Source: Laetmonice hystrix
Taxonomy: Eukaryota
NCBI GenBank assembly: GCA_965235115.1
Contig: OZ249436.1
Coordinates: 29,514,001-29,578,000 of the forward strand
Direction of reading: 5' to 3'
DNA: 64,000 bases
Program-made: the position numbers and the translations under genes
The notes under the pieces: generated by a model
What the model was told of the DNA's origin: nothing
The model's input: only the letters and a program-made list of their open reading frames with translations
The model's database searches: none
In this document: one piece after another, positions 1 through 64,000 of the stretch
Position numbering within the stretch: the first letter of the stretch is position 1
How the letters are laid out: each line of letters starts with the position of its first letter

Positions 1-1438
1 TTAATTATAATCCTCTAATCCACATGGTATACAACCGGATACGGATGTACTAACACATACCCACACACACCCCTCCTCACCCACGCCAGTACTCCTCACA
101 CTTTCAAACTCACAACTACCAAGTATCGTTCTCAAGGATAAAATAGGAGCGGCTCGATTGGAACATAAATCCCCCTCCAAATCTAGGCAGGACGCTCTGT
201 GTTCTGGACGCCAAGGCGAGAATGGCGTGATATCATATTAAATTCTTAATTCAAATCACATATTGATGTCGCTGTTACTGTACGGATAAAGTGTGATGTC
301 AAGATTTCTCCCTTAAATATGCACGAGATTTTGTGATAATGTCGCAGGAATAATAAGGAAGGGGGCGATCATCTTGCGAGCAGGGTTATTATGGATATTT
401 ACTTCCATTTTGCCTGATTATTCAGTCACTTCACATAATCGGACGCGTGGTGCAGTGCGTCGGACCAAACGGTCGCTTAAATCACAACAAATTGCTCGAT
501 CGACAAGAACTTCGCGACCAGTCGGTAATTGGATTACGGCAAGATTATGTGCAGAATGAGACGGATTAGTGATACTGATACGTCTTCTACGAGATATGTA
601 ACAATGTTGGCCGCCGAGGAGAGAGACAAATGAAAAGGGAGTACTACACCATGAATGGGGCTGGCTTCCACGTGTAGATATTGTACTCGATTGACTATAA
701 TCATGTCAAGATCGTGGACGGAAGCAGACTATACACTGACCGGCCTATCGCTCGTTCAAAACAATTCGTCATTGCCCACCATCCATTCGATATGTGTGCG
801 GCGGCACCATGTAGAACGGTCGTGGTAAGATTTGGTGCTTGGAATAATTACATTATCTGAAAACCAATGAGAATTAATCTGTTATTTGATATGAAAGCAG
901 GAAAGAGCCCGATCTAAGGTATAATGTGGGCAGCCGAATGTGTCTCCATTCAATGTCATTAAAATATGATGTTCTTCCCTAATTCCCGAAGGTATTTAAA
1001 TCAGCAATTTGACTTTAAAAAAAATGATAAAGCCAAGTTCCCGAGTCAACAGAGATACTTGAGGCGCTCTGGTTTTTGCTCCATTTTTTTCACGGAGTCA
1101 CGGAGATGTTTTGTAAGAGTTCAAACGGCGACAGTTGTGACCATATGGCCATGGCACGGGGCGGCAGAGCTAATACGCGTGCCATGCTTTCGCGTCTTAA
1201 AAGGTGTTAATTTGGACAAGTAACCCTTTGTCTGGCCCCAATGCCACAGCCGGTGTTTAGCAATCACAATCATTATTCATATTCAATATTCCATTAGGAA
1301 AACATCTGACGCCCCAACGTCATGCCTAGAGGGCATTTCACTTGCTATTCTAGAACATTAATAGATGGGCCACAGTTCATGCGCATATTACCACTGCATG
1401 CTTTTAAAAATGAGATACTACAGGTAGACTATAGCCTT

Positions 1439-1535
1439 TAGATACGATAAATAACTTCTTTGCACTACACCTATAATTTTTTTTATAGATACGATAAATA
1501 ACTTCTTTGCACTACACCTATAATTTTTTTTATAG
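1439..1535. repeat. Local tandem duplication, about 47-bp unit x2
   Basis: tagatacgataaataacttctttgcactacacctataatttttttta occurs twice back-to-back. Confidence 0.9.
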
Positions 1536-3115
1536 TAAGGTTGCAAACATACAAGCTGCTATAGTAGCCACAAACATTGACAACCTTATTTATTTCTTTA
1601 CGTCGGTCTATAGTAACTTCTACTATGATAAACACTTCCTAATCAAAAACCAATAATAACAATGTGGCCTGCATGGTGTGCCGCATAGAGGGCGACCGAG
1701 TGACATTCATACCTCAGATTCATGCATTCACTCGCACAAAGTCTTAAACAAACATAACTTTCTTGATGCCCTCTCGGGAGACGATCAACATTCCACACGC
1801 GACCGCCGCAGGGAAGATCGAACGCTCGGCAGGATCAAATCCCAGATTATATCAACTCGATTACCGCCCGCAAATTCGCCGTATAACGAAGAAATATGGC
1901 ACCGAGTGCGTAAAACGTTTTGATGGCGGAACAGGCCATGTGGGGTGCTCGCGTGGCCCGACTTACAAGACTTCTATTACTCGACAACGTATGCATTTAT
2001 CAAAATTAATGTGTGGCCGCGTCGAGATAAGGAAGGCGGTCGGGGGCCGCGGTGAATGCCACAAGCCACAACCACAGAGTGGTGGAGGTTCAGTCGGTGT
2101 CCATTTGGTAGACACCCGGCTCAAATTGAATACACTGGCAGGGGTTCGACACGGCTTTGGCTATACGGCAGGCTTTGCACACCGAAGACATCCATTTCAG
2201 TCATCGACAAATTCTCCAACATCAGGAGAATAGAAGACCAAAAGAAGACGAACATAACAATGACAAAAGCATGCAGTGACATTTAGTTTTGAAGTTGTAT
2301 ATTCTATCGTCTCTCATGGATGCAGATCACACTCCTATACAGACGTTGTAGACTGTAAGGATTAGTTAAGTTCTAATTAAGTCCGTCGCTCTGTAGTCCG
2401 TCCTACAAACTTTTTTAGTCCTTTTTGTTTGAAAGCTGGCAGGATAGAAATGTCGAGAGGTGATAGAAACCCCTGCAAGAGAGGGGGAGTAATTTTGCAC
2501 TTTCAATACAAACTTCTGGGATTGCACCTCCCCCATGACCTCTATCTCCCGGCCCATGGTGTCGGGTAGAGTCTCGAATCATGGGGATATGTTCAGCTCC
2601 AAATCAATGGCACTCAGAGCATTGTTTACACGGCCATAGAGATCAAGCACATCTGACAAGTTTGCTTTCTACCAGTAAGTGTCCGCAAACTTCTACGGCT
2701 TCGGCAGATTAACCCAACTCAATTGACAAATGTTTTCCAACTGTATTACTTGATGATCGCGAAGGGCGGCGGCAAACATGAGCACTTAATCGGCCGGGAC
2801 ACTCCACCGTCATCGTGTTACCCAGTAAGCAAACGATTTGGGGCTGAAACTAATACCCCAATCTGATTGGTTGGCCATCGACCGTCTGCACACGGCCCGA
2901 CATTACTGTACGTGCCGCCGTCTGTCATGCCCACAGATGGGAATATTTACCTTCAAGGCGGTTCGTTTTCGCAGTTCGTGATTTCTCAATCAGGGATTTT
3001 TACTGAAACTAATCATAATGCATCGGACCAAGGCCAGTTCCGGATCCGGTCACTGGTGTTGCGTTTTCCGGTCGGTTGGAGGGTGGAGGCGAGAGAGGGA
3101 GCAGAGCAAACTGAA

Positions 3116-4790
3116 AATGTGACCCATGTCTCTAAGTTTTCTCCATAGGATTGTAACTGTGACCCATGTCTCCGAGTTCTCCCCAGGAGGGTTGTAACCG
3201 TGACCCATGTCCCCTAGTTCTCCCCAGGAGGGTTGTAACTGTGCCCATGTCCCCTAGTTCTCCCCCAGGAGGGTTGTAACTGTGACCCATGTCCCCGAGT
3301 TCTCTCCAGGAGGGTTGTAACTGTGACCCATGTCTCTAAGTTTTCCCCAGGAGGATTGTATCTGTGGCCCATGTCCCCAAGTTTTCTTTAGGAGGACGGA
3401 AACTGTGACCCATGTCCCCGAGTTCTCTCCAGGAGGGTTGTAACTGTGACCCATGTCCCCTAGTTCTCCCCAGGAGGGTTGTAACTGTGACCCATGTCCC
3501 CGAGTTCTCTCCAGGAGGGTTGTAACTGTGCCCATGTCCCCTAGTTCTCCCCCAGGAGGGTTGTAACTGTGACCCATGTCTCCGAGTTCTCCCCAGGAGG
3601 GTTGTAACCGTGACCCATGTCCCCGAGTTCTCCCCAGGAGGGTTGTAACTGTGCCCATGTCCCCTAGTTCTCCCCCAGGAGGGTTGTAACTGTGACCCAT
3701 GTCCCCGAGTTCTCTCCAGGAGGGTTGTAACTGTGACCCATGTCCCCGAGTTCTCCCCAGGAGGGTTGTAACTGTGCCCATGTCCCCTAGTTCTCCCCCA
3801 GCAGTGTTGTAACCGTGACCCATGTCCCCTAGTTCTCCCCCAGGAGGGTTGTAACTGTGACCCATGTCCCCAAGTTCTCTCCAGGAGGGTTGTAACTGTG
3901 ACCCATGTCTCTAAGTTTTCCCCAGGAGGATTGTATCTGTGGCCCATGTCCCCAAGTTTTCTTTAGGAGGACGGAAACTGTGACCCATGTCCCCGAGTTC
4001 TCTCCAGGAGGGTTGTAACCGTGACCCATGTCCCCTAGTTCTCCCCCAGGAGGGTTGTAACTGTGACCCATGTCTCCGAGTTCTCTCCAGGAGGGTTGTA
4101 ACTGTGCCCATGTCCCCTAGTTCTCCCCCAGGAGGGTTGTAACCGTGACCCATGTCTCCGAGTTCTCCCCAGGAGGGTTGTAACCGTGACCCATGTCCCC
4201 TAGTTCTCCCCCAGCAGTGTTGTAACCGTGACCCATGTCCCCTAGTTCTCCCCCAGCAGTGTTGTAACCGTGACCCATGTCCCCTAGTTCTCCCCAGGAG
4301 GGTTGTAACCGTGACCCATGTCTCCGAGTTCTCCCCAGGAGGGTTGTAACCGTGACCCATGTCCCCTAGTTCTCCCCCAGCAGTGTTGTAACCGTGACCC
4401 ATGTCCCCTAGTTCTCCCCAGGAGGGTTGTAACCGTGACCCATGTCTCCGAGTTCTCCCCAGGAGGGTTGTAACTGTGGCCCATGTCCCGGAGTTCTCTC
4501 TCTAGGCGGATTGAAACTGTGACCCATGTCCCTAAGTTCTCTCTATAGGCGGATTGAAACTGTGACCCATGTCCCTAAGTTCTCTCTATAGGCGGATTGA
4601 AACTGTGACCCATGTCCCTAAGTTCTCTCTCTAGGCGGATTGAAACTGTGACCCATGTCCCCAAGTTTTCTCTAGGATGGAAACTGTGGCCGATGTCCCT
4701 ACGTTTTCTCCAGGAGGATTGAAACCGTGGCCCATGCCCCTTAGTTCTCGCAAGGCGGATTGAAACTGTGACCCATGTCCCTTAGTTTCC
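3116..4790. repeat. Minisatellite, 40-42-bp unit (gtgacccatgtccccgagttctccccaggagggttgtaact), about 40 copies
   Basis: Direct tandem repetition with variant units; the 3' end shifts to a ...ctaggcggattgaaact variant. It explains the repetitive ORFs at 3254-4484. Confidence 0.97.
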
Positions 4791-5861
4791 CCCCGAAGGA
4801 CCTCCTCAGTGTTGGTGCATGACGTTCACTGCCGTGTCCGCAGCCAGCCATGGGGACAGAAAGCCATCGTTTAGATCATCCCGGGAAAAGAAGCCCATTA
4901 CCGGCCCGCCGTGTCTGGCTTATTTCGTGGGCCGCACACCCGCCAAATCCATTTCCGTGTAATTGAGTTTAAACAATGACAAAATTATGATAGAGTACCA
5001 TCATAAAGCGGTCATGAATGCCAAATCCACACGGCATTGATCCACGAAGTGATTCAAAAATTTCATTTGCATTAATTCCAGTACTTAAGAGAATCCGACA
5101 ACCTCGACAAGAAACCTGGCGACCAGCGTTGATGTGCGACGCGTGGTGAATCGTTGATGAGCTCCCCCTTACCCCCTCCCCCCTACCCCCGCCCGTTACC
5201 CCCACCAACTCCTCCCCACACTTCTGGGGGTAACCTCCAGCCAAACGCACTTACTCATCGCAGCGCCTCTAAAGAAAAACTACAAAAATCATATTAGTGA
5301 ATTATACTGAGGCTGTAACTAACCCAAGTACATACACCGTGGAATGGCCAAACATGGGCCCGGGTGTGTTTGTACGCAGGGCAGGATTGACTTGTCCAGA
5401 TTAGGACAAGAAATAAATTCATCCGCCTGCCGCAGGATAATCCATTTACAAGTGAAATCAATGTCGAGAGAGACGTAATTTGTGTCGCAGGGGGACGGGG
5501 CTGCGGGTCGTGACTCGGGTGCCTTAAACAGCCCTTAATCTAAATAGCCCTTATCACTCAAATCGAATTCGCATCTTTGCACGCATGGAATTCACAAGAA
5601 GATGTGTCTAGTTGCTTTCGACGCCCAGTTAATCCATCTATAGGCTGACCTCTCCCTCTGACCCGACTACAACCCTCTTAAACTTCACATCATGTAGGGG
5701 TGCCCTCCTGATATATCAAACAATAATTTCTGACTACAAGGCACCAAAGATAAAATGAATTGGCGGGGTGGAAGTAGAACTGTGCCCTCTCACACTGCCC
5801 GGGTTATTCGCGAATTTGTGCTTCGTAACGTTACCGCCACCCCCACCCCCACCCATTATAT

Positions 5862-7276
5862 ACGGACTCGGGGATAGCTTAAGTCCACTAGAGGTCTCAG
5901 GTATGCCATATAATATTAGGAGATTATAAGGATACGGACTCGGAGATAGCTTAGGTCCACTATAGGTCTCAGGTATGCCATATGAGGAGATTATAAGGAC
6001 GGACTTGGCGATAGCTTAGGTCCACTATAGGTCTCAGGTATGCCATATAAGGAGATTATAAGGATACGGACTCGGAAATAGCTTAGGTCCACTATAGGTC
6101 TCAGGTATATGCCATATGAGGAGATTATAAGGATAGGGACTCGGAGATAGCTTAGGTCCACTATAGGTCTCAGATATGCCATATGAGGAGATTATAAGGA
6201 TAGGGACTCGGAGATAGCTTAGGTCCACTATAGGTCTCAGGTATATGCCATATGAGGAGATTATAAGGATAGGGACTCGGAGATAGCTTAGGTCCACTAT
6301 AGGTCTCAGGTATGCCATGTGAGGAGATTATAAGGGTACGGACTCGGAGACAGCTTAGGTCCACTATAGGTCTCAGGTATGCCACGTGAGGAGATTATAA
6401 GGATACGGACTCGGAGATAGCTTAGGTCCACTATAGGTCTCAGATATGCCATATGAGGAGATTATAAGGATAGGGACTCGGAGATAGCTTAGGTCCACTA
6501 TAGGTCTCAGATATGCCATATGAGGAGATTATAAGGATAGGGACTCGGAGATAGCTTAGGTCCACTATAGGTCTCAGATATGCCATATGAGGAGATTATA
6601 AGGATACGGACTCGGAGATAGCTTAGGTCCACTATAGGTCTCAGATATGCCATATGAGGAGATTATAAGGATACGGACTCGGAGATAGCTTAGGTCCACT
6701 ATAGGTCTCAGATATGCCATATGAGGAGATTATAAGGATACGGACTCGGAGATAGCTTAGGTCCACTATAGGTCTCAGATATGCCATATGAGGAGATTAT
6801 AAGGATAGGGACTCGGAGATAGCTTAGGTCCACTATAGGTCTCAGATATGCCATATGAGGAGATTATAAGGATAGGGACTCGGAGATAGCTTAGGTCCAC
6901 TATAGGTCTCAGATATGCCATATGAGGAGATTATAAGGATACGGACTCGGAGATAGCTTAGGTCCACTATAGGTCTCAGATATGCCATATGAGGAGATTA
7001 TAAGGATAGGGACTCGGAGATAGCTTAGGTCCACTATAGGTCTCAGATATGCCATATGAGGAGATTATAAGGATACGGACTCGGAGATAGCTTAGGTCCA
7101 CTATAGGTCTCAGATATGCCATATGAGGAGATTATAAGGATACGGACTCGGAGATAGCTTAGGCCACTATAGGTCTCAGATATGCCATATGAGGAGATTA
7201 TAAGGATAGGGACTCGGAGATAGCTTAGGTCCACTATAGGTCTCAGATATGCCATATGAGGAGATTATAAGGATAC
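5862..7276. repeat. Minisatellite, 67-bp unit (gatacggactcggagatagcttaggtccactataggtctcagatatgccatatgaggagattataag), about 21 copies
   Basis: The 67-bp period can be read directly (e.g. 6401 to 6468); copies are highly homogeneous. Confidence 0.97.
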
Positions 7277-8089
7277 TCTTAGTATTCGTAGTTTCTTTTA
7301 TCGTCTCTATATAGGAATCATCATCTTCATCGCCAACACATCGTTATTATTGATATATCTATAGTTCCACCAAAGTGGTCGTGGATGTCCCAAGTTATGA
7401 AGTATTATATTTCATTGCTGATGCCCCATACTTACTGACAGAACTTCAATCCTATAAAAAAATTAGATTACTTGGATACAGACATTACCGCCCATTGCTA
7501 GAGGCGCTAACCTGTTCCGGAGTTCATCAGTTTTTAACTCGCCCACGCCAGACGAGCACCATGCCGCCCCACGACCGCGACAACCAGGCCCCAAATACAG
7601 ACAACATGCGAACACATGGTCGATTACAACCCGAGAAAATTAAAACACGCCCAGGATCATGCCTTAAATCTGTCCTCATTGATGTTTTGTTGACCTTTGT
7701 CCGGACGGGGCCGGTGTACAATAGAGATGCTATGCATGAGGTCCACCCCCTGGCCGGGACTATAGGGACGGCGGGGTGAATGGTGCCCGGGTCCTGGGCC
7801 CAGCTGGCCCGGCCCCGACAGGACCCGCGAGTGTGGACGGCTCCCTCCGACCGTCTCGGTAGATTTAATCAAGGGACATGAAGCGGACATCGTCTTACCT
7901 ACCGCCCGCCAAACGTTGGTGGAATTGATAATGAACGAGCCATCGATCACTATTCGTGGAGTGTTCTCTCCCGTCCTATAGGCTGCGGAAATCTCTGTTC
8001 ACAAAGTTCGGCGGCGAAAACTTCCTCAGTTTGATTGAAGTCGAAATAAAGGACGAAAGGGGGCTTCAAATAAACAGGCATCGGGAATA

Positions 8090-8350
8090 CAAGCACGTGT
8101 CCAGGATTTTCAGCAGGGGGGGGGGGGGTCTCAGAATGTTTTTTAAATTTGAAGCTCTGAAACGCGGATCCCCGCCATTTTAGGGCATTATAGATTCATC
8201 GCTCAAAGGGTTCAAAACGGCGGAAATGCTTAGAAAAAATCGCTGAACGGGTTCAAAACGGCGGGAATGCTTAGAAAAAATCGATGCTCTGTGGGAGCAG
8301 GGTGGGGTCCGGACCCCCTGGACCCCCCCCCCCCCCTGGACACGCGCCTG
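8090..8350. mobile_element. Non-autonomous TIR element (MITE) with 5-bp TSD, hAT5-like
   Basis: Left end caagcacgtgtccagg vs reverse complement of the right end caggcgcgtgtccagg (14/16); flanked by gaata on both sides (8085-8089, 8351-8355). Confidence 0.8.
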
Positions 8351-8523
8351 GAATAGGATGAAACGAATTGGTGATGGGACTTAATTAGGGGACTTTCACT
8401 GGATAATCTGGTCACTAGGATTAGTGTAACATTGTTTCTGCCAAGGCCTATTCCCTACGTAGGCCCTTATATTATGTACTGTTGGCGAAGCACGTGAACA
8501 ATTATTATTGTTTGGTTACGGTT

Positions 8524-8695
8524 CAGGCACGGATCCAGGATGGGGGCCTGGGGGCACGTACCCCCCGACCCCCAAAAGTGGCCGATCTCCGTTCTATACT
8601 TCAACCCCATTTTTTTCCATTAGGATTGCGACTGTGCCCCCCTAGGCCACCCCCTTCTGACTGTACCCCCGACACCCCTTCTGGGTCCGCCCCTG
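8524..8695. mobile_element. MITE of CAGGGGCGGATCCAG type with imperfect 5-bp TSD
   Basis: Ends caggcacggatccag ... ctgggtccgcccctg; flanks cggtt and cggtg. Confidence 0.7.
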
Positions 8696-10485
8696 CGGTG
8701 TATAGATCTATGTCGCATTTTCTTTCAAATAAACTGGATAAACTGGTAGATATAAAGATTGGGCTGTTCGGTCCGTCATCTATAGATACAGTCAAGATGT
8801 ATATCAAAGAACGTCAGGCCGTGCCGCTTTCTGAGCGAACTGAAGACAGACAGAGAGACACAGAGACAGAGCAGTACCTTTGTGCTGCCACCTGGCGGTG
8901 GGGTTGTAAACCACACCAGCTGATGACAACAAAAGCGCCATCTTGCGAGACACTGAATAGACTGACATTCGGCCGTAAAAACGCAATGTGAACTCATATT
9001 TAGCTAATTTGACTTCTAATAATATACCATAATCGTAAATTCCCTGATGATATATCAAAATTATATTTTGTTTAGGCCTATTGTTTAATATCTGAATTTG
9101 ACCCATTGGGCCCCATGTTGCGGACCCCCAAATTACCCCAACTCATATAGGCCTAGTCATAGAGGTGGACTTACATAATTCTATTACATAATACATAAAT
9201 ATACTGGTCCTTAAAATGAAGTTTAAATATGTCTATGTCCGTGTCAAGTATGGCCTATTGGCTCCGTATGCATTACTAATTGGGCCTATGTGTGTGTTTG
9301 CGTGTTAAGGCATAGGTAGGCCTGACATTGTACACTTCCAGGATTATGTTAGAGGTTCAAATACTGAGGTTACACACAGAGACCTAGTTAAGAACGTAGA
9401 TTGCAAAATAATTGTTCGGCAGGTGTTTGATGTTGAGAAGTGCACGTGCATTAAGATAATATTTCTATCAATCTTAAAGGCACCGACTTTCTTCAACCAC
9501 TATATCTTGTCGCCAAAGTCTACGGCGGCCTCTAGTGACTACGAAGATGCATCGTTGTTCATCGATTTCTGTGTGTTGTTGAATATATCTTGCCTTGAAG
9601 TAGACCTTAACTGTGGTGAAACTTGCAATGCTGGGGGGAGGGGGGGGGGGGGAGGTCCTGCTGCCTCTTGAAGACAGACAACACACCCATTTCATAATAG
9701 TTGTCTAAGTATCCACTAGGTGGTTCATAATCATTTTCTGAATGAACTTTCCCCTGCATGCTACGGCGCTGATATCTGAACACGACACTTGTAATAAGAA
9801 CTAGATACGTTGTGGAGTACCACAATGGATCCCATCCCCGGGGTGTCCCATGTAACATGTTCTGAATAGGGATAACTATTGTACTATCTTGCACCCGTGA
9901 CGACTTATGAGCCTTAGAAGATGGAAGTTACGTCATTATGACCTTATGCTACGTCATAAATATTGATCTCAATGGACTTCCTATTCATGTTCAAAAATAA
10001 CTATAGGTGTATCTAGCACCGTTTACTAGTTACAGGCTTCTACCAATCCTTAGAAGGGCTCAGTTACGTCATAAGGATTTAATAGATAACACAACAGAAT
10101 AAATCTTGGTGTCAAATGAAAGAACATAATGAGGACTTCCTGTTTATATTCAATACTAACTATGCGTCTAACTCCTACCATTTACAAGTTAAAACCCTGA
10201 GAAAATATCGATGACATCGTTATGTCATGGGTCACGTGACCTAAGAAATAATGATGCCAAACGAAAGAGTATACATGACTTCCTATTCGTGTTCAATAGT
10301 AACTATGGGTCTAACTTCAAGCATTAACAAGTTATATCCCTTAGAAAATATCGATGACATCTTTACGACGTCACAGGTCACGTGACCTTAAGGATGACGA
10401 TACCAAGTGATAGCAAGTTATAGCCCTGACAAAATATAGGTTCACTGGCTGTGGTAATCAGTACCAGTTCAATCCAGTATTAGCT

Positions 10486-10563
10486 TGTCAGATGGCGTAG
10501 CACTGGCGATAAGTGTCTTGACTCACATGCTATGGGTCGTCGGTTCAATCCCAGGCCGAGTCA
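10486..10563 (+). pseudogene. tRNA-derived sequence or SINE-like head inside the outer DINE-like element
   Basis: A-box-like tggcgtagcactgg and B-box ggttcaatccc at tRNA spacing; the anticodon region (ctcacat) pairs poorly; the B-box segment is duplicated at about 10599-10620. Confidence 0.6.
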
Positions 10564-11329
10564 CCTATTTTTTTGGACTTCTACCGGAAGGGTCCCGCGT
10601 TCAATCCCAGGCCGAGTCACGTTTCTTTTTCTTTTTGTTTTTTCCCTCTAATTTTTAAAAATGGTCACGTGACCTGAAAAAAATATCATAAAAGAGCATA
10701 ATGACTTCTTATCTGTGTTTAATAGTAACCAATGCCAAATCTGGCACCGTTTACAAGTTCTAGAAAATTGTCAATTTTTCGAAATTTCAAAGTCACGTGA
10801 TTCAGCGAATATTAGTCAAATCGCTTATCTTTTGATGATTTGAGACAAGCTCATGTTAGAGAGTCCTTCTGCCTAATATTGTCGAATTTCACCAAAAAAT
10901 GAAGAAGGAGTAGCGATTTAAGAGATTTGTGACTGAGGACCCAGTTCTCCCAAAGTTCAAGGTCAAATGACAAATGAAGGGTTCATGTTAGACTAGACCC
11001 TTGCCTGATTAAAACGCCATGATGGGGTTTGGAAATTCCCAATATGAACGTCATGACGTGACGTCATACGTCACGTCACGTGATATGTCACAACTCATTG
11101 TCTGACCAGTCCTTGTCATGGTCAAGATGTGTGCCAAATTTGATTGAGATATCTTGAAAACTGACTGAGATAGACGCCACTGTTTACTACTACTACTACT
11201 ACTACTACTACGACGCAAAGAACTAGACCCGTTGCGGTGATAACCACAATGGATCCCATCCCCTTGGGGGTCCTGTCTACCATGTTCTGATTTAGTAGAG
11301 AGAGCTAAGGCTATTCAAAATGATGGTGT

Positions 11330-14130
11330 CAAATGAAAGAGCATATATTATATTGCTTCCTGTCAGTGTTAGTGTTTAATAGTAGGTATAGATCTAATTT
11401 CAACCATTTACAAGTTATAACCCTCAGAAAAATAAGAAAATATGGATGATGTCATTATGACCTGATAGGTCACGTGACGTGAAAAATAATGGTGCCAAAT
11501 GAAAGAGCGCATATGACTTCCTATTAGTGTTTAATAGTAACTATGGCTCTAACTTCCACCATTTACAGGTGATAGCCCTGAGAAAATATGGATAACATCA
11601 TTATGACGTCATAGGTCACGTGACCTGAAAAATAATAGTGTCAAATGAAAGAGCACATATTACTTCCTATTAGCGTTTAATAGTAACTATGGCTCTAACT
11701 TCAACCATTTACAAGTTATAGCCCTGAGAAAATATTATGGATGACATCATTAATGACGTCATAGGTCACGTGATGTAAAAAATAATGGTACGAAATAAAA
11801 GAGCATATATGACTTCCTATTAGTGTTTAATAGTGACTATGGCTCTAACTTGAACCATTTACAAGTTATAGCTCTGAGCAAATAAGGATGACATTATGAC
11901 GTCATAGGTCACGTGACCTAAAAATAATAGTGTCAAAGAAAAGAGCTTATATTATTTCCTATTAGTGCTTAATAGAAACTATGGCTCTAACTTCAACAAT
12001 TTTCGAGTCAGAACCCTGAGAAAATATTGATGACATCGTTATGACATCATAGGTCACGTGACCTGAAAAATAATGGTGCCAAATGAAAGAGCATATATGA
12101 CTTCCTATTCGTGTTCAATAGTAACTATGGCCCTATCTGGCACCGTTTAGAAGTTGTAGCCATAGATAGCTAAACTGGCCACTTTTGAAAATTTCAAGGT
12201 CACGTGATTCACGCGAATATAGGTCAAATCGTGTATCCCTGGATAATTCTATTAAAGCACTTGTTAGAGAGTGTTCCTGCCCAATATTGCCAAATTTTAC
12301 CAATAAATGATGAAGAAGTAGCGATTTAACCGATTTGTGACCTAGGACCCAGTTCTCCCTAAGGTCAAAGGTCAAAGGTCAAATGAAGGGTAACTTTTAG
12401 GCTAGACCCTTGCCTCATCATAAGGCCATGATAGATCTTGAAAATTCCAAATATGAACTTCAAAAATGGCCTTCAATGTCCCAAACACGTTTGACGTCAT
12501 GACGTCATGACGTGATGTCACGTGACGTCATGACTGATTGTGTGATCTGACTTTGTCATGGTCAAGCTGACTGCCAAATTTGATTGAGATATCTTGAAAA
12601 ATGACTGAGATAGAGGTACTGTTTACGACTACTACTACTACTACGCAAAAAATAACTAGACCCGTTGCGGTGATAACCACAATGGATCCCATCCCCTGGG
12701 GGGTCCTGTCTACCATGTTCTGATTTAATAGAGAATGCTATGGCTATTCAAAATGATGGTGTCAAATGAAAGAGCATCTGTTAGTGTTAGTGTTTAATAG
12801 TAGGTATAGCTCTAACATCAACCATTTACAAGTTATAGCCCTGAGAAAATAGTGATGACATCGTTATGACGTCATAAGTCACGTGACCTGAAAAATAATG
12901 GTAACAAATGAAAGAGCATATATGACTTCCTATTAGTGTTTATTAGTAACTATGACTCTAACTTCAACCATTTGCAATTTATAGCTATGAGAAAATATTG
13001 ATGACATTGTTATGATGTCATAGGTCACGTGACCTGAAAAGTAATGGTGCCAAGTGAAAGAACATATATGACTTCCTATTCGTCTTCAATAGTAACTATG
13101 ACTCTAACTTCAACCATTTACAAGTGATATCCCTAAGAAAATATGGATGACATCGTTATGACGTCATAGGTCACGTGCCCTAAAAAATAATGATGACAAA
13201 TGAAAGAGCATATATGACTTCCTATTAGTGTTTAATAGTAACTATGGCTCTAACTCCAACCATTTACAAGTTATAGCCCTGAGAAAATATGGATGACATC
13301 GTTATGATGTCATAGGTCACGTGACCTAAAAAATAATGGTGTCCAATAAAAGAACATATATGACTTCCTATTCGTGTTCAATAGTAACTATGGCCCTATA
13401 TGGCACTGTTTACAAGTTATAGCCCTGAGAAAATATGGATGACATTGTTATGACGTCATAGGTCACGTGGCCTGAAAAATAATGGTGTCAATTGAAAGAG
13501 CATATGACTTCCTATTAGTGTTTAATAGTAACTATGGCTCTAACTTCAACCATTTACAAGTTATAGCCCCGGGAAAATATGGATAAAATTGTGACGTCAT
13601 AGGTCACGTGACCTGAAAAATAATGGTGCCAAATGAAAGAGCATATATGACTTCCTATTAGTGTCTAATAGTAACTATGGCTCTAACTTCAACCATTTAC
13701 AAGTTATAGCCCTGAGAAAATATGGATGACATTCTTATGACATCACAGGTCACGTGACCTAAAATAATAACGGTGCCAAATGAAAGAGCATAATGACTTC
13801 CTATTCGTGTTTAATAGTAACTATGACGCTAACTTCAACCATTTACAAGTGATAGCCCTGAGAAAACATGGTTGACATCATTATGACGTCATAGGTCACG
13901 TGACCTGAAAAATAATGGTGTCAAGTGAAAGAGCATATATGACTTCCTATTAGTGTTTAATAGTAACTATGGCACTATCTTCAACCATTTACAAGTTATA
14001 GCCCTGGGAAATTATTGATGACATCGTTATGACGTCATAGGTCACGTGACCTGAAAAAAAAATGGTGCCAAATGAAAGAGCATTGACTTCCTATTCGTGT
14101 TCAATAGTAACTATGGCCCTATCTGGCACT
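11330..14130. repeat. Internal 146-bp tandem repeats of the DINE-like elements (about 5 copies in the middle element, about 9 in the inner one)
   Basis: ggtcacgtg recurs at 13023, 13169, 13315, 13461 (period 146); most units contain tgacgtca-taggtcacgtgacc or a near variant. Confidence 0.9.
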
Positions 14131-14621
14131 GTTTAGAAGTTGTAGCCATAGATAGCTAAACTGGCCACTTTTGCAAACTTCAAGGTCACGTGATTCAGCT
14201 AATATAGGTCAAATCGCTTATCCTTGGATGTTTCTATTAAAACACTTGTTAGAGAGTATTCCTGCCCAATATTGTCAAATTTTACCAATAAATGAAGAAG
14301 AAGTAGCGATTTAACCGATTTGTGACCTATGACCCAGTTCTCCCTAAGGTCAAAGATCAAAGGTCAAATGAAGGGTCAGTTCTAGGCTAGACCCTTGCCT
14401 GATCATAACGCCATGATAGATCTTGGAAATTCCCATTATGAACTTTAAAAATGGCCCTCAATGTTCCAAACACGTTTGACGTCATGACGTTATGACGTGA
14501 CGTCACGTGACCTCATGATTGATTGTGTGACCTGACTTTGTCATGGTCAAGACATGTGCTAAGTTTGATTGAGATATCTTGAAAAATGACTGAAATAGAG
14601 GTACTGTTTACGACTACTACA

Positions 14622-14658
<37 letters not shown>

Positions 14659-15172
14659 GTACGCCAAAAATAATAGGGAAGACGAAACCACACAATTTCT
14701 AGATCCCATCCCCTGGATAGGGGATGGGATAATAATAGGGAAGACGAAACCACACAATTTCTAGATCCCATCCCCTGGATAGGGGATGGGATAATAATAA
14801 TAGGGAAGACGAAACCGTACAATCTGAAGATCCCATCCCCCTGTAGGGGATGGGATAATAATCGGCGTGGCTAGTGGCTGGTACACCCGCGAGTTTTGTA
14901 GAGCGCGCACACATAGTTCGGTTGGCTGACGCTAGGGGTTGACGCTAGGGGTCTGGCCTGGGACGCTTTCTCTCGTACTACGCGTTTGCCGCCAGACGGC
15001 GAAATAGTCAATACCCTGAGACTGTTTACTCTGAACGTGAAACGATCCGCGCAAAGTGGCCCGAGTGAATGGCCGGTCTTCCGCCAAAACTCCCTTTTTT
15101 ATTATGTCAAATTTGGTTGGCCTAGTCAACGACGACTTGTTCGAATCTACGAGGCCACCATTTTATATAGAC

Positions 15173-16298
15173 ATATGTCGTGGCCCAGATCCCAATCTGG
15201 CCCAGTTGCCAATTGGTCCGGACCAGATGACAATTGGGATCTGGTCCGGCCCAGATACCAATTGGGATCTGGTCCGGACCAATTGGAAACTGGATCGGAC
15301 CAGATCACAATTGGGATCTGGGCTGGCCCAGATACCAATTGGGATCTGGTCCGGACCAATTGGAAACTGGACCGGACCACATCGCATCTGGGCTGGCCTG
15401 GATGCCAATTGGAATCTGGGCCGGACCAATTGGAAACTGAACCGGACCAGATCCCAATTGGCTGGGCTGGCCTGGATGCCAATCGAGGTTTTCAGTCATA
15501 GGATTGGGATCTGGTCTGGACCAGTTGGCAACTGGTCCAGGCGAAATAATGATTTCAATCTGGTCCAGCCCAGATCCCAATCCAATGACTCTTGGTCCAG
15601 ATCCAAATCCTGGTTCCTGGTATTTGTTCATTGTAACTATTTTCGTTGACAATGTGCTGTGTAGGAAAAAAAATAGTCCATGGGATAAAAGGAACATTTT
15701 TTCAAAAACATTTTCCTTGCCCTTTGAAGAGGGGGTTGCAATGCGATGGAGTGCTATTTAATTGGGTATTTTGTATTTATTTATTTTAACTAGGCCTATT
15801 TTCGTTTACAATGCCCTGTGTATTTGAAATAAAATACATACAATTATTTTACTAAATCCATGATGAAGAACCAGGATTTGGATCTGGACCAAGACTCATT
15901 ATTTGAAATCATTATTTCGCCTGGACCAGTTGCCAACTGGTCCGGACCAGATCCCAATCCTATGACTGAAAACCTCGATTGGCATCCAGGCCAGCCCAGA
16001 TGCCAATTGGGATCTGGTCCGGTCCAGTTTCCAATGGGTCCGGCCCAGATCCCAATTGGCATCCAGGCCAGCCCAGATGCCAATTGGGATCTGGTCCGGT
16101 CCAGTTTCCGATTGGTCCGGCCCAGATTCCAATTGGCATCCAGGCCAGCCCAGATCCCAATTGTGATCTGGTCCGGTCCAGTTTCCAATTGGTCTGGACC
16201 AGATCCCAATTGGTATCTGGGCCGGACCAGATCCCAATTGGGATCTGGTCCGGACCAATTGGCAACTGGGCCAGATTGGGATCTGGGCCACGACATAT
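15173..16298. mobile_element. Foldback/MITE with about 440-bp modular inverted arms and an AT-rich spacer
   Basis: atatgtcgtggcccagatcccaatctggcccagttgccaattggtccggaccag at 15173 is the reverse complement of the sequence ending at 16298; arms are about 15173-15620 and 15860-16298, built of short ggaccagatcccaattgg modules. TSD is ambiguous (TA or AC). Confidence 0.93.
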
Positions 16299-16410
16299 AC
16301 ATGTATTCCATTCAAAAGATCGTCCAGTGAGGTCCCCTTACTACAGAAAACGAATGTGATACATTTGTACGTAGAATAGTCGGCGACTATATGAATAGGC
16401 GAAATGCATT

Positions 16411-16416
16411 TTTATT
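16411..16416 (-). promoter_or_regulatory. Candidate polyadenylation signal (AATAAA) of the ASB gene
   Basis: First tttatt on the + strand downstream of the stop codon, about 260 bp away. Confidence 0.45.
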
Positions 16417-16678
16417 ATGAAAAAAATCCACAGACAAACAAAACCGGCCAAGCTCGTTGGTAGCTGAGACAGCGATACAAATTTTCGGTCTATGGCTTCA
16501 TATAGGACCTATACATGTGTTACCTTGTCACTTAGAGCCTCATTTTGCTAATAACGACAAAAGCTCTTTGGACTTGATGACAAAAAAGCAATAGCCATTG
16601 TCTATCACCCAGTAATAAAGTTAATAATTGTTATAATAAATCTTGTAACTGTAACAATGAATGACTCATTGTTTTTTT

Positions 16679-18160
16679 CTATAAGATAGGTTTCTGTGAT
16701 CTCAGTGTATCAAAGATACTGTCGCCCGTCAGTTCCTCCCTCATGAGTATGACGTCATGCAGGCCTGGCGGAAACGGCAGTTGCGCCACCTCGCGGCGAA
16801 TATTGTGGCTCAAATGACGTCGTATTTTGATGCGACATAATTCCATCAAAGATCGCGGCTGTCCTAGAAGGTCCATTAACCAGCGCACAAAGCATGGATC
16901 TCCTTGGAGACTAGGATGAAGCCAAGTAAAATTACCTCCATCCCCTCTCCACTGCCAAATGCTTTTTACATCAGCCCCGGCAGCAATAAGCACCAACGCA
17001 ATATCTTTGAAACCATCGTGAAGCGGGAACCAGAGAAGAGGCCGTTTGCAGTTTTGAAAAAAGAAACTCCCGTCTATTCTGCAGTTATAGGCTAGAAACA
17101 CCTTGACAACATTCAGTCTGTGCCCGCGGACAGCCGTCAAGAGGGGCGTTCCTCCGCGGAAGGTTGGTGCTTCAGCCGCAGCTGTCTGCCCTCTAAACAG
17201 CAACAAGTTTATGATATCGGCACAGCCATGTGCGGCAGCGACGTGAAAAACGTTCCTACCGTGCACGTCGACCTTGTCGACGTCACAGCCTGACTGTATG
17301 AGTAGCGTCATGACGTCACGGTAACGTCGTAGGAAACCCTTGGCGGCCGCCAGCAGCAGCGGAGTGTTTCCCGTGTTATCCTGGAGGTCCATGTTAGCTC
17401 CAGCCTCGAGCAACGCCAGCGTCGTGTCCACGTGACCACAACGTGCCGCGTGATGCAACGCCGTCTTCAAGAACTTGCCCGTCGCGTCGACGTCACAGCC
17501 GAACTGTATGAGCGACTCGACAATGTCTTTGTGGCCGCGTGCGCTGGCGACGATCAGTATTGGATCCGTTGTTCTGTTATGACTGGACACCGGGCTGCTT
17601 CGGAACAAGTGTTCAACGACGTCGTACGGCCTCCTGACAGTCGTCAGCAGACCTGCCGTGGGTTTTCTCTCTCTTAAATCACACTTGCCAGATTTCAACA
17701 AAACATTCACCACGTCGGTATGTCCCCGGGACACAGCCGAGAGTAGGGCTGTGTTTCCTTCGGAATTCTGTAGGTTCGCGTCGCCTCCTGCCCTGATGAT
17801 GCACGCCACCAACCCGGCGTGGCCCGTCGTCGATGCCATCATCAAAGGCGTCAACTGCATGTGATTTCGACTGTCTATTTCAGCTCCGTGGTAAATGAGA
17901 AGTCTAAAGATCTCCACCAGATTGTCGTCGTTGTGCTCCATGTCTGGGACGTTGACGCGGGTCTTGCCGGCCAGGATGTGTAAGGGGCTGTTGCCTTGCT
18001 CATCCTGACTGTTTGGGTCGACGCCGTACTTGAGTAGAGTTTTCACCTGATGAACATTGTTCAGAATGACGTGGCCAAAGAGAAGTTCCTCCAAACGGTT
18101 ACTGCCGGGGATACCTGAATTATAAACGAGGAGACTCAATGTACGGTTTGATATGAAAAT
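16679..18160 (-). CDS. Ankyrin repeat and SOCS box protein (ASB-type Cullin5/ElonginBC substrate adaptor), main and last coding exon
   Basis: Multiple ankyrin repeats (GNSPLHILA, LTPLMMAST, GNTALLSAV, KTALHHAAR, GNTPLLLAA, GRNVFHVAA, GGTPLLTAV) and a C-terminal SOCS box PRSLMELCRIKIRRHL...LPFPPGLHDVIL. The ORF-track start is a TTG; the frame extends to the acceptor tatttcttactgttttatag at 18160 (phase 0). Confidence 0.95.
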   Translation of the reverse strand: MFISNRTLSLLVYNSGIPGSNRLEELLFGHVILNNVHQVKTLLKYGVDPNSQDEQGNSPLHILAGKTRVNVPDMEHNDDNLVEIFRLLIYHGAEIDSRNHMQLTPLMMASTTGHAGLVACIIRAGGDANLQNSEGNTALLSAVSRGHTDVVNVLLKSGKCDLRERKPTAGLLTTVRRPYDVVEHLFRSSPVSSHNRTTDPILIVASARGHKDIVESLIQFGCDVDATGKFLKTALHHAARCGHVDTTLALLEAGANMDLQDNTGNTPLLLAAAKGFLRRYRDVMTLLIQSGCDVDKVDVHGRNVFHVAAAHGCADIINLLLFRGQTAAAEAPTFRGGTPLLTAVRGHRLNVVKVFLAYNCRIDGSFFFQNCKRPLLWFPLHDGFKDIALVLIAAGADVKSIWQWRGDGGNFTWLHPSLQGDPCFVRWLMDLLGQPRSLMELCRIKIRRHLSHNIRREVAQLPFPPGLHDVILMREELTGDSIFDTLRSQKPIL

Positions 18161-18681
18161 CTATAAAACAGTAAGAAATAAGATCACTCAGGGAGGAAGG
18201 CATCCAGCGGTATTATACCGGGTGGAATCGATGAGGAATCGTTGGTCAGGGCTAAAGGTTTGTCTGATGGTATAGATGCATTGTTAACAGTCGTGAAGAT
18301 GAGCTAAATAAGGAAGGCCCTAGAGGCAAATTTGTGGGAGGAATATGTTCAAGAAACTATGGGAATGATATACGGTTGTATAGCGAAACCTAAAGTATCT
18401 ACACCCTCCTAAGGCCATCACCGTAATAGTGCTCACTGGCTGAGGAAAATATATGCAGTTCGGCTTCCTCTTCGCATCCAATATCGAGGCAAATAATAAA
18501 GGCCAGACACCCCTCGAGTCCCCCCTTTCCGGTCCACCGCTGGTCCACGACATAAATATAGAAAACCTGTATATTAGATGTTGCAGACAGGATGAAGTGT
18601 TTCTTGTCGAGTCGTCTTTATGACCAGTATAATACCAATAACCTCACACGTCCTCGACGATCAAATCCAGAACAAATATAC

Positions 18682-18713
18682 CTGTCTCAAAAGTCCTTCG
18701 TTCACATTGATTT
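18682..18713 (-). CDS. Predicted 32-nt exon 2 of the ASB gene (KINVNEGLLRQ)
   Basis: Acceptor ...catcatcacgtgtag and donor cag|gtatat; enters in phase 1 and exits in phase 0, bridging exons 1 and 3. Confidence 0.65.
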
Positions 18714-18743
18714 CTACACGTGATGATGGGGAATAAACGTGTA

Positions 18744-18960
18744 CGACAAGCATGCCTAAAACAGACACGACAAGCACGCGTAAACAGACACGACAAGCAT
18801 GCGTAAACAGACACGACAAGCATGCCTAAAACAGACACGACAAGCACGCGTAAACAGACACGACAAGCATGCGTAAACAGACACGACAAGCATGCCTAAA
18901 ACAGACACGACAAGCATGCGTAAACAGACACGACAAGCATGCGTAAAACAGACAGACACG
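18744..18960. repeat. Minisatellite, 23-24-bp unit (aaacagacacgacaagcatgcgt), about 9 copies, in predicted ASB intron 1
   Basis: Direct tandem repetition. Confidence 0.95.
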
Positions 18961-20830
18961 GGCCACAAATTCTACCTGTCGCTGACAAGGCAGATACTAC
19001 ATAATGATAACCATTTAGTTGACTAACACAGGTATAGTCACGGTATAGACGATTATTCTTTTTCCCTCTGCTCTTTCTGGCCGTGTGGTTTTACAATGAT
19101 TAATTCAGTATATTATTATGTGCACTATAGTGCTTCGAGGACATATAAATACCAACGGAGTCCTCTCGTGATCCATGCTATGATCAAATATTAAACTGTT
19201 CTAAAAAAGAAAAGAAAAAAGAATACGAATAGAAAATATATTGGACAGGCAGGTACCATCAGTGGCCGTTTAAATACATGTATCAGTTAATTATCACTGT
19301 ATATTATAAGTAACTATTTGAACGTGCACACAGGATAGATATTACGGAGGTGGTATGAATGATTCAGACCAATGTTCAGTTTGGCCATGACCTGTAGGCC
19401 TAACATGTTGCTCTGCACATACCGTTGGCCGCGTTTATTGCGTGATTATTGCCAGCCATTGATCTGGACAGAGTCACTGCATGAGTAAGCAGACTGGAAA
19501 AACTCTCATCAACCTTCGGGTGTGGTGGAGAGGGGGGGGGGGGGGTGGAAGGGGGAGGGGGCTACGCTGCCAACCTAATCATCAATGGAACACCGCTGAC
19601 AAAAATAATCACTATCTCTCTCCCTCCAAGCCCCCATGAATTAGCCCTTTAAGAAAGTGTTTATTTCTACTAAGAAGTCGAATTACAGATTCTTTCTTAA
19701 AGGGTCAGTTCATGTGGAAATTATATAACTATAATGCAGAGCCTTTCGCCAACACAACCATATCAAGGCCATGTCCTATTTTCTATCTTCAAAATGTCGC
19801 GTAGCCCCTCTGCCGTTTGAACGAATGATGCCTTTTTCCCCTCGCACGTGCTACGGTCTGGATACCACAGCTATGACTTTGGGAATTCACCACTTCTGCT
19901 GCAGCATGGCTAACCGCCACGCGACCAAGTATTAATAGGTGCCAGGAATCAATACCCTGTATCGCAGACTGAGCACGGAGTGCCTGCATGACCTCAGCCA
20001 GTGCCAGACTCGCCCCGACCAGAAACGCTACATTGCCTCGACATAAGGCAGCGACAAGCGCCGGCATTCAATGTGATATTTTTGTTGAATGTCAGGCCAT
20101 TAGGCCCCTATATCCGTCAATGCCATTCCCCATTAATGTGAACTTGGGGGCGAGGGGGATGTCGGGGGGGGGGGGGGCGAGGGGGGTTGGAAGAGGCAGG
20201 CACACCAACTTGACCAAGTGATGATGAAGCGCGCAGTCTCTTCTTTAACCTGACCCATTGTCCTGAGAGGTGATGTCCACTGCAGTCGGAGGTCATGTGT
20301 TCACATAGGAGGCCTAGGCTTATAGTAGGCCTAGGCCTAGGCCCCCTATAGGCCCGCTATATTATTTTGGCACTGGAGCCAGTGCTAGGTAAGTACCCCC
20401 TAGGGCATATTGCTAGGGTCGTCATTTAGGCCCACACCCTACCTTATGCAAAATTTGACATAATTGATCAAATCAAGGTCTCCCTCCCTGTGCCCTCTAG
20501 GCATAGGGCGTAGGCCTATCCACCATTTGGTCCCGCCGGCATGGTAGGCCTACTATAGCCTAGGTCTATGCACATATATGCCTACACAGAACGTGTAACA
20601 AGTTTTAGGCCTACACGTTCTAGATCTACAGCATATAGGCTTGTATGGATAGCCTATCAATAAACCTGAACTTATGGACCCTATGTAGGGCCTACGCCTA
20701 TGCCTATCATTATACCAGCTGTGGTTGGAAAATTACCGCGATAATATCGAACCAATATGCAATGGCAATGGTTCCATCAATATTGCTGACCATTCGATCT
20801 GTGCAGTGTATTAGGCAGAATCTTACTCAC

Positions 20831-20879
20831 TGTCAGCTTCCCCTTGACCGATATTGAGACAGCGGATGACAGCTTTCAT
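20831..20879 (-). CDS. Predicted coding exon 1 of the ASB gene (MKAVIRCLNIGQGEAD)
   Basis: ATG with A at -3 (gcacaATG) and a strong donor a|gtgagtaaga; 49 nt (phase 1), compatible with exon 2. Spliced CDS is 1563 nt, 520 aa. Confidence 0.7.
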
Positions 20880-21053
20880 TGTGCTACGGTTCGACCACCT
20901 ATCCACCCGACCTCGGCGACGATTCCACCAACCTCACCACAGTGCCGAGCGCGCATCTCGACCGCACCCCCGACAGTCAGCCCTCACTCCGCGATCAGGT
21001 CGTGGTGTTTACTCTCTCAAAAACGGCGTGCACTGCTCAATGCAACCCGTTGC

Positions 21054-24000
21054 AACACAAACTTATGAATCTATTTCCCACTAGGTGGACAGCGAAGAGC
21101 TCGACGCTCAAAGTACTCTGTCAGTGTTGAGCAAATCTTGCATACAGCGTTTCTCTGTGTCAAATCAAATTGAGCGACTCGGGTGGCACAGGTGTAAAAA
21201 AATGCGAGTGTGACACGATAGTCTAGGCCTCATAAGTGAGTGACAAGTGGCCACTAGGCCTATTCGTTTTTTTGTATTAGTATTTTTGTTTTTGTATTTG
21301 TCTAGTTTTTTTTGTCTATCCTTGAATTTATACGATTTCACTTAATCATTTATCAAGTTAGCGTATGCCCTATTTATCCATGAAATCATACACCAATTTC
21401 GGCTATTCATACGTTATGTATACCGATATTGCATTTCGCAAGTAACGGCAAGACGTTTCTATGTTTTAAATTCATATGTGCACGAGGTGAAGCCGAGCGC
21501 TCATTGTCCCTATAGGCCCTAATTGGCATAAAACGTCACGTGAATAGGCGTGCGTTTAGTAGCATGTAGCGTTGCCAAACATTATGAAACGTTATTTAAG
21601 TATAGGCCCCGCATGGGTGCCGCAGTGAATACGATTTCAAGTCGGCATTTTTAGTGAAGGAAAGTCAGCCCGACACACATCTCCTATTTCATACATAGGA
21701 ATCTAGGGGCTAATAATCTAGAGCAAACGTAGGCCTATATTAGGCCTACTCAGATGGCATTCCATACCATTTAGGCCTAGGTGTGAGGTGTGTGGACTGC
21801 GTTCTCTTGGTTGCGAAAAGAAAAGAAATTATAACACCTATTTACAAATGACTACTCCTTTTGGGGTGCTTGGATTGAGTAGGCAAAACTACTCAGATTG
21901 ACGAATATTTGAGTAGTTTTTGCCATCTGAGATTTTCTGTGTGATCACTGTGCTGGTTATCCAGTAACCAATCACATTAGTTGTTAAACGCAACAAATGT
22001 GATTGGTTACACAATAACCAACGCATTGGTTGTGATTTAACTAAATTCTTGGTTAACACAACCAATATCGGCTGAACCAATCAGATTGGTAGTTTTTGCA
22101 ACCAATCTGTTTTTAGAGTGTATTTTAGCAGACTGTGATGGGGAAATACGCCAGGTGGCAAGAGCTAGACAAAACGTATGACTGCAATATTACACCAGGT
22201 GGCAGCACCCACCGACAGCCACTTTATAGGGACTTATTGGAAGGTGGGTCACATACCAGGCTGTATCCGAAAACCTATATAGGCTAAAGGGCCTAGAAAT
22301 AGATAATTTGAAATTTGAAATGCAAGCAGAAACCGTAAACAGAATCCTGGGGGGGGGGGGGGATATTTCTTTTTTCCTCATAGGGGGCCTATAGGCCTAC
22401 ACCTTACTGAATTTTCCCTAATTACCCCCTCTCCCCATTAGCCAGATTTTCCTCCAACCCCCCAACCCTCCAACCCCAAAGGTTTAGAACCAGGGCGAGT
22501 CAAATGGGGGCACTTTAGGTATACCGCCCTGTTCACGTTGTCCCCGGATAGCAACATTTGGCGGTACATCTCGACCAAGATCTGTCACAAATCTTTGCCT
22601 CATTGTAAGCACGGTCCACAACCACCAGGACCGTACCCTCTCCTAATTTTGGCCGACTTTGACCATCAGAAGGTGGCTTCCGACAGCAGTTGGCATAACA
22701 CAAACTTATGAATCTATTTCCCACTAGGTGGACAGCGAAGAGCTCGACGCTCAAAGTACTCTGTCAGTGTTGAGCAAATCTTGCATACAGCGTTTCTCTG
22801 TGTCAAATCAAATTGAGCGACTCGGGTGGCACAGGTGTAAAAAAATGCGAGTGTGACACGATAGTCTAGGCCTCATAAGTGAGTGACAAGTGGCCACTAG
22901 GCCTATTCGTTTTTTTGTATTAGTATTTTTGTTTTTGTATTTGTCTAGTTTTTTTTTGTCTATCCTTGAATTTATACGATTTCACTTAATCATTTATCAA
23001 GTTAGCGTATGCCCTATTTATCCATGAAATCATACACCAATTTCGGCTATTCATACGTTATGTATACCGATATTGCATTTCGCAAGTAACGGCAAGACGT
23101 TTCTATGTTTTAAATTCATATGTGCACGAGGTGAAGCCGAGCGCTCATTGTCCCTATAGGCCCTAATTGGCATAAAACGTCACGTGAATAGGCGTGCGTT
23201 TAGTAGCATGTAGCGTTGCCAAACATTATGAAACGTTATTTAAGTATAGGCCCCGCATGGGTGCCGCAGTGAATACGATTTCAAGTCGGCATTTTTAGTG
23301 AAGGAAAGTCAGCCCGACACACATCTCCTATTTCATACATAGGAATCTAGGGGCTAATAATCTAGAGCAAACGTAGGCCTATATTAGGCCTACTCAGATG
23401 GCATTCCATACCATTTAGGCCTAGGTGTGAGGTGTGTGGACTGCGTTCTCTTGGTTGCGAAAAGAAAAGAAATTATAACACCTATTTACAAATGACTACT
23501 CCTTTTGGGGTGCTTGGATTGAGTAGGCAAAACTACTCAGATTGACGAATATTTGAGTAGTTTTTGCCATCTGAGATTTTCTGTGTGATCACTGTGCTGG
23601 TTATCCAGTAACCAATCACATTAGTTGTTAAACGCAACAAATGTGATTGGTTACACAATAACCAACGCATTGGTTGTGATTTAACTAAATTCTTGGTTAA
23701 GACAACCAATATCGGCTGAACCAATCAGATTGGTAGTTTTTGCAACCAATCTGTTTTTAGAGTGTATTTTAGCAGAGTGTGATGGGGAAATACGCCAGGT
23801 GGCAGGAGCTAGACAAAACGTATGATTGCAATATTACACCAGGTGGCAGCACCCAACGACATCCACTTTACAGGGACTTATTGGAAGGTGGGTCACATAC
23901 CAGGCTGTATCCGAAAACCTTGAGGCTAAAAATGGCCTAGAAATAGATAATTTGAAATTTGAAATGCAAACAGAAACCGTAAGCAGAATCCCGGAAGGTG

Positions 24001-24130
24001 GGGGGGGGGCGGGCAACCAATATTTCTTTTTTTCTCATAGGGGGCCTGTAGGCCCATACACCTTACTGAATTTTCCCTAATTACCCCCTCTACCCATCAG
24101 CCAGATTTTTCTCCAACCCCCAACCCTCCA
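21054..24130. repeat. Direct duplication of the ASB upstream region (copy 1 21054-~22480, copy 2 22698-~24130; offset 1644)
   Basis: Identical ORFs at 21889 and 23533; the first ~1.06 kb is near-identical and the last ~0.36 kb visibly diverged. Confidence 0.97.
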
Positions 24131-24904
24131 CATGTCCAGAAATTCATGACGGGCGCCTTGCGCATGCGCAGTTCCGGCCCATTGGGCCCACAGCCAAATC
24201 GAATGGAGAGATGATTTAAATTGCCTGTAGAGGGCGGTAAAGTACAGCAGTGCCATTTGCCTGATCGCTGTTCGAAGCAGAGAGGTTTTATAGGTATTCT
24301 CTCAAAAAATCGTAGCAATCTGACCATTTTTTCCTATTTACATGGTGTGGTTGAAGTATGAGGACCCAGACCAGCCTTTTAACGGGAAGGCGAGGGCATT
24401 TTCCGCATGTCACAACATTATCAACGGTGCTCAGCACCACAATAATGGGAGATACTCTAGTTGCACGATTAATAGACAGATGGCGACACTGTACTGTACC
24501 CGTCAAGGTATGTTTCAAGGAATTCCGAGGAAATTTTTTCGTTTACATGGGGGTGTTGAAGTTGAGCTGTTTTCACTGACATGAAACATGTTAGGTATGG
24601 AAGAAACTGGGGGAGTCCCGCTTCAGAAAAAAACCTAAAATAAATTCCTTTCAAGACCAGGGCCCGGTTTTTTGGGTACATCCCTCATGGTAACTTTACA
24701 CGAAATTTCTCTAAGACAGCATATATGATGCCTCACACGACGACGACACCAGCAACTCCCCACGAAGTTGTGGTGGGAAGGGTGCAAATCTGTTGACCTT
24801 CCACGAAATTTCTCTAAGACACCTTATATTATGCCTCACACGACGATAACACCAGCAACTCCCCATAAATTCTTGTGGGAAGCCTGCAAATGTGTTCAGG
24901 ACAT

Positions 24905-27860
24905 TGGCAGTTTGAGATTTTCATGACGACGACGACACTCGAAGGTGGCAGTTTGGGATTTTCATGACGACGACGACACTCGGAGCTGGAAGTATGAGAT
25001 TTTCATGACGACGACGACGACACTCGGAGCTGGCAGTTTGGGATTTTCATGACGACGACGACACTCGGAGCTGGCACTTTGGGATTTTCATGACGACGAC
25101 GACACTCGGAGCTGGCACTTTGAGATTTTCATGACGACGACGACACTCGGAGCTGGCACTTTGAGAATTTCATGACGACGACGACACTCGGAGGTGGCAG
25201 TCTGAGATTTTTATGACGACGACGACACTCGGAGCTGGCACTTTGAGATTTTCATGACGACGACGACACTCGGAGCTGGCAGTCTGAGATTTTCATGACG
25301 ACGACGACACTCGGAGCTGGAAGTTTGATATTTTCATGATGACGACGACACTCGGAGCTGGCACTTTGAGATTTGCATGACGACGACGACACTCGGAGGA
25401 GGCAGTATGAGATTTTCATGACGACGACGACACTCGGAGGTGGCAGTTTGAGATTTTCATGACGACGACGACACTCGGAGCTGGCAGTTTGGGATTTTCA
25501 TGACGACGACGACACTCGGAGCTGGCACTTTGAGATTTTCATGACGACGACGACACTCGGAGCTGGAAGTTTGATATTTTCATGACGACGACGACACTCG
25601 GAGCTGGCACTTTGAGATTTGCATGACGACGACGACACTCGGAGGAGGCAGTATGAGATTTTCATGACGACGACGACACTCGGAGCTGGCAGTATGAGAT
25701 TTTCATGACGACGACGACACTCGGAGCTGGCAGTATGAGATTTTCATGACGACGACGACACTCGGAGGTGGCAGTTTGAGATTTTCATGACGACGACGAC
25801 ACTCGGAGCTGGCACTTTGAGAATTTCATGACGACGACGACACTCGGAGGTGGCAGTCTGAGAATTTCATGACGACGACACTCGGAGCTGGCACTTTTGA
25901 GATTTGCATGACGACGACGACACCCGGAGGAGGCAGTATGAGATTTTCATGACGACGACGACACTCGGAGGTGGCAGTTTGAGATTTTCATGACGACGAC
26001 GACACTCGGAGCTGGCACTTTGAGAATTTCATGACGACGACGACACTCGGAGCTGGCAGTATGAGATTTTCATGACGACGACGACACTCGGAGCTGGCAG
26101 TATGAGATTTTCATGACGACGACGACACTCGGAGGTGGCAGTTTGAGATTTTCATGACGACGACGACACTCGGAGCTGGCACTTTGAGAATTTCATGACG
26201 ACGACGACACTCGGAGGTGGCAGTCTGAGAATTTCATGACGACGACGACACTCGGAGGTGGCAGTCTGAGAATTTCATGACGACGACGACACTCGGAGCT
26301 GGAAGTTTGATATTTTCATGACGACGACGACACTCGGAGCTGGCACTTTGAGATTTGCATGACGACGACGACACTCGGAGGAGGCAGTATGAGATTTTCA
26401 TGACGACGACGACACTCGGAGGTGGCAGTTTGAGATTTTCATGACGACGACGACACTCGGAGCTGGCACTTTGAGAATTTCATGACGACGACGACACTCG
26501 GAGGTGGCAGTCTGAGAATTTCATGACGACGACGACACTCGGAGGTGGCAGTCTGAGAATTTCATGACGACGACGACACTCGGAGCTGGCACTTTGAGAA
26601 TTTCATGACGACGACGACACTCGGAGGTGGCAGTATGAGATTTTTATGACGACGACGACACTCGGAGCAGGCACTTTGGGATTTACATGACGACGACGAC
26701 ACTCGGAGCTGGCAGTTTGAGATTTACATGACGACGACGACACTCGGAGGTGGCAGTTTGAGATTTTCATGACGACGACGACACTCGGAGCTGGCAGTCT
26801 GAGATTTTTTTATGACGACGACGACACTTGGAGCTGGAAGTTTGAGATTTTCATGACGACGACGACACTCGGAGCTGGCACTTTGAGATTTTCATGACGA
26901 CGACGACACTCGGAGCTGGCAGTATGAGATATTCATGACGACGACGACACTCGGAGCTGGCAGTATGAGATTTTCATGACGACGACGACACTCGGAGCTG
27001 GCAGTATGAGATTTTCATGACGACGACGACACTCGGAGGTGGCAGTATGAGATTTTCATGACGACGACGACACTCGGAGGTGGCAGTTTGAGATTTTCAT
27101 GACGACGACGACACTCGGAGCTGGCACTTTGAGAATTTCATGACGACGACGACACTCGGAGGTGGCAGTCTGAGAATTTCATGACGACGACGACACTCGG
27201 AGGTGGCAGTCTGAGAATTTCATGACGACGACGACACTCGGAGCTGGCACTTTGAGAATTTCATGACGACGACGACACTCGGAGGTGGCAGTCTGAGATT
27301 TTCATGACGACGACGACACTCGGAGCCGGCACTTTGGGATTTACATGACGACGACGACACTCGGAGCTGGCACTTTGAGATTTTCATGACGACGACGACA
27401 CTCGGAGCTGGCACTTTGAGATTTTCATGACGACGACACTCGGAGCTGGCAGTTTGAGATTTACATGACGACGACGACACTCGGAGCTGGCACTTTGAGA
27501 ATTTCATGACGACGACGACACTCGGAGCTGGCACTTTGAGAATTTCATGACGACGACGACACTCGGAGCTGGCAGTTTGAGATTTTCATGACGACGACGA
27601 CACTCGGAGCTGGCAGTTTGAGATTTACATGACGACGACGACACTCGGAGCTGGCATTTTGGGATTTTCATGACGACGACGACACTCGGAGCTGGCAGTC
27701 TGGGATTTTCATGACGACGACGACACTCGGAGCTGGCAGTTTGAGATTTTCACGACGACGACGACACTTGAAGGTGGCAGGTTGAGATTTTCATGACGAC
27801 GACGACAGTGGGAGCTGGGAGTCTGCCAGAAATACGACGACGACGACACTCAGAAGTAGG
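24905..27860 (+). repeat. 41-bp tandem array (gagattttcatgacgacgacgacactcggagctggcagttt), about 70 copies, left arm of the giant element
   Basis: Direct tandem repetition. Confidence 0.97.
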
Positions 27861-28504
27861 ATGTTGAGAGCCCTAGTTATAGGCCTAAAGCTAAGCCCAG
27901 TTGCCTGAGTTGGTTCATCGCATAGCCTATTTCCTACGGTAGGCTTACCAAGGCTAAACACTTAACATTAAAAGGCGACGGTACTTTAACATTTGTAAAA
28001 ATAAAATGTTTTTAGCGCTAAATTATACTTTGAGTTTTGTAGAACTTTGTACTAACAGCTTTAATTGTCCCATTTAATCTAAACAAAGTTCAACAAAATC
28101 ATGCCGTTTTGGGGAATGATGTCCCACATATAAACAGATTTCATAAGGTTGGCCGGTTTGCCCCACAAAATTTTCTGGCTTGCCTACGGGGCCTACAACT
28201 CGTGTATGTTAACTTAGAACACTTCCCCCCCCCCCCCACACACTTCTGTTTTGCTTCCGACATCACTGCATAGATGCTTAAATCTACCCAGATTTTATGA
28301 CACTGACAGTTATGCTCCCAATACATAAAAGAAATGCAACCGAACACTGACCTCGTAGATCTAATGCAGATTACTCTGACGCTTCCCAATAGGCCTATCA
28401 GACTCAGAGTTAGATCTAGATAGAGTCATTAGGTACCGTGGTACCATATAGGCTAGCAGAGACATAGTCATAGGCCTCAGCCTAGAGTAGTCAGTAGACT
28501 AGAG

Positions 28505-28537
28505 CATAGACATAGAATCAGTGATTCTATGTCTATG
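28505..28537. mobile_element. 33-bp palindromic mini-element with 7-bp TSD (P-like CATAG...CTATG ends)
   Basis: catagacatagaatca-g-tgattctatgtctatg (16-bp perfect arms) flanked by actagag on both sides. Confidence 0.8.
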
Positions 28538-28847
28538 ACTAGAGTCATAGATCAAGTTTAGTACGGTACTGGATCTATGGTAACGTGTACTGACTAGGTC
28601 GACCCTAGTCGAGGATGCCATGTCCTACCTTCAAACTGCCAGAACTCTATCTGTTGCCATTTTGATCTATCAAAACACAATAATTCTGTTAATTTGCGAG
28701 TAGGTCCTTATTTCTTAGCACTGCCGCTCACCATGGTGCCAGTTCTCGTGTCCCAGATATCCAAACAGAGGATCTGACTGGTCCCCTGCTAACTCCTCCC
28801 GCCCTCGGAGATACTCAGTTCAACAGGGAACCAGTCAGACAGAGGAT

Positions 28848-28890
28848 TAGCCTGGTGCCCGGTCTATGGTAGGCACAGGGCACCAGGCTA
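28848..28890. mobile_element. 43-bp mini-element with 13-bp TIR and 9-bp TSD (TAG...CTA ends, Academ-like)
   Basis: tagcctggtgccc...gggcaccaggcta flanked by acagaggat on both sides. Confidence 0.8.
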
Positions 28891-29319
28891 ACAGAGGATA
28901 GTCTGTGCTACGCGACTGTCAACTTCAAAATATTAAAAATACGATATGAGTATCAAGACAGTGCTAGGCTATCGTGTCTACGCGGAGGGCGTCAGCTTAG
29001 TTGCTGAGGTTTCGCCGCTTGAAAATTATCATCAACTATTGCTGTGATCTGCGATTTCCCTTGAACTTCTCGTTACAGTCATATCGTCCTAATGTTGCAG
29101 TTTCTCTGTAGGGTTTGGCACATTAAACATCTGTTTTTCTCTAAAAGTTCTAGGAATAGCACATATTTTATTATATCTAGTGGTCCACAACATGATACAT
29201 ATTGTAAAACACGCAAAAACTAAATATTAATTTTTTTACCCAAGGTACAATGCGGTGCATCAAACAGGTGTCAAATTGGACACCTGGCAGCTGCATGATA
29301 TTTGACCTAAATAATTCCG

Positions 29320-29519
29320 GCATTGCATTTTTACTAATTTTAGACGCTGATTTTTGTTTTTAGCGCCACGGGAATAATATCAAAGCTATTGAGCTGAGAC
29401 TTTAACATACCAGAGACAATATCATGAAGTGATATTAAGAGAAATTTTATTGAATTATAATGCATAGTTTTTGAAATATTAAAGTTTAAAGTTCGGGGCG
29501 TTTTTTTTTATCCACCCGA
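29320..29519 (-). mobile_element. Tc1/mariner-family terminal fragment (about 200-bp TIR, TA flank)
   Basis: Its reverse complement matches 36354-36546 (tcgggtggataaaaaaaaacgccccgaa...gcaatgccg). Confidence 0.75.
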
Positions 29520-29996
29520 TATAATATGACCCCATCAGATTTGCCTGAATTTTTTTTTTGGTGGAAGGCCTATTGGTAGATAGAAAAGTCCTCAATTTCT
29601 AGGTCCCTAAAGTTGCTAAACCCAACGTTTTTTTCCCAGGGCCTCTAGAAGGGTCAGTTTTTTGAGGGCCAAAATGACTTCTTACAAAATGAGCTTTTGA
29701 AATTGAAATATCTCAATGCGCCAATGAGTGCCCAGCTTCATTTTGATTGATGTCAATCTCCGATGGAAGGAGTTACAGAAAATTGCAAAAGTTTGGTGGG
29801 CAGTTGAGGGTGCCACCTATAGGGGGCGCTGCAAAACGCTACTTTTTGCTGAATTTAAATATTTGAGGCATTTCTGGACTGTGCCCTCAACATCCCAAGC
29901 TAGTTTATGCATGATATGATTCCATTAGCAAGCCCAATACTAAGCAACTTGAAATGAATGTGGAATAATGAAGGTGCGAGAGTATAGGTGGCGCTC

Positions 29997-30452
29997 AAGT
30001 CGGTCAAAATGTAAAATTTGTTGTTTTTGGGGGTCGCATATCTCAATGCGCCCTCATCAGATTTGAATGAAACATTTTTTATCAGGCAGCCCTGTATGTC
30101 TACTAACTGTTATAAAGATTTTAGTGGTGTTCAGCTGACCATCGAAATGTGGTTAAGCTTACAAACACGAATTTGTGTTGATATCCAAGATGGCCGCCAA
30201 GCGGCCATTTTGAAGAATATAATTTATAAGCCCCCGTTGGGGGCTAAAAAGAGATGACTGTGCACAGTGTCACATACTTGTGGAATCATTGCCAGAAAAG
30301 CGTTAATACAGCTGAACCCCACTATAATCTTTCGACAGTTAGTAGAGACATACAGGGCTGCCTGATAAGAAATATTTCATTCAAATCTGATGAGGGCGCA
30401 TTGAGAAATGTGACCCCGAAAAACACGCAAAATTTTGCGTTTCGACCGACTT
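29997..30452. repeat. Inverted repeat with about 115-bp arms (29997-30110 and 30335-30452), probable DNA-transposon remnant
   Basis: tctcaatgcgccctcatcagatttgaatgaaa...atcaggcagccctgtatgtc and its reverse complement. Confidence 0.8.
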
Positions 30453-33400
30453 AACCCACAGGGGTGCTTATCCCAGAGCAGATGATGAAACCGGTTGACA
30501 ATGACAGGGCTGAAAGAACCCAAAATATAACTTTAACCAGTAGAGCTAACCTTAACCCAGAGCAGAGGGCGAAACCAGTTGAGAATGGCAGGGCTGCAAA
30601 AACCCAAAATGACTACTAACCCTATACCAAAACTTAACCTTAACCCATGGGGGACGCAACCCAGAGGAGAGACCGAGACTGGTCAGATGACAAGGCAGCA
30701 AATACCCACAAATATAACTAACCCTATCCCAAACCTTAACCTTAACCCACGGGGGTGCTTATTCCAGAGCAGAAGATGAAACCGGTTGACAATGACAGGG
30801 CTGAAATAACCCAAAATATAACTTTAACCAGTAGAGCTAACCTTAACCCTTAGGGTGCCTTAACCCAGAGCAGAGGTGAAACCAGTTGACAATGGCAGGG
30901 CTGCAAGAACCCAAAATGACTACTTGCCCTATCCAAAAACTTAACCTTAACCCATGAGGGACTCAACCAAGAGGACAGACCGATGCCAGATGAAAAGGCA
31001 GCTAGTACCGGTACCCACAAAATAACTAACCCTATCGGATCCTGAACGTTAACCTTAACCCTATCCCAAACCTTAACCTTAACCCACGGGGGTGCTTATC
31101 CCAGAGCAGAGGATGAAACCGGTTGACAATGACAGGGCTGCAAGAACCCAAAATATAACTAACCTTAACCAGAACCCTACCCTTAACCCTTAGGGCGCCT
31201 TAACCCAGAGCTGAGGGCAAAACCAGTTGGCAACGGCAGGGCTGCAAGAATCCAAAATGACTACTAACCCTATCCCAAAACTTAACCTTAACCCATGGGG
31301 GACTTAACCAAGAGGAGAGACCGAGACTGGTCAGATGACAAGGCAGCAAGTACCCACAATATAACTAACCCTATGCTGAACCTTAACCTTAACCCACAGG
31401 GGTGCTTATCCCAGAGCAGAAGATGAAACCGGTTGACAATGACAGGGCTGAAAGAACCCAAAATATAACTTTAACCAGTAGAGCTAGCCTTAACCCAGAG
31501 CAGAGGGCGAAACCAGTTGAGAATGGCAGGGCTGCAAAAACCCAAAATGACTACTAACCCTATACCAAAACTTAACCTTAACCCATGGGGGACGCAACCC
31601 AGAGGAAAGACCGAGACTGGTCAGATGACAAGGCAGTAAATACCCACAAATATAACTAACCCTATCCCAAACCTTAACCTTAACCCACGGGGGTGCTTAT
31701 TCCAGAGCAGAAGATGAAACCGGTTGACAATGACAGGGCTGAAATAACCCAAAATATAACTTTAACCAGTAGAGCTAACCTTAACCCTTAGGGTGCCTTA
31801 ACCCAGAGCAGAGGTGAAACCAGTTGACAATGGCAGGGCTGCAAGAACCCAAAATGACTACTTGCCCTAGATCCAAAAACTTAACCTTAACCCATGAGGG
31901 ACTCAACCAAGAGGACAGACCGATGCCAGATGAAAAGGCAGCTAGTACCGGTACCCACAAAATAACTAACCCTATCGGATCCTGAACGTTAACCTTAACC
32001 CTATCCCAAACCTTAACCTTAACCCACGGGGGTGCTTATCCCAGAGCAGAGGATGAAACCGGTTGACAATGACAGGGCTGCAAGAACCCAAAATATAACT
32101 AACCTTAACCAGAACCCTACCCTTAACCCTTAGGGCGCCTTAACCCAGAGCTGAGGGCAAAACCAGTTGGCAACGGCAGGGCTGCAAGAATCCAAAATGA
32201 CTACTAACCCTATCCCAAAACTTAACCTTAACCCATGGGGGACTTAACCAAGAGGAGAGACCGAGACTGGTCAGATGACAAGGCAGCAAGTACCCACAAT
32301 ATAACTAACCCTATGCTGAACCTTAACCCTAACCCACAGGGGTGCTTATTCCAGAGCAGAAGATGAAACCGGTTGACAATGACAGGGCTGAAAGAACCCA
32401 AAATATAACTTTAACCAGTAGAGCTAACCTTAACCCAGAGCAGAGGGCGAAACCAGTTGAGAATGGCAGGGCTGCAAAAACCCAAAATGACTACTAACCC
32501 TATACCAAAACTTAACCTTAACCCATGGGGGACGCAACCCAGAGGAGAGACCGAGACTGGTCAGATGACAAGGCAGCAAATACCCACAAATATAACTAAC
32601 CCTATCCCAAACCTTAACCTTAACCCACGGGGGTGCTTATTCCAGAGCAGAAGATGAAACCGGTTGACAATGACAGGGCTGAAATAACCCAAAATATAAC
32701 TTTAACCAGTAGAGCTAACCTTAACCCTTAGGGTGCCTTAACCCAGAGCAGAGGTGAAACCAGTTGACAATGGCAGGGCTGCAAGAACCCAAAATGACTA
32801 CTTGCCCTATCCAAAAACTTAACCTTAACCCATGAGGGACTCAACCAAGAGGACAGACCGATGCCAGATGAAAAGGCAGCTAGTACCGGTACCCACAAAA
32901 TAACTAACCCTATCGGATCCTGAACGTTAACCTTAACCCTATCCCAAACCTTAACCTTAACCCACGGGGGTGCTTATCCCAGAGCAGAGGATGAAACCGG
33001 TTGACAATGACAGGGCTGCAAGAACCCAAAATATAACTAACCTTAACCAGAACCCTACCCTTAACCCTTAGGGCGCCTTAACCCAGAGCTGAGGGCAAAA
33101 CCAGTTGGCAACGGCAGGGCTGCAAGAATCCAAAATGACTACTAACCCTATCCCAAAACTTAACCTTAACCCATGGGGGACTTAACCAAGAGGAGAGACC
33201 GAGACTGGTCAGATGACAAGGCAGCAAGTACCCACAATATAACTAACCCTATGCTGAACCTTAACCTTAACCCACAGGGGTGCTTATCCCAGAGCAGAAG
33301 ATGAAACCGGTTGACAATGACAGGGCTGAAAGAACCCAAAATATAACTTTAACCAGTAGAGCTAGCCTTAACCCAGAGCAGAGGGCGAAACCAGTTGAGA

Positions 33401-35048
33401 ATGGCAGGGCTGCAAAAACCCAAAATGACTACTAACCCTATACCAAAACTTAACCTTAACCCATGGGGGACGCAACCCAGAGGAAAGACCGAGACTGGTC
33501 AGATGACAAGGCAGTAAATACCCACAAATATAACTAACCCTATCCCAAACCTTAACCTTAACCCACGGGGGTGCTTATTCCAGAGCAGAAGATGAAACCG
33601 GTTGACAATGACAGGGCTGAAATAACCCAAAATATAACTTTAACCAGTAGAGCTAACCTTAACCCTTAGGGTGCCTTAACCCAGAGCAGAGGTGAAACCA
33701 GTTGACAATGGCAGGGCTGCAAGAACCCAAAATGACTACTTGCCCTAGATCCAAAAACTTAACCTTAACCCATGAGGGACTCAACCAAGAGGACAGACCG
33801 ATGCCAGATGAAAAGGCAGCTAGTACCGGTACCCACAAAATAACTAACCCTATCGGATCCTGAACGTTAACCTTAACCCTATCCCAAACCTTAACCTTAA
33901 CCCACGGGGGTGCTTATCCCAGAGCAGAGGATGAAACCGGTTGACAATGACAGGGCTGCAAGAACCCAAAATATAACTAACCTTAACCAGAACCCTACCC
34001 TTAACCCTTAGGGCGCCTTAACCCAGAGCTGAGGGCAAAACCAGTTGGCAACGGCAGGGCTGCAAGAATCCAAAATGACTACTAACCCTATCCCAAAACT
34101 TAACCTTAACCCATGGGGGACTTAACCAAGAGGAGAGACCGAGACTGGTCAGATGACAAGGCAGCAAGTACCCACAATATAACTAACCCTATGCTGAACC
34201 TTAACCCTAACCCACAGGGGTGCTTATTCCAGAGCAGAAGATGAAACCGGTTGACAATGACAGGGCTGAAAGAACCCAAAATATAACTTTAACCAGTAGA
34301 GCTAACCTTAACCCAGAGCAGAGGGCGAAACCAGTTGAGAATGGCAGGGCTGCAAAAACCCAAAATGACTACTAACCCTATACCAAAACTTAACCTTAAC
34401 CCATGGGGGACGCAACCCAGAGGAGAGACCGAGACTGGTCAGATGACAAGGCAGCAAATACCCACAAATATAACTAACCCTATCCCAAACCTTAACCTTA
34501 ACCCACGGGGGTGCTTATTCCAGAGCAGAAGATGAAACCGGTTGACAATGACAGGGCTGAAATAACCCAAAATATAACTTTAACCAGTAGAGCTAACCTT
34601 AACCCTTAGGGTGCCTTAACCCAGAGCAGAGGTGAAACCAGTTGACAATGGCAGGGCTGCAAGAACCCAAAATGACTACTTGCCCTATCCAAAAACTTAA
34701 CCTTAACCCATGAGGGACTCAACCAAGAGGACAGACCGATGCCAGACGAAAAGGCAGCTAGTACCGGTACCCACAATTATATACTAACCCTATCGGATCC
34801 TGAACGTTAACCTTAACCCTATCCCAAACCTTAACCTTAAGTTAACCCACGGGGGTGCTTATCCCAGAGCAGAGGATGAAACCGGTTGACAATGACAGGG
34901 CTGCAAGAACCCAAAATATAACTAACCTTAACCAGAACCCTACCCTTAACCCTTAGGGCGCCTTAACCAAGAGCTGAGGGCAAAACCAGTTGGCAACGGC
35001 AGGGCTGCAAGAATCCAAAATGACTACTAACCCTATCCCAAAACTTAA

Positions 35049-35381
35049 AGTGCAACTGACATCACATAGGTAACTTTACTGATCTAGATAGATCACTTTG
35101 AGTTGTAGCCGTATCCCTGATAGTTTTTCTGAGAAGTCCTCTCAATTTAGAAAAATATTGAAAATTCGAATCTCGCGCCTCATCACAGTCTCACTCCTGC
35201 CTATTCTTTACCATTGCCCCTGATGACGTCAGCAGGGGAATTGGTCTTTAAAACGGCTTACAATTACATACAGTTCATATTCTTGTACAATAACCGCTCC
35301 TTTAAGTTAAACAACAACAAATTACATGTATCATCAGGATCTGGCACTAAATTTCATGTAAATTTTGATGTCTGTTGGACT
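35049..35381. mobile_element. Kolobok-like MITE with TTAA TSD inserted into the satellite
   Basis: ttaa|agtgcaactgacatca ... tgatgtctgttggact|ttaa (14/16 TIR match); the satellite resumes in register. Confidence 0.85.
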
Positions 35382-36353
35382 TTAACCTTAACCCATGGGG
35401 GACTTAACCAAGAGGAGAGACCGAGACTGGTCAGATGACAAGGCAGCAAGTACCCACAATATAACTAACCCTATGCTGAACCTTAACCTTAACCCACAGG
35501 GGTGCTTATCCCAGAGCAGAAGATGAAACCGGTTGACAATGACAGGGCTGCAGGAACCCAAAATATAACTAACCTTAACCAGAACCCTAACCTTAACACT
35601 TAGGGCGCCTTAACCCAGAGCAGAGGGCGAAACCAGTTGACAATGGCAGGGCTGCAAGAACCCAAAATGACTACTTGCCCTATCCAAAAACTTAACCTTA
35701 ACCCATGGGGGACGCAACCCAGAGGAGAGACTGAGACTGGTCAGATGACAAGGCAGCAAATACCCACAATTAATATAACTAACCCTATCCTGAACCTTAA
35801 CCTTAACCCACGGGGGTGCTTATCCCAGAGCAGAGGCTGAAACCGGTTGACAATGACAGGGCTGCAAGAACCCAAAATATAACCTTAACCAGAACCCTAC
35901 CCTTAACCCACAGGGCGCCTTAACCCAGAGCTGAGGGCAAAACCAGTTGGCAACGGCAGGGCTGCAAGAATCCAAAATGACTACTAACTCTATCCTAACT
36001 AACTAACTGGGTGCCAGTGAGTAGCAGAATGACTGACGCTGACGCCACAAGCTCACCTCTACTAGTTTAATAGATTTATATCAGAACTGACGCCGACGCC
36101 ATCAGCCCACCTCCCCTTGTGTATAGTTGTAGACTAGAACTGACGCTGACGCCATGTGGATTTATCCCTGCCTGGGTGCCAGTGAGTAGCAGAATGACTG
36201 ACGCCGACGCCACAAGCTCACCTCTCCTAGTTTATAGATTTATATCAGAACTGACGCCATCGGGTCATTCCATATTGATGAACTCAACCAGAGGTCCCAT
36301 GGCCACCGATTCAGATTTGGCTCCAACAAATTGTGGGAGTACCTTTACTTATA

Positions 36354-36713
36354 TCGGGTGGATAAAAAAAAACGCCCCGAATTTTAAACTTCAATATTTC
36401 AAAAAGTAATGATTGTAATTCAATTAAATTTTTCTTCATATCACTTCATGATGTTCTCTCTTAGTTGTTAATGTTACAAGTAAATAGCTTGGATAATATT
36501 TCCGTGGGGCTAAAAACAAAAATCATCGTACAAAAGCGCAATGCCGTGCTAAAGCAAAGTGTAGTTGCACCTAGAGTGCCTGGCCTTACACTCGAGTAGG
36601 TGGTCAATTGGTCCCCCGTTTTCACTTCATACTGCTCTCAGTCTCTTTTTCCATGAGCCAATGCACTTCCTGATCTCTGATAGGGAAATATCTTCCCAAC
36701 ATTGGGAAATTAT
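36354..36713 (-). mobile_element. 3' end of a Tc1/mariner element (TIR plus transposase C-terminal remnant)
   Basis: TA|tcgggtggataaaaaaaaacgcccc TIR followed by a minus-strand transposase-like peptide. Confidence 0.8.
36591..36713 (-). pseudogene. Tc1/mariner transposase C-terminal fragment with in-frame stop
   Basis: Manual translation IISQCWEDISLSEIRKCIGSWKKRLRAV*SENGGPIDHLLE fits the W..I....I...I.SW..RL.AV....GG...H tail of Tc1/mariner transposases. Confidence 0.8.
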
Positions 36714-37842
36714 ATGCAACGTTTTGAATGTGTTGCTAAACGTGATAATGATACGATTTCCCTTGATGAAACCGGTTGACAAAGACAGGGCTGCAAGAAC
36801 CCAAAATATAACTAACCTTAACCAGAACCCTACCCTTAACCCTTAGGGCGCCTTAACCCAGAGCAGAGGGCGAAACCAGTTGAGAATGGCAGGGCTGCAA
36901 AAACCCAAAATGACTACTAACCCATTACCAAAACTTAACCTTAACCCATGGGGGACGCAACCCAGAGGAGCTAGACTGAGACTGGTCGGATGACAAGGCA
37001 GCAAATACCCACAATTATAACTAACCCTATCCCAAACCTTAACCTTAACCCACGGGGGTGCTTATTCCAGAGCAGAAGATGAAACCGGTTGACAATGACA
37101 GGGCTGAAAGAACCCAAGATATAACTTTAACCAGTAGAGCTAACCTTAACCCTTAGGGTGCCTTAACCCACAGCAGAGGGCGAAACCAGTTGACAATGGC
37201 AGGGCTGCAAGAACCCAAAATGACTACTTGCCCTATCCAAAAACTTAACCTTAACCCATGGGGGACTCAACCCAGAGGACAGACCGATGCCAGGTGAAAA
37301 GGCAGCTAGTACCCACAATTAACTAACCCTATCCTGAACCTTAACCTTAACCCACAGGGATGCTTATCCCAGAGCAGAGGATGAAACCGGTTGACAATGA
37401 CAGGGCTGCAAGAACCCAAAATATAACCTTAAAGTTAAAGGGATGGAAAACCCACACGGCAAATTAGGTTTCGTAGACCAAATAAAACACCAGCATTTAC
37501 CTCAGGGCAATAAATGCCACAATTACGTTGTCTGAATGAAGTAATTTTACGTGTAACCGCCCGATGTGTGACGCCGCTGGTTCTGACCTTGACCTACTGG
37601 TGTGTTCATCACCTCGGACGTTTACAAACGTTTACAAAGACTGGGACTCCAAACATCGTGTAGACAAGGTCTGTGAGCAGAGCGTAATGTTACACATTTA
37701 TGCCGTGGTGTCTGCATTCAGCTGTGATGAACACACAAGTAAATAAAGTCCTAATTTCATATAAAACCGTATTATTGTAAAGCGCTGAGCACTGCTCAAA
37801 AACCTCCAGCCTAGGCTACTGGTCGGGTGTCTGGGGCTGGAA

Positions 37843-38136
37843 CAATCTAATTAAAATTAGATCTTGGTATTCCGCGTCTCTCTCGGCTGTGTAGGTGCTG
37901 GCTGCGCTCCATACCTAGATCTAAGGACATCCCATTAGGGGTCACCTCAGGTTGACCTCGGGATTCAGCCAATCAGCGAGCCGCCTACGAAATCTTCGGT
38001 GTGCGCTCGTAGGCAATTTGAACGGCACACTTGAATCTGGGTCAAAGGTCAGCCTGAGGTGACCCCATACGGGATGCCGTTAGATCCTAGTATGTAGCGC
38101 ATGCGAAATAACTAAGATCTAATTTTAATTAGATTG
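37843..38136. mobile_element. Palindromic MITE (294 bp), CA...TG ends, imperfect 9-bp TSD
   Basis: caatctaattaaaattagatctt ... aagatctaattttaattagattg; inner arms ggggtcacctcagg / cctgaggtgacccc; flanks gggctggaa and gggctggga. Confidence 0.8.
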
Positions 38137-38721
38137 GGGCTGGGAGAACCCTAAGATTCTGACCGTCTGGCCGGCGATAACCTCCTCCACACTCGCATGG
38201 ATTCCATCTGTTTGTTCTGTTGATCATGTTGGCAAAGAACGTATTAGTTTTAAACTACGTATTTTGTTACATAATTATTACAATGTTACACTGGCAAAAA
38301 GACGCGCCTCATTAAGTCAACAATGGCAGAGCCCTGAATCAGGATAGATCTAATGTAGACAGTAGACTATTTTGCTGTCTAGCTCTCATTCTATCGAAAG
38401 AGCAAGCAGTAAAATGGCCAGTAGATATTCTCAGAATAGCCATAATTTACCCCTGTAAACTAGCAGGCCCCTAATCAGACACTGTGTGAAAGAGCTAAAA
38501 TAGATTGGAGCAGGCTGAGTGGCTGTTGTGATATTTTAACGTCATTATCAGAGTTTTTTTGAACTTTTAAATAGACAAACAAAGCTCGCTGTATTCATAA
38601 CTATGATCCTGAGGAGTCTTGCTTTTAAAGAAAGACATCTGTGGAGACCGTACGATGTGGGGAATAATTCTGGTTACTTTTTTGTATCTATAGGTCGTCG
38701 CGACAGATTTTGCCTGGCAAA

Positions 38722-39415
38722 CAGGTTGGCAAAAACACGGGTTTTAAGCTTATTGCCCAGCCCAGTGGGTTTTACCGGGTTTACCCGGGTTTTACGGGTA
38801 ATACTGGGTTTTATGACAATGTCACGCTTCCCCTGGTCCAACTAAAGTGGTACGGTAAACATTTAAAACATTCATAATATTTTTCATTCAAAAAATATTC
38901 ATGAGAATGTACTAAATTGATACACACTGGAACCCGTGAGTCTGGTCTGATTGTATCATTGTAAAGAGTAGATAATCCCTGTCCTATACTCCAGACCGTC
39001 TGGCAACTCATGACTACACTGAATCAATGGAATACACTGGAATCAGTGAACCGGTAAAGAGAGGGGTGCACCTGTGCCTTCTAGCTCCTCTGTGTATACT
39101 GACTGCCTTGTCTAAACTCTACATGGTACCTAGTCAGATTTTATAGGTAGGCCTCTGAATATAATGTCCTGCAACTGAGAAATTTTCAGTCAGTGTGTAT
39201 CAGTACTTGACTGTATAGCTATTCAGGTACTGACCTACCAGTATGAAGCATAGAGACCCTGTTTGGCAATTTTTTTCCATTTTTTGAGAATTGTTATTGT
39301 ATATGATTTTGTTGTTATTGCCCAGTATTGCCCACTTAGCTGATTTTAGGGATATTGCCCAGCCCGGGTTTTCACGGACATTATTACCCGCCCGGGTATT
39401 GCCCGGCCAACCCTG
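38722..39415. mobile_element. hAT-like MITE with 8-bp TSD
   Basis: Ends caggttggc ... gccaaccctg, subterminal attgccc/gggtttt motifs, flanks ctggcaaa and ctggcaag. Confidence 0.8.
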
Positions 39416-39669
39416 CTGGCAAGCGCTGCTAGGTAGAAAGGTCACAAGTTTTGACGGTTTTATACTTTTTTGATGGTTTTCAAATGGTCATACAAGAAAG
39501 ATTCCTTAAATCTGCTTATTAAATTACATACCGGACAAAAAAAAATATCTCTAGTTTCTTTTGCAACAGAGGTCAGAAAAGCTAAGCTTACTTTTGGTTA
39601 CACATCTACGATCTAGTTCCCGACTTGGTGAAAAGGTTAGGCTACCGGAGCTGTCCTTGCTTCAACTTC

Positions 39670-41375
39670 CAACGAAGGGCTACAAGAATGATCCCAGGCC
39701 TCAGAGGCCTTGATTACGGACAGCGTCTAGCCAGGCTACACCTCCCCACACTTTCCTATCGGAGGCTGAGGGGGGATATGGTCGATTCTCACCAACTGTC
39801 GACAACTGGAAATTCTCATTTCTGTTCTAAATAAATCTTTCAAAGTTATTTACTTTTGATTTCCCCCTATTCCATCGTATCCGACGTGTCGAGATCTTCA
39901 CAAGGAACCCTACATTTGCATATCTATCATCAAAATCAAGGGAGATAGAGCAAAATTAAACACCAGGAAAGGCCATTTTTTCACAAAAATCGCACAGATC
40001 ATATAGTTTAAAGCATCTACGATAAGAAAAAATAAAACGAATGTAAGTTTTTTGATGATATTCAAGTAGTCTAAGGATTAAAGATATATTTTTTGTCTGT
40101 GCATCATGGGAATATTATTATGGAGATACACTGAGTGACTTGATAATGATTGTGTAATTTTTAGTAGTTACCCGTCATGCTTTAATCAGCTGTCCCTGGT
40201 TCTCTCCAAATATAAGGTGCACACGAAAAAAATGTGCTATCATAATGTTTAATACCTCTATATGTATGAAGGTAAAAATAGAGAGAAAATACCTTAAACA
40301 TTGAACATGGTTCTCATGGACTTCTAAAACAATGGTTTGGTGTAGTTTTCTCGTAGTTACCCGTATGCACTTTACTATTGTACATCTCGTGTAGTTTTCA
40401 CATTTAATTATCTGTGGTCTGCCTATAATATCTTTATAATGTAAGGGACAATATGTGAAAATGATGAAATTGTACAAGCCCTGTAATGGTCAGTACAGAG
40501 GTCAAGGTAACCAGCGTGGTTACCCGTCACGCGTGGTTACCCGTATCCCCCTGATGGTAATGCATGGAAATAGTCTGTGCCCGCCACCTATCGACGAGAT
40601 GTGAAAGTATTACGTCAGAAACAGACGTCAAACAACGTCGTTAGGTGTTTGCGGTCGTTTCACCGGCAAGTCTAGTCAACTTATGGTGTCACGGGTAACT
40701 ACGGGGCGTACGGGTAACTACGGGGCGTACGGGTAACTACAGTCTTTTAGGGAGGAAAACTGATGTAATAGAAGCTTCGCTGGTGGTATTACTTTGTTTT
40801 AACCTATCAGATATTTGAGTTCTTTATATTTTTATCCAGATATGCCACGAACAAAACCGAAATACATTTACGTAGGTTTAGGGGCATACGGGTAACTACA
40901 CAGAATCCTTTGCTCTGTTGCCATGGTTACAGTTTTATGATTTAATGTTCCCAACTTAGCCTGTGGATACCCTAACCCCTGTACTCTGTGCACACAAAAG
41001 ATTTTTATTATTATACCAAATTTATTTTTTACCCCATTATATACCAGTTGTCGACAGTTGGTGAGAATCGACCATATGATCGAAACATACAAAATATTAA
41101 CCGGGAAGTATGACAGCGACGTTACAGAAGGATTTCTAAAACTCAGACAGGATAGCAACACAAGAGGACACAGCCTAAAAATTTACAAGGAGAGGCCCAG
41201 ATTAGACTGCAGAAAATACTCCTTCTCTTAGTCTTACAGTTACACTAAGTTACAGATTAGCAGATCCCTGGAATAGTCTACAGTACAGAACGTAGATCTA
41301 GTACAATCACCAACAACAGCAGCTTTTGAAAGGAGACTAGACAAATTCTGGGAAGATCACGATTTAATGTACCCG
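39670..41375 (+). pseudogene. CR1-clade LINE ORF2 3' fragment, split by a DNA transposon
   Basis: QRRATRMIPGLRGLDYGQRLARLHLPTLSYRRLRGDM rejoins IETYKILTGKYD...TRGHSLKIYKERPRLDCRKYSFS...WNSL...AFERRLDKFW once 39780-41077 is removed; typical CR1 ORF2 C-terminus. Confidence 0.9.
39780..41073. mobile_element. Non-autonomous TIR element (1294 bp), 30-bp perfect TIR, ATAT TSD (Sola-like)
   Basis: atat|ggtcgattctcaccaactgtcgacaactgg ... ccagttgtcgacagttggtgagaatcgacc|atat; internal gtagttacccgt motifs on the left half and acgggtaactac on the right half. Confidence 0.9.
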
Positions 41376-43289
41376 GTACAACTTCCGAGCCCCCCCCCCC
41401 CCCCCCCCCCCCCCCACTCTTAAGCATGCACAATCAATGAGTAACACTACCAGTTGCGAGCTGGCACTAGAGCCGGTGTGCGTCCATTTCGGCTGCCTGC
41501 CGGTTCGGCGTAGCAAAGGGACCTAGGCCTAGATCAGCCAGAAGAGGACCAGTCGGTCCAGTGCAGTGTAACTTGTAGAACAGTAAACCAGGCTGGGGAA
41601 GTAAACTTTTCAAACCAGATTTCCTTTATTACATTTTATAGTACCATATAAATGAAACAAAATTCCACCTGCATGATTCTTAGACACTACTTCACTAACC
41701 TACTATTTCAGATCAATCTGAAACATCCTAATTTCCGATGCTGAATGCATTTCTGCTGCACAGAAAGACGATGGCGATGCGGCTTAAAATCCAACTTCAA
41801 CTTGACCTTGGTAGGCTTGGACTGCAGTGGTGGCGCGAACTAAATCACACCACACACTGACTCACTCTGCACTCTGTACAGTGGGTTCCTACCTTAGGCT
41901 ACATGAACACCTGAACTAGATACACGATCGTGTATGAAAATTTCCGAAAATTGTTGAAATCATTACTATGGAATTTGGCAAACTGGGGAACCGATGGTCG
42001 GCACGTGAGGTTTTGTTTACGGTAAATAGGGCGCCGAAGTCTCGTGACACAGTTACGGATTTTCTGGATAGGAGGTACAAATGGAGCGTCAATGTTGACA
42101 CACAATTGTTGCGTCACAAATTTCCCCATTGGTTTAACATAGGATGAAGAGACATCGTTCCAAAGATCGGCCTAGTCTTGAAGATTTTTGTGTTGTTTTG
42201 TATAAAAGTTATATATTCAAGCATAAAACAGGTTGATACAAATATCTGGGAAGGTTTCATTACAAAGGGCAGGATAATTAAAGAGAAATCACGAGTTGAA
42301 GTTGGCAGTCGCCGTCCCCTATGGCCAGCGCAATGCTAAACAAGCGTGAGCGATAATGACGTGTCAACAAAATCGACTTTTATCGCGTTGTAACGCAACA
42401 TCTCGTGACCTACTTCGGCTCCCTATAACAGCCTCGCACCAAATTGGATAGGCCTCCCTTGTTTATTTTTAATGGACGATTATTGACCAATCGACATCTT
42501 CAAATTTCAGAGATCCCGTGCAGTGAACTAAAAAAGTATTTTTGTTTGTGCTTCTCAACGTGAGTTGCCAAGTTTGTAAGAACGGGGTGCTAACTTTGCT
42601 GTGGCTTTCCCATTATCGGAAACTGGCTATGAGCATCAGCCTGACCGCCGCCAACGGCATGCAACGGCATGTCCTGCGGTAGGGGCAGGGCTGCCAGTAC
42701 GGCAGTCGACTACAGTTAGGCCGGTGCCTGATGCCGTGATGGCTGCTTCAGTTCAGCGTTCAGGTTCAAGTGAGTGAGTGAGTGAGCAGCCTAGATATAA
42801 TAATTAATATGCTATACTATATAATATAGGCTACTACTACGAGGGTATTATATGCTAATAATTAGTATAGGCTAAATTGTATAGTATAATAGACTATAGC
42901 CTACACCTACTGGTTTGGGGAGGCTATGGCATTTAGGCGTCCAGTGAGTTTAATGAGAAATGGATCTAGACTCTATATCATAAATGCAGAAAACAAAGCC
43001 AAGGACTTAGTAAAGTGGCAATGCCGTTTGTGAAAGTCATTGAAGGTTTAAAAAAAAATTTAGTCAGCATCATCTTGGTTTCATGAACAGGATGGTTAGT
43101 TTATCTTAAATATCAGATTCCTTTTTACAATATTTGAAGCATATAATTGACATAAAGTCCAGGCATCCACAAATTAAAATCCCATCTCCAGTGTTGTGCT
43201 GCAGCCAGTAATGCCATCAAGAACTAATTACTGCTTTTGTAATGCGACTCTTACAAGGAATGGATCAATGAACGATTGAAAATCCCACC

Positions 43290-45050
43290 CCTGAGTGTCG
43301 TCGTCGTCGTGCTGCTGCCAGACTCCCAGCTCCAAGTGTCGTCGTCGTCATGAAAATCTCAAACTGCCACCTCCGAGTGTCGTCGTCGTCATGCTGCAGC
43401 CAGACTCCCAGCTCCAAGTGTCGTCGTCGTCCTGAAAATCTCAAACTGGCTGCTCAGATTTTTGTTCACTATAATATTCAGTTTGAAGCATAACAAAAAT
43501 TAATATAAAATGAAAGCATTTAAGGATTTATGAATGAAAATCTCATCTCTGAGTGTCGTCGTCGTCATAGTTCTGGTAGACTCCCAGGTCCGACTGTCGT
43601 CGTCGTCATGAAAATCTCAAACTGGCTGCTCAGATTTTTGTTCACTATAATATTCAATTTGAAGCATAACAAAAATTTATATAAAATGAAAGCATTTATA
43701 AATATTGTCTCTGAGTGTCGTCGTCATAGTTCTGGTAGACCCCCAGTTCTGAGTGTCATCGTCGTCACGTTTCTGCCAGACTCCCAGCTCCGAGTGTCGT
43801 CGTCGTCATGAAAATCCCAAACTACCACCTTCGAGTGTCGTCGTCGTCATGAAAATCTCAAACTGCCAGCTCCGACTGTCGTCGTCGTCATGAAAATCTC
43901 AGACTACCACCTTCGAGTGTCGTCGTCGTCATGAAAATCTCAAACGGGCAGCTCCGAGTGTCGTCGTCGTCATGAAAATCTCAAAATGCCAGCTCCGAGT
44001 GTCGTCGTCGTCATGAAAATCTCAGACTGCCAGCTCCGAGTGTCGTCGTCGTCATGAAAATCCCAAACTGCCAGCTCCGAGTGTCGTCGTCGTCATGAAA
44101 ATCTCAAACAGCCAGCTCCGAGTGTCGTCGTCGTCATGAAAATCTCAGACTGCCAGCTCCGAGTGTCGTCGTCGTCATGAAAATCTCAAAATGCCAGCTC
44201 CGAGTGTCGTCGTCGTCATGAAAATCTCAAACAGCCAGCTCCGAGTGTCGTCGTCGTCATGAAAATCTCAGATGGCCAGCTCCGAGTGTCGTCGTCGTCA
44301 TGAAAATCCCAAACTACCACCTTTGAGTGTCGTCGTCGTCATGAAAATCTCAGACTGCCAGCTCCGAGTGTCGTCGTCGTCATGAAAATCCCAAACTACC
44401 ACCTTCGAGTGTCGTCGTCATGAAAATCTCAAACTGCCAGCTCCGACTGTCGTCGTCGTCATGAAAATCTCAGACTGCCACCTTCGAGTGTCGTCGTCGT
44501 CATGAAAATCTCAAATGGGCAGCTGCGAGTGTCGTCGTCGTCATGAAAATCTCAAAATGCCAGCTCCGAGTGTCGTCGTCGTCATGAAAATCTCAAACAG
44601 CCAGCTCCGAGTGTCGTCGTCGTCATGAAAATCTCAGATGGCCAGCTCCGAGTGTCGTCGTCGTCATGAAAATCCCAAACTACCACCTTCGTGTGTCGTC
44701 GTCGTCATGAAAATCTCAAACTGCCAGCTCCGAGTGTCGTCGTCGTCATGAAAATCTCAGACTGCCACCTTCGAGTGTCGTCGTCGTCATGAAAATCTCA
44801 AACGGGCAGCTCCGAGTGTCGTCGTCGTCATGAAAATCTCAGATGGCCAGCTCCGAGTGTCGTCGTCATGAAAATCCCAAACCACCGCCTTCGAGTGTCG
44901 TCGTCGTCATGAAAATCTCAAACGGCCAGCTCCGAGTGTCGTCGTCGTCATGAAAATCTCAAACTGCCACCTCCGTGCGTCGTCGTCGTCATGCTGCTGC
45001 CAGACTCCTAGCTCCAAGTGTCGTCGTCGTCATGAATTTTTCAAACTGCC
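43290..45050 (-). repeat. Same 41-bp array in inverted orientation, right arm of the giant element (about 30 contiguous copies plus a degenerate inner part)
   Basis: ccgagtgtcgtcgtcgtcatgaaaatctc is the reverse complement of the left-arm unit; the inner part has a twice-repeated AT-rich spacer (about 43450-43545 and 43625-43710). Confidence 0.97.
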
Positions 45051-45658
45051 TGCTCACAAAATTTCGTGGGAAGTTACCATGGGGAAATAACCGTTTTTTG
45101 GTCATCGTCTCAGACTCATGCTTATCTCATCTCATGCCATGGTGAGTCTCGGTGGAGATCAAATCGGGGTTTTTTAGTTGAGATTGAGCTTTGGTTCAGT
45201 TGAGAAATCGTCTCAGTCGTCTCACTGGCCGAAAATGGAACAATCGTGACGACACAATGGGTGCAACAATCACCAGTCCATTGTGACGTAACAAAGGTAA
45301 CGAGCGATGCTAGCGCTTGCAGCGCTCCCTGCGGATTTTTCATGTCAGCTTTTTCTGGGTATGAACCCCAAAGGCTTAGAACCAGGGCGAGTCAAATGGG
45401 GGCACTTTACCGCCCTGTTCACGTTGTCACCGGACAACATTTGGCGGTACATCTCGACCAAGAGCACGGTCCACAACCACCAGGACGGTAGGACCGTAGG
45501 CCTACCCTCTCCTAATTTTGGCCGACTTTGACAATCATAAGGTGGCTTCCGACAGCATGCAGTTGGTAGGCCTATCGTAGCTGATTCGACTAGGCCTAAA
45601 CGAATCGGGAAAGTTGACCAAATCAACACGAACTATGTCGTGATTATTCGGCGATCCT

Positions 45659-45763
45659 GGTGCGTTTCTCATCTATCGTTATCCTGTCGTGCGTTAAAAT
45701 CCCATTGAAAATGCATTGGAGTTAACGATACGACAAGCTAATGACATGATGAGAAACGCCCCC
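45659..45763. mobile_element. Short palindromic MITE, Harbinger-like
   Basis: gcgtttctcatc ... gatgagaaacgc arms with ctg flanks. Confidence 0.55.
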
Positions 45764-47758
45764 CTGGACGCCCACACCAGCCTATAATCGTGAACAATGT
45801 ACGGGGGTCAGTCAGAGAGTGTGCAGGGGGTATAATTTGAGACTCTAATGTTCGGGAACGTGTATAGGCCGACGGCGGACATGGCAGTAGATTTTGTAGC
45901 GCCATCTAGCGGCTTTGGTATACCTCTCCCGGTTGCAATCAACAGAGGTCAGCACTGGTGCCTGCGGACGGCTGCTGATCGTCGTTACCAGTACGCGCGA
46001 GTGGCCTTTTTATAGAGTCGGAGAGAAATTCCGAAATGTTCGGAGAAATTATCATACTCGGTCTCACATACTCGTAACTGTGAAAGTTATATACAGAGGC
46101 TGAGATTATACCTTGTACTTCTCTTCTGTTTGTATCGGACCCAACTGACCATGCAGGCTTGAAAGTCTGAGTGAGGCGATCGCCTTTCTGCACTGACCAG
46201 CCCCCTCCTAATTTATCTCCTTTTTTTACTTTTACCATCTCTCTTCATCCTCAGTAGAAAAGCCATGCACCCGATTATCCCGTATAGCCTAGATTCCATC
46301 ACTGCATCTTCCTTTCTGAAGAAGAAGAGTGGAGAGGATCGAGGAAGAAGGAGAAGGAGAAAAAGGAAGGAAGAAAGTAAAGAAGAATGAAAAAAGTAGC
46401 TGTACATCTAGGCCCTATAGGCCCAGATGTGTCCATATTGGAGCAAGCATACGGCTATACCTGCAGCCCTCTATAGGAGGACGTGTCCGTAACATCTGTG
46501 GCCCGAGTTGATCTAATTGGTTCTGACTTGTACAAGCGTGGTGGGCCGAAAAACTATCGCAAAGTGGTTAGATTTGTTTCAGCTGTCACCAGTTGAACCA
46601 AGCAGGTTTCTTTCAGTCTAGTCTCCGCACATGATCCTCTAATCAAAGTAGAAAGCCAACATATAGTGGCATACTTTTTCACTAATTATACTCTCTTCCC
46701 TAATTATTAGCCTTTTTTTAATGTTGCTAGGCTGGCGACATCTGGACAGCGGAAATTTATGCAATTGTGCTTCAGGTACACATGACCTGCTGATAAAACA
46801 ACATTTTACTAATGATATACTTTTTTTCAATTCATTCATCCATTCATGCAAGTTTTCTTCATACTTTTCTTGACTCCGCATGTATAGACCCTACGAGTTA
46901 AACTTCGACATCTGAAAATAACTCTTCGAGAACACGTGCGATGTCTATTTGAATTCTTTAATTGCCCCGAGTGAGATACCCCAAGGTAGCGTGACACCCC
47001 GGCCAGTGACCCCGGCCGGCGCAGCCCGGATCCCGGCGGGCCACGACGGGCCCCGGCCGGCAGCCGGCCCCCTGTCCATGTCCATCACCCCGACCGGCCT
47101 CCCACCCTCCCACCGCCCGCCCGCCGACCTGCCGTATAGTTAGGCATGTAAGGTTAGCCTGTTGTCGACAGGCAGTAAGTTTGTCGGACGGCGGAACCCG
47201 TAGCCACGCCGCCCGTGTAACAAACGGCCCACCATGATCACTTGATGCAAAGGCACAGGGGCTAACCCCCACCTCCACGTACCCGCAGCCCTAGCCCGTC
47301 CTATACATCGTGTGCTTGTCCATCTCCATAGGATCTATCGGATCCCAGACCAGTCTGCGGGCGCACCCTCTAAACTTACCATGACAAGTGTGGGACCATG
47401 TGGGTTACAGGGAAAACAAGCGACATCAGAGAAACATTCTTTTATACAAAACTATAACTTTTTAGATGACAAGTTACTTTATGATCACACTAATTCAAAC
47501 AACGACCATCAGGCAAAGTCCACTGGTAGCGTTCTGTTGGGGAATCCTACTTTCAAGATGGTCCTTTCATATGGAAATCTTGTCAAGGAGTAGGAGGTGT
47601 AGGAGTTTTGGGAATGGGGGTCAGTCAGGGGCGGATCCAAGATTTTTCGAAATGGACGGCCGGCTTAAAGCGGCATGTTAAATTCCTTAAAAAAGTTGCC
47701 TTTTATCACCAGCAACACCATGTATGTTAAAATTTTATGTTTGAACGATGAGTGAACA

Positions 47759-48226
47759 TAGAAAAATGAAGTTATATATAACTGGCCGTCCCGTTACCGT
47801 TAACGGACCGGTGTCCCAATTTCAAATTACCCCCCTGTTCAGGTTACCGGGGGGTAACCTGAAGCTAGCTTCAAATTACTCCCCGGTAATCTGAAGTTGG
47901 TTTCAAAAAGCCCCTCGGTTAGGGTTAAGGTAAGTTTAGGGTTAGTTCTATTTGAATTAACGCGAGAAACATTTTTTATCCGAAGTTTATTTTTGAAACT
48001 TGAATCTGGGGAAGGGGGGTAATTTGAAGCTAGCTTCAGATTACCAGGGGGTAACTTCAATGGGGGGGGGGGGGGGTAATCTGAAATTGTTACACCGGGA
48101 TTCCCCAACAGTATGTACTTCCGTATGGTACAGTGGTCGTATTTAGGGCCATCCCAACGAGCCTCTCGTCGCAGAGTGTTAGGTCCGAACGGTAACGGAG
48201 CGGCCAGTTATAACTTCATTTTTCTA
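47759..48226. mobile_element. MITE with about 45-bp TIR, containing a nested element
   Basis: tagaaaaatgaagttata...actggccgtcccgttaccgtt vs aacggtaacggagcggccagttataacttcatttttcta. Confidence 0.75.
47808..48098. mobile_element. Nested MITE with CCGGTGT...ACACCGG ends and 2-bp TSD (CMC/EnSpm-like)
   Basis: ga|ccggtgtcccaatttcaaattaccccc ... gggggtaatctgaaattgttacaccgg|ga. Confidence 0.8.
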
Positions 48227-48983
48227 CTTTCACAAGCTCATTGTTAAAAAATGAAACTTTAACATAAATGTTGCAGAAGATAAAAGGCAACTTTTTGAGG
48301 AATTTAACATACCGCTTTAAGGAGGGGAATTTTCCTATGGTGGTGGTGGTGGGTGCATGAGGTTCGGAACTCACATTGGTCTCCAAGCGAGGGGGTGTTG
48401 ATCCCACAGGGGGCAGGATTCAGCATTACAAAGTTACAGAAGAACAAACTGTTACAAAGACAAGCTACATGAGGATGGCCACTCATGACTTCATTCATTG
48501 ACCCACTGTTTACAAACAGAAGTTTTGCGAACGATTCTGGGCCAGTCAGTCTGTATGTCAGTCTGTCAGTCAGTCTGCCCGACAATCAACCCACTACTAA
48601 CGAGACTGTATCTCAATGATCTGACCACTCACTATCGGACCCCCTGTTAATATTATTTATATTAACACATCGCTTCTCAGACTCCGTCCATTACCACTGA
48701 CCAGTCGACCAGCTGGACTCGGAAATACCGAGCGTGGGAGGGGAAAGGCCGGGGTCAAACGGCTGGCCTGAAATGTGTTAACCTCCCCGTCAGTGGGACT
48801 CTGTGTGGGTCAACAGTCTCTCTCTCTCAGTGGTGGATCCGGAGGGGGGGGGGGGGGTTAGGGGAGTTAATCCTTCCCCCCGGCAACGAATTTGTCTTTT
48901 TTTTCTCCATAGAACGTTCTGAATTGACCTGGCGGAACCCCCCCCCCCCCCCACTCCTCCTCTTACCAAAATCCTCGATCTGC

Positions 48984-48984
<1 letters not shown>

Positions 48985-49035
<51 letters not shown>

Positions 49036-49080
49036 TCTCTCTCTCTGTCTCTCTCTCTTCTCTCCCCTCCTCTCTCTCTC
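48985..49080. repeat. (CT)n microsatellite; others at ~50032-50070 and ~59576-59625
   Basis: Direct reading. Confidence 0.95.
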
Positions 49081-50022
49081 ATAATAATTTTTTCCGTGGT
49101 GTGGGCAGCTAGAAATTCTCCAGTTGTTCTGCAGTTGTTTTGCTTGCCGTTAATAAAAAAGAGAAAGTGACTTTGAGGTGTTGGGAGTTGTCAAACTGTA
49201 CGTAGAACCATTGATTGGTCGGGCAGCTGGACGCCAGGTAGCGCTGCGTGACCCTAACCTGGGTGGTGGGCCACCCGAGAGAAACCTAGCGTCCCGCATC
49301 CAAATACCTGTGTGGCCTGGCCCCGGCCAGTGCTTCGGCCATTCATTTGCCTGGGCATCTGGTGCTAGTATGTAAGAGGCATTCGGCAGTAGACACATGC
49401 TTGCCTAACCTCGCTCACCGTCAGCATGTGACCCAACAGATTGCCTTTGGTACAGAGAACCCACAGAGATAAATTGACAGCGACTCTTTTTATTCTTCTT
49501 CACCAGGAGTGGTCTTTAACTAGAAGCCGGGAGAGTACTATGAGAAACAGTTCTTTAGTTGATTGAATCAAATAATAAAGCGATGGCAGCTACATACAGG
49601 AAATAGTTATAATATATTATTAGTTCGTCATTATACCATGCATGAGGTAGGTTATAGGTATCAAAAGGGTATCAACATGATCAACGCGCAACACATAACA
49701 TGATACGAGGAATCTCCAACTCTTCATTCGCGACTGGCTGGGCAGATACTTTCAGCAGCGTGTCGGACTTTACTATGCCTAGAGCTGTAGACATCCCAAT
49801 ATAACCTTTCTTAATGCAGGAGGCGAAAGTATAATATGAAGTCATAGTAGGCGCACGGGATGAAAGCCAACTTATTTCCCATAGCGTTTCCTCTGGTTTT
49901 TTGACTCAGACTATTATCCGTGGGGCGGAGGATATGGTATACTTCTATTCTGACCTTGTGAATATGACGATAAGCACATGGCAAATATCATTACAGGAAA
50001 AGAGATATATTTCCTTTTTACT

Positions 50023-50063
<41 letters not shown>

Positions 50064-51950
50064 CGCTCGCTCGCTATAGTTTCAAGGACAAAAGGCCTTG
50101 TAAGTTCTAAATACTGTAAGCTTCTTTCTTCCTGTGTTAAGGCAGATTTACAACATTTGGAAACATTTTTTTGCATCTCTTCCCAGCGAGTGGGTGATCT
50201 TCGTAGAGATCATGAAAGCAGTTGAAACCGTTATTGCTCATCTTCAGCTGTGTTGTGTTTCTCCTCTTCTAGGAGTATAAAAGGAAAGAGGCGATTACTA
50301 TATACACATGTACTACTTTTTTTAAATCACATAATTTGCACTGTACTGTAGTAATATTATCTAACAGCCCATACAGTAGATATACCTAAACCACTGAGGG
50401 GGAAAGGTATATTTCTATCTCGTAACATATATATAACGCTGTTCCTTACATATTTTGAGGGAACCCATCTATACTCGATATTAATCTAAAAACCCCATGG
50501 GGTCCTTGCAACATGAGGCGTGTCGTAACAGTTACCCCAGTTCCTGATGTAATAAACATGTTTAACTTTGATACCATTGCTGTGTTATGTACCGCTCACA
50601 AACATTGTATATACCGGCGTGGTTAATGTGACAACACTTCTGGAAAATTCTCTACACAGCTTCTAAACGGATTAACAGCTTGCGTTATTTATTTATCCTT
50701 GATCGCCGAATCCACAGAGGTCATTCGTCATTTAATTTGAGGAGTGGATCGGTGTAGCAGATACAACGCTCTGAATGAAAAGCAAACGCGCTTATTTTGA
50801 TTTTTTTTTCATGATGCTGTTATTGTGTTCCTTCGCCACGTATACACCCTATACTCGGTTGTACTGCACGTCGTTTTTGCGAATTGAATGTAAAATATAT
50901 GTGACGATGCTGTACACCAGCGCTTCAATGATATATTTCGCCGACGAATATCATCGCCACATATTCTCAGGGTGTATACAGCAGCGTACGAGAATTTGCA
51001 TATAATCTGACCGCTCGCAATGCCTTATACGCCGGCATGGGTTATGTTCAGACTGCGGTTACCCCGGGTATGGACTTGCTCCGGAACCGCTAATCCATCC
51101 TTCTGGCTGGGATAACTCGGTAACCCATCTGGGCTAAGTTATCCCGGGGTAAGCGCGCTCACATTCAGGCTATGACCACTGCACCGGAGAAATTCCTCAG
51201 TGTGAACTCGACCTAACAGTAGCGGAGTGCGATACCAATGGACAGGCCATGTCCTATAGTATATTTTCATGTATCAAAGTAACATTTTGAAACAGAATGA
51301 CAATTCTTTTCATTCATTTCCAACCAATTTGCAAGAGAGTAAAAATAGGGGCTGTTGATATGCGATCAACAATAGACATTCGAACTACTGAAAACAATAG
51401 ACCTATAGGATTCCAATGATCTAAAACTGGTCCATTCTGTTGAAGTCTAACCTTCAATGCGCCATCACTCTCAGATTATACACTCCATATACCTGTCGAT
51501 GTGGTGCACTGAGCCTATAATATTAATGGCGATTAGATTACCCGCAACACCAGTTGATGTATAGTCCTATCATTTACGGTGCTTTCGTAGCTTATTTGCG
51601 ACAACGGCCGTTATTACGTATTTGACGATCGTCCTTATATCATCAGCCTATTTGCAGGAAAATGTTCTATAGTTTGAAATACGTTCCATTATAGAGTTTG
51701 TAAGTGAGTGTTTGCGCACACAAATGATTCAGAGAATCTGACATGTGACATGTGAGTTACCTGTAACTTTTACCTGCATGTAATACAGCTGTATATTGTA
51801 GAAAAGTCTATTTGATCAGGGTATTTGGGCATGTATACCTGAATGTATGCCCGTGCGTTCTACCTGAGGGGAAGATCATGCCTGTTGACCCCCTGTTTTC
51901 TAGTGACTCAAATATCCCATAGAAAGTCACCAGGACATTTATAAACACAA

Positions 51951-53324
51951 CAGGCCTTCCAGCAGGCCCTGATGAAAAAGTAGGAGAAAAATAGGACCAC
52001 AATTTTGGAAAAAGTAGGAGAAAAGTAGGAATTGGGGATAAAAAGTAGGATAAAAGTAGAAGTTTTGCAGGCTTGCAGGAGTAGTTTTCGTCCTTTACCA
52101 ACGTTGATAGCATAATTTCTTCACCTGGGCTTGTTCTGTACTCACAGTACAGGCCCGTAGCCATTCTATCCAGAGGGGGGGGGGGGGGGGTTCGTTGGAG
52201 GGCCAAAGGGGGACCGACAGGAAGCCCGGCGTCGGGGGGCCAGAGGGAAATTGAACAGCGCAAACATACGCAGGGGTATCGGGGACCTCCCCCAGGAAAT
52301 TTTTGATTTTAGAAGGCAATCCCCCTGCTATTTTCTGGCATTTCGAGATATATATAAATTGTGAAGTTTCTCAAAGCATTTCGGCCTATACTATAGTTAG
52401 CAGGGGCGGATCCAGCTTTTTCAAGTAGGAGGGGGGTCCAACGTTTTTTAGGGGCGCCGAAGGCTCGAAGTCTGCGAGCGCCGACGGCGCGAATCCTTGC
52501 TAGGGGGGTCTAGGGGCATGCCCCCGGAAATTTTGAAATTCAAGGTGTAATTTGGTGAAATCTGATGCATTTTGGAGCACAAAATAAGCTATTCAATGAC
52601 CAGTGTCCGAATTCATGATTGGCAGGAAGGGCGCCATGAACGCGATTTCCTGGCATCTGGAGATAGAATTTCTGAAGTTCCTCAAAGAATTTAGAGATCT
52701 GAGCCTCGCTTACCAATAACATGGGGGGGGGGGTCTGGGGGGTCCTTCCCAGGACATTTTTAAATTTAGAAGGCATAAAAATGCTATTACTGGCATTGGG
52801 ATTTTAAACTTTGTCATAGGGGGGACCATGGGTCGGGGGGGGTGTTCGAACACCCCAAACACCCCCTGGCTACGGGCCTGACTGTCAGAGGGGACCAGGG
52901 GTCCAGGGGGGTGGTTCGTTCGAACACCCCGAACACCCCCTGGCTACGGGCCTGCAGTACTGGTGTTCCATCCTCAGAAAAGCATAGTTTTCGGCCCTGG
53001 TGAAGGTGTGGTGCAGCCGGTCTACATGCAGCTATGGACCTGCAGTAACTACTCACGACTCCTGCACATTATAGCCTTGCATTTACATGCTTTATATATT
53101 ATGTTAAATGTTTCAAAAGGATTCTACAAAGATGATTACATGCTAAAATTAGATAAGCTCTGCCTGACTATACTATAGTCAGCGGAGCTAAAAATTGAGA
53201 TGTATCACGAAAAAGTAGGAAAAAGTAGGAAAAAGAAGGAATTTCAAGAAAAAAGTAGGAAAAGTAGGAGCAAGGCCAAAAAAGTAGGAAAAAGTAGGAA
53301 AATATAGGACTGCTGGAAGGCCTG
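51951..53324. mobile_element. Non-autonomous hAT-like element with 6-bp TSD (hAT6-like)
   Basis: acacaa|caggccttccagcag ... ctgctggaaggcctg|acacaa; aaaagtagga subterminal repeats at both ends. Confidence 0.88.
52150..52954. mobile_element. Nested MITE with 5-bp TSD (hAT5-like) and duplicated 3' end
   Basis: cagta|caggcccgtagcca ... tggctacgggcctg|cagta; a second copy of the end finishes at 52880; a further caggggcggatccag head lies at 52401. Confidence 0.85.
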
Positions 53325-55221
53325 ACACAATCATTATATTTAAATTGAATAATCAAAAGGCAAGCTTCGTAATTTATTCCGCAGAACAAAACGGAATACC
53401 GCTCATTATGAATCTGAGTTTTTCATAGAATGGTTTCATATATTGACAGCGAATCTTTGCTTGCCTGACGAATTTCTTACAGGACCGAAAAACTGCCTTA
53501 CTCATTCGTTACCTGTGGAGGACAGAAATTCCACGAAGAATCTTTTTTGTCTTCTGCAGGCAGGTTTGAAGATATCATTCGGCGAATACCAATGCCCCTC
53601 CGAATATTGTGTATGATGGCTTATATAGAGGGATGAGGAGGCACGGCTATAACGTACGCTTGGAATGCGCCATAATAACGCGCCATATATAAAATAACGA
53701 ATTCAGAGATCAATGATACATAGTCACGCAATTGGACATAATTCCACATTGCCTCATTGCACTATTCCCACCGTGTATTGTCAGTTATTCTCTTTATTTC
53801 AACACTTTGTATTTGAACAAATGTACTAATGCCTTTTTACACGTATTGTTAAATTGCTAGTTCATTTTGACCACGTTTGTCCTTTTATTGAGTATAATAT
53901 AAATGGCGAAGTTGTGCACACGAGTGGGCGATCATTTCAACCGGCTAGTGCCAAGCACCGCATGACTGCAATATGCATGTGAGCATAGCTTCAATAACTT
54001 GGAGTAAATATATACCCGCATGATATTAATTAATTAAACCGTGAAGTAATATGTAATTGGTCCACGTAAACGACAGGCCACACTAATGGTTTCTCTAAAA
54101 CTATGCGACCGGAAGAAAGCGAAAAGGCATCTGTGGTATGCGACACCGTGATATCGTGTGGTGTCGAGACATGCTGAATGTAATGAACGTTAGCGTATAC
54201 TTAACCACTATTAAAAATGATGTACATGACTATAATGAAGGCCTGGACTTCTCATGAGTTGGACAAATATTTTAAAAATTGAAAAGCAGGCTTTCCGGAT
54301 TATTGTATACAGATACGAGCTGCTGTTTTTCGATAACGGTTTAATATAAATATTATTCTCCAAAATTTCTTCGAATAAGTCCCTCCCCTGTTCATATTAC
54401 AAACATTTAGGAATTTGAAACATGAAGAGTTGTTAGTGAATTCATTTCGGTCGATTTTTGTCACACATTTTATTGCCTTACAGTCTATATTCAAAAAGGA
54501 AAAGAAAAGACATAATTATGTTAAAAAGTGTCAAGGTTGTTGTTGAGATTGTAAAACGTTGATTCATAATGAAAACGGTAAGAACACGGATGTGAAAGCA
54601 CCGAGAATTAACAGTCATGCACTGTGTGCACGCTCAAATCTATCAAAGTCCGGTCAAAATAATCGATTCTACCACTACCAGTTTCCGACACGTTACACGG
54701 GCGTGATCTGTGAGCGATATAACGTCGTTTGTCATGACACAAGACCAACTCGCTACTCTTACGTCGGCCTAGCTGAACCTGCTGACATGACAGTCACCTG
54801 CCTTTGTGGATGCTCACCTCATTGCCTGCCATTTTGCCATTAATTAAGGCAGTTGGCCATCAAAAGGATGCAACCTATCAGCCCTCTGCCTCCTCTCCCA
54901 TCTCTATGGTAATGGAATGCTGATTGGATGAGACTTGGCCCCGGCCAGCTGTTGGGGGTGGGAGACCGGGTCAAAGTCAAGGTCGTGACTGGACAAGCCG
55001 AGGTTATCTGAGGTCATACCGACATGGCGCAAACTCCCCCGAGTCGTTCATTTTGCCCGCCCTCCGTCAAGTTTCGTGCTCGCAAGAAAAACGTACATAT
55101 CAGTGGTAGGAATTAGGATCCCACACAACTACGGGTATTATTGTATAGGTAAAGCCTTAATAAATTAAATGAGGGAGGGTATTTTGTGTATCAGTCAGCC
55201 ATTTGGTGTTAATACTTCCTA

Positions 55222-55434
55222 AAGTGCTGAACCCACCAAGGCGATTCCCCTTGCGACGGCCATGCGGTTTTTGATTTAATGGTGGAATTTCACTCTGAAA
55301 TTTTTCCTGGCTGGCCTTCTCCGTTTCAGGAAATGGGTTCCATCCTTTAATCTCAAAATTACAGTAAAATAAAAGGGTGATGTCAAAATCGCATGGGCGT
55401 CGCAAGGGGAATCGCCTTGGTGGGTTCAGCACTT
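55222..55434. mobile_element. MITE with about 50-bp TIR
   Basis: aagtgctgaacccaccaaggcgattccccttgcgacg ... cgtcgcaaggggaatcgccttggtgggttcagcactt; no clear TSD. Confidence 0.8.
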
Positions 55435-55686
55435 GGTTGTAACTTATATATTGATGAATGTAAATGATTTACCTATTATAACTGACATCAGCGAGATCTC
55501 CGTATATACAGCTTCATTTAAACATGGGGGGGGGGGAGAGATTTTCTGTCACAAAAAAGCACGATCCCCCCCACACACACACACACACCCACACACATTA
55601 GAATAAGGTTTACCTACAGCAGCATTGCAATATTGTTGATGCATACAGAGAGTGAAGACAACCGTACTTGCTTGCTGCAGATCTCT

Positions 55687-56288
55687 GCTTAACTTGAGAA
55701 CCCCTCTATTATTGGTTGCTTAACTTGAGAACCCCTCTATTATTGGTTGCTTAACTTGAGAACCTCTCTATTATTGGTTGATTAACCTCTATTATTGGTT
55801 GCTTAACTTGAGAACCCCTCTATTATTGGTTGCTTAACTTGAGGACCCCTCTATTATTGGTTGCTTAACTTGAGAACCCCTCTATTATTGGTTGCTTAAC
55901 TTGAGAACCCCGCTATTATTGGTTGCTTAACTTGAGAACCTCTCTATTATTGGTTGCTTAACTTGAGAACCCCGCTATTATTGGTTGCTTAACTTGAGAA
56001 CCTCTCTATTATTGGTTGCTTAACCTCTATTATTGGTTGCTTAACTTGAGAACCCCTCTAGTATTGGTTGGTTAACTTGAGAAGCCCTCTATTATTGGTT
56101 GCTTAACTTGAGAACCCCTCTATTATTGGTTGCTTAACTTGAGAACCCCTCTATTATTGGTTGCTTAACTTGAGAACCTCTCTATTATTGGTTGCTTAAC
56201 TTGAGAACCCCTCTATTATTGGTTGCTTAACTTGAGAACCTCTCTATTATTGGTTGCTTAACTTGAGAACCTCTCTATATATTATTGG
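55687..56288. repeat. Minisatellite, 31-bp unit (gcttaacttgagaacccctctattattggtt), about 20 copies
   Basis: Direct tandem repetition with two shortened units. Confidence 0.97.
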
Positions 56289-56900
56289 CTTGGGCCTAGA
56301 ATGCGGCCAAACCTTGTTTATCCGAACTTTATACTTACTGCCAATTAAGTTTGTGTTTGGATTGCGAAACATAGAGTTCCTGTAGCATTTTGTATAAAGA
56401 ATGGTAGACACACGAGTCCTGATTATTTCTGGCATATTCTAGGGAGACGATTTGGAGCGCAGATCATCATTCAGGAGCTCATTGCAAGAGCTAATTACAT
56501 AATTGGCACACTCTCCTTTACCCTGGATTCCTTCTCGCCGTCCTTCTTATTTGAAGTGGTCCGCTGGGGATATCGGCGAACCCGTTATTTCCACACAGCT
56601 GTTTCCTGTGTAATCTGACACTCACCAGAGCAGAGGGCTATCCTTTGGGAGTTAGACCAGTCGGAGGATAGGAATGAAGGAAAAATAAGCAGCGCTTCGA
56701 ACTGAACTCCCTTCCTGTACTTGATGAATACCATGCACAGAATGGAATCTTTGTCCGTTGGGGCTTCTGTAAATTTACCTGGACTCATCACAATTGGTCA
56801 GTTCCCGACACCCCCCCTCCCATAGGTCTGGAATATAGACCTTGATTAGGCCTAATCCTTCAGAAATGTTGTTGGTCAGTGGAGGTAAGTATTACATATA

Positions 56901-57358
56901 CAGGGTGAGTAAAAAAAACTAGACACTTTTTAAAAGGCCCATTGTTTTATTGTGTACCAATATATACAATATATTTTTGCTTGTACTTATGCAGCAACCC
57001 TTCCTGCATCTTTTGGTACCAGTCATGCTTGATTGGTTTTCATGCGTGACCGCACAGGAGACAATTAAGGGACAAGGGTGAAATCTGACCTGCGCCAACT
57101 GATCAGAGCTGGACATGAAATGGATAGCCAAGTAATTTTCATGCCCCTGGTTTAATAAGTTAATTCAAATCACATACACTTGCTCATAGGCCTCATTAGG
57201 CCTTCTTGACACTGCAGCAGTATGGTGCGTCCACAATACACTCCTCAGCAAAGACCCTTCTTTGATTTTTGTTCATACCCAGCTCTGGTCAGTTGGCGCA
57301 GGTCAGATTTCACCCTTGTCCCTTAATTGTCTCCTGTGCGGTTTTTTGACTCACTCTA
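56901..57358. mobile_element. Tc1/mariner-type MITE (TA TSD) with an internal 63-bp inverted repeat
   Basis: ta|cagggtgagt ... gactcactcta|ta; arms 57050-57112 and 57279-57341. Confidence 0.8.
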
Positions 57359-59448
57359 TAGTGCCATCGAGGAACATTCTTCTTCAGAAGTACATATATG
57401 GACGTTATTTTGCTTATTGAGAGACATGCCCTTAATGACCGTTCCGTCATAATTCTTTCTTGAAGATATTATTCACTCTAATTCTAATGTCTAGGCGTTG
57501 GTCTGACTGAGATCTATGCCCATCCTGTGCTGAGTCTCGGGTTCCGAACTAAAAGTGCCGTAGTCCCATAGCCATGCCTCTGCCCTGTCGATATGACATC
57601 GATCTGTGGCTGTTAGTAAGTTCTGTTACCATGGTAACAGTATGACCTTCCGTGACATTGGAATGACCTTGACTGCGACCCCTTGACCTTGCCATGACCA
57701 ATACCCTTGTAGTGTTCCAGCGGGTCACCCTGTCTTCGTCCCTCTGGAAATAATTGAACCAAGGAACAACGGTACAATTGGAGATCATGAACTAGGGATT
57801 AGTTGGCAAACCTTTGATGTCCTCCTTCTTCTATTTCTTCATGTATTATCTCAATACTACTGTTTATTTAAATGTGATGGTGATATATCTACCCATACCC
57901 ATAATACTCTTATTAAAAGTATAAAATGTTCAATTAGTGAGAGCTGAAATGTATGGAACGCCCATGCGGCATGGGTTCAAAAGAAATAATAATACAATAG
58001 GCCTATCTACAGATTATATAATTTTATATTTCTCCACAGAGCCTTACGTTTCTCCAAAACAATCTGAAGAGTTACTGGATTTGGTCAAGTGTTAAAGTGT
58101 GTGGCGAACCTACGATTTCGTCCAGTCGGGGTAGAGTCACACAAATTCATCGCTGAGGATCAAATGAACGCAAGAAGTTTTGTTTTCTTATATTATGTGT
58201 TCTCTAAATTGCCATGAGCTCGCTTGTCAGACGGCATCTTTGAAGTAGCTGAATCAATCATATGAAGGGAGGCTCGCGCGTAACCTTGGTTAACTCGACA
58301 AGGCACGACTGTGAGCAGTGCCGCAAAATTGCGGAGCTTCCAATGCAAAACTGTCCAATAAGACCATTCCATTTGTTGTGATTGAGAACGCCTGTCGTGT
58401 CTGATCTCCATGATTGCATTCTCTGAAGGCAGCCACTTTTAATTTGTCGAGTGTTTTATGGTTGGCGTGAAACCACAGTGACGCGCCTTTGTTTTATGCC
58501 GTTGGGGGCTGAAGTGGCTTAATGTTGCAAATTACTCAATCACCTTATATGTATTCATGACCGTCTGTCTTCGTACTTTCATTGACACTACTACAGATCC
58601 GGGATGAACATCCATTTAAAATATGAGATGTATACGTTCTGTTCTCCCTATCTGGTAGATCGATTTCATCAGTTGCGTTCTGCTAGTTTTATAGAACTCT
58701 TTATTGTTATGTGAGTTTTCATGAGGACAATTTCAGAGAGACATTTCACATTAACATCAGGTTTATTGTTATGATTTATCCAAATCAGATCGTTTTAAGG
58801 GTATGGACTCCCTGTTTGTTCCCCCTAAAATTATTCGACGTGATTCGATTCGGTGCTCCGCAATAATATCTGTAAGTTATTGAGCGGTAGATATTGCTGG
58901 TGCCATCATGATGCTCCTCAGTTGAAGTTTTTCCCGCTGACCGCCGGCCGTCATGTAGGTTCTGTAGTCGGGCCGGACCGAAGCCAATCCCTCCCGGCCG
59001 ACGATAATGCAAGGCCTTCTGCCCTCAGCAACATTGTTCAGCCTGGAGCCCTCCGTGTGGGAATATCCATCGAGCAAGCACAGTCCCGATAACACTGTTG
59101 CTGACAGCTCAAAAAGCACAGTTTTCTCCGGCCTCAGAATCAATAAGTCTTTATTGCATTCTCATGTGGCTTATCCCCTATGGATTTGGAAAGGGGGGCA
59201 CAGGAACCTTGGGCAGCAGGAGCGGAGGGGGGGGGGGTCTATAGGTTTGGAGGGTGCATGGGGCCGGGATGTGGGGAATGTAGGGGTATGTAGTTCCCCA
59301 GGGGTTGCATCATCAAACTAATGTACCCTACATCATCACCTAGCAACAACGAGTCCTCCCTGTAGCTGTATTTTTCTTTTGAAATGCACGGGCATCAGGG
59401 GTAACCCAATTACTTTGACAATGTCCCCAAAGAGAAAAGTTGTATAGT

Positions 59449-59540
59449 CCTCTACAGGAATCGAACCCAGGCCCTAAGATTACTGCACCCATTCGCATAG
59501 CATAAGATGTCGACATCCATGCCCACTAGGCCGTGTGAGT
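59449..59540 (-). pseudogene. tRNA-derived (SINE-like) head
   Basis: Minus strand shows A-box-like cggcctagtggg and B-box ggttcgattcc, with an overlong spacer. Confidence 0.45.
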
Positions 59541-59573
59541 CCCACATGCTATAGTCAACAGTATGATCTGACC

Positions 59574-59625
<52 letters not shown>

Positions 59626-61865
59626 TCTACAAACTCTATCCGGATGATTCTCTGATTAATGCACTAATCTCGTGTTAAAGAATCATAAGTGACGGGCACT
59701 GGGAAAGGTCAAATCTGGCAGGTCCGGATGAAACCGTAGAATGATATTGAGCAATCCATATTACTGGTGCATAGAGATGACACTTGGCCACCTCCAAGGG
59801 ATGGGCTCTCAGACCTCATCATACTGTGTCCCAGTTTGGCGATAGTCAAAGCCTTTGCCTGGGCGGAAAATGTCCCAAGCGAGTGTGTCATCCCTGATAT
59901 TTGCGACAAGAATCATTGCCCATTCGCCGACCTTTCACCCGACGAGCAGCGATATAGCTCCCGCTTTCAACTGATTGCCATATTTTCAGCCCTTCATGAA
60001 TAAATATCACTAAAAATCATATCTATATAGGAGTAAATTTACGACGGCGTACGCTGACCTGTGGACATTGGCCATTCATGGCACGACGGCAGCACCGATA
60101 AAATTCTTTCATTTAACCAACATGAAATATTTCCCGAAGGACCCACCGCTTTGGTCCGACGTTGACAGGCCAATAATATGCATTATCACATATGACATTT
60201 TCCAACCTCAATCTTTTGATCTCGGTCGTGGAAATGAATACTCGGCTCTCATGTGTAAGTCATTTTGTGCGTTATGGATCAGGGTTAGGTCCACGGAGGG
60301 AGATGGTCACTGAGCAACATTCCCGGCCTGGGAGGCGGGGGGGGGGGGGGCTGGTCAGAGACAGGGGATTGGGCAGACCGGGCAGACCGGGCAGACCGGG
60401 CAGACCGGGGGCCGAGAGGACTGACATACCTCCGTCAAAGGTAAATTCACACCATGAATTATTCAAGAGTTGAAAATCAGTCAGATCTTCGCTGGATTGA
60501 ATGAATACATTCCGATTGTTATTGTTTTTCCTCTTGCATGAACATGATATTCAAAATCGTCGACATTTTATTCATGCCCCCTTGCACAATCCGTGGTTGT
60601 CAATGAATACAACCGAAGATTTTCAGTGATATGATGAAAGGAGTCAATAAAAAGAAAAAACTATAGATTTATCAGAATAAATGTATCACGGTGTCATCAT
60701 TTGAACATTGTCTATAGGATGATATTATATATTTCGAATTAAAGGGAATAGAAAAGTTCCTCACTAACGTACCTTTGAACACCAGTAACACCATATTATA
60801 AAGTGTCTAAGGTCACACCGATAAGTGGAACACTGTCAACGGCGACTTTTTAAAAATACCGCCCGGGTCATTCGCTATTTCCCACGCGAGACAGCGGGAG
60901 CTATATCTATTAATAGATTGAGATAAGGGCCAAATAGGGTAACCAAACGGACGAAGCCAGCGGGAGAATGTCTCTACATTTCGGTTGATTATTCCTTTAT
61001 TAAAGATCAGATAATCACAGAATTGTAGGTAAGAACAAGCTTGTTCATGCTGAACACCCTTATATTGATAGTTTGAACTTTTCTATTCCCTTTAAGCGAT
61101 AGTTATAAACCACCTGCCCCTGCATGCCAAGAACAGAAAATATAAGACAATAGCAGGAATTTTCTGTTTCATATTGGTCTTCATAGAACTCTGTGTGTGC
61201 CAATGTAAATATAAAACAAGCCTTGCTGATGCCTCTGTCTGCAGTAACTGCTGAGTACAGAAATAACACGTTTGTCGTCGTGAATCTGGTGAAGCCGCGG
61301 AGATGACAGAGGAATCCGATGGTCAAACTCTATACGCGCCGATTGTTGAGGGCTGCCGGTTGTTCCCCCGTATTGTAGGCAGCCTCAAGACTTAGTGTGG
61401 ACGGTGGGCAGCCGGAGTCTGTGATCGTCAAATATAGAATGGACTCTGGTATAGTGTGGGGCACGGCCGCATGAGGGCGCTGCGCGGAGATCGGCCTTTA
61501 TTGATGCCATACATCAACGATTGCGGCTTTCCGCACGTGATCAATAAATACAGAGTAAGGACCATTTGTCGGCCGGGTTTACGGTGAGGGTTGGTTGGAT
61601 TGCCCATTCAGGGCCGGGGCAATTCTCGCCGGGTGATAATAAGAAATCGCTTTGTCCATAACAATATAGGATGTCGGTGCTGAAAACACGGATGGGTTGA
61701 ACGACTGTATAGCGGATCATAATCTGGTATGATTCTTTCTTATAGGCTACAGTCAGCATGTATAGGTCTGCCAGTCGTTACAAACAGACAATGTAGGCCT
61801 CTACGGCTTGTATTCGACTTACAACTTGACACATTGGGACATAAATGGATGGGAATCCTGCTTGT

Positions 61866-62003
61866 CACACACCCACACCCACACCCACACCCACACCCAC
61901 ACCCACACCCACACCCACACCCACACCCACACCCACACCCACACCCACACCCACACCCACACCCACACCCACACCCACACCCACACCCACACCCACACCC
62001 ACC
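61866..62003. repeat. (CACACC)n hexanucleotide microsatellite
   Basis: Direct reading; source of the poly-HP and poly-HT ORFs. Confidence 0.97.
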
Positions 62004-64000
62004 TTCAGCTGTTGACCAGCCAGACTTCAGTCCTACTTTGGCTCAATTTCTATGCGGGTATCATAACAACAACGGGTAAAGCTTAATTTGAACATATATT
62101 TTTAACCTTGACAACTTTTCCACTCTCATTAAACTAAAACTAAGCTTTACACCTGGGCTTCCTCCCCGGTAATACAATGTTTAGTGGTCACTCCACAGAA
62201 TACGCCAGAATAACAAAGGGCGGTACCGAGGAAGTCGGCCATATGTCAACGTGATCCTGAATCTGGTCTCAACATCCAGGGTCTTTGTTGCAAAGGGAAA
62301 CGCCGTCCTAATATACGGCCATGGGAGCATTGTTGAACGGACGTACGGACCGACGTACGGAACTACGACGGAAGACGACCATGTTTGTGACATCTGGTTT
62401 CTGCCCAATAAAAAACGGGAAATACCTGAAAGAACGCGTCATGCAATAGCACGAAAGGAAACCTTTTGAATTGGTTTTATGCAAACAACTGCTAGGTGTG
62501 TTCCTGTAGGTTGAAAACTTTATGTGTGGGGCTGTGATAATTTATGAAGGAAGCGCCCATCACCGACCACTGACACTCATGCAGGTTATAGCTTTGCGGC
62601 AGACGACAAATATACAGATCATTCACAGTGTTTGCGTTTCAAGTTTCTATAACAGTCATACTGTAGTTTCGTGCCAGGTCGCGAACTCTTGTGTCCAGTG
62701 ACAACGGATCTCACAGAAATAACGTGACCCCAGTGACGTGACGTGACGTGATCCGACGTTGTTGCGAGCGTCATCAATCAAACGGCGACAGAAGCCTGGT
62801 GAACGTTCTGAGCTTGGAATCAGACGTGAGATTCAGTACAGACCAGTCGCTCCATACAATCACACCACTGATGGCACACTAATCGTCACAGAAAAGCTAC
62901 GTCAGTCCGTTTGAAACACCCATGGGACAATCAATCATGATTTAGTGGATCTTTCTACTTTTTTCACAACTTTACTGTTTCTCTCACAAACATAACGCAG
63001 GTGTCTGTGAAAAAATGCCGATATAGGACCTATGTAAAGTTGCTGCAGAGGAGATCATTTGTGTAAGTGCTATAATTTTCGGTGGTTGATGTATATAGCG
63101 TACACCTCTTCGTAAAAACGGATTGCATTATCAATCATAGAGCGACAAGCAATCAATTCTTTGGGTGGATTTCTCCAATGGCTTCTCAGGAATTACACTC
63201 TGGGAACTCTCCGACAAAGTGACTTATTGTTGCATTAAAATGTCGGTTCCAGTAAATGGATGCTTCTTTTTATGTCTGATGTAATTAATGATGAGGCCTT
63301 CTTCCTATTAGAGGAGGCATAGCATTGAGAATTGGCAATTTGGTCGGCTGAAATCTTAATGCATCCTATAAAAATCTGAACAATAATGCTATACATAGTA
63401 TAGGAAGAAAACAGACATGTATTTTAATAATGAAAATTTGTAGCAACAAATTGTGATGGCACCATTATAAAGGGATACATAGACTAGGAATACATGTTTT
63501 TGAACTGGTATTATAATTACACCCCGATCTTTACATAGCTTTACGAAAAGGAAAAAAGAAGCACCAACCCATGTAATATATCACTGAATGATATGTATCG
63601 TTATGATATGTATTAATTTGTCACGGATGTTATAAACCAGCAAGATGCAATCGACGGTGTGGCAAGTATGTAATATATCATAATGGTACCCCGCAGGGAA
63701 TGCACAAGAGCATCTCAACTGACGATAGTCATATATCCACCCGTGTACCTCAATCCCAAGTTCAACATATGCTCCAGTAATTGTTTCCCTTCCGGTTTTA
63801 AACAAGCAAGTTTTCCCCAAAGAAAGTGCAGTCAAAACGGGCAACCTTTGATCGGATCGGACTCTGACCCTTTGACGATTATAGTGCATAGATCTGGGCC
63901 CTTGAAGCCATTATTAGACAGCCGAATCACTCTATACAAGTCGGGAACTGGCTACAAAACTACGGTCACGTTTACCTGGCATAGCGTAGCGCTGTGAAAC

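Follow-up and report, generated by a model that had tools for sequence, protein, structure and literature searches.

The 64-kb window (the whole stretch of DNA that was analysed) holds, at positions 9799-14861, three related units followed by three hairpin blocks of 62-65 bp (Table 1). A reading made from the sequence alone had described the order head1-body1-head2-body2-head3-body3-tail-tail-tail, and this order is present. The units it distinguished stand; their polarity had to be refined: the "tails" correspond to 5′ hairpin blocks and the "heads" to 3′ ends, and the canonical orientation is that of the minus strand. The likenesses and differences that it had noticed are borne out by alignment. 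Of the 114 positions aligned between heads 2 and 3, 108 agree, with only one difference across the first 47 nt, and head 1 matches the other heads at 73 and 74 positions out of 106 (~69%); the first two tails are identical at all 62 positions, and of 61 positions the last tail shares 54 with them. In their distal parts, the bodies show 91.6% likeness between 2 and 3 and 79.9% between body 1 and either of these, so the divergent type is common to the outer 5′ block, the outer body and the outer 3′ block. A 12-nt motif, GATCCCATCCCC, occurs exactly six times in the window, three times in heads and three times in tails, and no further copy of the family was found within the 64 kb outside the stack.

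Table 1. Features of the three-element stack (E1-E3) and of its surroundings, in window coordinates. Element boundaries assume an A^TT cut (the caret marks the cut) and may shift by at most 2 nt within TT.
Feature	Position	Strand	Remarks
E1	9801..14861	-	outermost and most divergent; 1486 bp without inner elements
E1 5′ block	14798..14861	-	divergent "tail"
E1 5′ hairpin	14830..14856	-	subTIR and inverted repeat, 11-bp stem
E1 body and 3′ end	9801..11222	-	
E1 (TAG)n	11185..11211		
E1 degenerate central repeats	9960..10763		4 anchored monomers, split by an unrelated ~200 bp segment
Segment within E1 body	10440..10650		
E1 3′ block ("head 1")	9801..9839	-	divergent; subTIR 9828-9839, hairpin 9810-9825, CTAG
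E2	11223..14797	-	inside E1; 1495 bp
E2 5′ block	14736..14797	-	
E2 5′ hairpin	14765..14792	-	12-bp stem
E2 body and 3′ end	11223..12655	-	
E2 (TAG)n	~12624..12643		
E2 central 146-bp tandem repeats	11369..12178	not assigned	5.5 copies
E2 3′ block ("head 2")	11223..11263	-	subTIR 11252-11263, hairpin, CTAG
E3	12656..14735	-	innermost, uninterrupted, inside E2; 2080 bp
E3 5′ hairpin	14703..14730	-	12-bp stem
E3 target tract	14665..14675	-	intact, unoccupied; 11-nt spacer starting TATTATT, 28-31 nt behind the inner hairpin arm
E3 (TAG)n	14609..14662	-	18 units
E3 central 146-bp tandem repeats	12750..14121	not assigned	9.5 copies with seven same-strand ATTATT look-alikes, none of them occupied
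E3 3′ block ("head 3")	12656..12696	-	subTIR 12685-12696, short hairpin, terminal CTAG then TT
Foldback/MITE-like palindrome	15173..16298		300 bp from the stack
493-aa frame	16679..18160	-	
Array of 41-bp unit, first	24905..27822		71 copies
Array of the same 41-bp unit, second	43285..45055		~31+ copies
Array of ~100-104-bp unit	30450..37430		
Homogeneous 41-bp array	3118..4792		41 copies
Homogeneous 67-bp array	5860..7276		21 copies

What kind of elements are these? Read on the minus strand, a unit consists of TTATT, a subTIR, a loop, an inverted repeat, a short spacer, (TAG)n, a unique part, 146-bp repeats, a second subTIR, a small hairpin and CTAG. The DINE/Helentron-like assignment of the sequence-only reading agrees with this anatomy, which is that of HINE/DINE-1-like elements in all three copies. 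The 5′ subTIR (11-15 bp in this class) is ATCCCATCCCC and begins 5 nt inside all three 5′ ends, in hairpins with 11-12 bp stems (-14.3 kcal/mol with DNA parameters); the (TAG)n microsatellite is accompanied by central 146-bp arrays, degenerate in E1, whose monomers carry ATTATTTT sites; the 3′ subTIR, placed ~38-60 nt from the 3′ end in the class, starts 39-41 nt from it; and the 3′ palindromes are hairpins of 6-7 bp. TT flanks all three ends, as in TT or T-rich insertion without target-site duplication, and removal of E2 or E3 restores an 11-nt spacer, as expected without such a duplication. The high copy number typical of the class is reflected in a summed element depth that is, as a rough figure, ~800-8,800 times the single-locus depth. 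Published HINE/DINE-1-like elements, as far as the accessible parts of their descriptions go (PMC4067079; Cg_HINE, PMC7492417), share the 5′ subTIR with a nearby inverted repeat, the microsatellite, the central tandem repeats (138-181 bp in Cg_HINE, PMC7492417), the 3′ subTIR ~40 nt from the end, the 3′ palindrome, the lack of coding capacity and the T-rich target without duplication. The canonical Helitron (HLE1) has a 5′ TC start and no subTIRs, whereas the present elements start TT(ATT) and carry subTIRs; their 3′ ends (a hairpin, 5 nt and CTAG in all three) are like the hairpin and CTRR of canonical Helitrons, and like proto-Helentron, but unlike HINE/DINE-1-like elements. The three are non-autonomous, non-coding Helentron-type (HINE/DINE-1-like) elements and thus belong to a known element type. 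Pfam scans of 4 of the 13 long window frames revealed no RepHel partner, and the 64-kb window contains no empty-site paralogue; the flanks of the stack match nothing else in it.

Two other descriptions of the ends were tried and set aside. A 5-nt target-site duplication fits E3, but the same mismatch in E1 and E2 disfavours it. The 5′ block might also be a degenerate copy of a whole 3′ end; however, once the 12-mer is set aside, what follows the inner hairpin arm resembles the true 3′ end no better than shuffles do (p ~0.72). The ~200 bp segment within the E1 body contains a 41-bp partial duplication and a T-run, as well as motifs that we take to be like the A-box and B-box of Pol III promoters; it is possibly a tRNA-derived SINE fragment. 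ARAGORN and Rfam, run on the element with this tRNA-like insert included, found nothing.

In what order did the three elements come together? At the inner edge of the 5′ block of E3, which serves as the intact reference, TTCCC is separated from GCG by 11 nt. The occupied sites retain, on the 5′ side, spacers of 10 and 7 nt and, on the 3′ side, spacers of 6 and 9 nt. Under nested pairing, 10+6 and 7+9 both give 16, or 11 each once the element's own 5 terminal letters are subtracted; the swapped pairing gives 14 and 8. The equality of the sums is independent of where the cut is placed within TT and, because the spacer regains its intact 11 nt at both sites only if the ends are paired as nested, a last-in-first-out order is supported. 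The insertions lie 64 nt (into E1) and 62 nt (into E2) from the resident 5′ end, 3 nt apart, an offset that suggests two separate events. The single internal site just after the microsatellite, postulated by the earlier reading, is therefore nearly but not exactly right: the place is shared, the base is not, and the junctions fall ~10 nt beyond (TAC)n, within a TATTATT tract. Between bodies there are differences of 8-20%, and their repeat numbers are unequal; the mean identity between monomers of one array increases inward, from 66.5% in E1 through 79.5% in E2 to 85.3% in E3 (6, 15 and 36 pairs, respectively). The nesting of the three elements is well supported; E3 may have entered E2 at this locus, or E2 and E3 may have arrived as one unit, and both histories fit. 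One observation fits less well: E2 and E3 have an identical 62-nt 5′ block, yet their bodies are 8.4% apart. The probability of such identity is 0.004 if the blocks diverge like the bodies and 0.035 if they diverge like the heads; conserved termini, or conversion between neighbours, may be the reason.

Further copies of the family were sought in public contigs from three runs (X1-X3) of one sample, possibly the source of the assembly, which were compared with positions 14450-15100 at 80% likeness. This 651-nt stretch was matched by 983-1,508 contigs per run, whose depth is not equivalent to copy number. The right flank (14893-15035) is present in the sample as two alleles, differing by 7 substitutions and a 13-nt deletion, with a summed depth of 41-88; element depth sums to at least 10^5, and a rough estimate puts the family copies in the thousands. 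Eight of the longest 24 of 3,975 pieces span stacked 5′ blocks, a share favoured by the longest-first choice; they represent four distinct sequences with 11-15 substitutions, of which three have at least 31 letters on both sides, and one piece continues 2.3 kb into unlike DNA. A stacked-junction variant with an extra ATA has depths of 8,492, 9,477 and 7,203 in the three runs, i.e. 108-206 times the single-locus depth, a ratio that overlapping contigs may inflate. In an X2 and X3 contig that lacks the target tract, a body with three of three body-1 diagnostic letters (judged by eye) runs into a tail of the divergent type; the linkage of the divergent tail to type 1 elsewhere in the genome, which the sequence-only reading called for, was thus seen once. 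Together with the junction spacers and the differences between bodies, this linkage supports its preference for serial nesting over a rolling-circle tandem array. Family copies also include several deletion derivatives (window 14490-14820), in which the body is joined directly to a 5′ block or hairpin, and in some copies the target tract holds (CTA)n(CAA)n(AAT)n runs. When metagenomes were searched for the 5′ hairpin, 14 loci were returned, none of them like the element beyond the hairpin itself; judging by their sequences, they look like bacterial terminators or palindromes. Scans of viral and prokaryotic genomes for the 5′ block gave 0 matches.

If Helentron-type elements are so numerous, how often would one be expected to land in the same tract of another by chance? 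All three target sites, the host site of E1 included, read A^TT(A/C)TT, a string found at 135 of the 2,753 ATT sites of the window. The E1 host site has no subTIR nearby and, because it shares the cut-site letters without the motif, a sequence preference exists in any case. With 3,000-17,000 copies in a 500 Mb genome (a proxy from contig letters), a TT- or ATT-only model leads one to expect 0.3-13 double stacks and <0.01 triples genome-wide, and a strict ATT[AC]TT preference, which was fitted post hoc to these three sites, 6-206 doubles and 0.01-1.7 triples. Given that elements are hit, the probability that both hits fall in the tract is 0.0003-0.0006 under the TT or ATT models; under the strict motif the joint p is 0.095. 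Measured against the published TT rule, a hot spot has good support; factors beyond local sequence may or may not contribute to it, and a recurrent self-target of the family is likely. The family-wide preference for a site ~60 bp from its own end, as first proposed from the sequence, is likewise likely, in that stacked 5′ blocks recur, though amplification of chimeras could also produce such recurrence and a plain sequence preference may be at work. The safe harbour that the same reading thought possible would be a matter of fitness. On balance, the stack probably consists of three Helentron-type elements nested in the same orientation, likely via two separate A^TT insertions inside a resident 5′ hairpin, at a site predicted to be favoured by a borrowed RepHel transposase.

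How might such a transposase find its way to the 5′ hairpin of a relative? Helraiser (HLE1), according to the available portions of two reports, forms circles with precise right-to-left end junctions, is cleaved at the junction and inserts into AT targets, and its 3′ hairpin terminator can be bypassed (PMC4778049, PMC5876387). If Helraiser biochemistry can be transferred from HLE1 to HLE2, a copy would be peeled off from the 5′ end, circularised and pasted without target duplication, and the circle junction would here read subTIR, 27-29 nt, CTAG^TTATT. The 12-nt 3′ subTIR recurs letter for letter, and in the same direction, as the inner arm of the 5′ hairpin. The resident site presents the 12-nt motif, in the same direction, then 28 or 31 nt, then A^TT(A/C)TT; the true 3′ subTIR lies 27-29 nt from the real end. 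The resident copy would accordingly resemble an end junction, such that the transposase would bind the inner arm and treat the tract as the junction; motif, spacing and cut-site letters are the only features that the resident site and the true end share. Whether binding of the inner arm and reading of the tract as a junction explain the position and orientation of the insertions is, in our analysis, about evenly balanced. Since the element starts TTATT, its insertion would bring a new site and rebuild the old one; rebuilt old sites are visible at 14731-14737 and 14793-14802. Because insertion rebuilds the old site, stacks are predicted to keep growing, with branched bracket patterns. End-guided targeting is plausible; the full proposal, in which the transposase recognises its own subterminal repeat on the target, pastes ~30 nt downstream in a fixed orientation and so builds self-growing, order-recording stacks, is a tentative one that we would put slightly below an even balance.

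Could the locus have arisen without any nesting? The 62-bp 5′ block might have been duplicated by slippage or unequal exchange, with the body and 3′ units duplicated separately or as a rolling-circle array; two of the 5′ blocks lie in tandem without a single difference, and tandem Helitron arrays are known from the accessible part of the Cg_HINE work (PMC7492417). This is very improbable, however, given bodies that are 80-92% alike and unequal in repeat number, junction offsets of 7+9 and 10+6 nt that are exactly complementary, and divergent parts that are both outermost; moreover, in a rolling-circle array 5′ and 3′ ends would alternate. An assembly artefact at a repeat would be in keeping with the lack of any piece spanning the whole stack among the 24 listed contigs and with the low depth at 14868-14889, which, like the zero depth over the microsatellite, was not counted as evidence; but units that differ by 8-20%, exact junction arithmetic and like junctions in independent short contigs make it hardly credible.

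The remaining alternatives accept that nesting occurred and differ from end-guided targeting in what they make of the site or of the counts. The site could be chosen by sequence alone, whether A^TT(A/C)TT or (ATT)n, with thousands of tract-bearing copies hitting themselves and the subTIR irrelevant: the three sites share their letters even where, as at the host site, no subTIR is present, the strict model predicts its many doubles, and some family copies have longer (AAT)n runs at the target place. Yet E2 offered seven matching sites, five of them within same-strand monomers, and the terminal site was used. Furthermore, one junction variant already amounts to 108-206 locus-equivalents, whereas body depth suggests fewer than ~9,000 copies, for which the model gives fewer than ~70. 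We consider choice by sequence alone possible, if unlikely. Alternatively, a few founder nestings may have been amplified, the outer 5′ end being copied together with everything up to the first 3′ end to yield mobile chimeras with several 5′ ends; should this be so, the many stacked junctions overstate the number of self-insertions. Chellapan et al. 2016 proposed such a history, in which an element inserts into its own kind near the 5′ end and copying then runs as far as the first 3′ end, for Fusarium FoHeli Helitron2 copies with repeated 5′ ends of 31-85 nt at several loci, and the same paper, in the portion at hand, suggests that a 5′ end at a Metarhizium locus may have received two insertions (PMC5148889); HelenXT233, too, is described with two left termini as a direct repeat in the part of its report that is available (PMC11417382). 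The contig comparison leaves room for this model, as it omits the rows at 14605-14668, where body/head junctions lie, and hence gives no 3′-end counts at other loci. Against it, a locus with exact sums and as many 3′ ends as 5′ blocks, three of each, needs two insertions at the tract, in whatever order, and the other stacked sequences differ from one another and from the window. Founder amplification likewise strikes us as a doubtful, though serious, explanation.

Inserting beside a copy of one's own end, as end-guided targeting would have it, has its closest mechanistic analogy in the IR-targeting of IS30 and IS911, which insert beside their own terminal repeat in strict orientation; as far as the source consulted in part describes them, these are DDE transposases that insert at the tips of ends, whereas here an HUH rolling-circle enzyme is presumed to act ~30 nt behind an internal copy of the repeat (PMC9333248). 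Among rolling-circle elements the nearest precedent is FoHeli, with same-orientation short 5′ end repeats and self-insertion near the 5′ end; according to the accessible text, its repeat lengths vary, its copies have a single 3′ terminus each and a nested precursor was deduced (PMC5148889). The present stack, by contrast, is a full, balanced nest with base-exact junctions and sites 3 nt apart, in an animal-type genome. Multiple termini also occur in HelenXT233 and in maize Helitrons, where Dong et al. 2011 ascribed multiple 3′ termini to nesting and re-transposition; the maize elements are HLE1, and no fixed self-target site is described for either in the sections available (PMC3288121, PMC11417382). 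The accessible descriptions of HINE/DINE-1-like elements contain no insertion of copy into copy at a fixed internal site (PMC4067079, PMC7492417), and the parts of two further papers that were at hand contain nothing on self-targeting (PMC13085455, PMC12001565). A literature search that covered mainly open-access papers turned up no account of balanced self-nesting at a fixed site for the HINEs of animals. The stack is a clean animal example with a published fungal Helitron2 precedent, not a new kind of element.

The target choice of Helentrons (HLE2) has so far been known only as a preference for TT or T-rich sequence, and a fixed self-target with base-exact junctions offers a direct genomic test of whether a subterminal repeat steers integration. 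The FoHeli model of multiple 5′ termini requires a nested precursor, and the stack provides one that is intact; the bracket order of the stack is a relative clock by which subfamilies can be dated; and there is an annotation risk, as such stacks will be mis-called as satellites or as single long elements.

The surroundings of the stack are rich in repeats. The foldback/MITE-like palindrome beside it has 219-nt arms (94% complementary) and repeats of 28, 49 and 77 bp. Next to the palindrome lies an uninterrupted frame, the longest of the window, in which Pfam finds ankyrin repeats and a SOCS box (ASB-like). Farther along, two arrays of one 41-bp unit, 88% alike and in opposite orientation, are possibly the central repeats of another mobile family. 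The array of ~100-104-bp units contains TAACCC-like motifs and has a higher-order period of ~940 bp, and the two tandem arrays upstream of the stack, one of 41-bp and one of 67-bp units, are homogeneous.

Follow-up and report, generated by a model that had tools for sequence, protein, structure and literature searches.

The window, a stretch of 64,000 nucleotides of contig OZ249436.1 of Laetmonice hystrix, carries a gene-less element that very probably arose by deletion from a foldback-type DNA transposon of 49.7 kb; the DDE transposase predicted in full-length copies of the family is likely to have mobilised it in trans. The original prediction had described a non-coding foldback transposon with satellite arms; this holds for the window copy, in which no piece matched the transposase and helicase profiles, but the family also comprises 49.7-kb copies with two genes.

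Structure of the element

The features of the window copy are summarized in Table 1. The matching termini with a perfect 8-bp duplication, the 41-bp repeat in inverted arms and the ~7-kb interior satellite were found as predicted, and the predicted CR1 fragment corresponds to a reverse-transcriptase tail, which we take to be CR1-like from its motif and into which, in the window copy, a 1.3-kb insert was later placed. The window copy also contains several short inverted-repeat elements, and older ones are found in the left interior (27823..30449). The amount of cargo added after insertion had been left open: approx. 2.0 of the 20.4 kb are private to the window copy and about 90% is shared with other copies. 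The satellites travel with the element, as had been proposed.

Table 1. Features of the foldback element in the window (window positions)
Feature	Position	Strand	Remarks
Whole non-autonomous element, 20,418 bp	24675..45092	+	Probably derived from the gene-bearing 49,660-bp form by internal deletion
Left 8-bp target-site duplication, GTTTTTTG	24667..24674	.	Supported by empty-site contigs
Right 8-bp target-site duplication, GTTTTTTG	45093..45100	.	
Left terminal inverted repeat	24675..24708	+	27/34 positions match the right repeat; starts GG
Right terminal inverted repeat	45059..45092	-	27/34 positions match the left repeat; CC end
Two ~103-bp subterminal units	24693..24896	+	Left end only; 41-mer core in each
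Left arm, 41-bp repeat	24905..27822	+	71 copies
Right arm, inverted 41-bp repeat	43285..45055	-	31 regular copies from 43780, degenerate inward to 43285
Regular part of right inverted 41-bp array	43780-45055	-	31 copies
Left interior, common to other copies	27823..30449	+	93-99.5% to short copies, whole or part
Deletion junction, common to 8/8 short copies	30450..30452	.	~33 kb including both genes lost; 3-bp microhomology
~104-bp satellite, higher-order repeats, interrupted	~30450..37432	+	~7 kb in window copy vs ~1.4-2 kb in full-length form
324-bp insert	35049..35372	.	Window copy only
Right interior, common to other copies	37433..43284	+	Small elements nested
CR1-like reverse-transcriptase tail	39586..41370	+	Single intact piece in full-length form; split in window copy by 1.3-kb insert
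1.3-kb insert	39776..41077	.	Window copy only; 34-bp perfect inverted repeat including 4-bp ATAT duplication; internal 19-bp repeats
396-bp insert, TA-flanked	42029..42424	.	Window copy only

Copies in the genome

Ten copies with paired ends are present on six contigs, accounting for 10 of 11 left-end matches and 10 of 12 right-end matches. Each has a target duplication of its own (nine perfect ones of 8 bp and one of 9 bp, which lies in a G run) and the flanks are mutually unrelated; the original prediction, which assigned both ends to one insertion and expected paired inverted arrays with different duplications and shared interiors elsewhere in the genome, is thereby confirmed. Eight are short copies of 15-21 kb, including the window copy, and the other two are full-length, 49,660 bp each, with a single mismatch between them and different flanks; being one base apart at different sites, these two indicate that one copy moved recently.

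The arms range from 1 to 4.6 kb across copies and the arrays vary in length (core counts 64-112 left, 24-58 right). Long inverted tandem-repeat arms, with repeat numbers that differ between ends and between copies, and dispersed copies with their own duplications are in agreement with the foldback design predicted. The question whether 41-mer arrays elsewhere share these termini was answered by the 851 exact core matches in the genome, all of which fall within these elements or two orphan ends. The proposed role as a vehicle for satellite spread stands insofar as satellites are carried by the element, but there was no sign in the genome that the 41-mer has seeded free satellite arrays.

Elements of 130-213 bp with the same tips, without the 41-mer, are also flanked by 8-bp duplications; the arrays are thus dispensable for short elements. 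Of the end-pairs checked from a tip-pattern search, five were short; a sixth, seemingly 41.8 kb in length, consisted of two separate short elements.

In one sample, contigs of three sequencing runs lead from the left flank directly into the right flank. The original prediction had suggested looking for an empty allele; because the flank is a high-copy repeat, these contigs probably represent paralogous sites lacking the element, and not an empty allele. There is hardly any probability left that the two arrays inserted independently or result from segmental duplication or misassembly, given ten copies with ten different duplications and unrelated flanks, and contigs that join both flanks, even though the read evidence comes from a single sample, possibly the assembled one. 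For the C12 pair, a segmental inverted duplication was ruled out (the flanks differ, and the 46 kb between contain no inverted match).

Genes of the full-length form

The 49,660-bp copies encode two uninterrupted predicted genes, one for a DDE transposase with a DxxH motif and a CXC domain and one for a DUF3987 helicase-like ATPase; when spliced at GT/GC-AG sites, they comprise 911 and 534 codons without internal stop. A gene-bearing copy with the same ends, for which the original prediction had suggested a search, was thus found, but no Merlin/IS1595 enzyme. Among 83 transposase sequences D119, D141 and H144 are invariant, and D46 and E246 occur in at least 90%. The structural model of the transposase (pLDDT 89.8) has its best match in ISCth4 of the IS256/Mutator group (Foldseek E 3e-6; Z 15.6 over 240 residues, next best 9.8), and a sequence search of solved structures with the transposase profile matched only OTU and CXC proteins. 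The N-terminus is DUF6729-like, with a Cys/His motif in the first exon whose spacing, as judged by eye, is similar to that of the Dada CCCC finger; the CXC domain is C-terminal, and an OTU domain is found in many relatives. A search for longer fused forms returned one protein.

The helicase-like protein matches phage helicase and primase families, and its profile found no match in the solved-structure sequence search; the model is poor (pLDDT 55; ATPase part mostly below 50). No viral genes were recognised in the 49.7-kb element, and relatives in viral contigs numbered 0 among 64 candidates.

Relatives of the transposase and ownership of the gene

The transposase protein family is large, with 1,356 representatives at E<=1e-30, to which the OTU and CXC columns contribute. 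We inspected 80 foreign loci, 72 of which are whole contigs of less than 20 kb. Inverted tandem arrays are found on both sides of the homologue in three of them (L155, L160 and L186; one unit per locus), a GG-starting end is common to L155 and L203 at different flanks, and in the L132/L137/L138 family a 9-bp array and a 35-bp array lie on opposite sides; both ends with a target duplication were found in 0/80 loci, at this predominance of short contigs. Arrays also occur at contig ends in 22 of the 72 contigs (43/3,400 internal points); we attach no weight to these, since short-read contigs end at repeats in any case. A DUF3987-type gene adjoins the transposase in seven of the 80 loci, and among the 17 loci that have 3 kb or more of upstream sequence, only 4 contain the helicase gene. 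One row of the helicase N-profile is out of frame, and the match of four loci to that profile pair follows from the way it was built; the independent helicase-transposase links come from the tblastn hits and from loci L142 and L198. Around four further loci of this genome with a homologous transposase, neither recognisable ends nor inverted arrays were seen in the 50-100 kb read.

Foreign homologues that lie between inverted arrays or beside the same helicase gene suggest that the predicted transposase probably belongs to the element itself. Alternatively, the gene may be a passenger within a separate nested element, with the ends moved by another enzyme of the hAT, Mutator or Merlin type, which we consider quite improbable. 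Two 70-75-bp inverted pairs (element positions 28972/37732 and 21592/39024) do bracket the transposase gene, the first with a 6-bp direct repeat nearby, the interior of the long copy has many nested repeats, and other transposase copies sit outside such elements. However, the 70-bp arm is confined to the two long copies, the right-hand 6-mer is part of a different repeat running across the site, no empty site was seen, and a 6-bp match is expected ~0.2 times by chance in the offsets scanned; a nested 8.8-kb transposase element is therefore not supported. Furthermore, no other transposase was recognised when ten ORFs of the long copy were scanned against Pfam, and homologues in other organisms lie between inverted arrays.

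Merlin elements have GG termini. The family shares this trait and the 8-bp duplication given for Merlin (PMC10045372), and the original prediction pointed to a Merlin affinity. This was not sustained: 0 of 18 PF12762 matches (Merlin transposase) fall in the ten copies, and six of the eight Merlin loci read in this genome have other ends, one of the remaining two having two weak one-strand motif matches. Merlin was accordingly rejected as mobiliser, also with respect to the passenger alternative, and the full-length copies encode a predicted enzyme with an IS256/Mutator fold and a relationship to Dada.

Placement among known transposons

The predicted transposase is distantly related to Dada (18% identity), with a homologous core detected against a Dada-like protein of the same genome (probability 94.9%, E 4e-8). 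This reference is a DUF6729 protein taken as Dada-like by motifs read by eye (after the supplement of PMC8869645) and by U6 pieces beside a sister locus. The lineage forms a branch separate from Dada (support 99/99) in a tree without Mutator outgroup, and with the C6 transposase left out (no core by the pattern used). Likenesses to Dada are the D-D-E pattern with DxxH, a first D to second D spacing of 73 (68 in Dada; PMC3706591, PMC8869645), and a DUF6729 match in several relatives. In contrast to Dada, which these two papers describe as 4.7-11 kb in size, without terminal inverted repeats, with 6-7-bp duplications and inserted in snRNA/tRNA genes, the new element has 34-bp termini and kilobase arms, an 8-bp duplication, 0/10 sites in snRNA or tRNA genes, and a distance from second D to E of 127 rather than 176. 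Dada fingers are CCCC at the N-terminus and CCHC at the C-terminus; the C-terminal domain here is CXC.

The IS256 family resembles the new element in its ~35-bp terminal repeats and 8-bp duplication and provides the best structural match, ISCth4, but it is a bacterial single-gene element with 13-15% identity to the new transposase (PMC7780238).

The foldback architecture is known already. The foldback-type Mutators Muta1 of Aedes aegypti and Tm1 of Meloidogyne likewise have a terminal motif followed by variable-number tandem repeats, 8-9-bp duplications without sequence preference, non-autonomous derivatives and a DDE enzyme with C/DxxH (PMC5225508, PMC5499845, PMC3169594); Muta1, however, is 3.2 kb with 145-bp arms (PMC5225508, PMC5499845). 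The new family further differs from both in its DUF6729-like N-terminus, CXC domain and second, helicase-like gene. Tetris of Drosophila virilis has foldback arms with tandem repeats up to kilobase arrays, but it is described as a non-autonomous element for which no transposase is named, and satellite arrays arose from its repeats (PMC4079207), while the new family has a gene-bearing form and a 41-mer confined to elements. Teratorn is comparable in its giant size of 41 kb and more (PMC6431247), in contrast to which viral genes were not recognised here.

AcademH carries a RecQ helicase. The same type is found in KolobokH, in contrast to the DUF3987 protein of the new family; both known groups resemble it in having an accessory helicase beside a DDE enzyme (PMC9587614, PMC10045372).

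The element might instead be real but belong to a Mutator/Foldback or Dada-labelled family that Repbase or Dfam already lists, enlarged by nested insertions and with arrays as neutral by-products, a reading that we regard as rather unlikely. It would agree with the 8-11-bp duplications made by Mutator elements (PMC6446971), the existence of Muta1 and Tm1, the size of the protein family, the Dada families without defined termini listed in PMC3706591, and the variable array lengths. The Mutator/MULE traits seen are the 8-bp duplication, a DDE pattern with C/DxxH after the second D, and the IS256-like fold. Against it, the ORFs of the element gave no match to Pfam MULE (PF10551), FLYWCH or SWIM, with MULE-domain matches in 2 of 23 homologues at E 0.005 and 0.025, both below cut-off; and a literature search (DUF6729; DUF3987 with transposon; Dada with terminal repeats), covering papers and not Repbase or Dfam, yielded neither this lineage nor its helicase or size. 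This alternative bears on naming and array function, and not on mobility.

We therefore propose, tentatively and with the chances slightly against us, an undescribed superfamily-level DNA transposon lineage, widespread in marine invertebrates, that would link Dada to Mutator/IS256. A Dada-like enzyme would be combined with terminal repeats, 8-bp duplications and a lack of target specificity, the arms would consist of family-specific kilobase satellite arrays, a DUF3987 helicase of phage type would be carried along, and 50 kb of non-viral DNA would move in one step.

Proposed transposition and implications

The predicted transposase and predicted helicase of the full-length copies are likely responsible for moving the entire family together with its satellite arms. 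The transposase would bind the GG...CC tips, cut or copy the element out (the copy-out/paste-in route is that of IS256; PMC7780238), and insert it at unrelated sites through cuts staggered by 8 bp, in the manner of IS256 and Mutator enzymes. The 41-bp arrays likely provide many extra candidate binding sites, perhaps via the CXC domain, which would help pairing of ends that lie 15-50 kb apart; binding of the Muta1 transposase is stronger with more subterminal repeats (PMC5499845). A supporting role, as helicase or as transposition ATPase, is likely for the DUF3987 protein. The arrays would then drift in length by slippage or unequal exchange, and each jump would take the satellite block to a new site.

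According to a review, DNA transposition declines above ~6 kb of cargo, and the largest animal examples given there are virus-derived (PMC6431247). Whether this size limit is lifted by long repeat arms or by an accessory helicase could be tested directly in the 49.7-kb family, with the size series of 0.2, 15-21 and 50 kb with the same tips as natural controls. It would also show the behaviour of a Dada-like enzyme without small-RNA gene targeting, and would tie two domains of unknown function to transposition; the 41-mer would be a clear example of a satellite existing solely as transposon arms.

The window copy and its flanks

The originally described structure is present in the sequence: the element is flanked by an 8-bp duplication, its ~34-bp termini match (27 of 34 bases identical), the 41-bp repeat forms inverted arrays (71 copies at the left; 31 regular, inverted copies at the right), and a ~104-bp satellite takes up about 7 kb of the interior. 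In one sample, three sequencing runs gave contigs in which the left flank is joined directly to the right flank, hence both ends arrived together, as proposed for a single insertion. A search for an empty allele had also been suggested; since the flank is a high-copy repeat, these flank-to-flank contigs are probably empty paralogous sites and not the allele.

Copies in the genome

The 627-Mb genome contains 11 matches to the left end and 12 full matches to the right end, and the paired ends define ten copies on six contigs (14,960, 15,928, 16,347, 16,824, 19,307, 19,467, 20,418 [the window copy] and 21,155 bp, and two of 49,660 bp). Every target duplication is different (nine exact of 8 bp; one of 9 bp within a G run), the flanks are mutually unrelated, and a search of these flanks with Rfam gave no tRNA, U6 or other credible match. 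Across an 849-bp interior test segment, the short copies show 0-4 substitutions relative to the window copy (for one of them the alignment is limited to 461 bp), and the long copies 13. Sequence of the other copies covers 90.2% of the window copy; three inserts are private to it (324, 1,288 and 396 bp), one of which interrupts a CR1-like fragment. All ten copies show the paired ends, different duplications and common interiors that were looked for genome-wide; the family is real and recently mobile.

The 49,660-bp copies are inverted relative to each other at a distance of 46 kb. They differ by one base but have different flanks and duplications, indicating a recent local jump. A single junction is common to all eight short copies, in which position 8020 of the long form is joined to the 104-bp satellite with loss of about 33 kb. 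Its left break falls inside an inverted-repeat element that the long form keeps whole, so that deletion is the likelier direction and the short copies would derive from the long form.

A search pattern for the tip gave 447 matches in the genome, compared to none for the reversed control. Seven short end-pairs were read (about 130-213 bp), with the 8-bp duplication exact in two, with one mismatch in three and absent in two; all seven are without the 41-mer, which shows that the tips are enough at small size.

For the 41-mer, an exact 24-base core gave 851 genome matches (848 in the ten copies, three in two orphan right ends), and a core of the 104-mer gave 40 (36 in the ten copies, four in a decayed relic that also retains neighbouring interior sequence). 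No free array of either was seen in this exact core search, which diverged copies would escape. The element had been proposed as a vehicle for satellite DNA: both satellites do travel with the copies, but they spread as element parts only.

Features of the window, of the Laetmonice hystrix assembly (contigs C) and of foreign loci (L155, L202)
Feature	Location	Observation
8-bp duplication	window, flanks 24675-45092	
Private element	window 39776-41077	1.3 kb, non-coding; 4-bp ATAT duplication, GG...CC ends, inverted internal 19-bp repeats; a small foldback nested in the larger foldback
Tandem duplication	window 21054-22472 and 22697-24130	1.4 kb, 97% identical, immediately left of element
Further arrays	window 3118-4792, 5860-7276, 9975-14141, 15181-16290, 55686-56283	units 41, 67, 146, 77 and 31 bp; 77-bp arrays a pair, apparently inverted
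Older left end (L069)	C2:24,896,060 onward	75% identical; degenerate 41-mer array; no right end in 40 kb
Array (L125)	C2:33390807-33391681	tandem, about 27 copies of ~36-bp unit, the family's tip sequence; a satellite derived from the terminal repeat
Tandem units (L118, L119)	C1:54280471-54298155	five of 4.4 kb, one short element of the tip-sharing family in each
Merlin copies (L238-L241)	C2, C3, C7, C18	four of 2.8 kb, 98-99.7% identical, 437-codon frames; probably a family active recently
Further DUF3987 genes	C5:34,630,100-34,636,200; C8:6,202,305	no transposase of the window element's family within about 25-30 kb each side
Related transposase (L091, L092)	C6 about 5,100,700-5,105,000	28% identical, 1,055-codon open frame; region dense in unrelated minisatellites, ends not recognisable; may be domesticated or belong to a larger element
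Dada-like DUF6729 loci	C2:53.93 Mb, C21:10.82 Mb, C19:20.63 Mb, C6:26.88 Mb	U6 pieces (positions 68-107 and 76-107) near the C2 locus
Minus-strand ORFs	L155:14148-15629; L202:16853-18293	downstream of transposase in a foreign family without helicase gene; no Pfam match; possibly a different accessory gene

Genes of the long copies

The part deleted from the short copies comprises two divergent genes, with frames open if spliced at GT/GC-AG sites (911 codons for the transposase, 534 for the helicase gene; first exons not defined). The description as non-coding, without a transposase ORF, therefore holds for the window copy but not for the family, and the gene-encoding copies with the same ends are the two long copies, whose enzyme has a predicted IS256-like fold. 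The transposase has 92 database relatives, the few species-named ones from a sponge and cnidarians, and D-D-E and DxxH are kept across 83 sequences. Its predicted model is of high confidence (pLDDT 89.8), and the best structural match is the IS256-family ISCth4 (E 3e-6; Z 15.6 over 240 residues at rmsd 3.7; next-best match Z 9.8). Pfam detects a CXC domain only, and additionally OTU and DUF6729 in relatives. The second gene matches DUF3987, and helicase and primase families of phages are matched by a full-length relative (E 4e-15).

The transposase is very probably the element's own enzyme. Foreign homologues were surveyed in a metagenome collection (80 loci kept of 127), and arrays of one unit are inverted around the transposase gene in three of the 80 (L155, 20 bp; L160, 16 bp; L186, 17 bp); L155 and L203 have a GG end in common and different flanks. 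Seven of the 80 have the helicase gene next to the transposase (two of these loci are near-identical), and in L129, L140 and L156 it is divergent, like that of the long copies. In L160, arrays, DUF3987 gene and transposase are contained in a compact version of 7.9 kb. Counted against ownership were the reading of the foreign elements in part, none end to end; one foreign family with unlike arrays on its two sides; four homologous loci of the Laetmonice hystrix genome at which no ends were seen; and two short inverted pairs that bracket the transposase gene in the long copies. The bracketing pair with a nearby 6-bp repeat is present nowhere else, and this repeat is part of another element.

Comparison with known families

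Merlin, suggested by GG termini with 8-9-bp duplications, was rejected as the mobiliser, since the Merlin elements read in this genome end in unrelated sequence. Dada is the closest labelled relative by sequence (profile against an in-genome Dada-like protein, 94.9% probability, 18% identity), and in a tree without outgroup the transposase family and the Dada-like group lie on opposite sides of one long branch (99/99). Three defining Dada features (PMC3706591) fail in the family of the window element, which is therefore not filed as Dada. The listings of a literature search, which did not extend to Repbase, Dfam or most of the subscription literature, gave no description of the transposase lineage, so that a catalogue entry may exist. 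The foldback design is already known, and the family works like foldback-type Mutator elements; what appears undescribed is the enzyme lineage, together with the helicase and a size of 50 kb.

Proposed mechanism

The family has dispersed with 8-bp duplications, its short subfamily was founded by one deletion, and array length is variable. The transposase of the long copies would mobilise the gene-less copies in trans, and the 41-bp arrays may serve as extra transposase-binding sites by analogy with Muta1, in which transposase binding becomes stronger with more subterminal repeats (PMC5499845). Transposition could proceed by cut-and-paste, as in Muta1, or by copy-out/paste-in, as described for ISCth4 (PMC7780238), and the DUF3987 ATPase may have a helper role.
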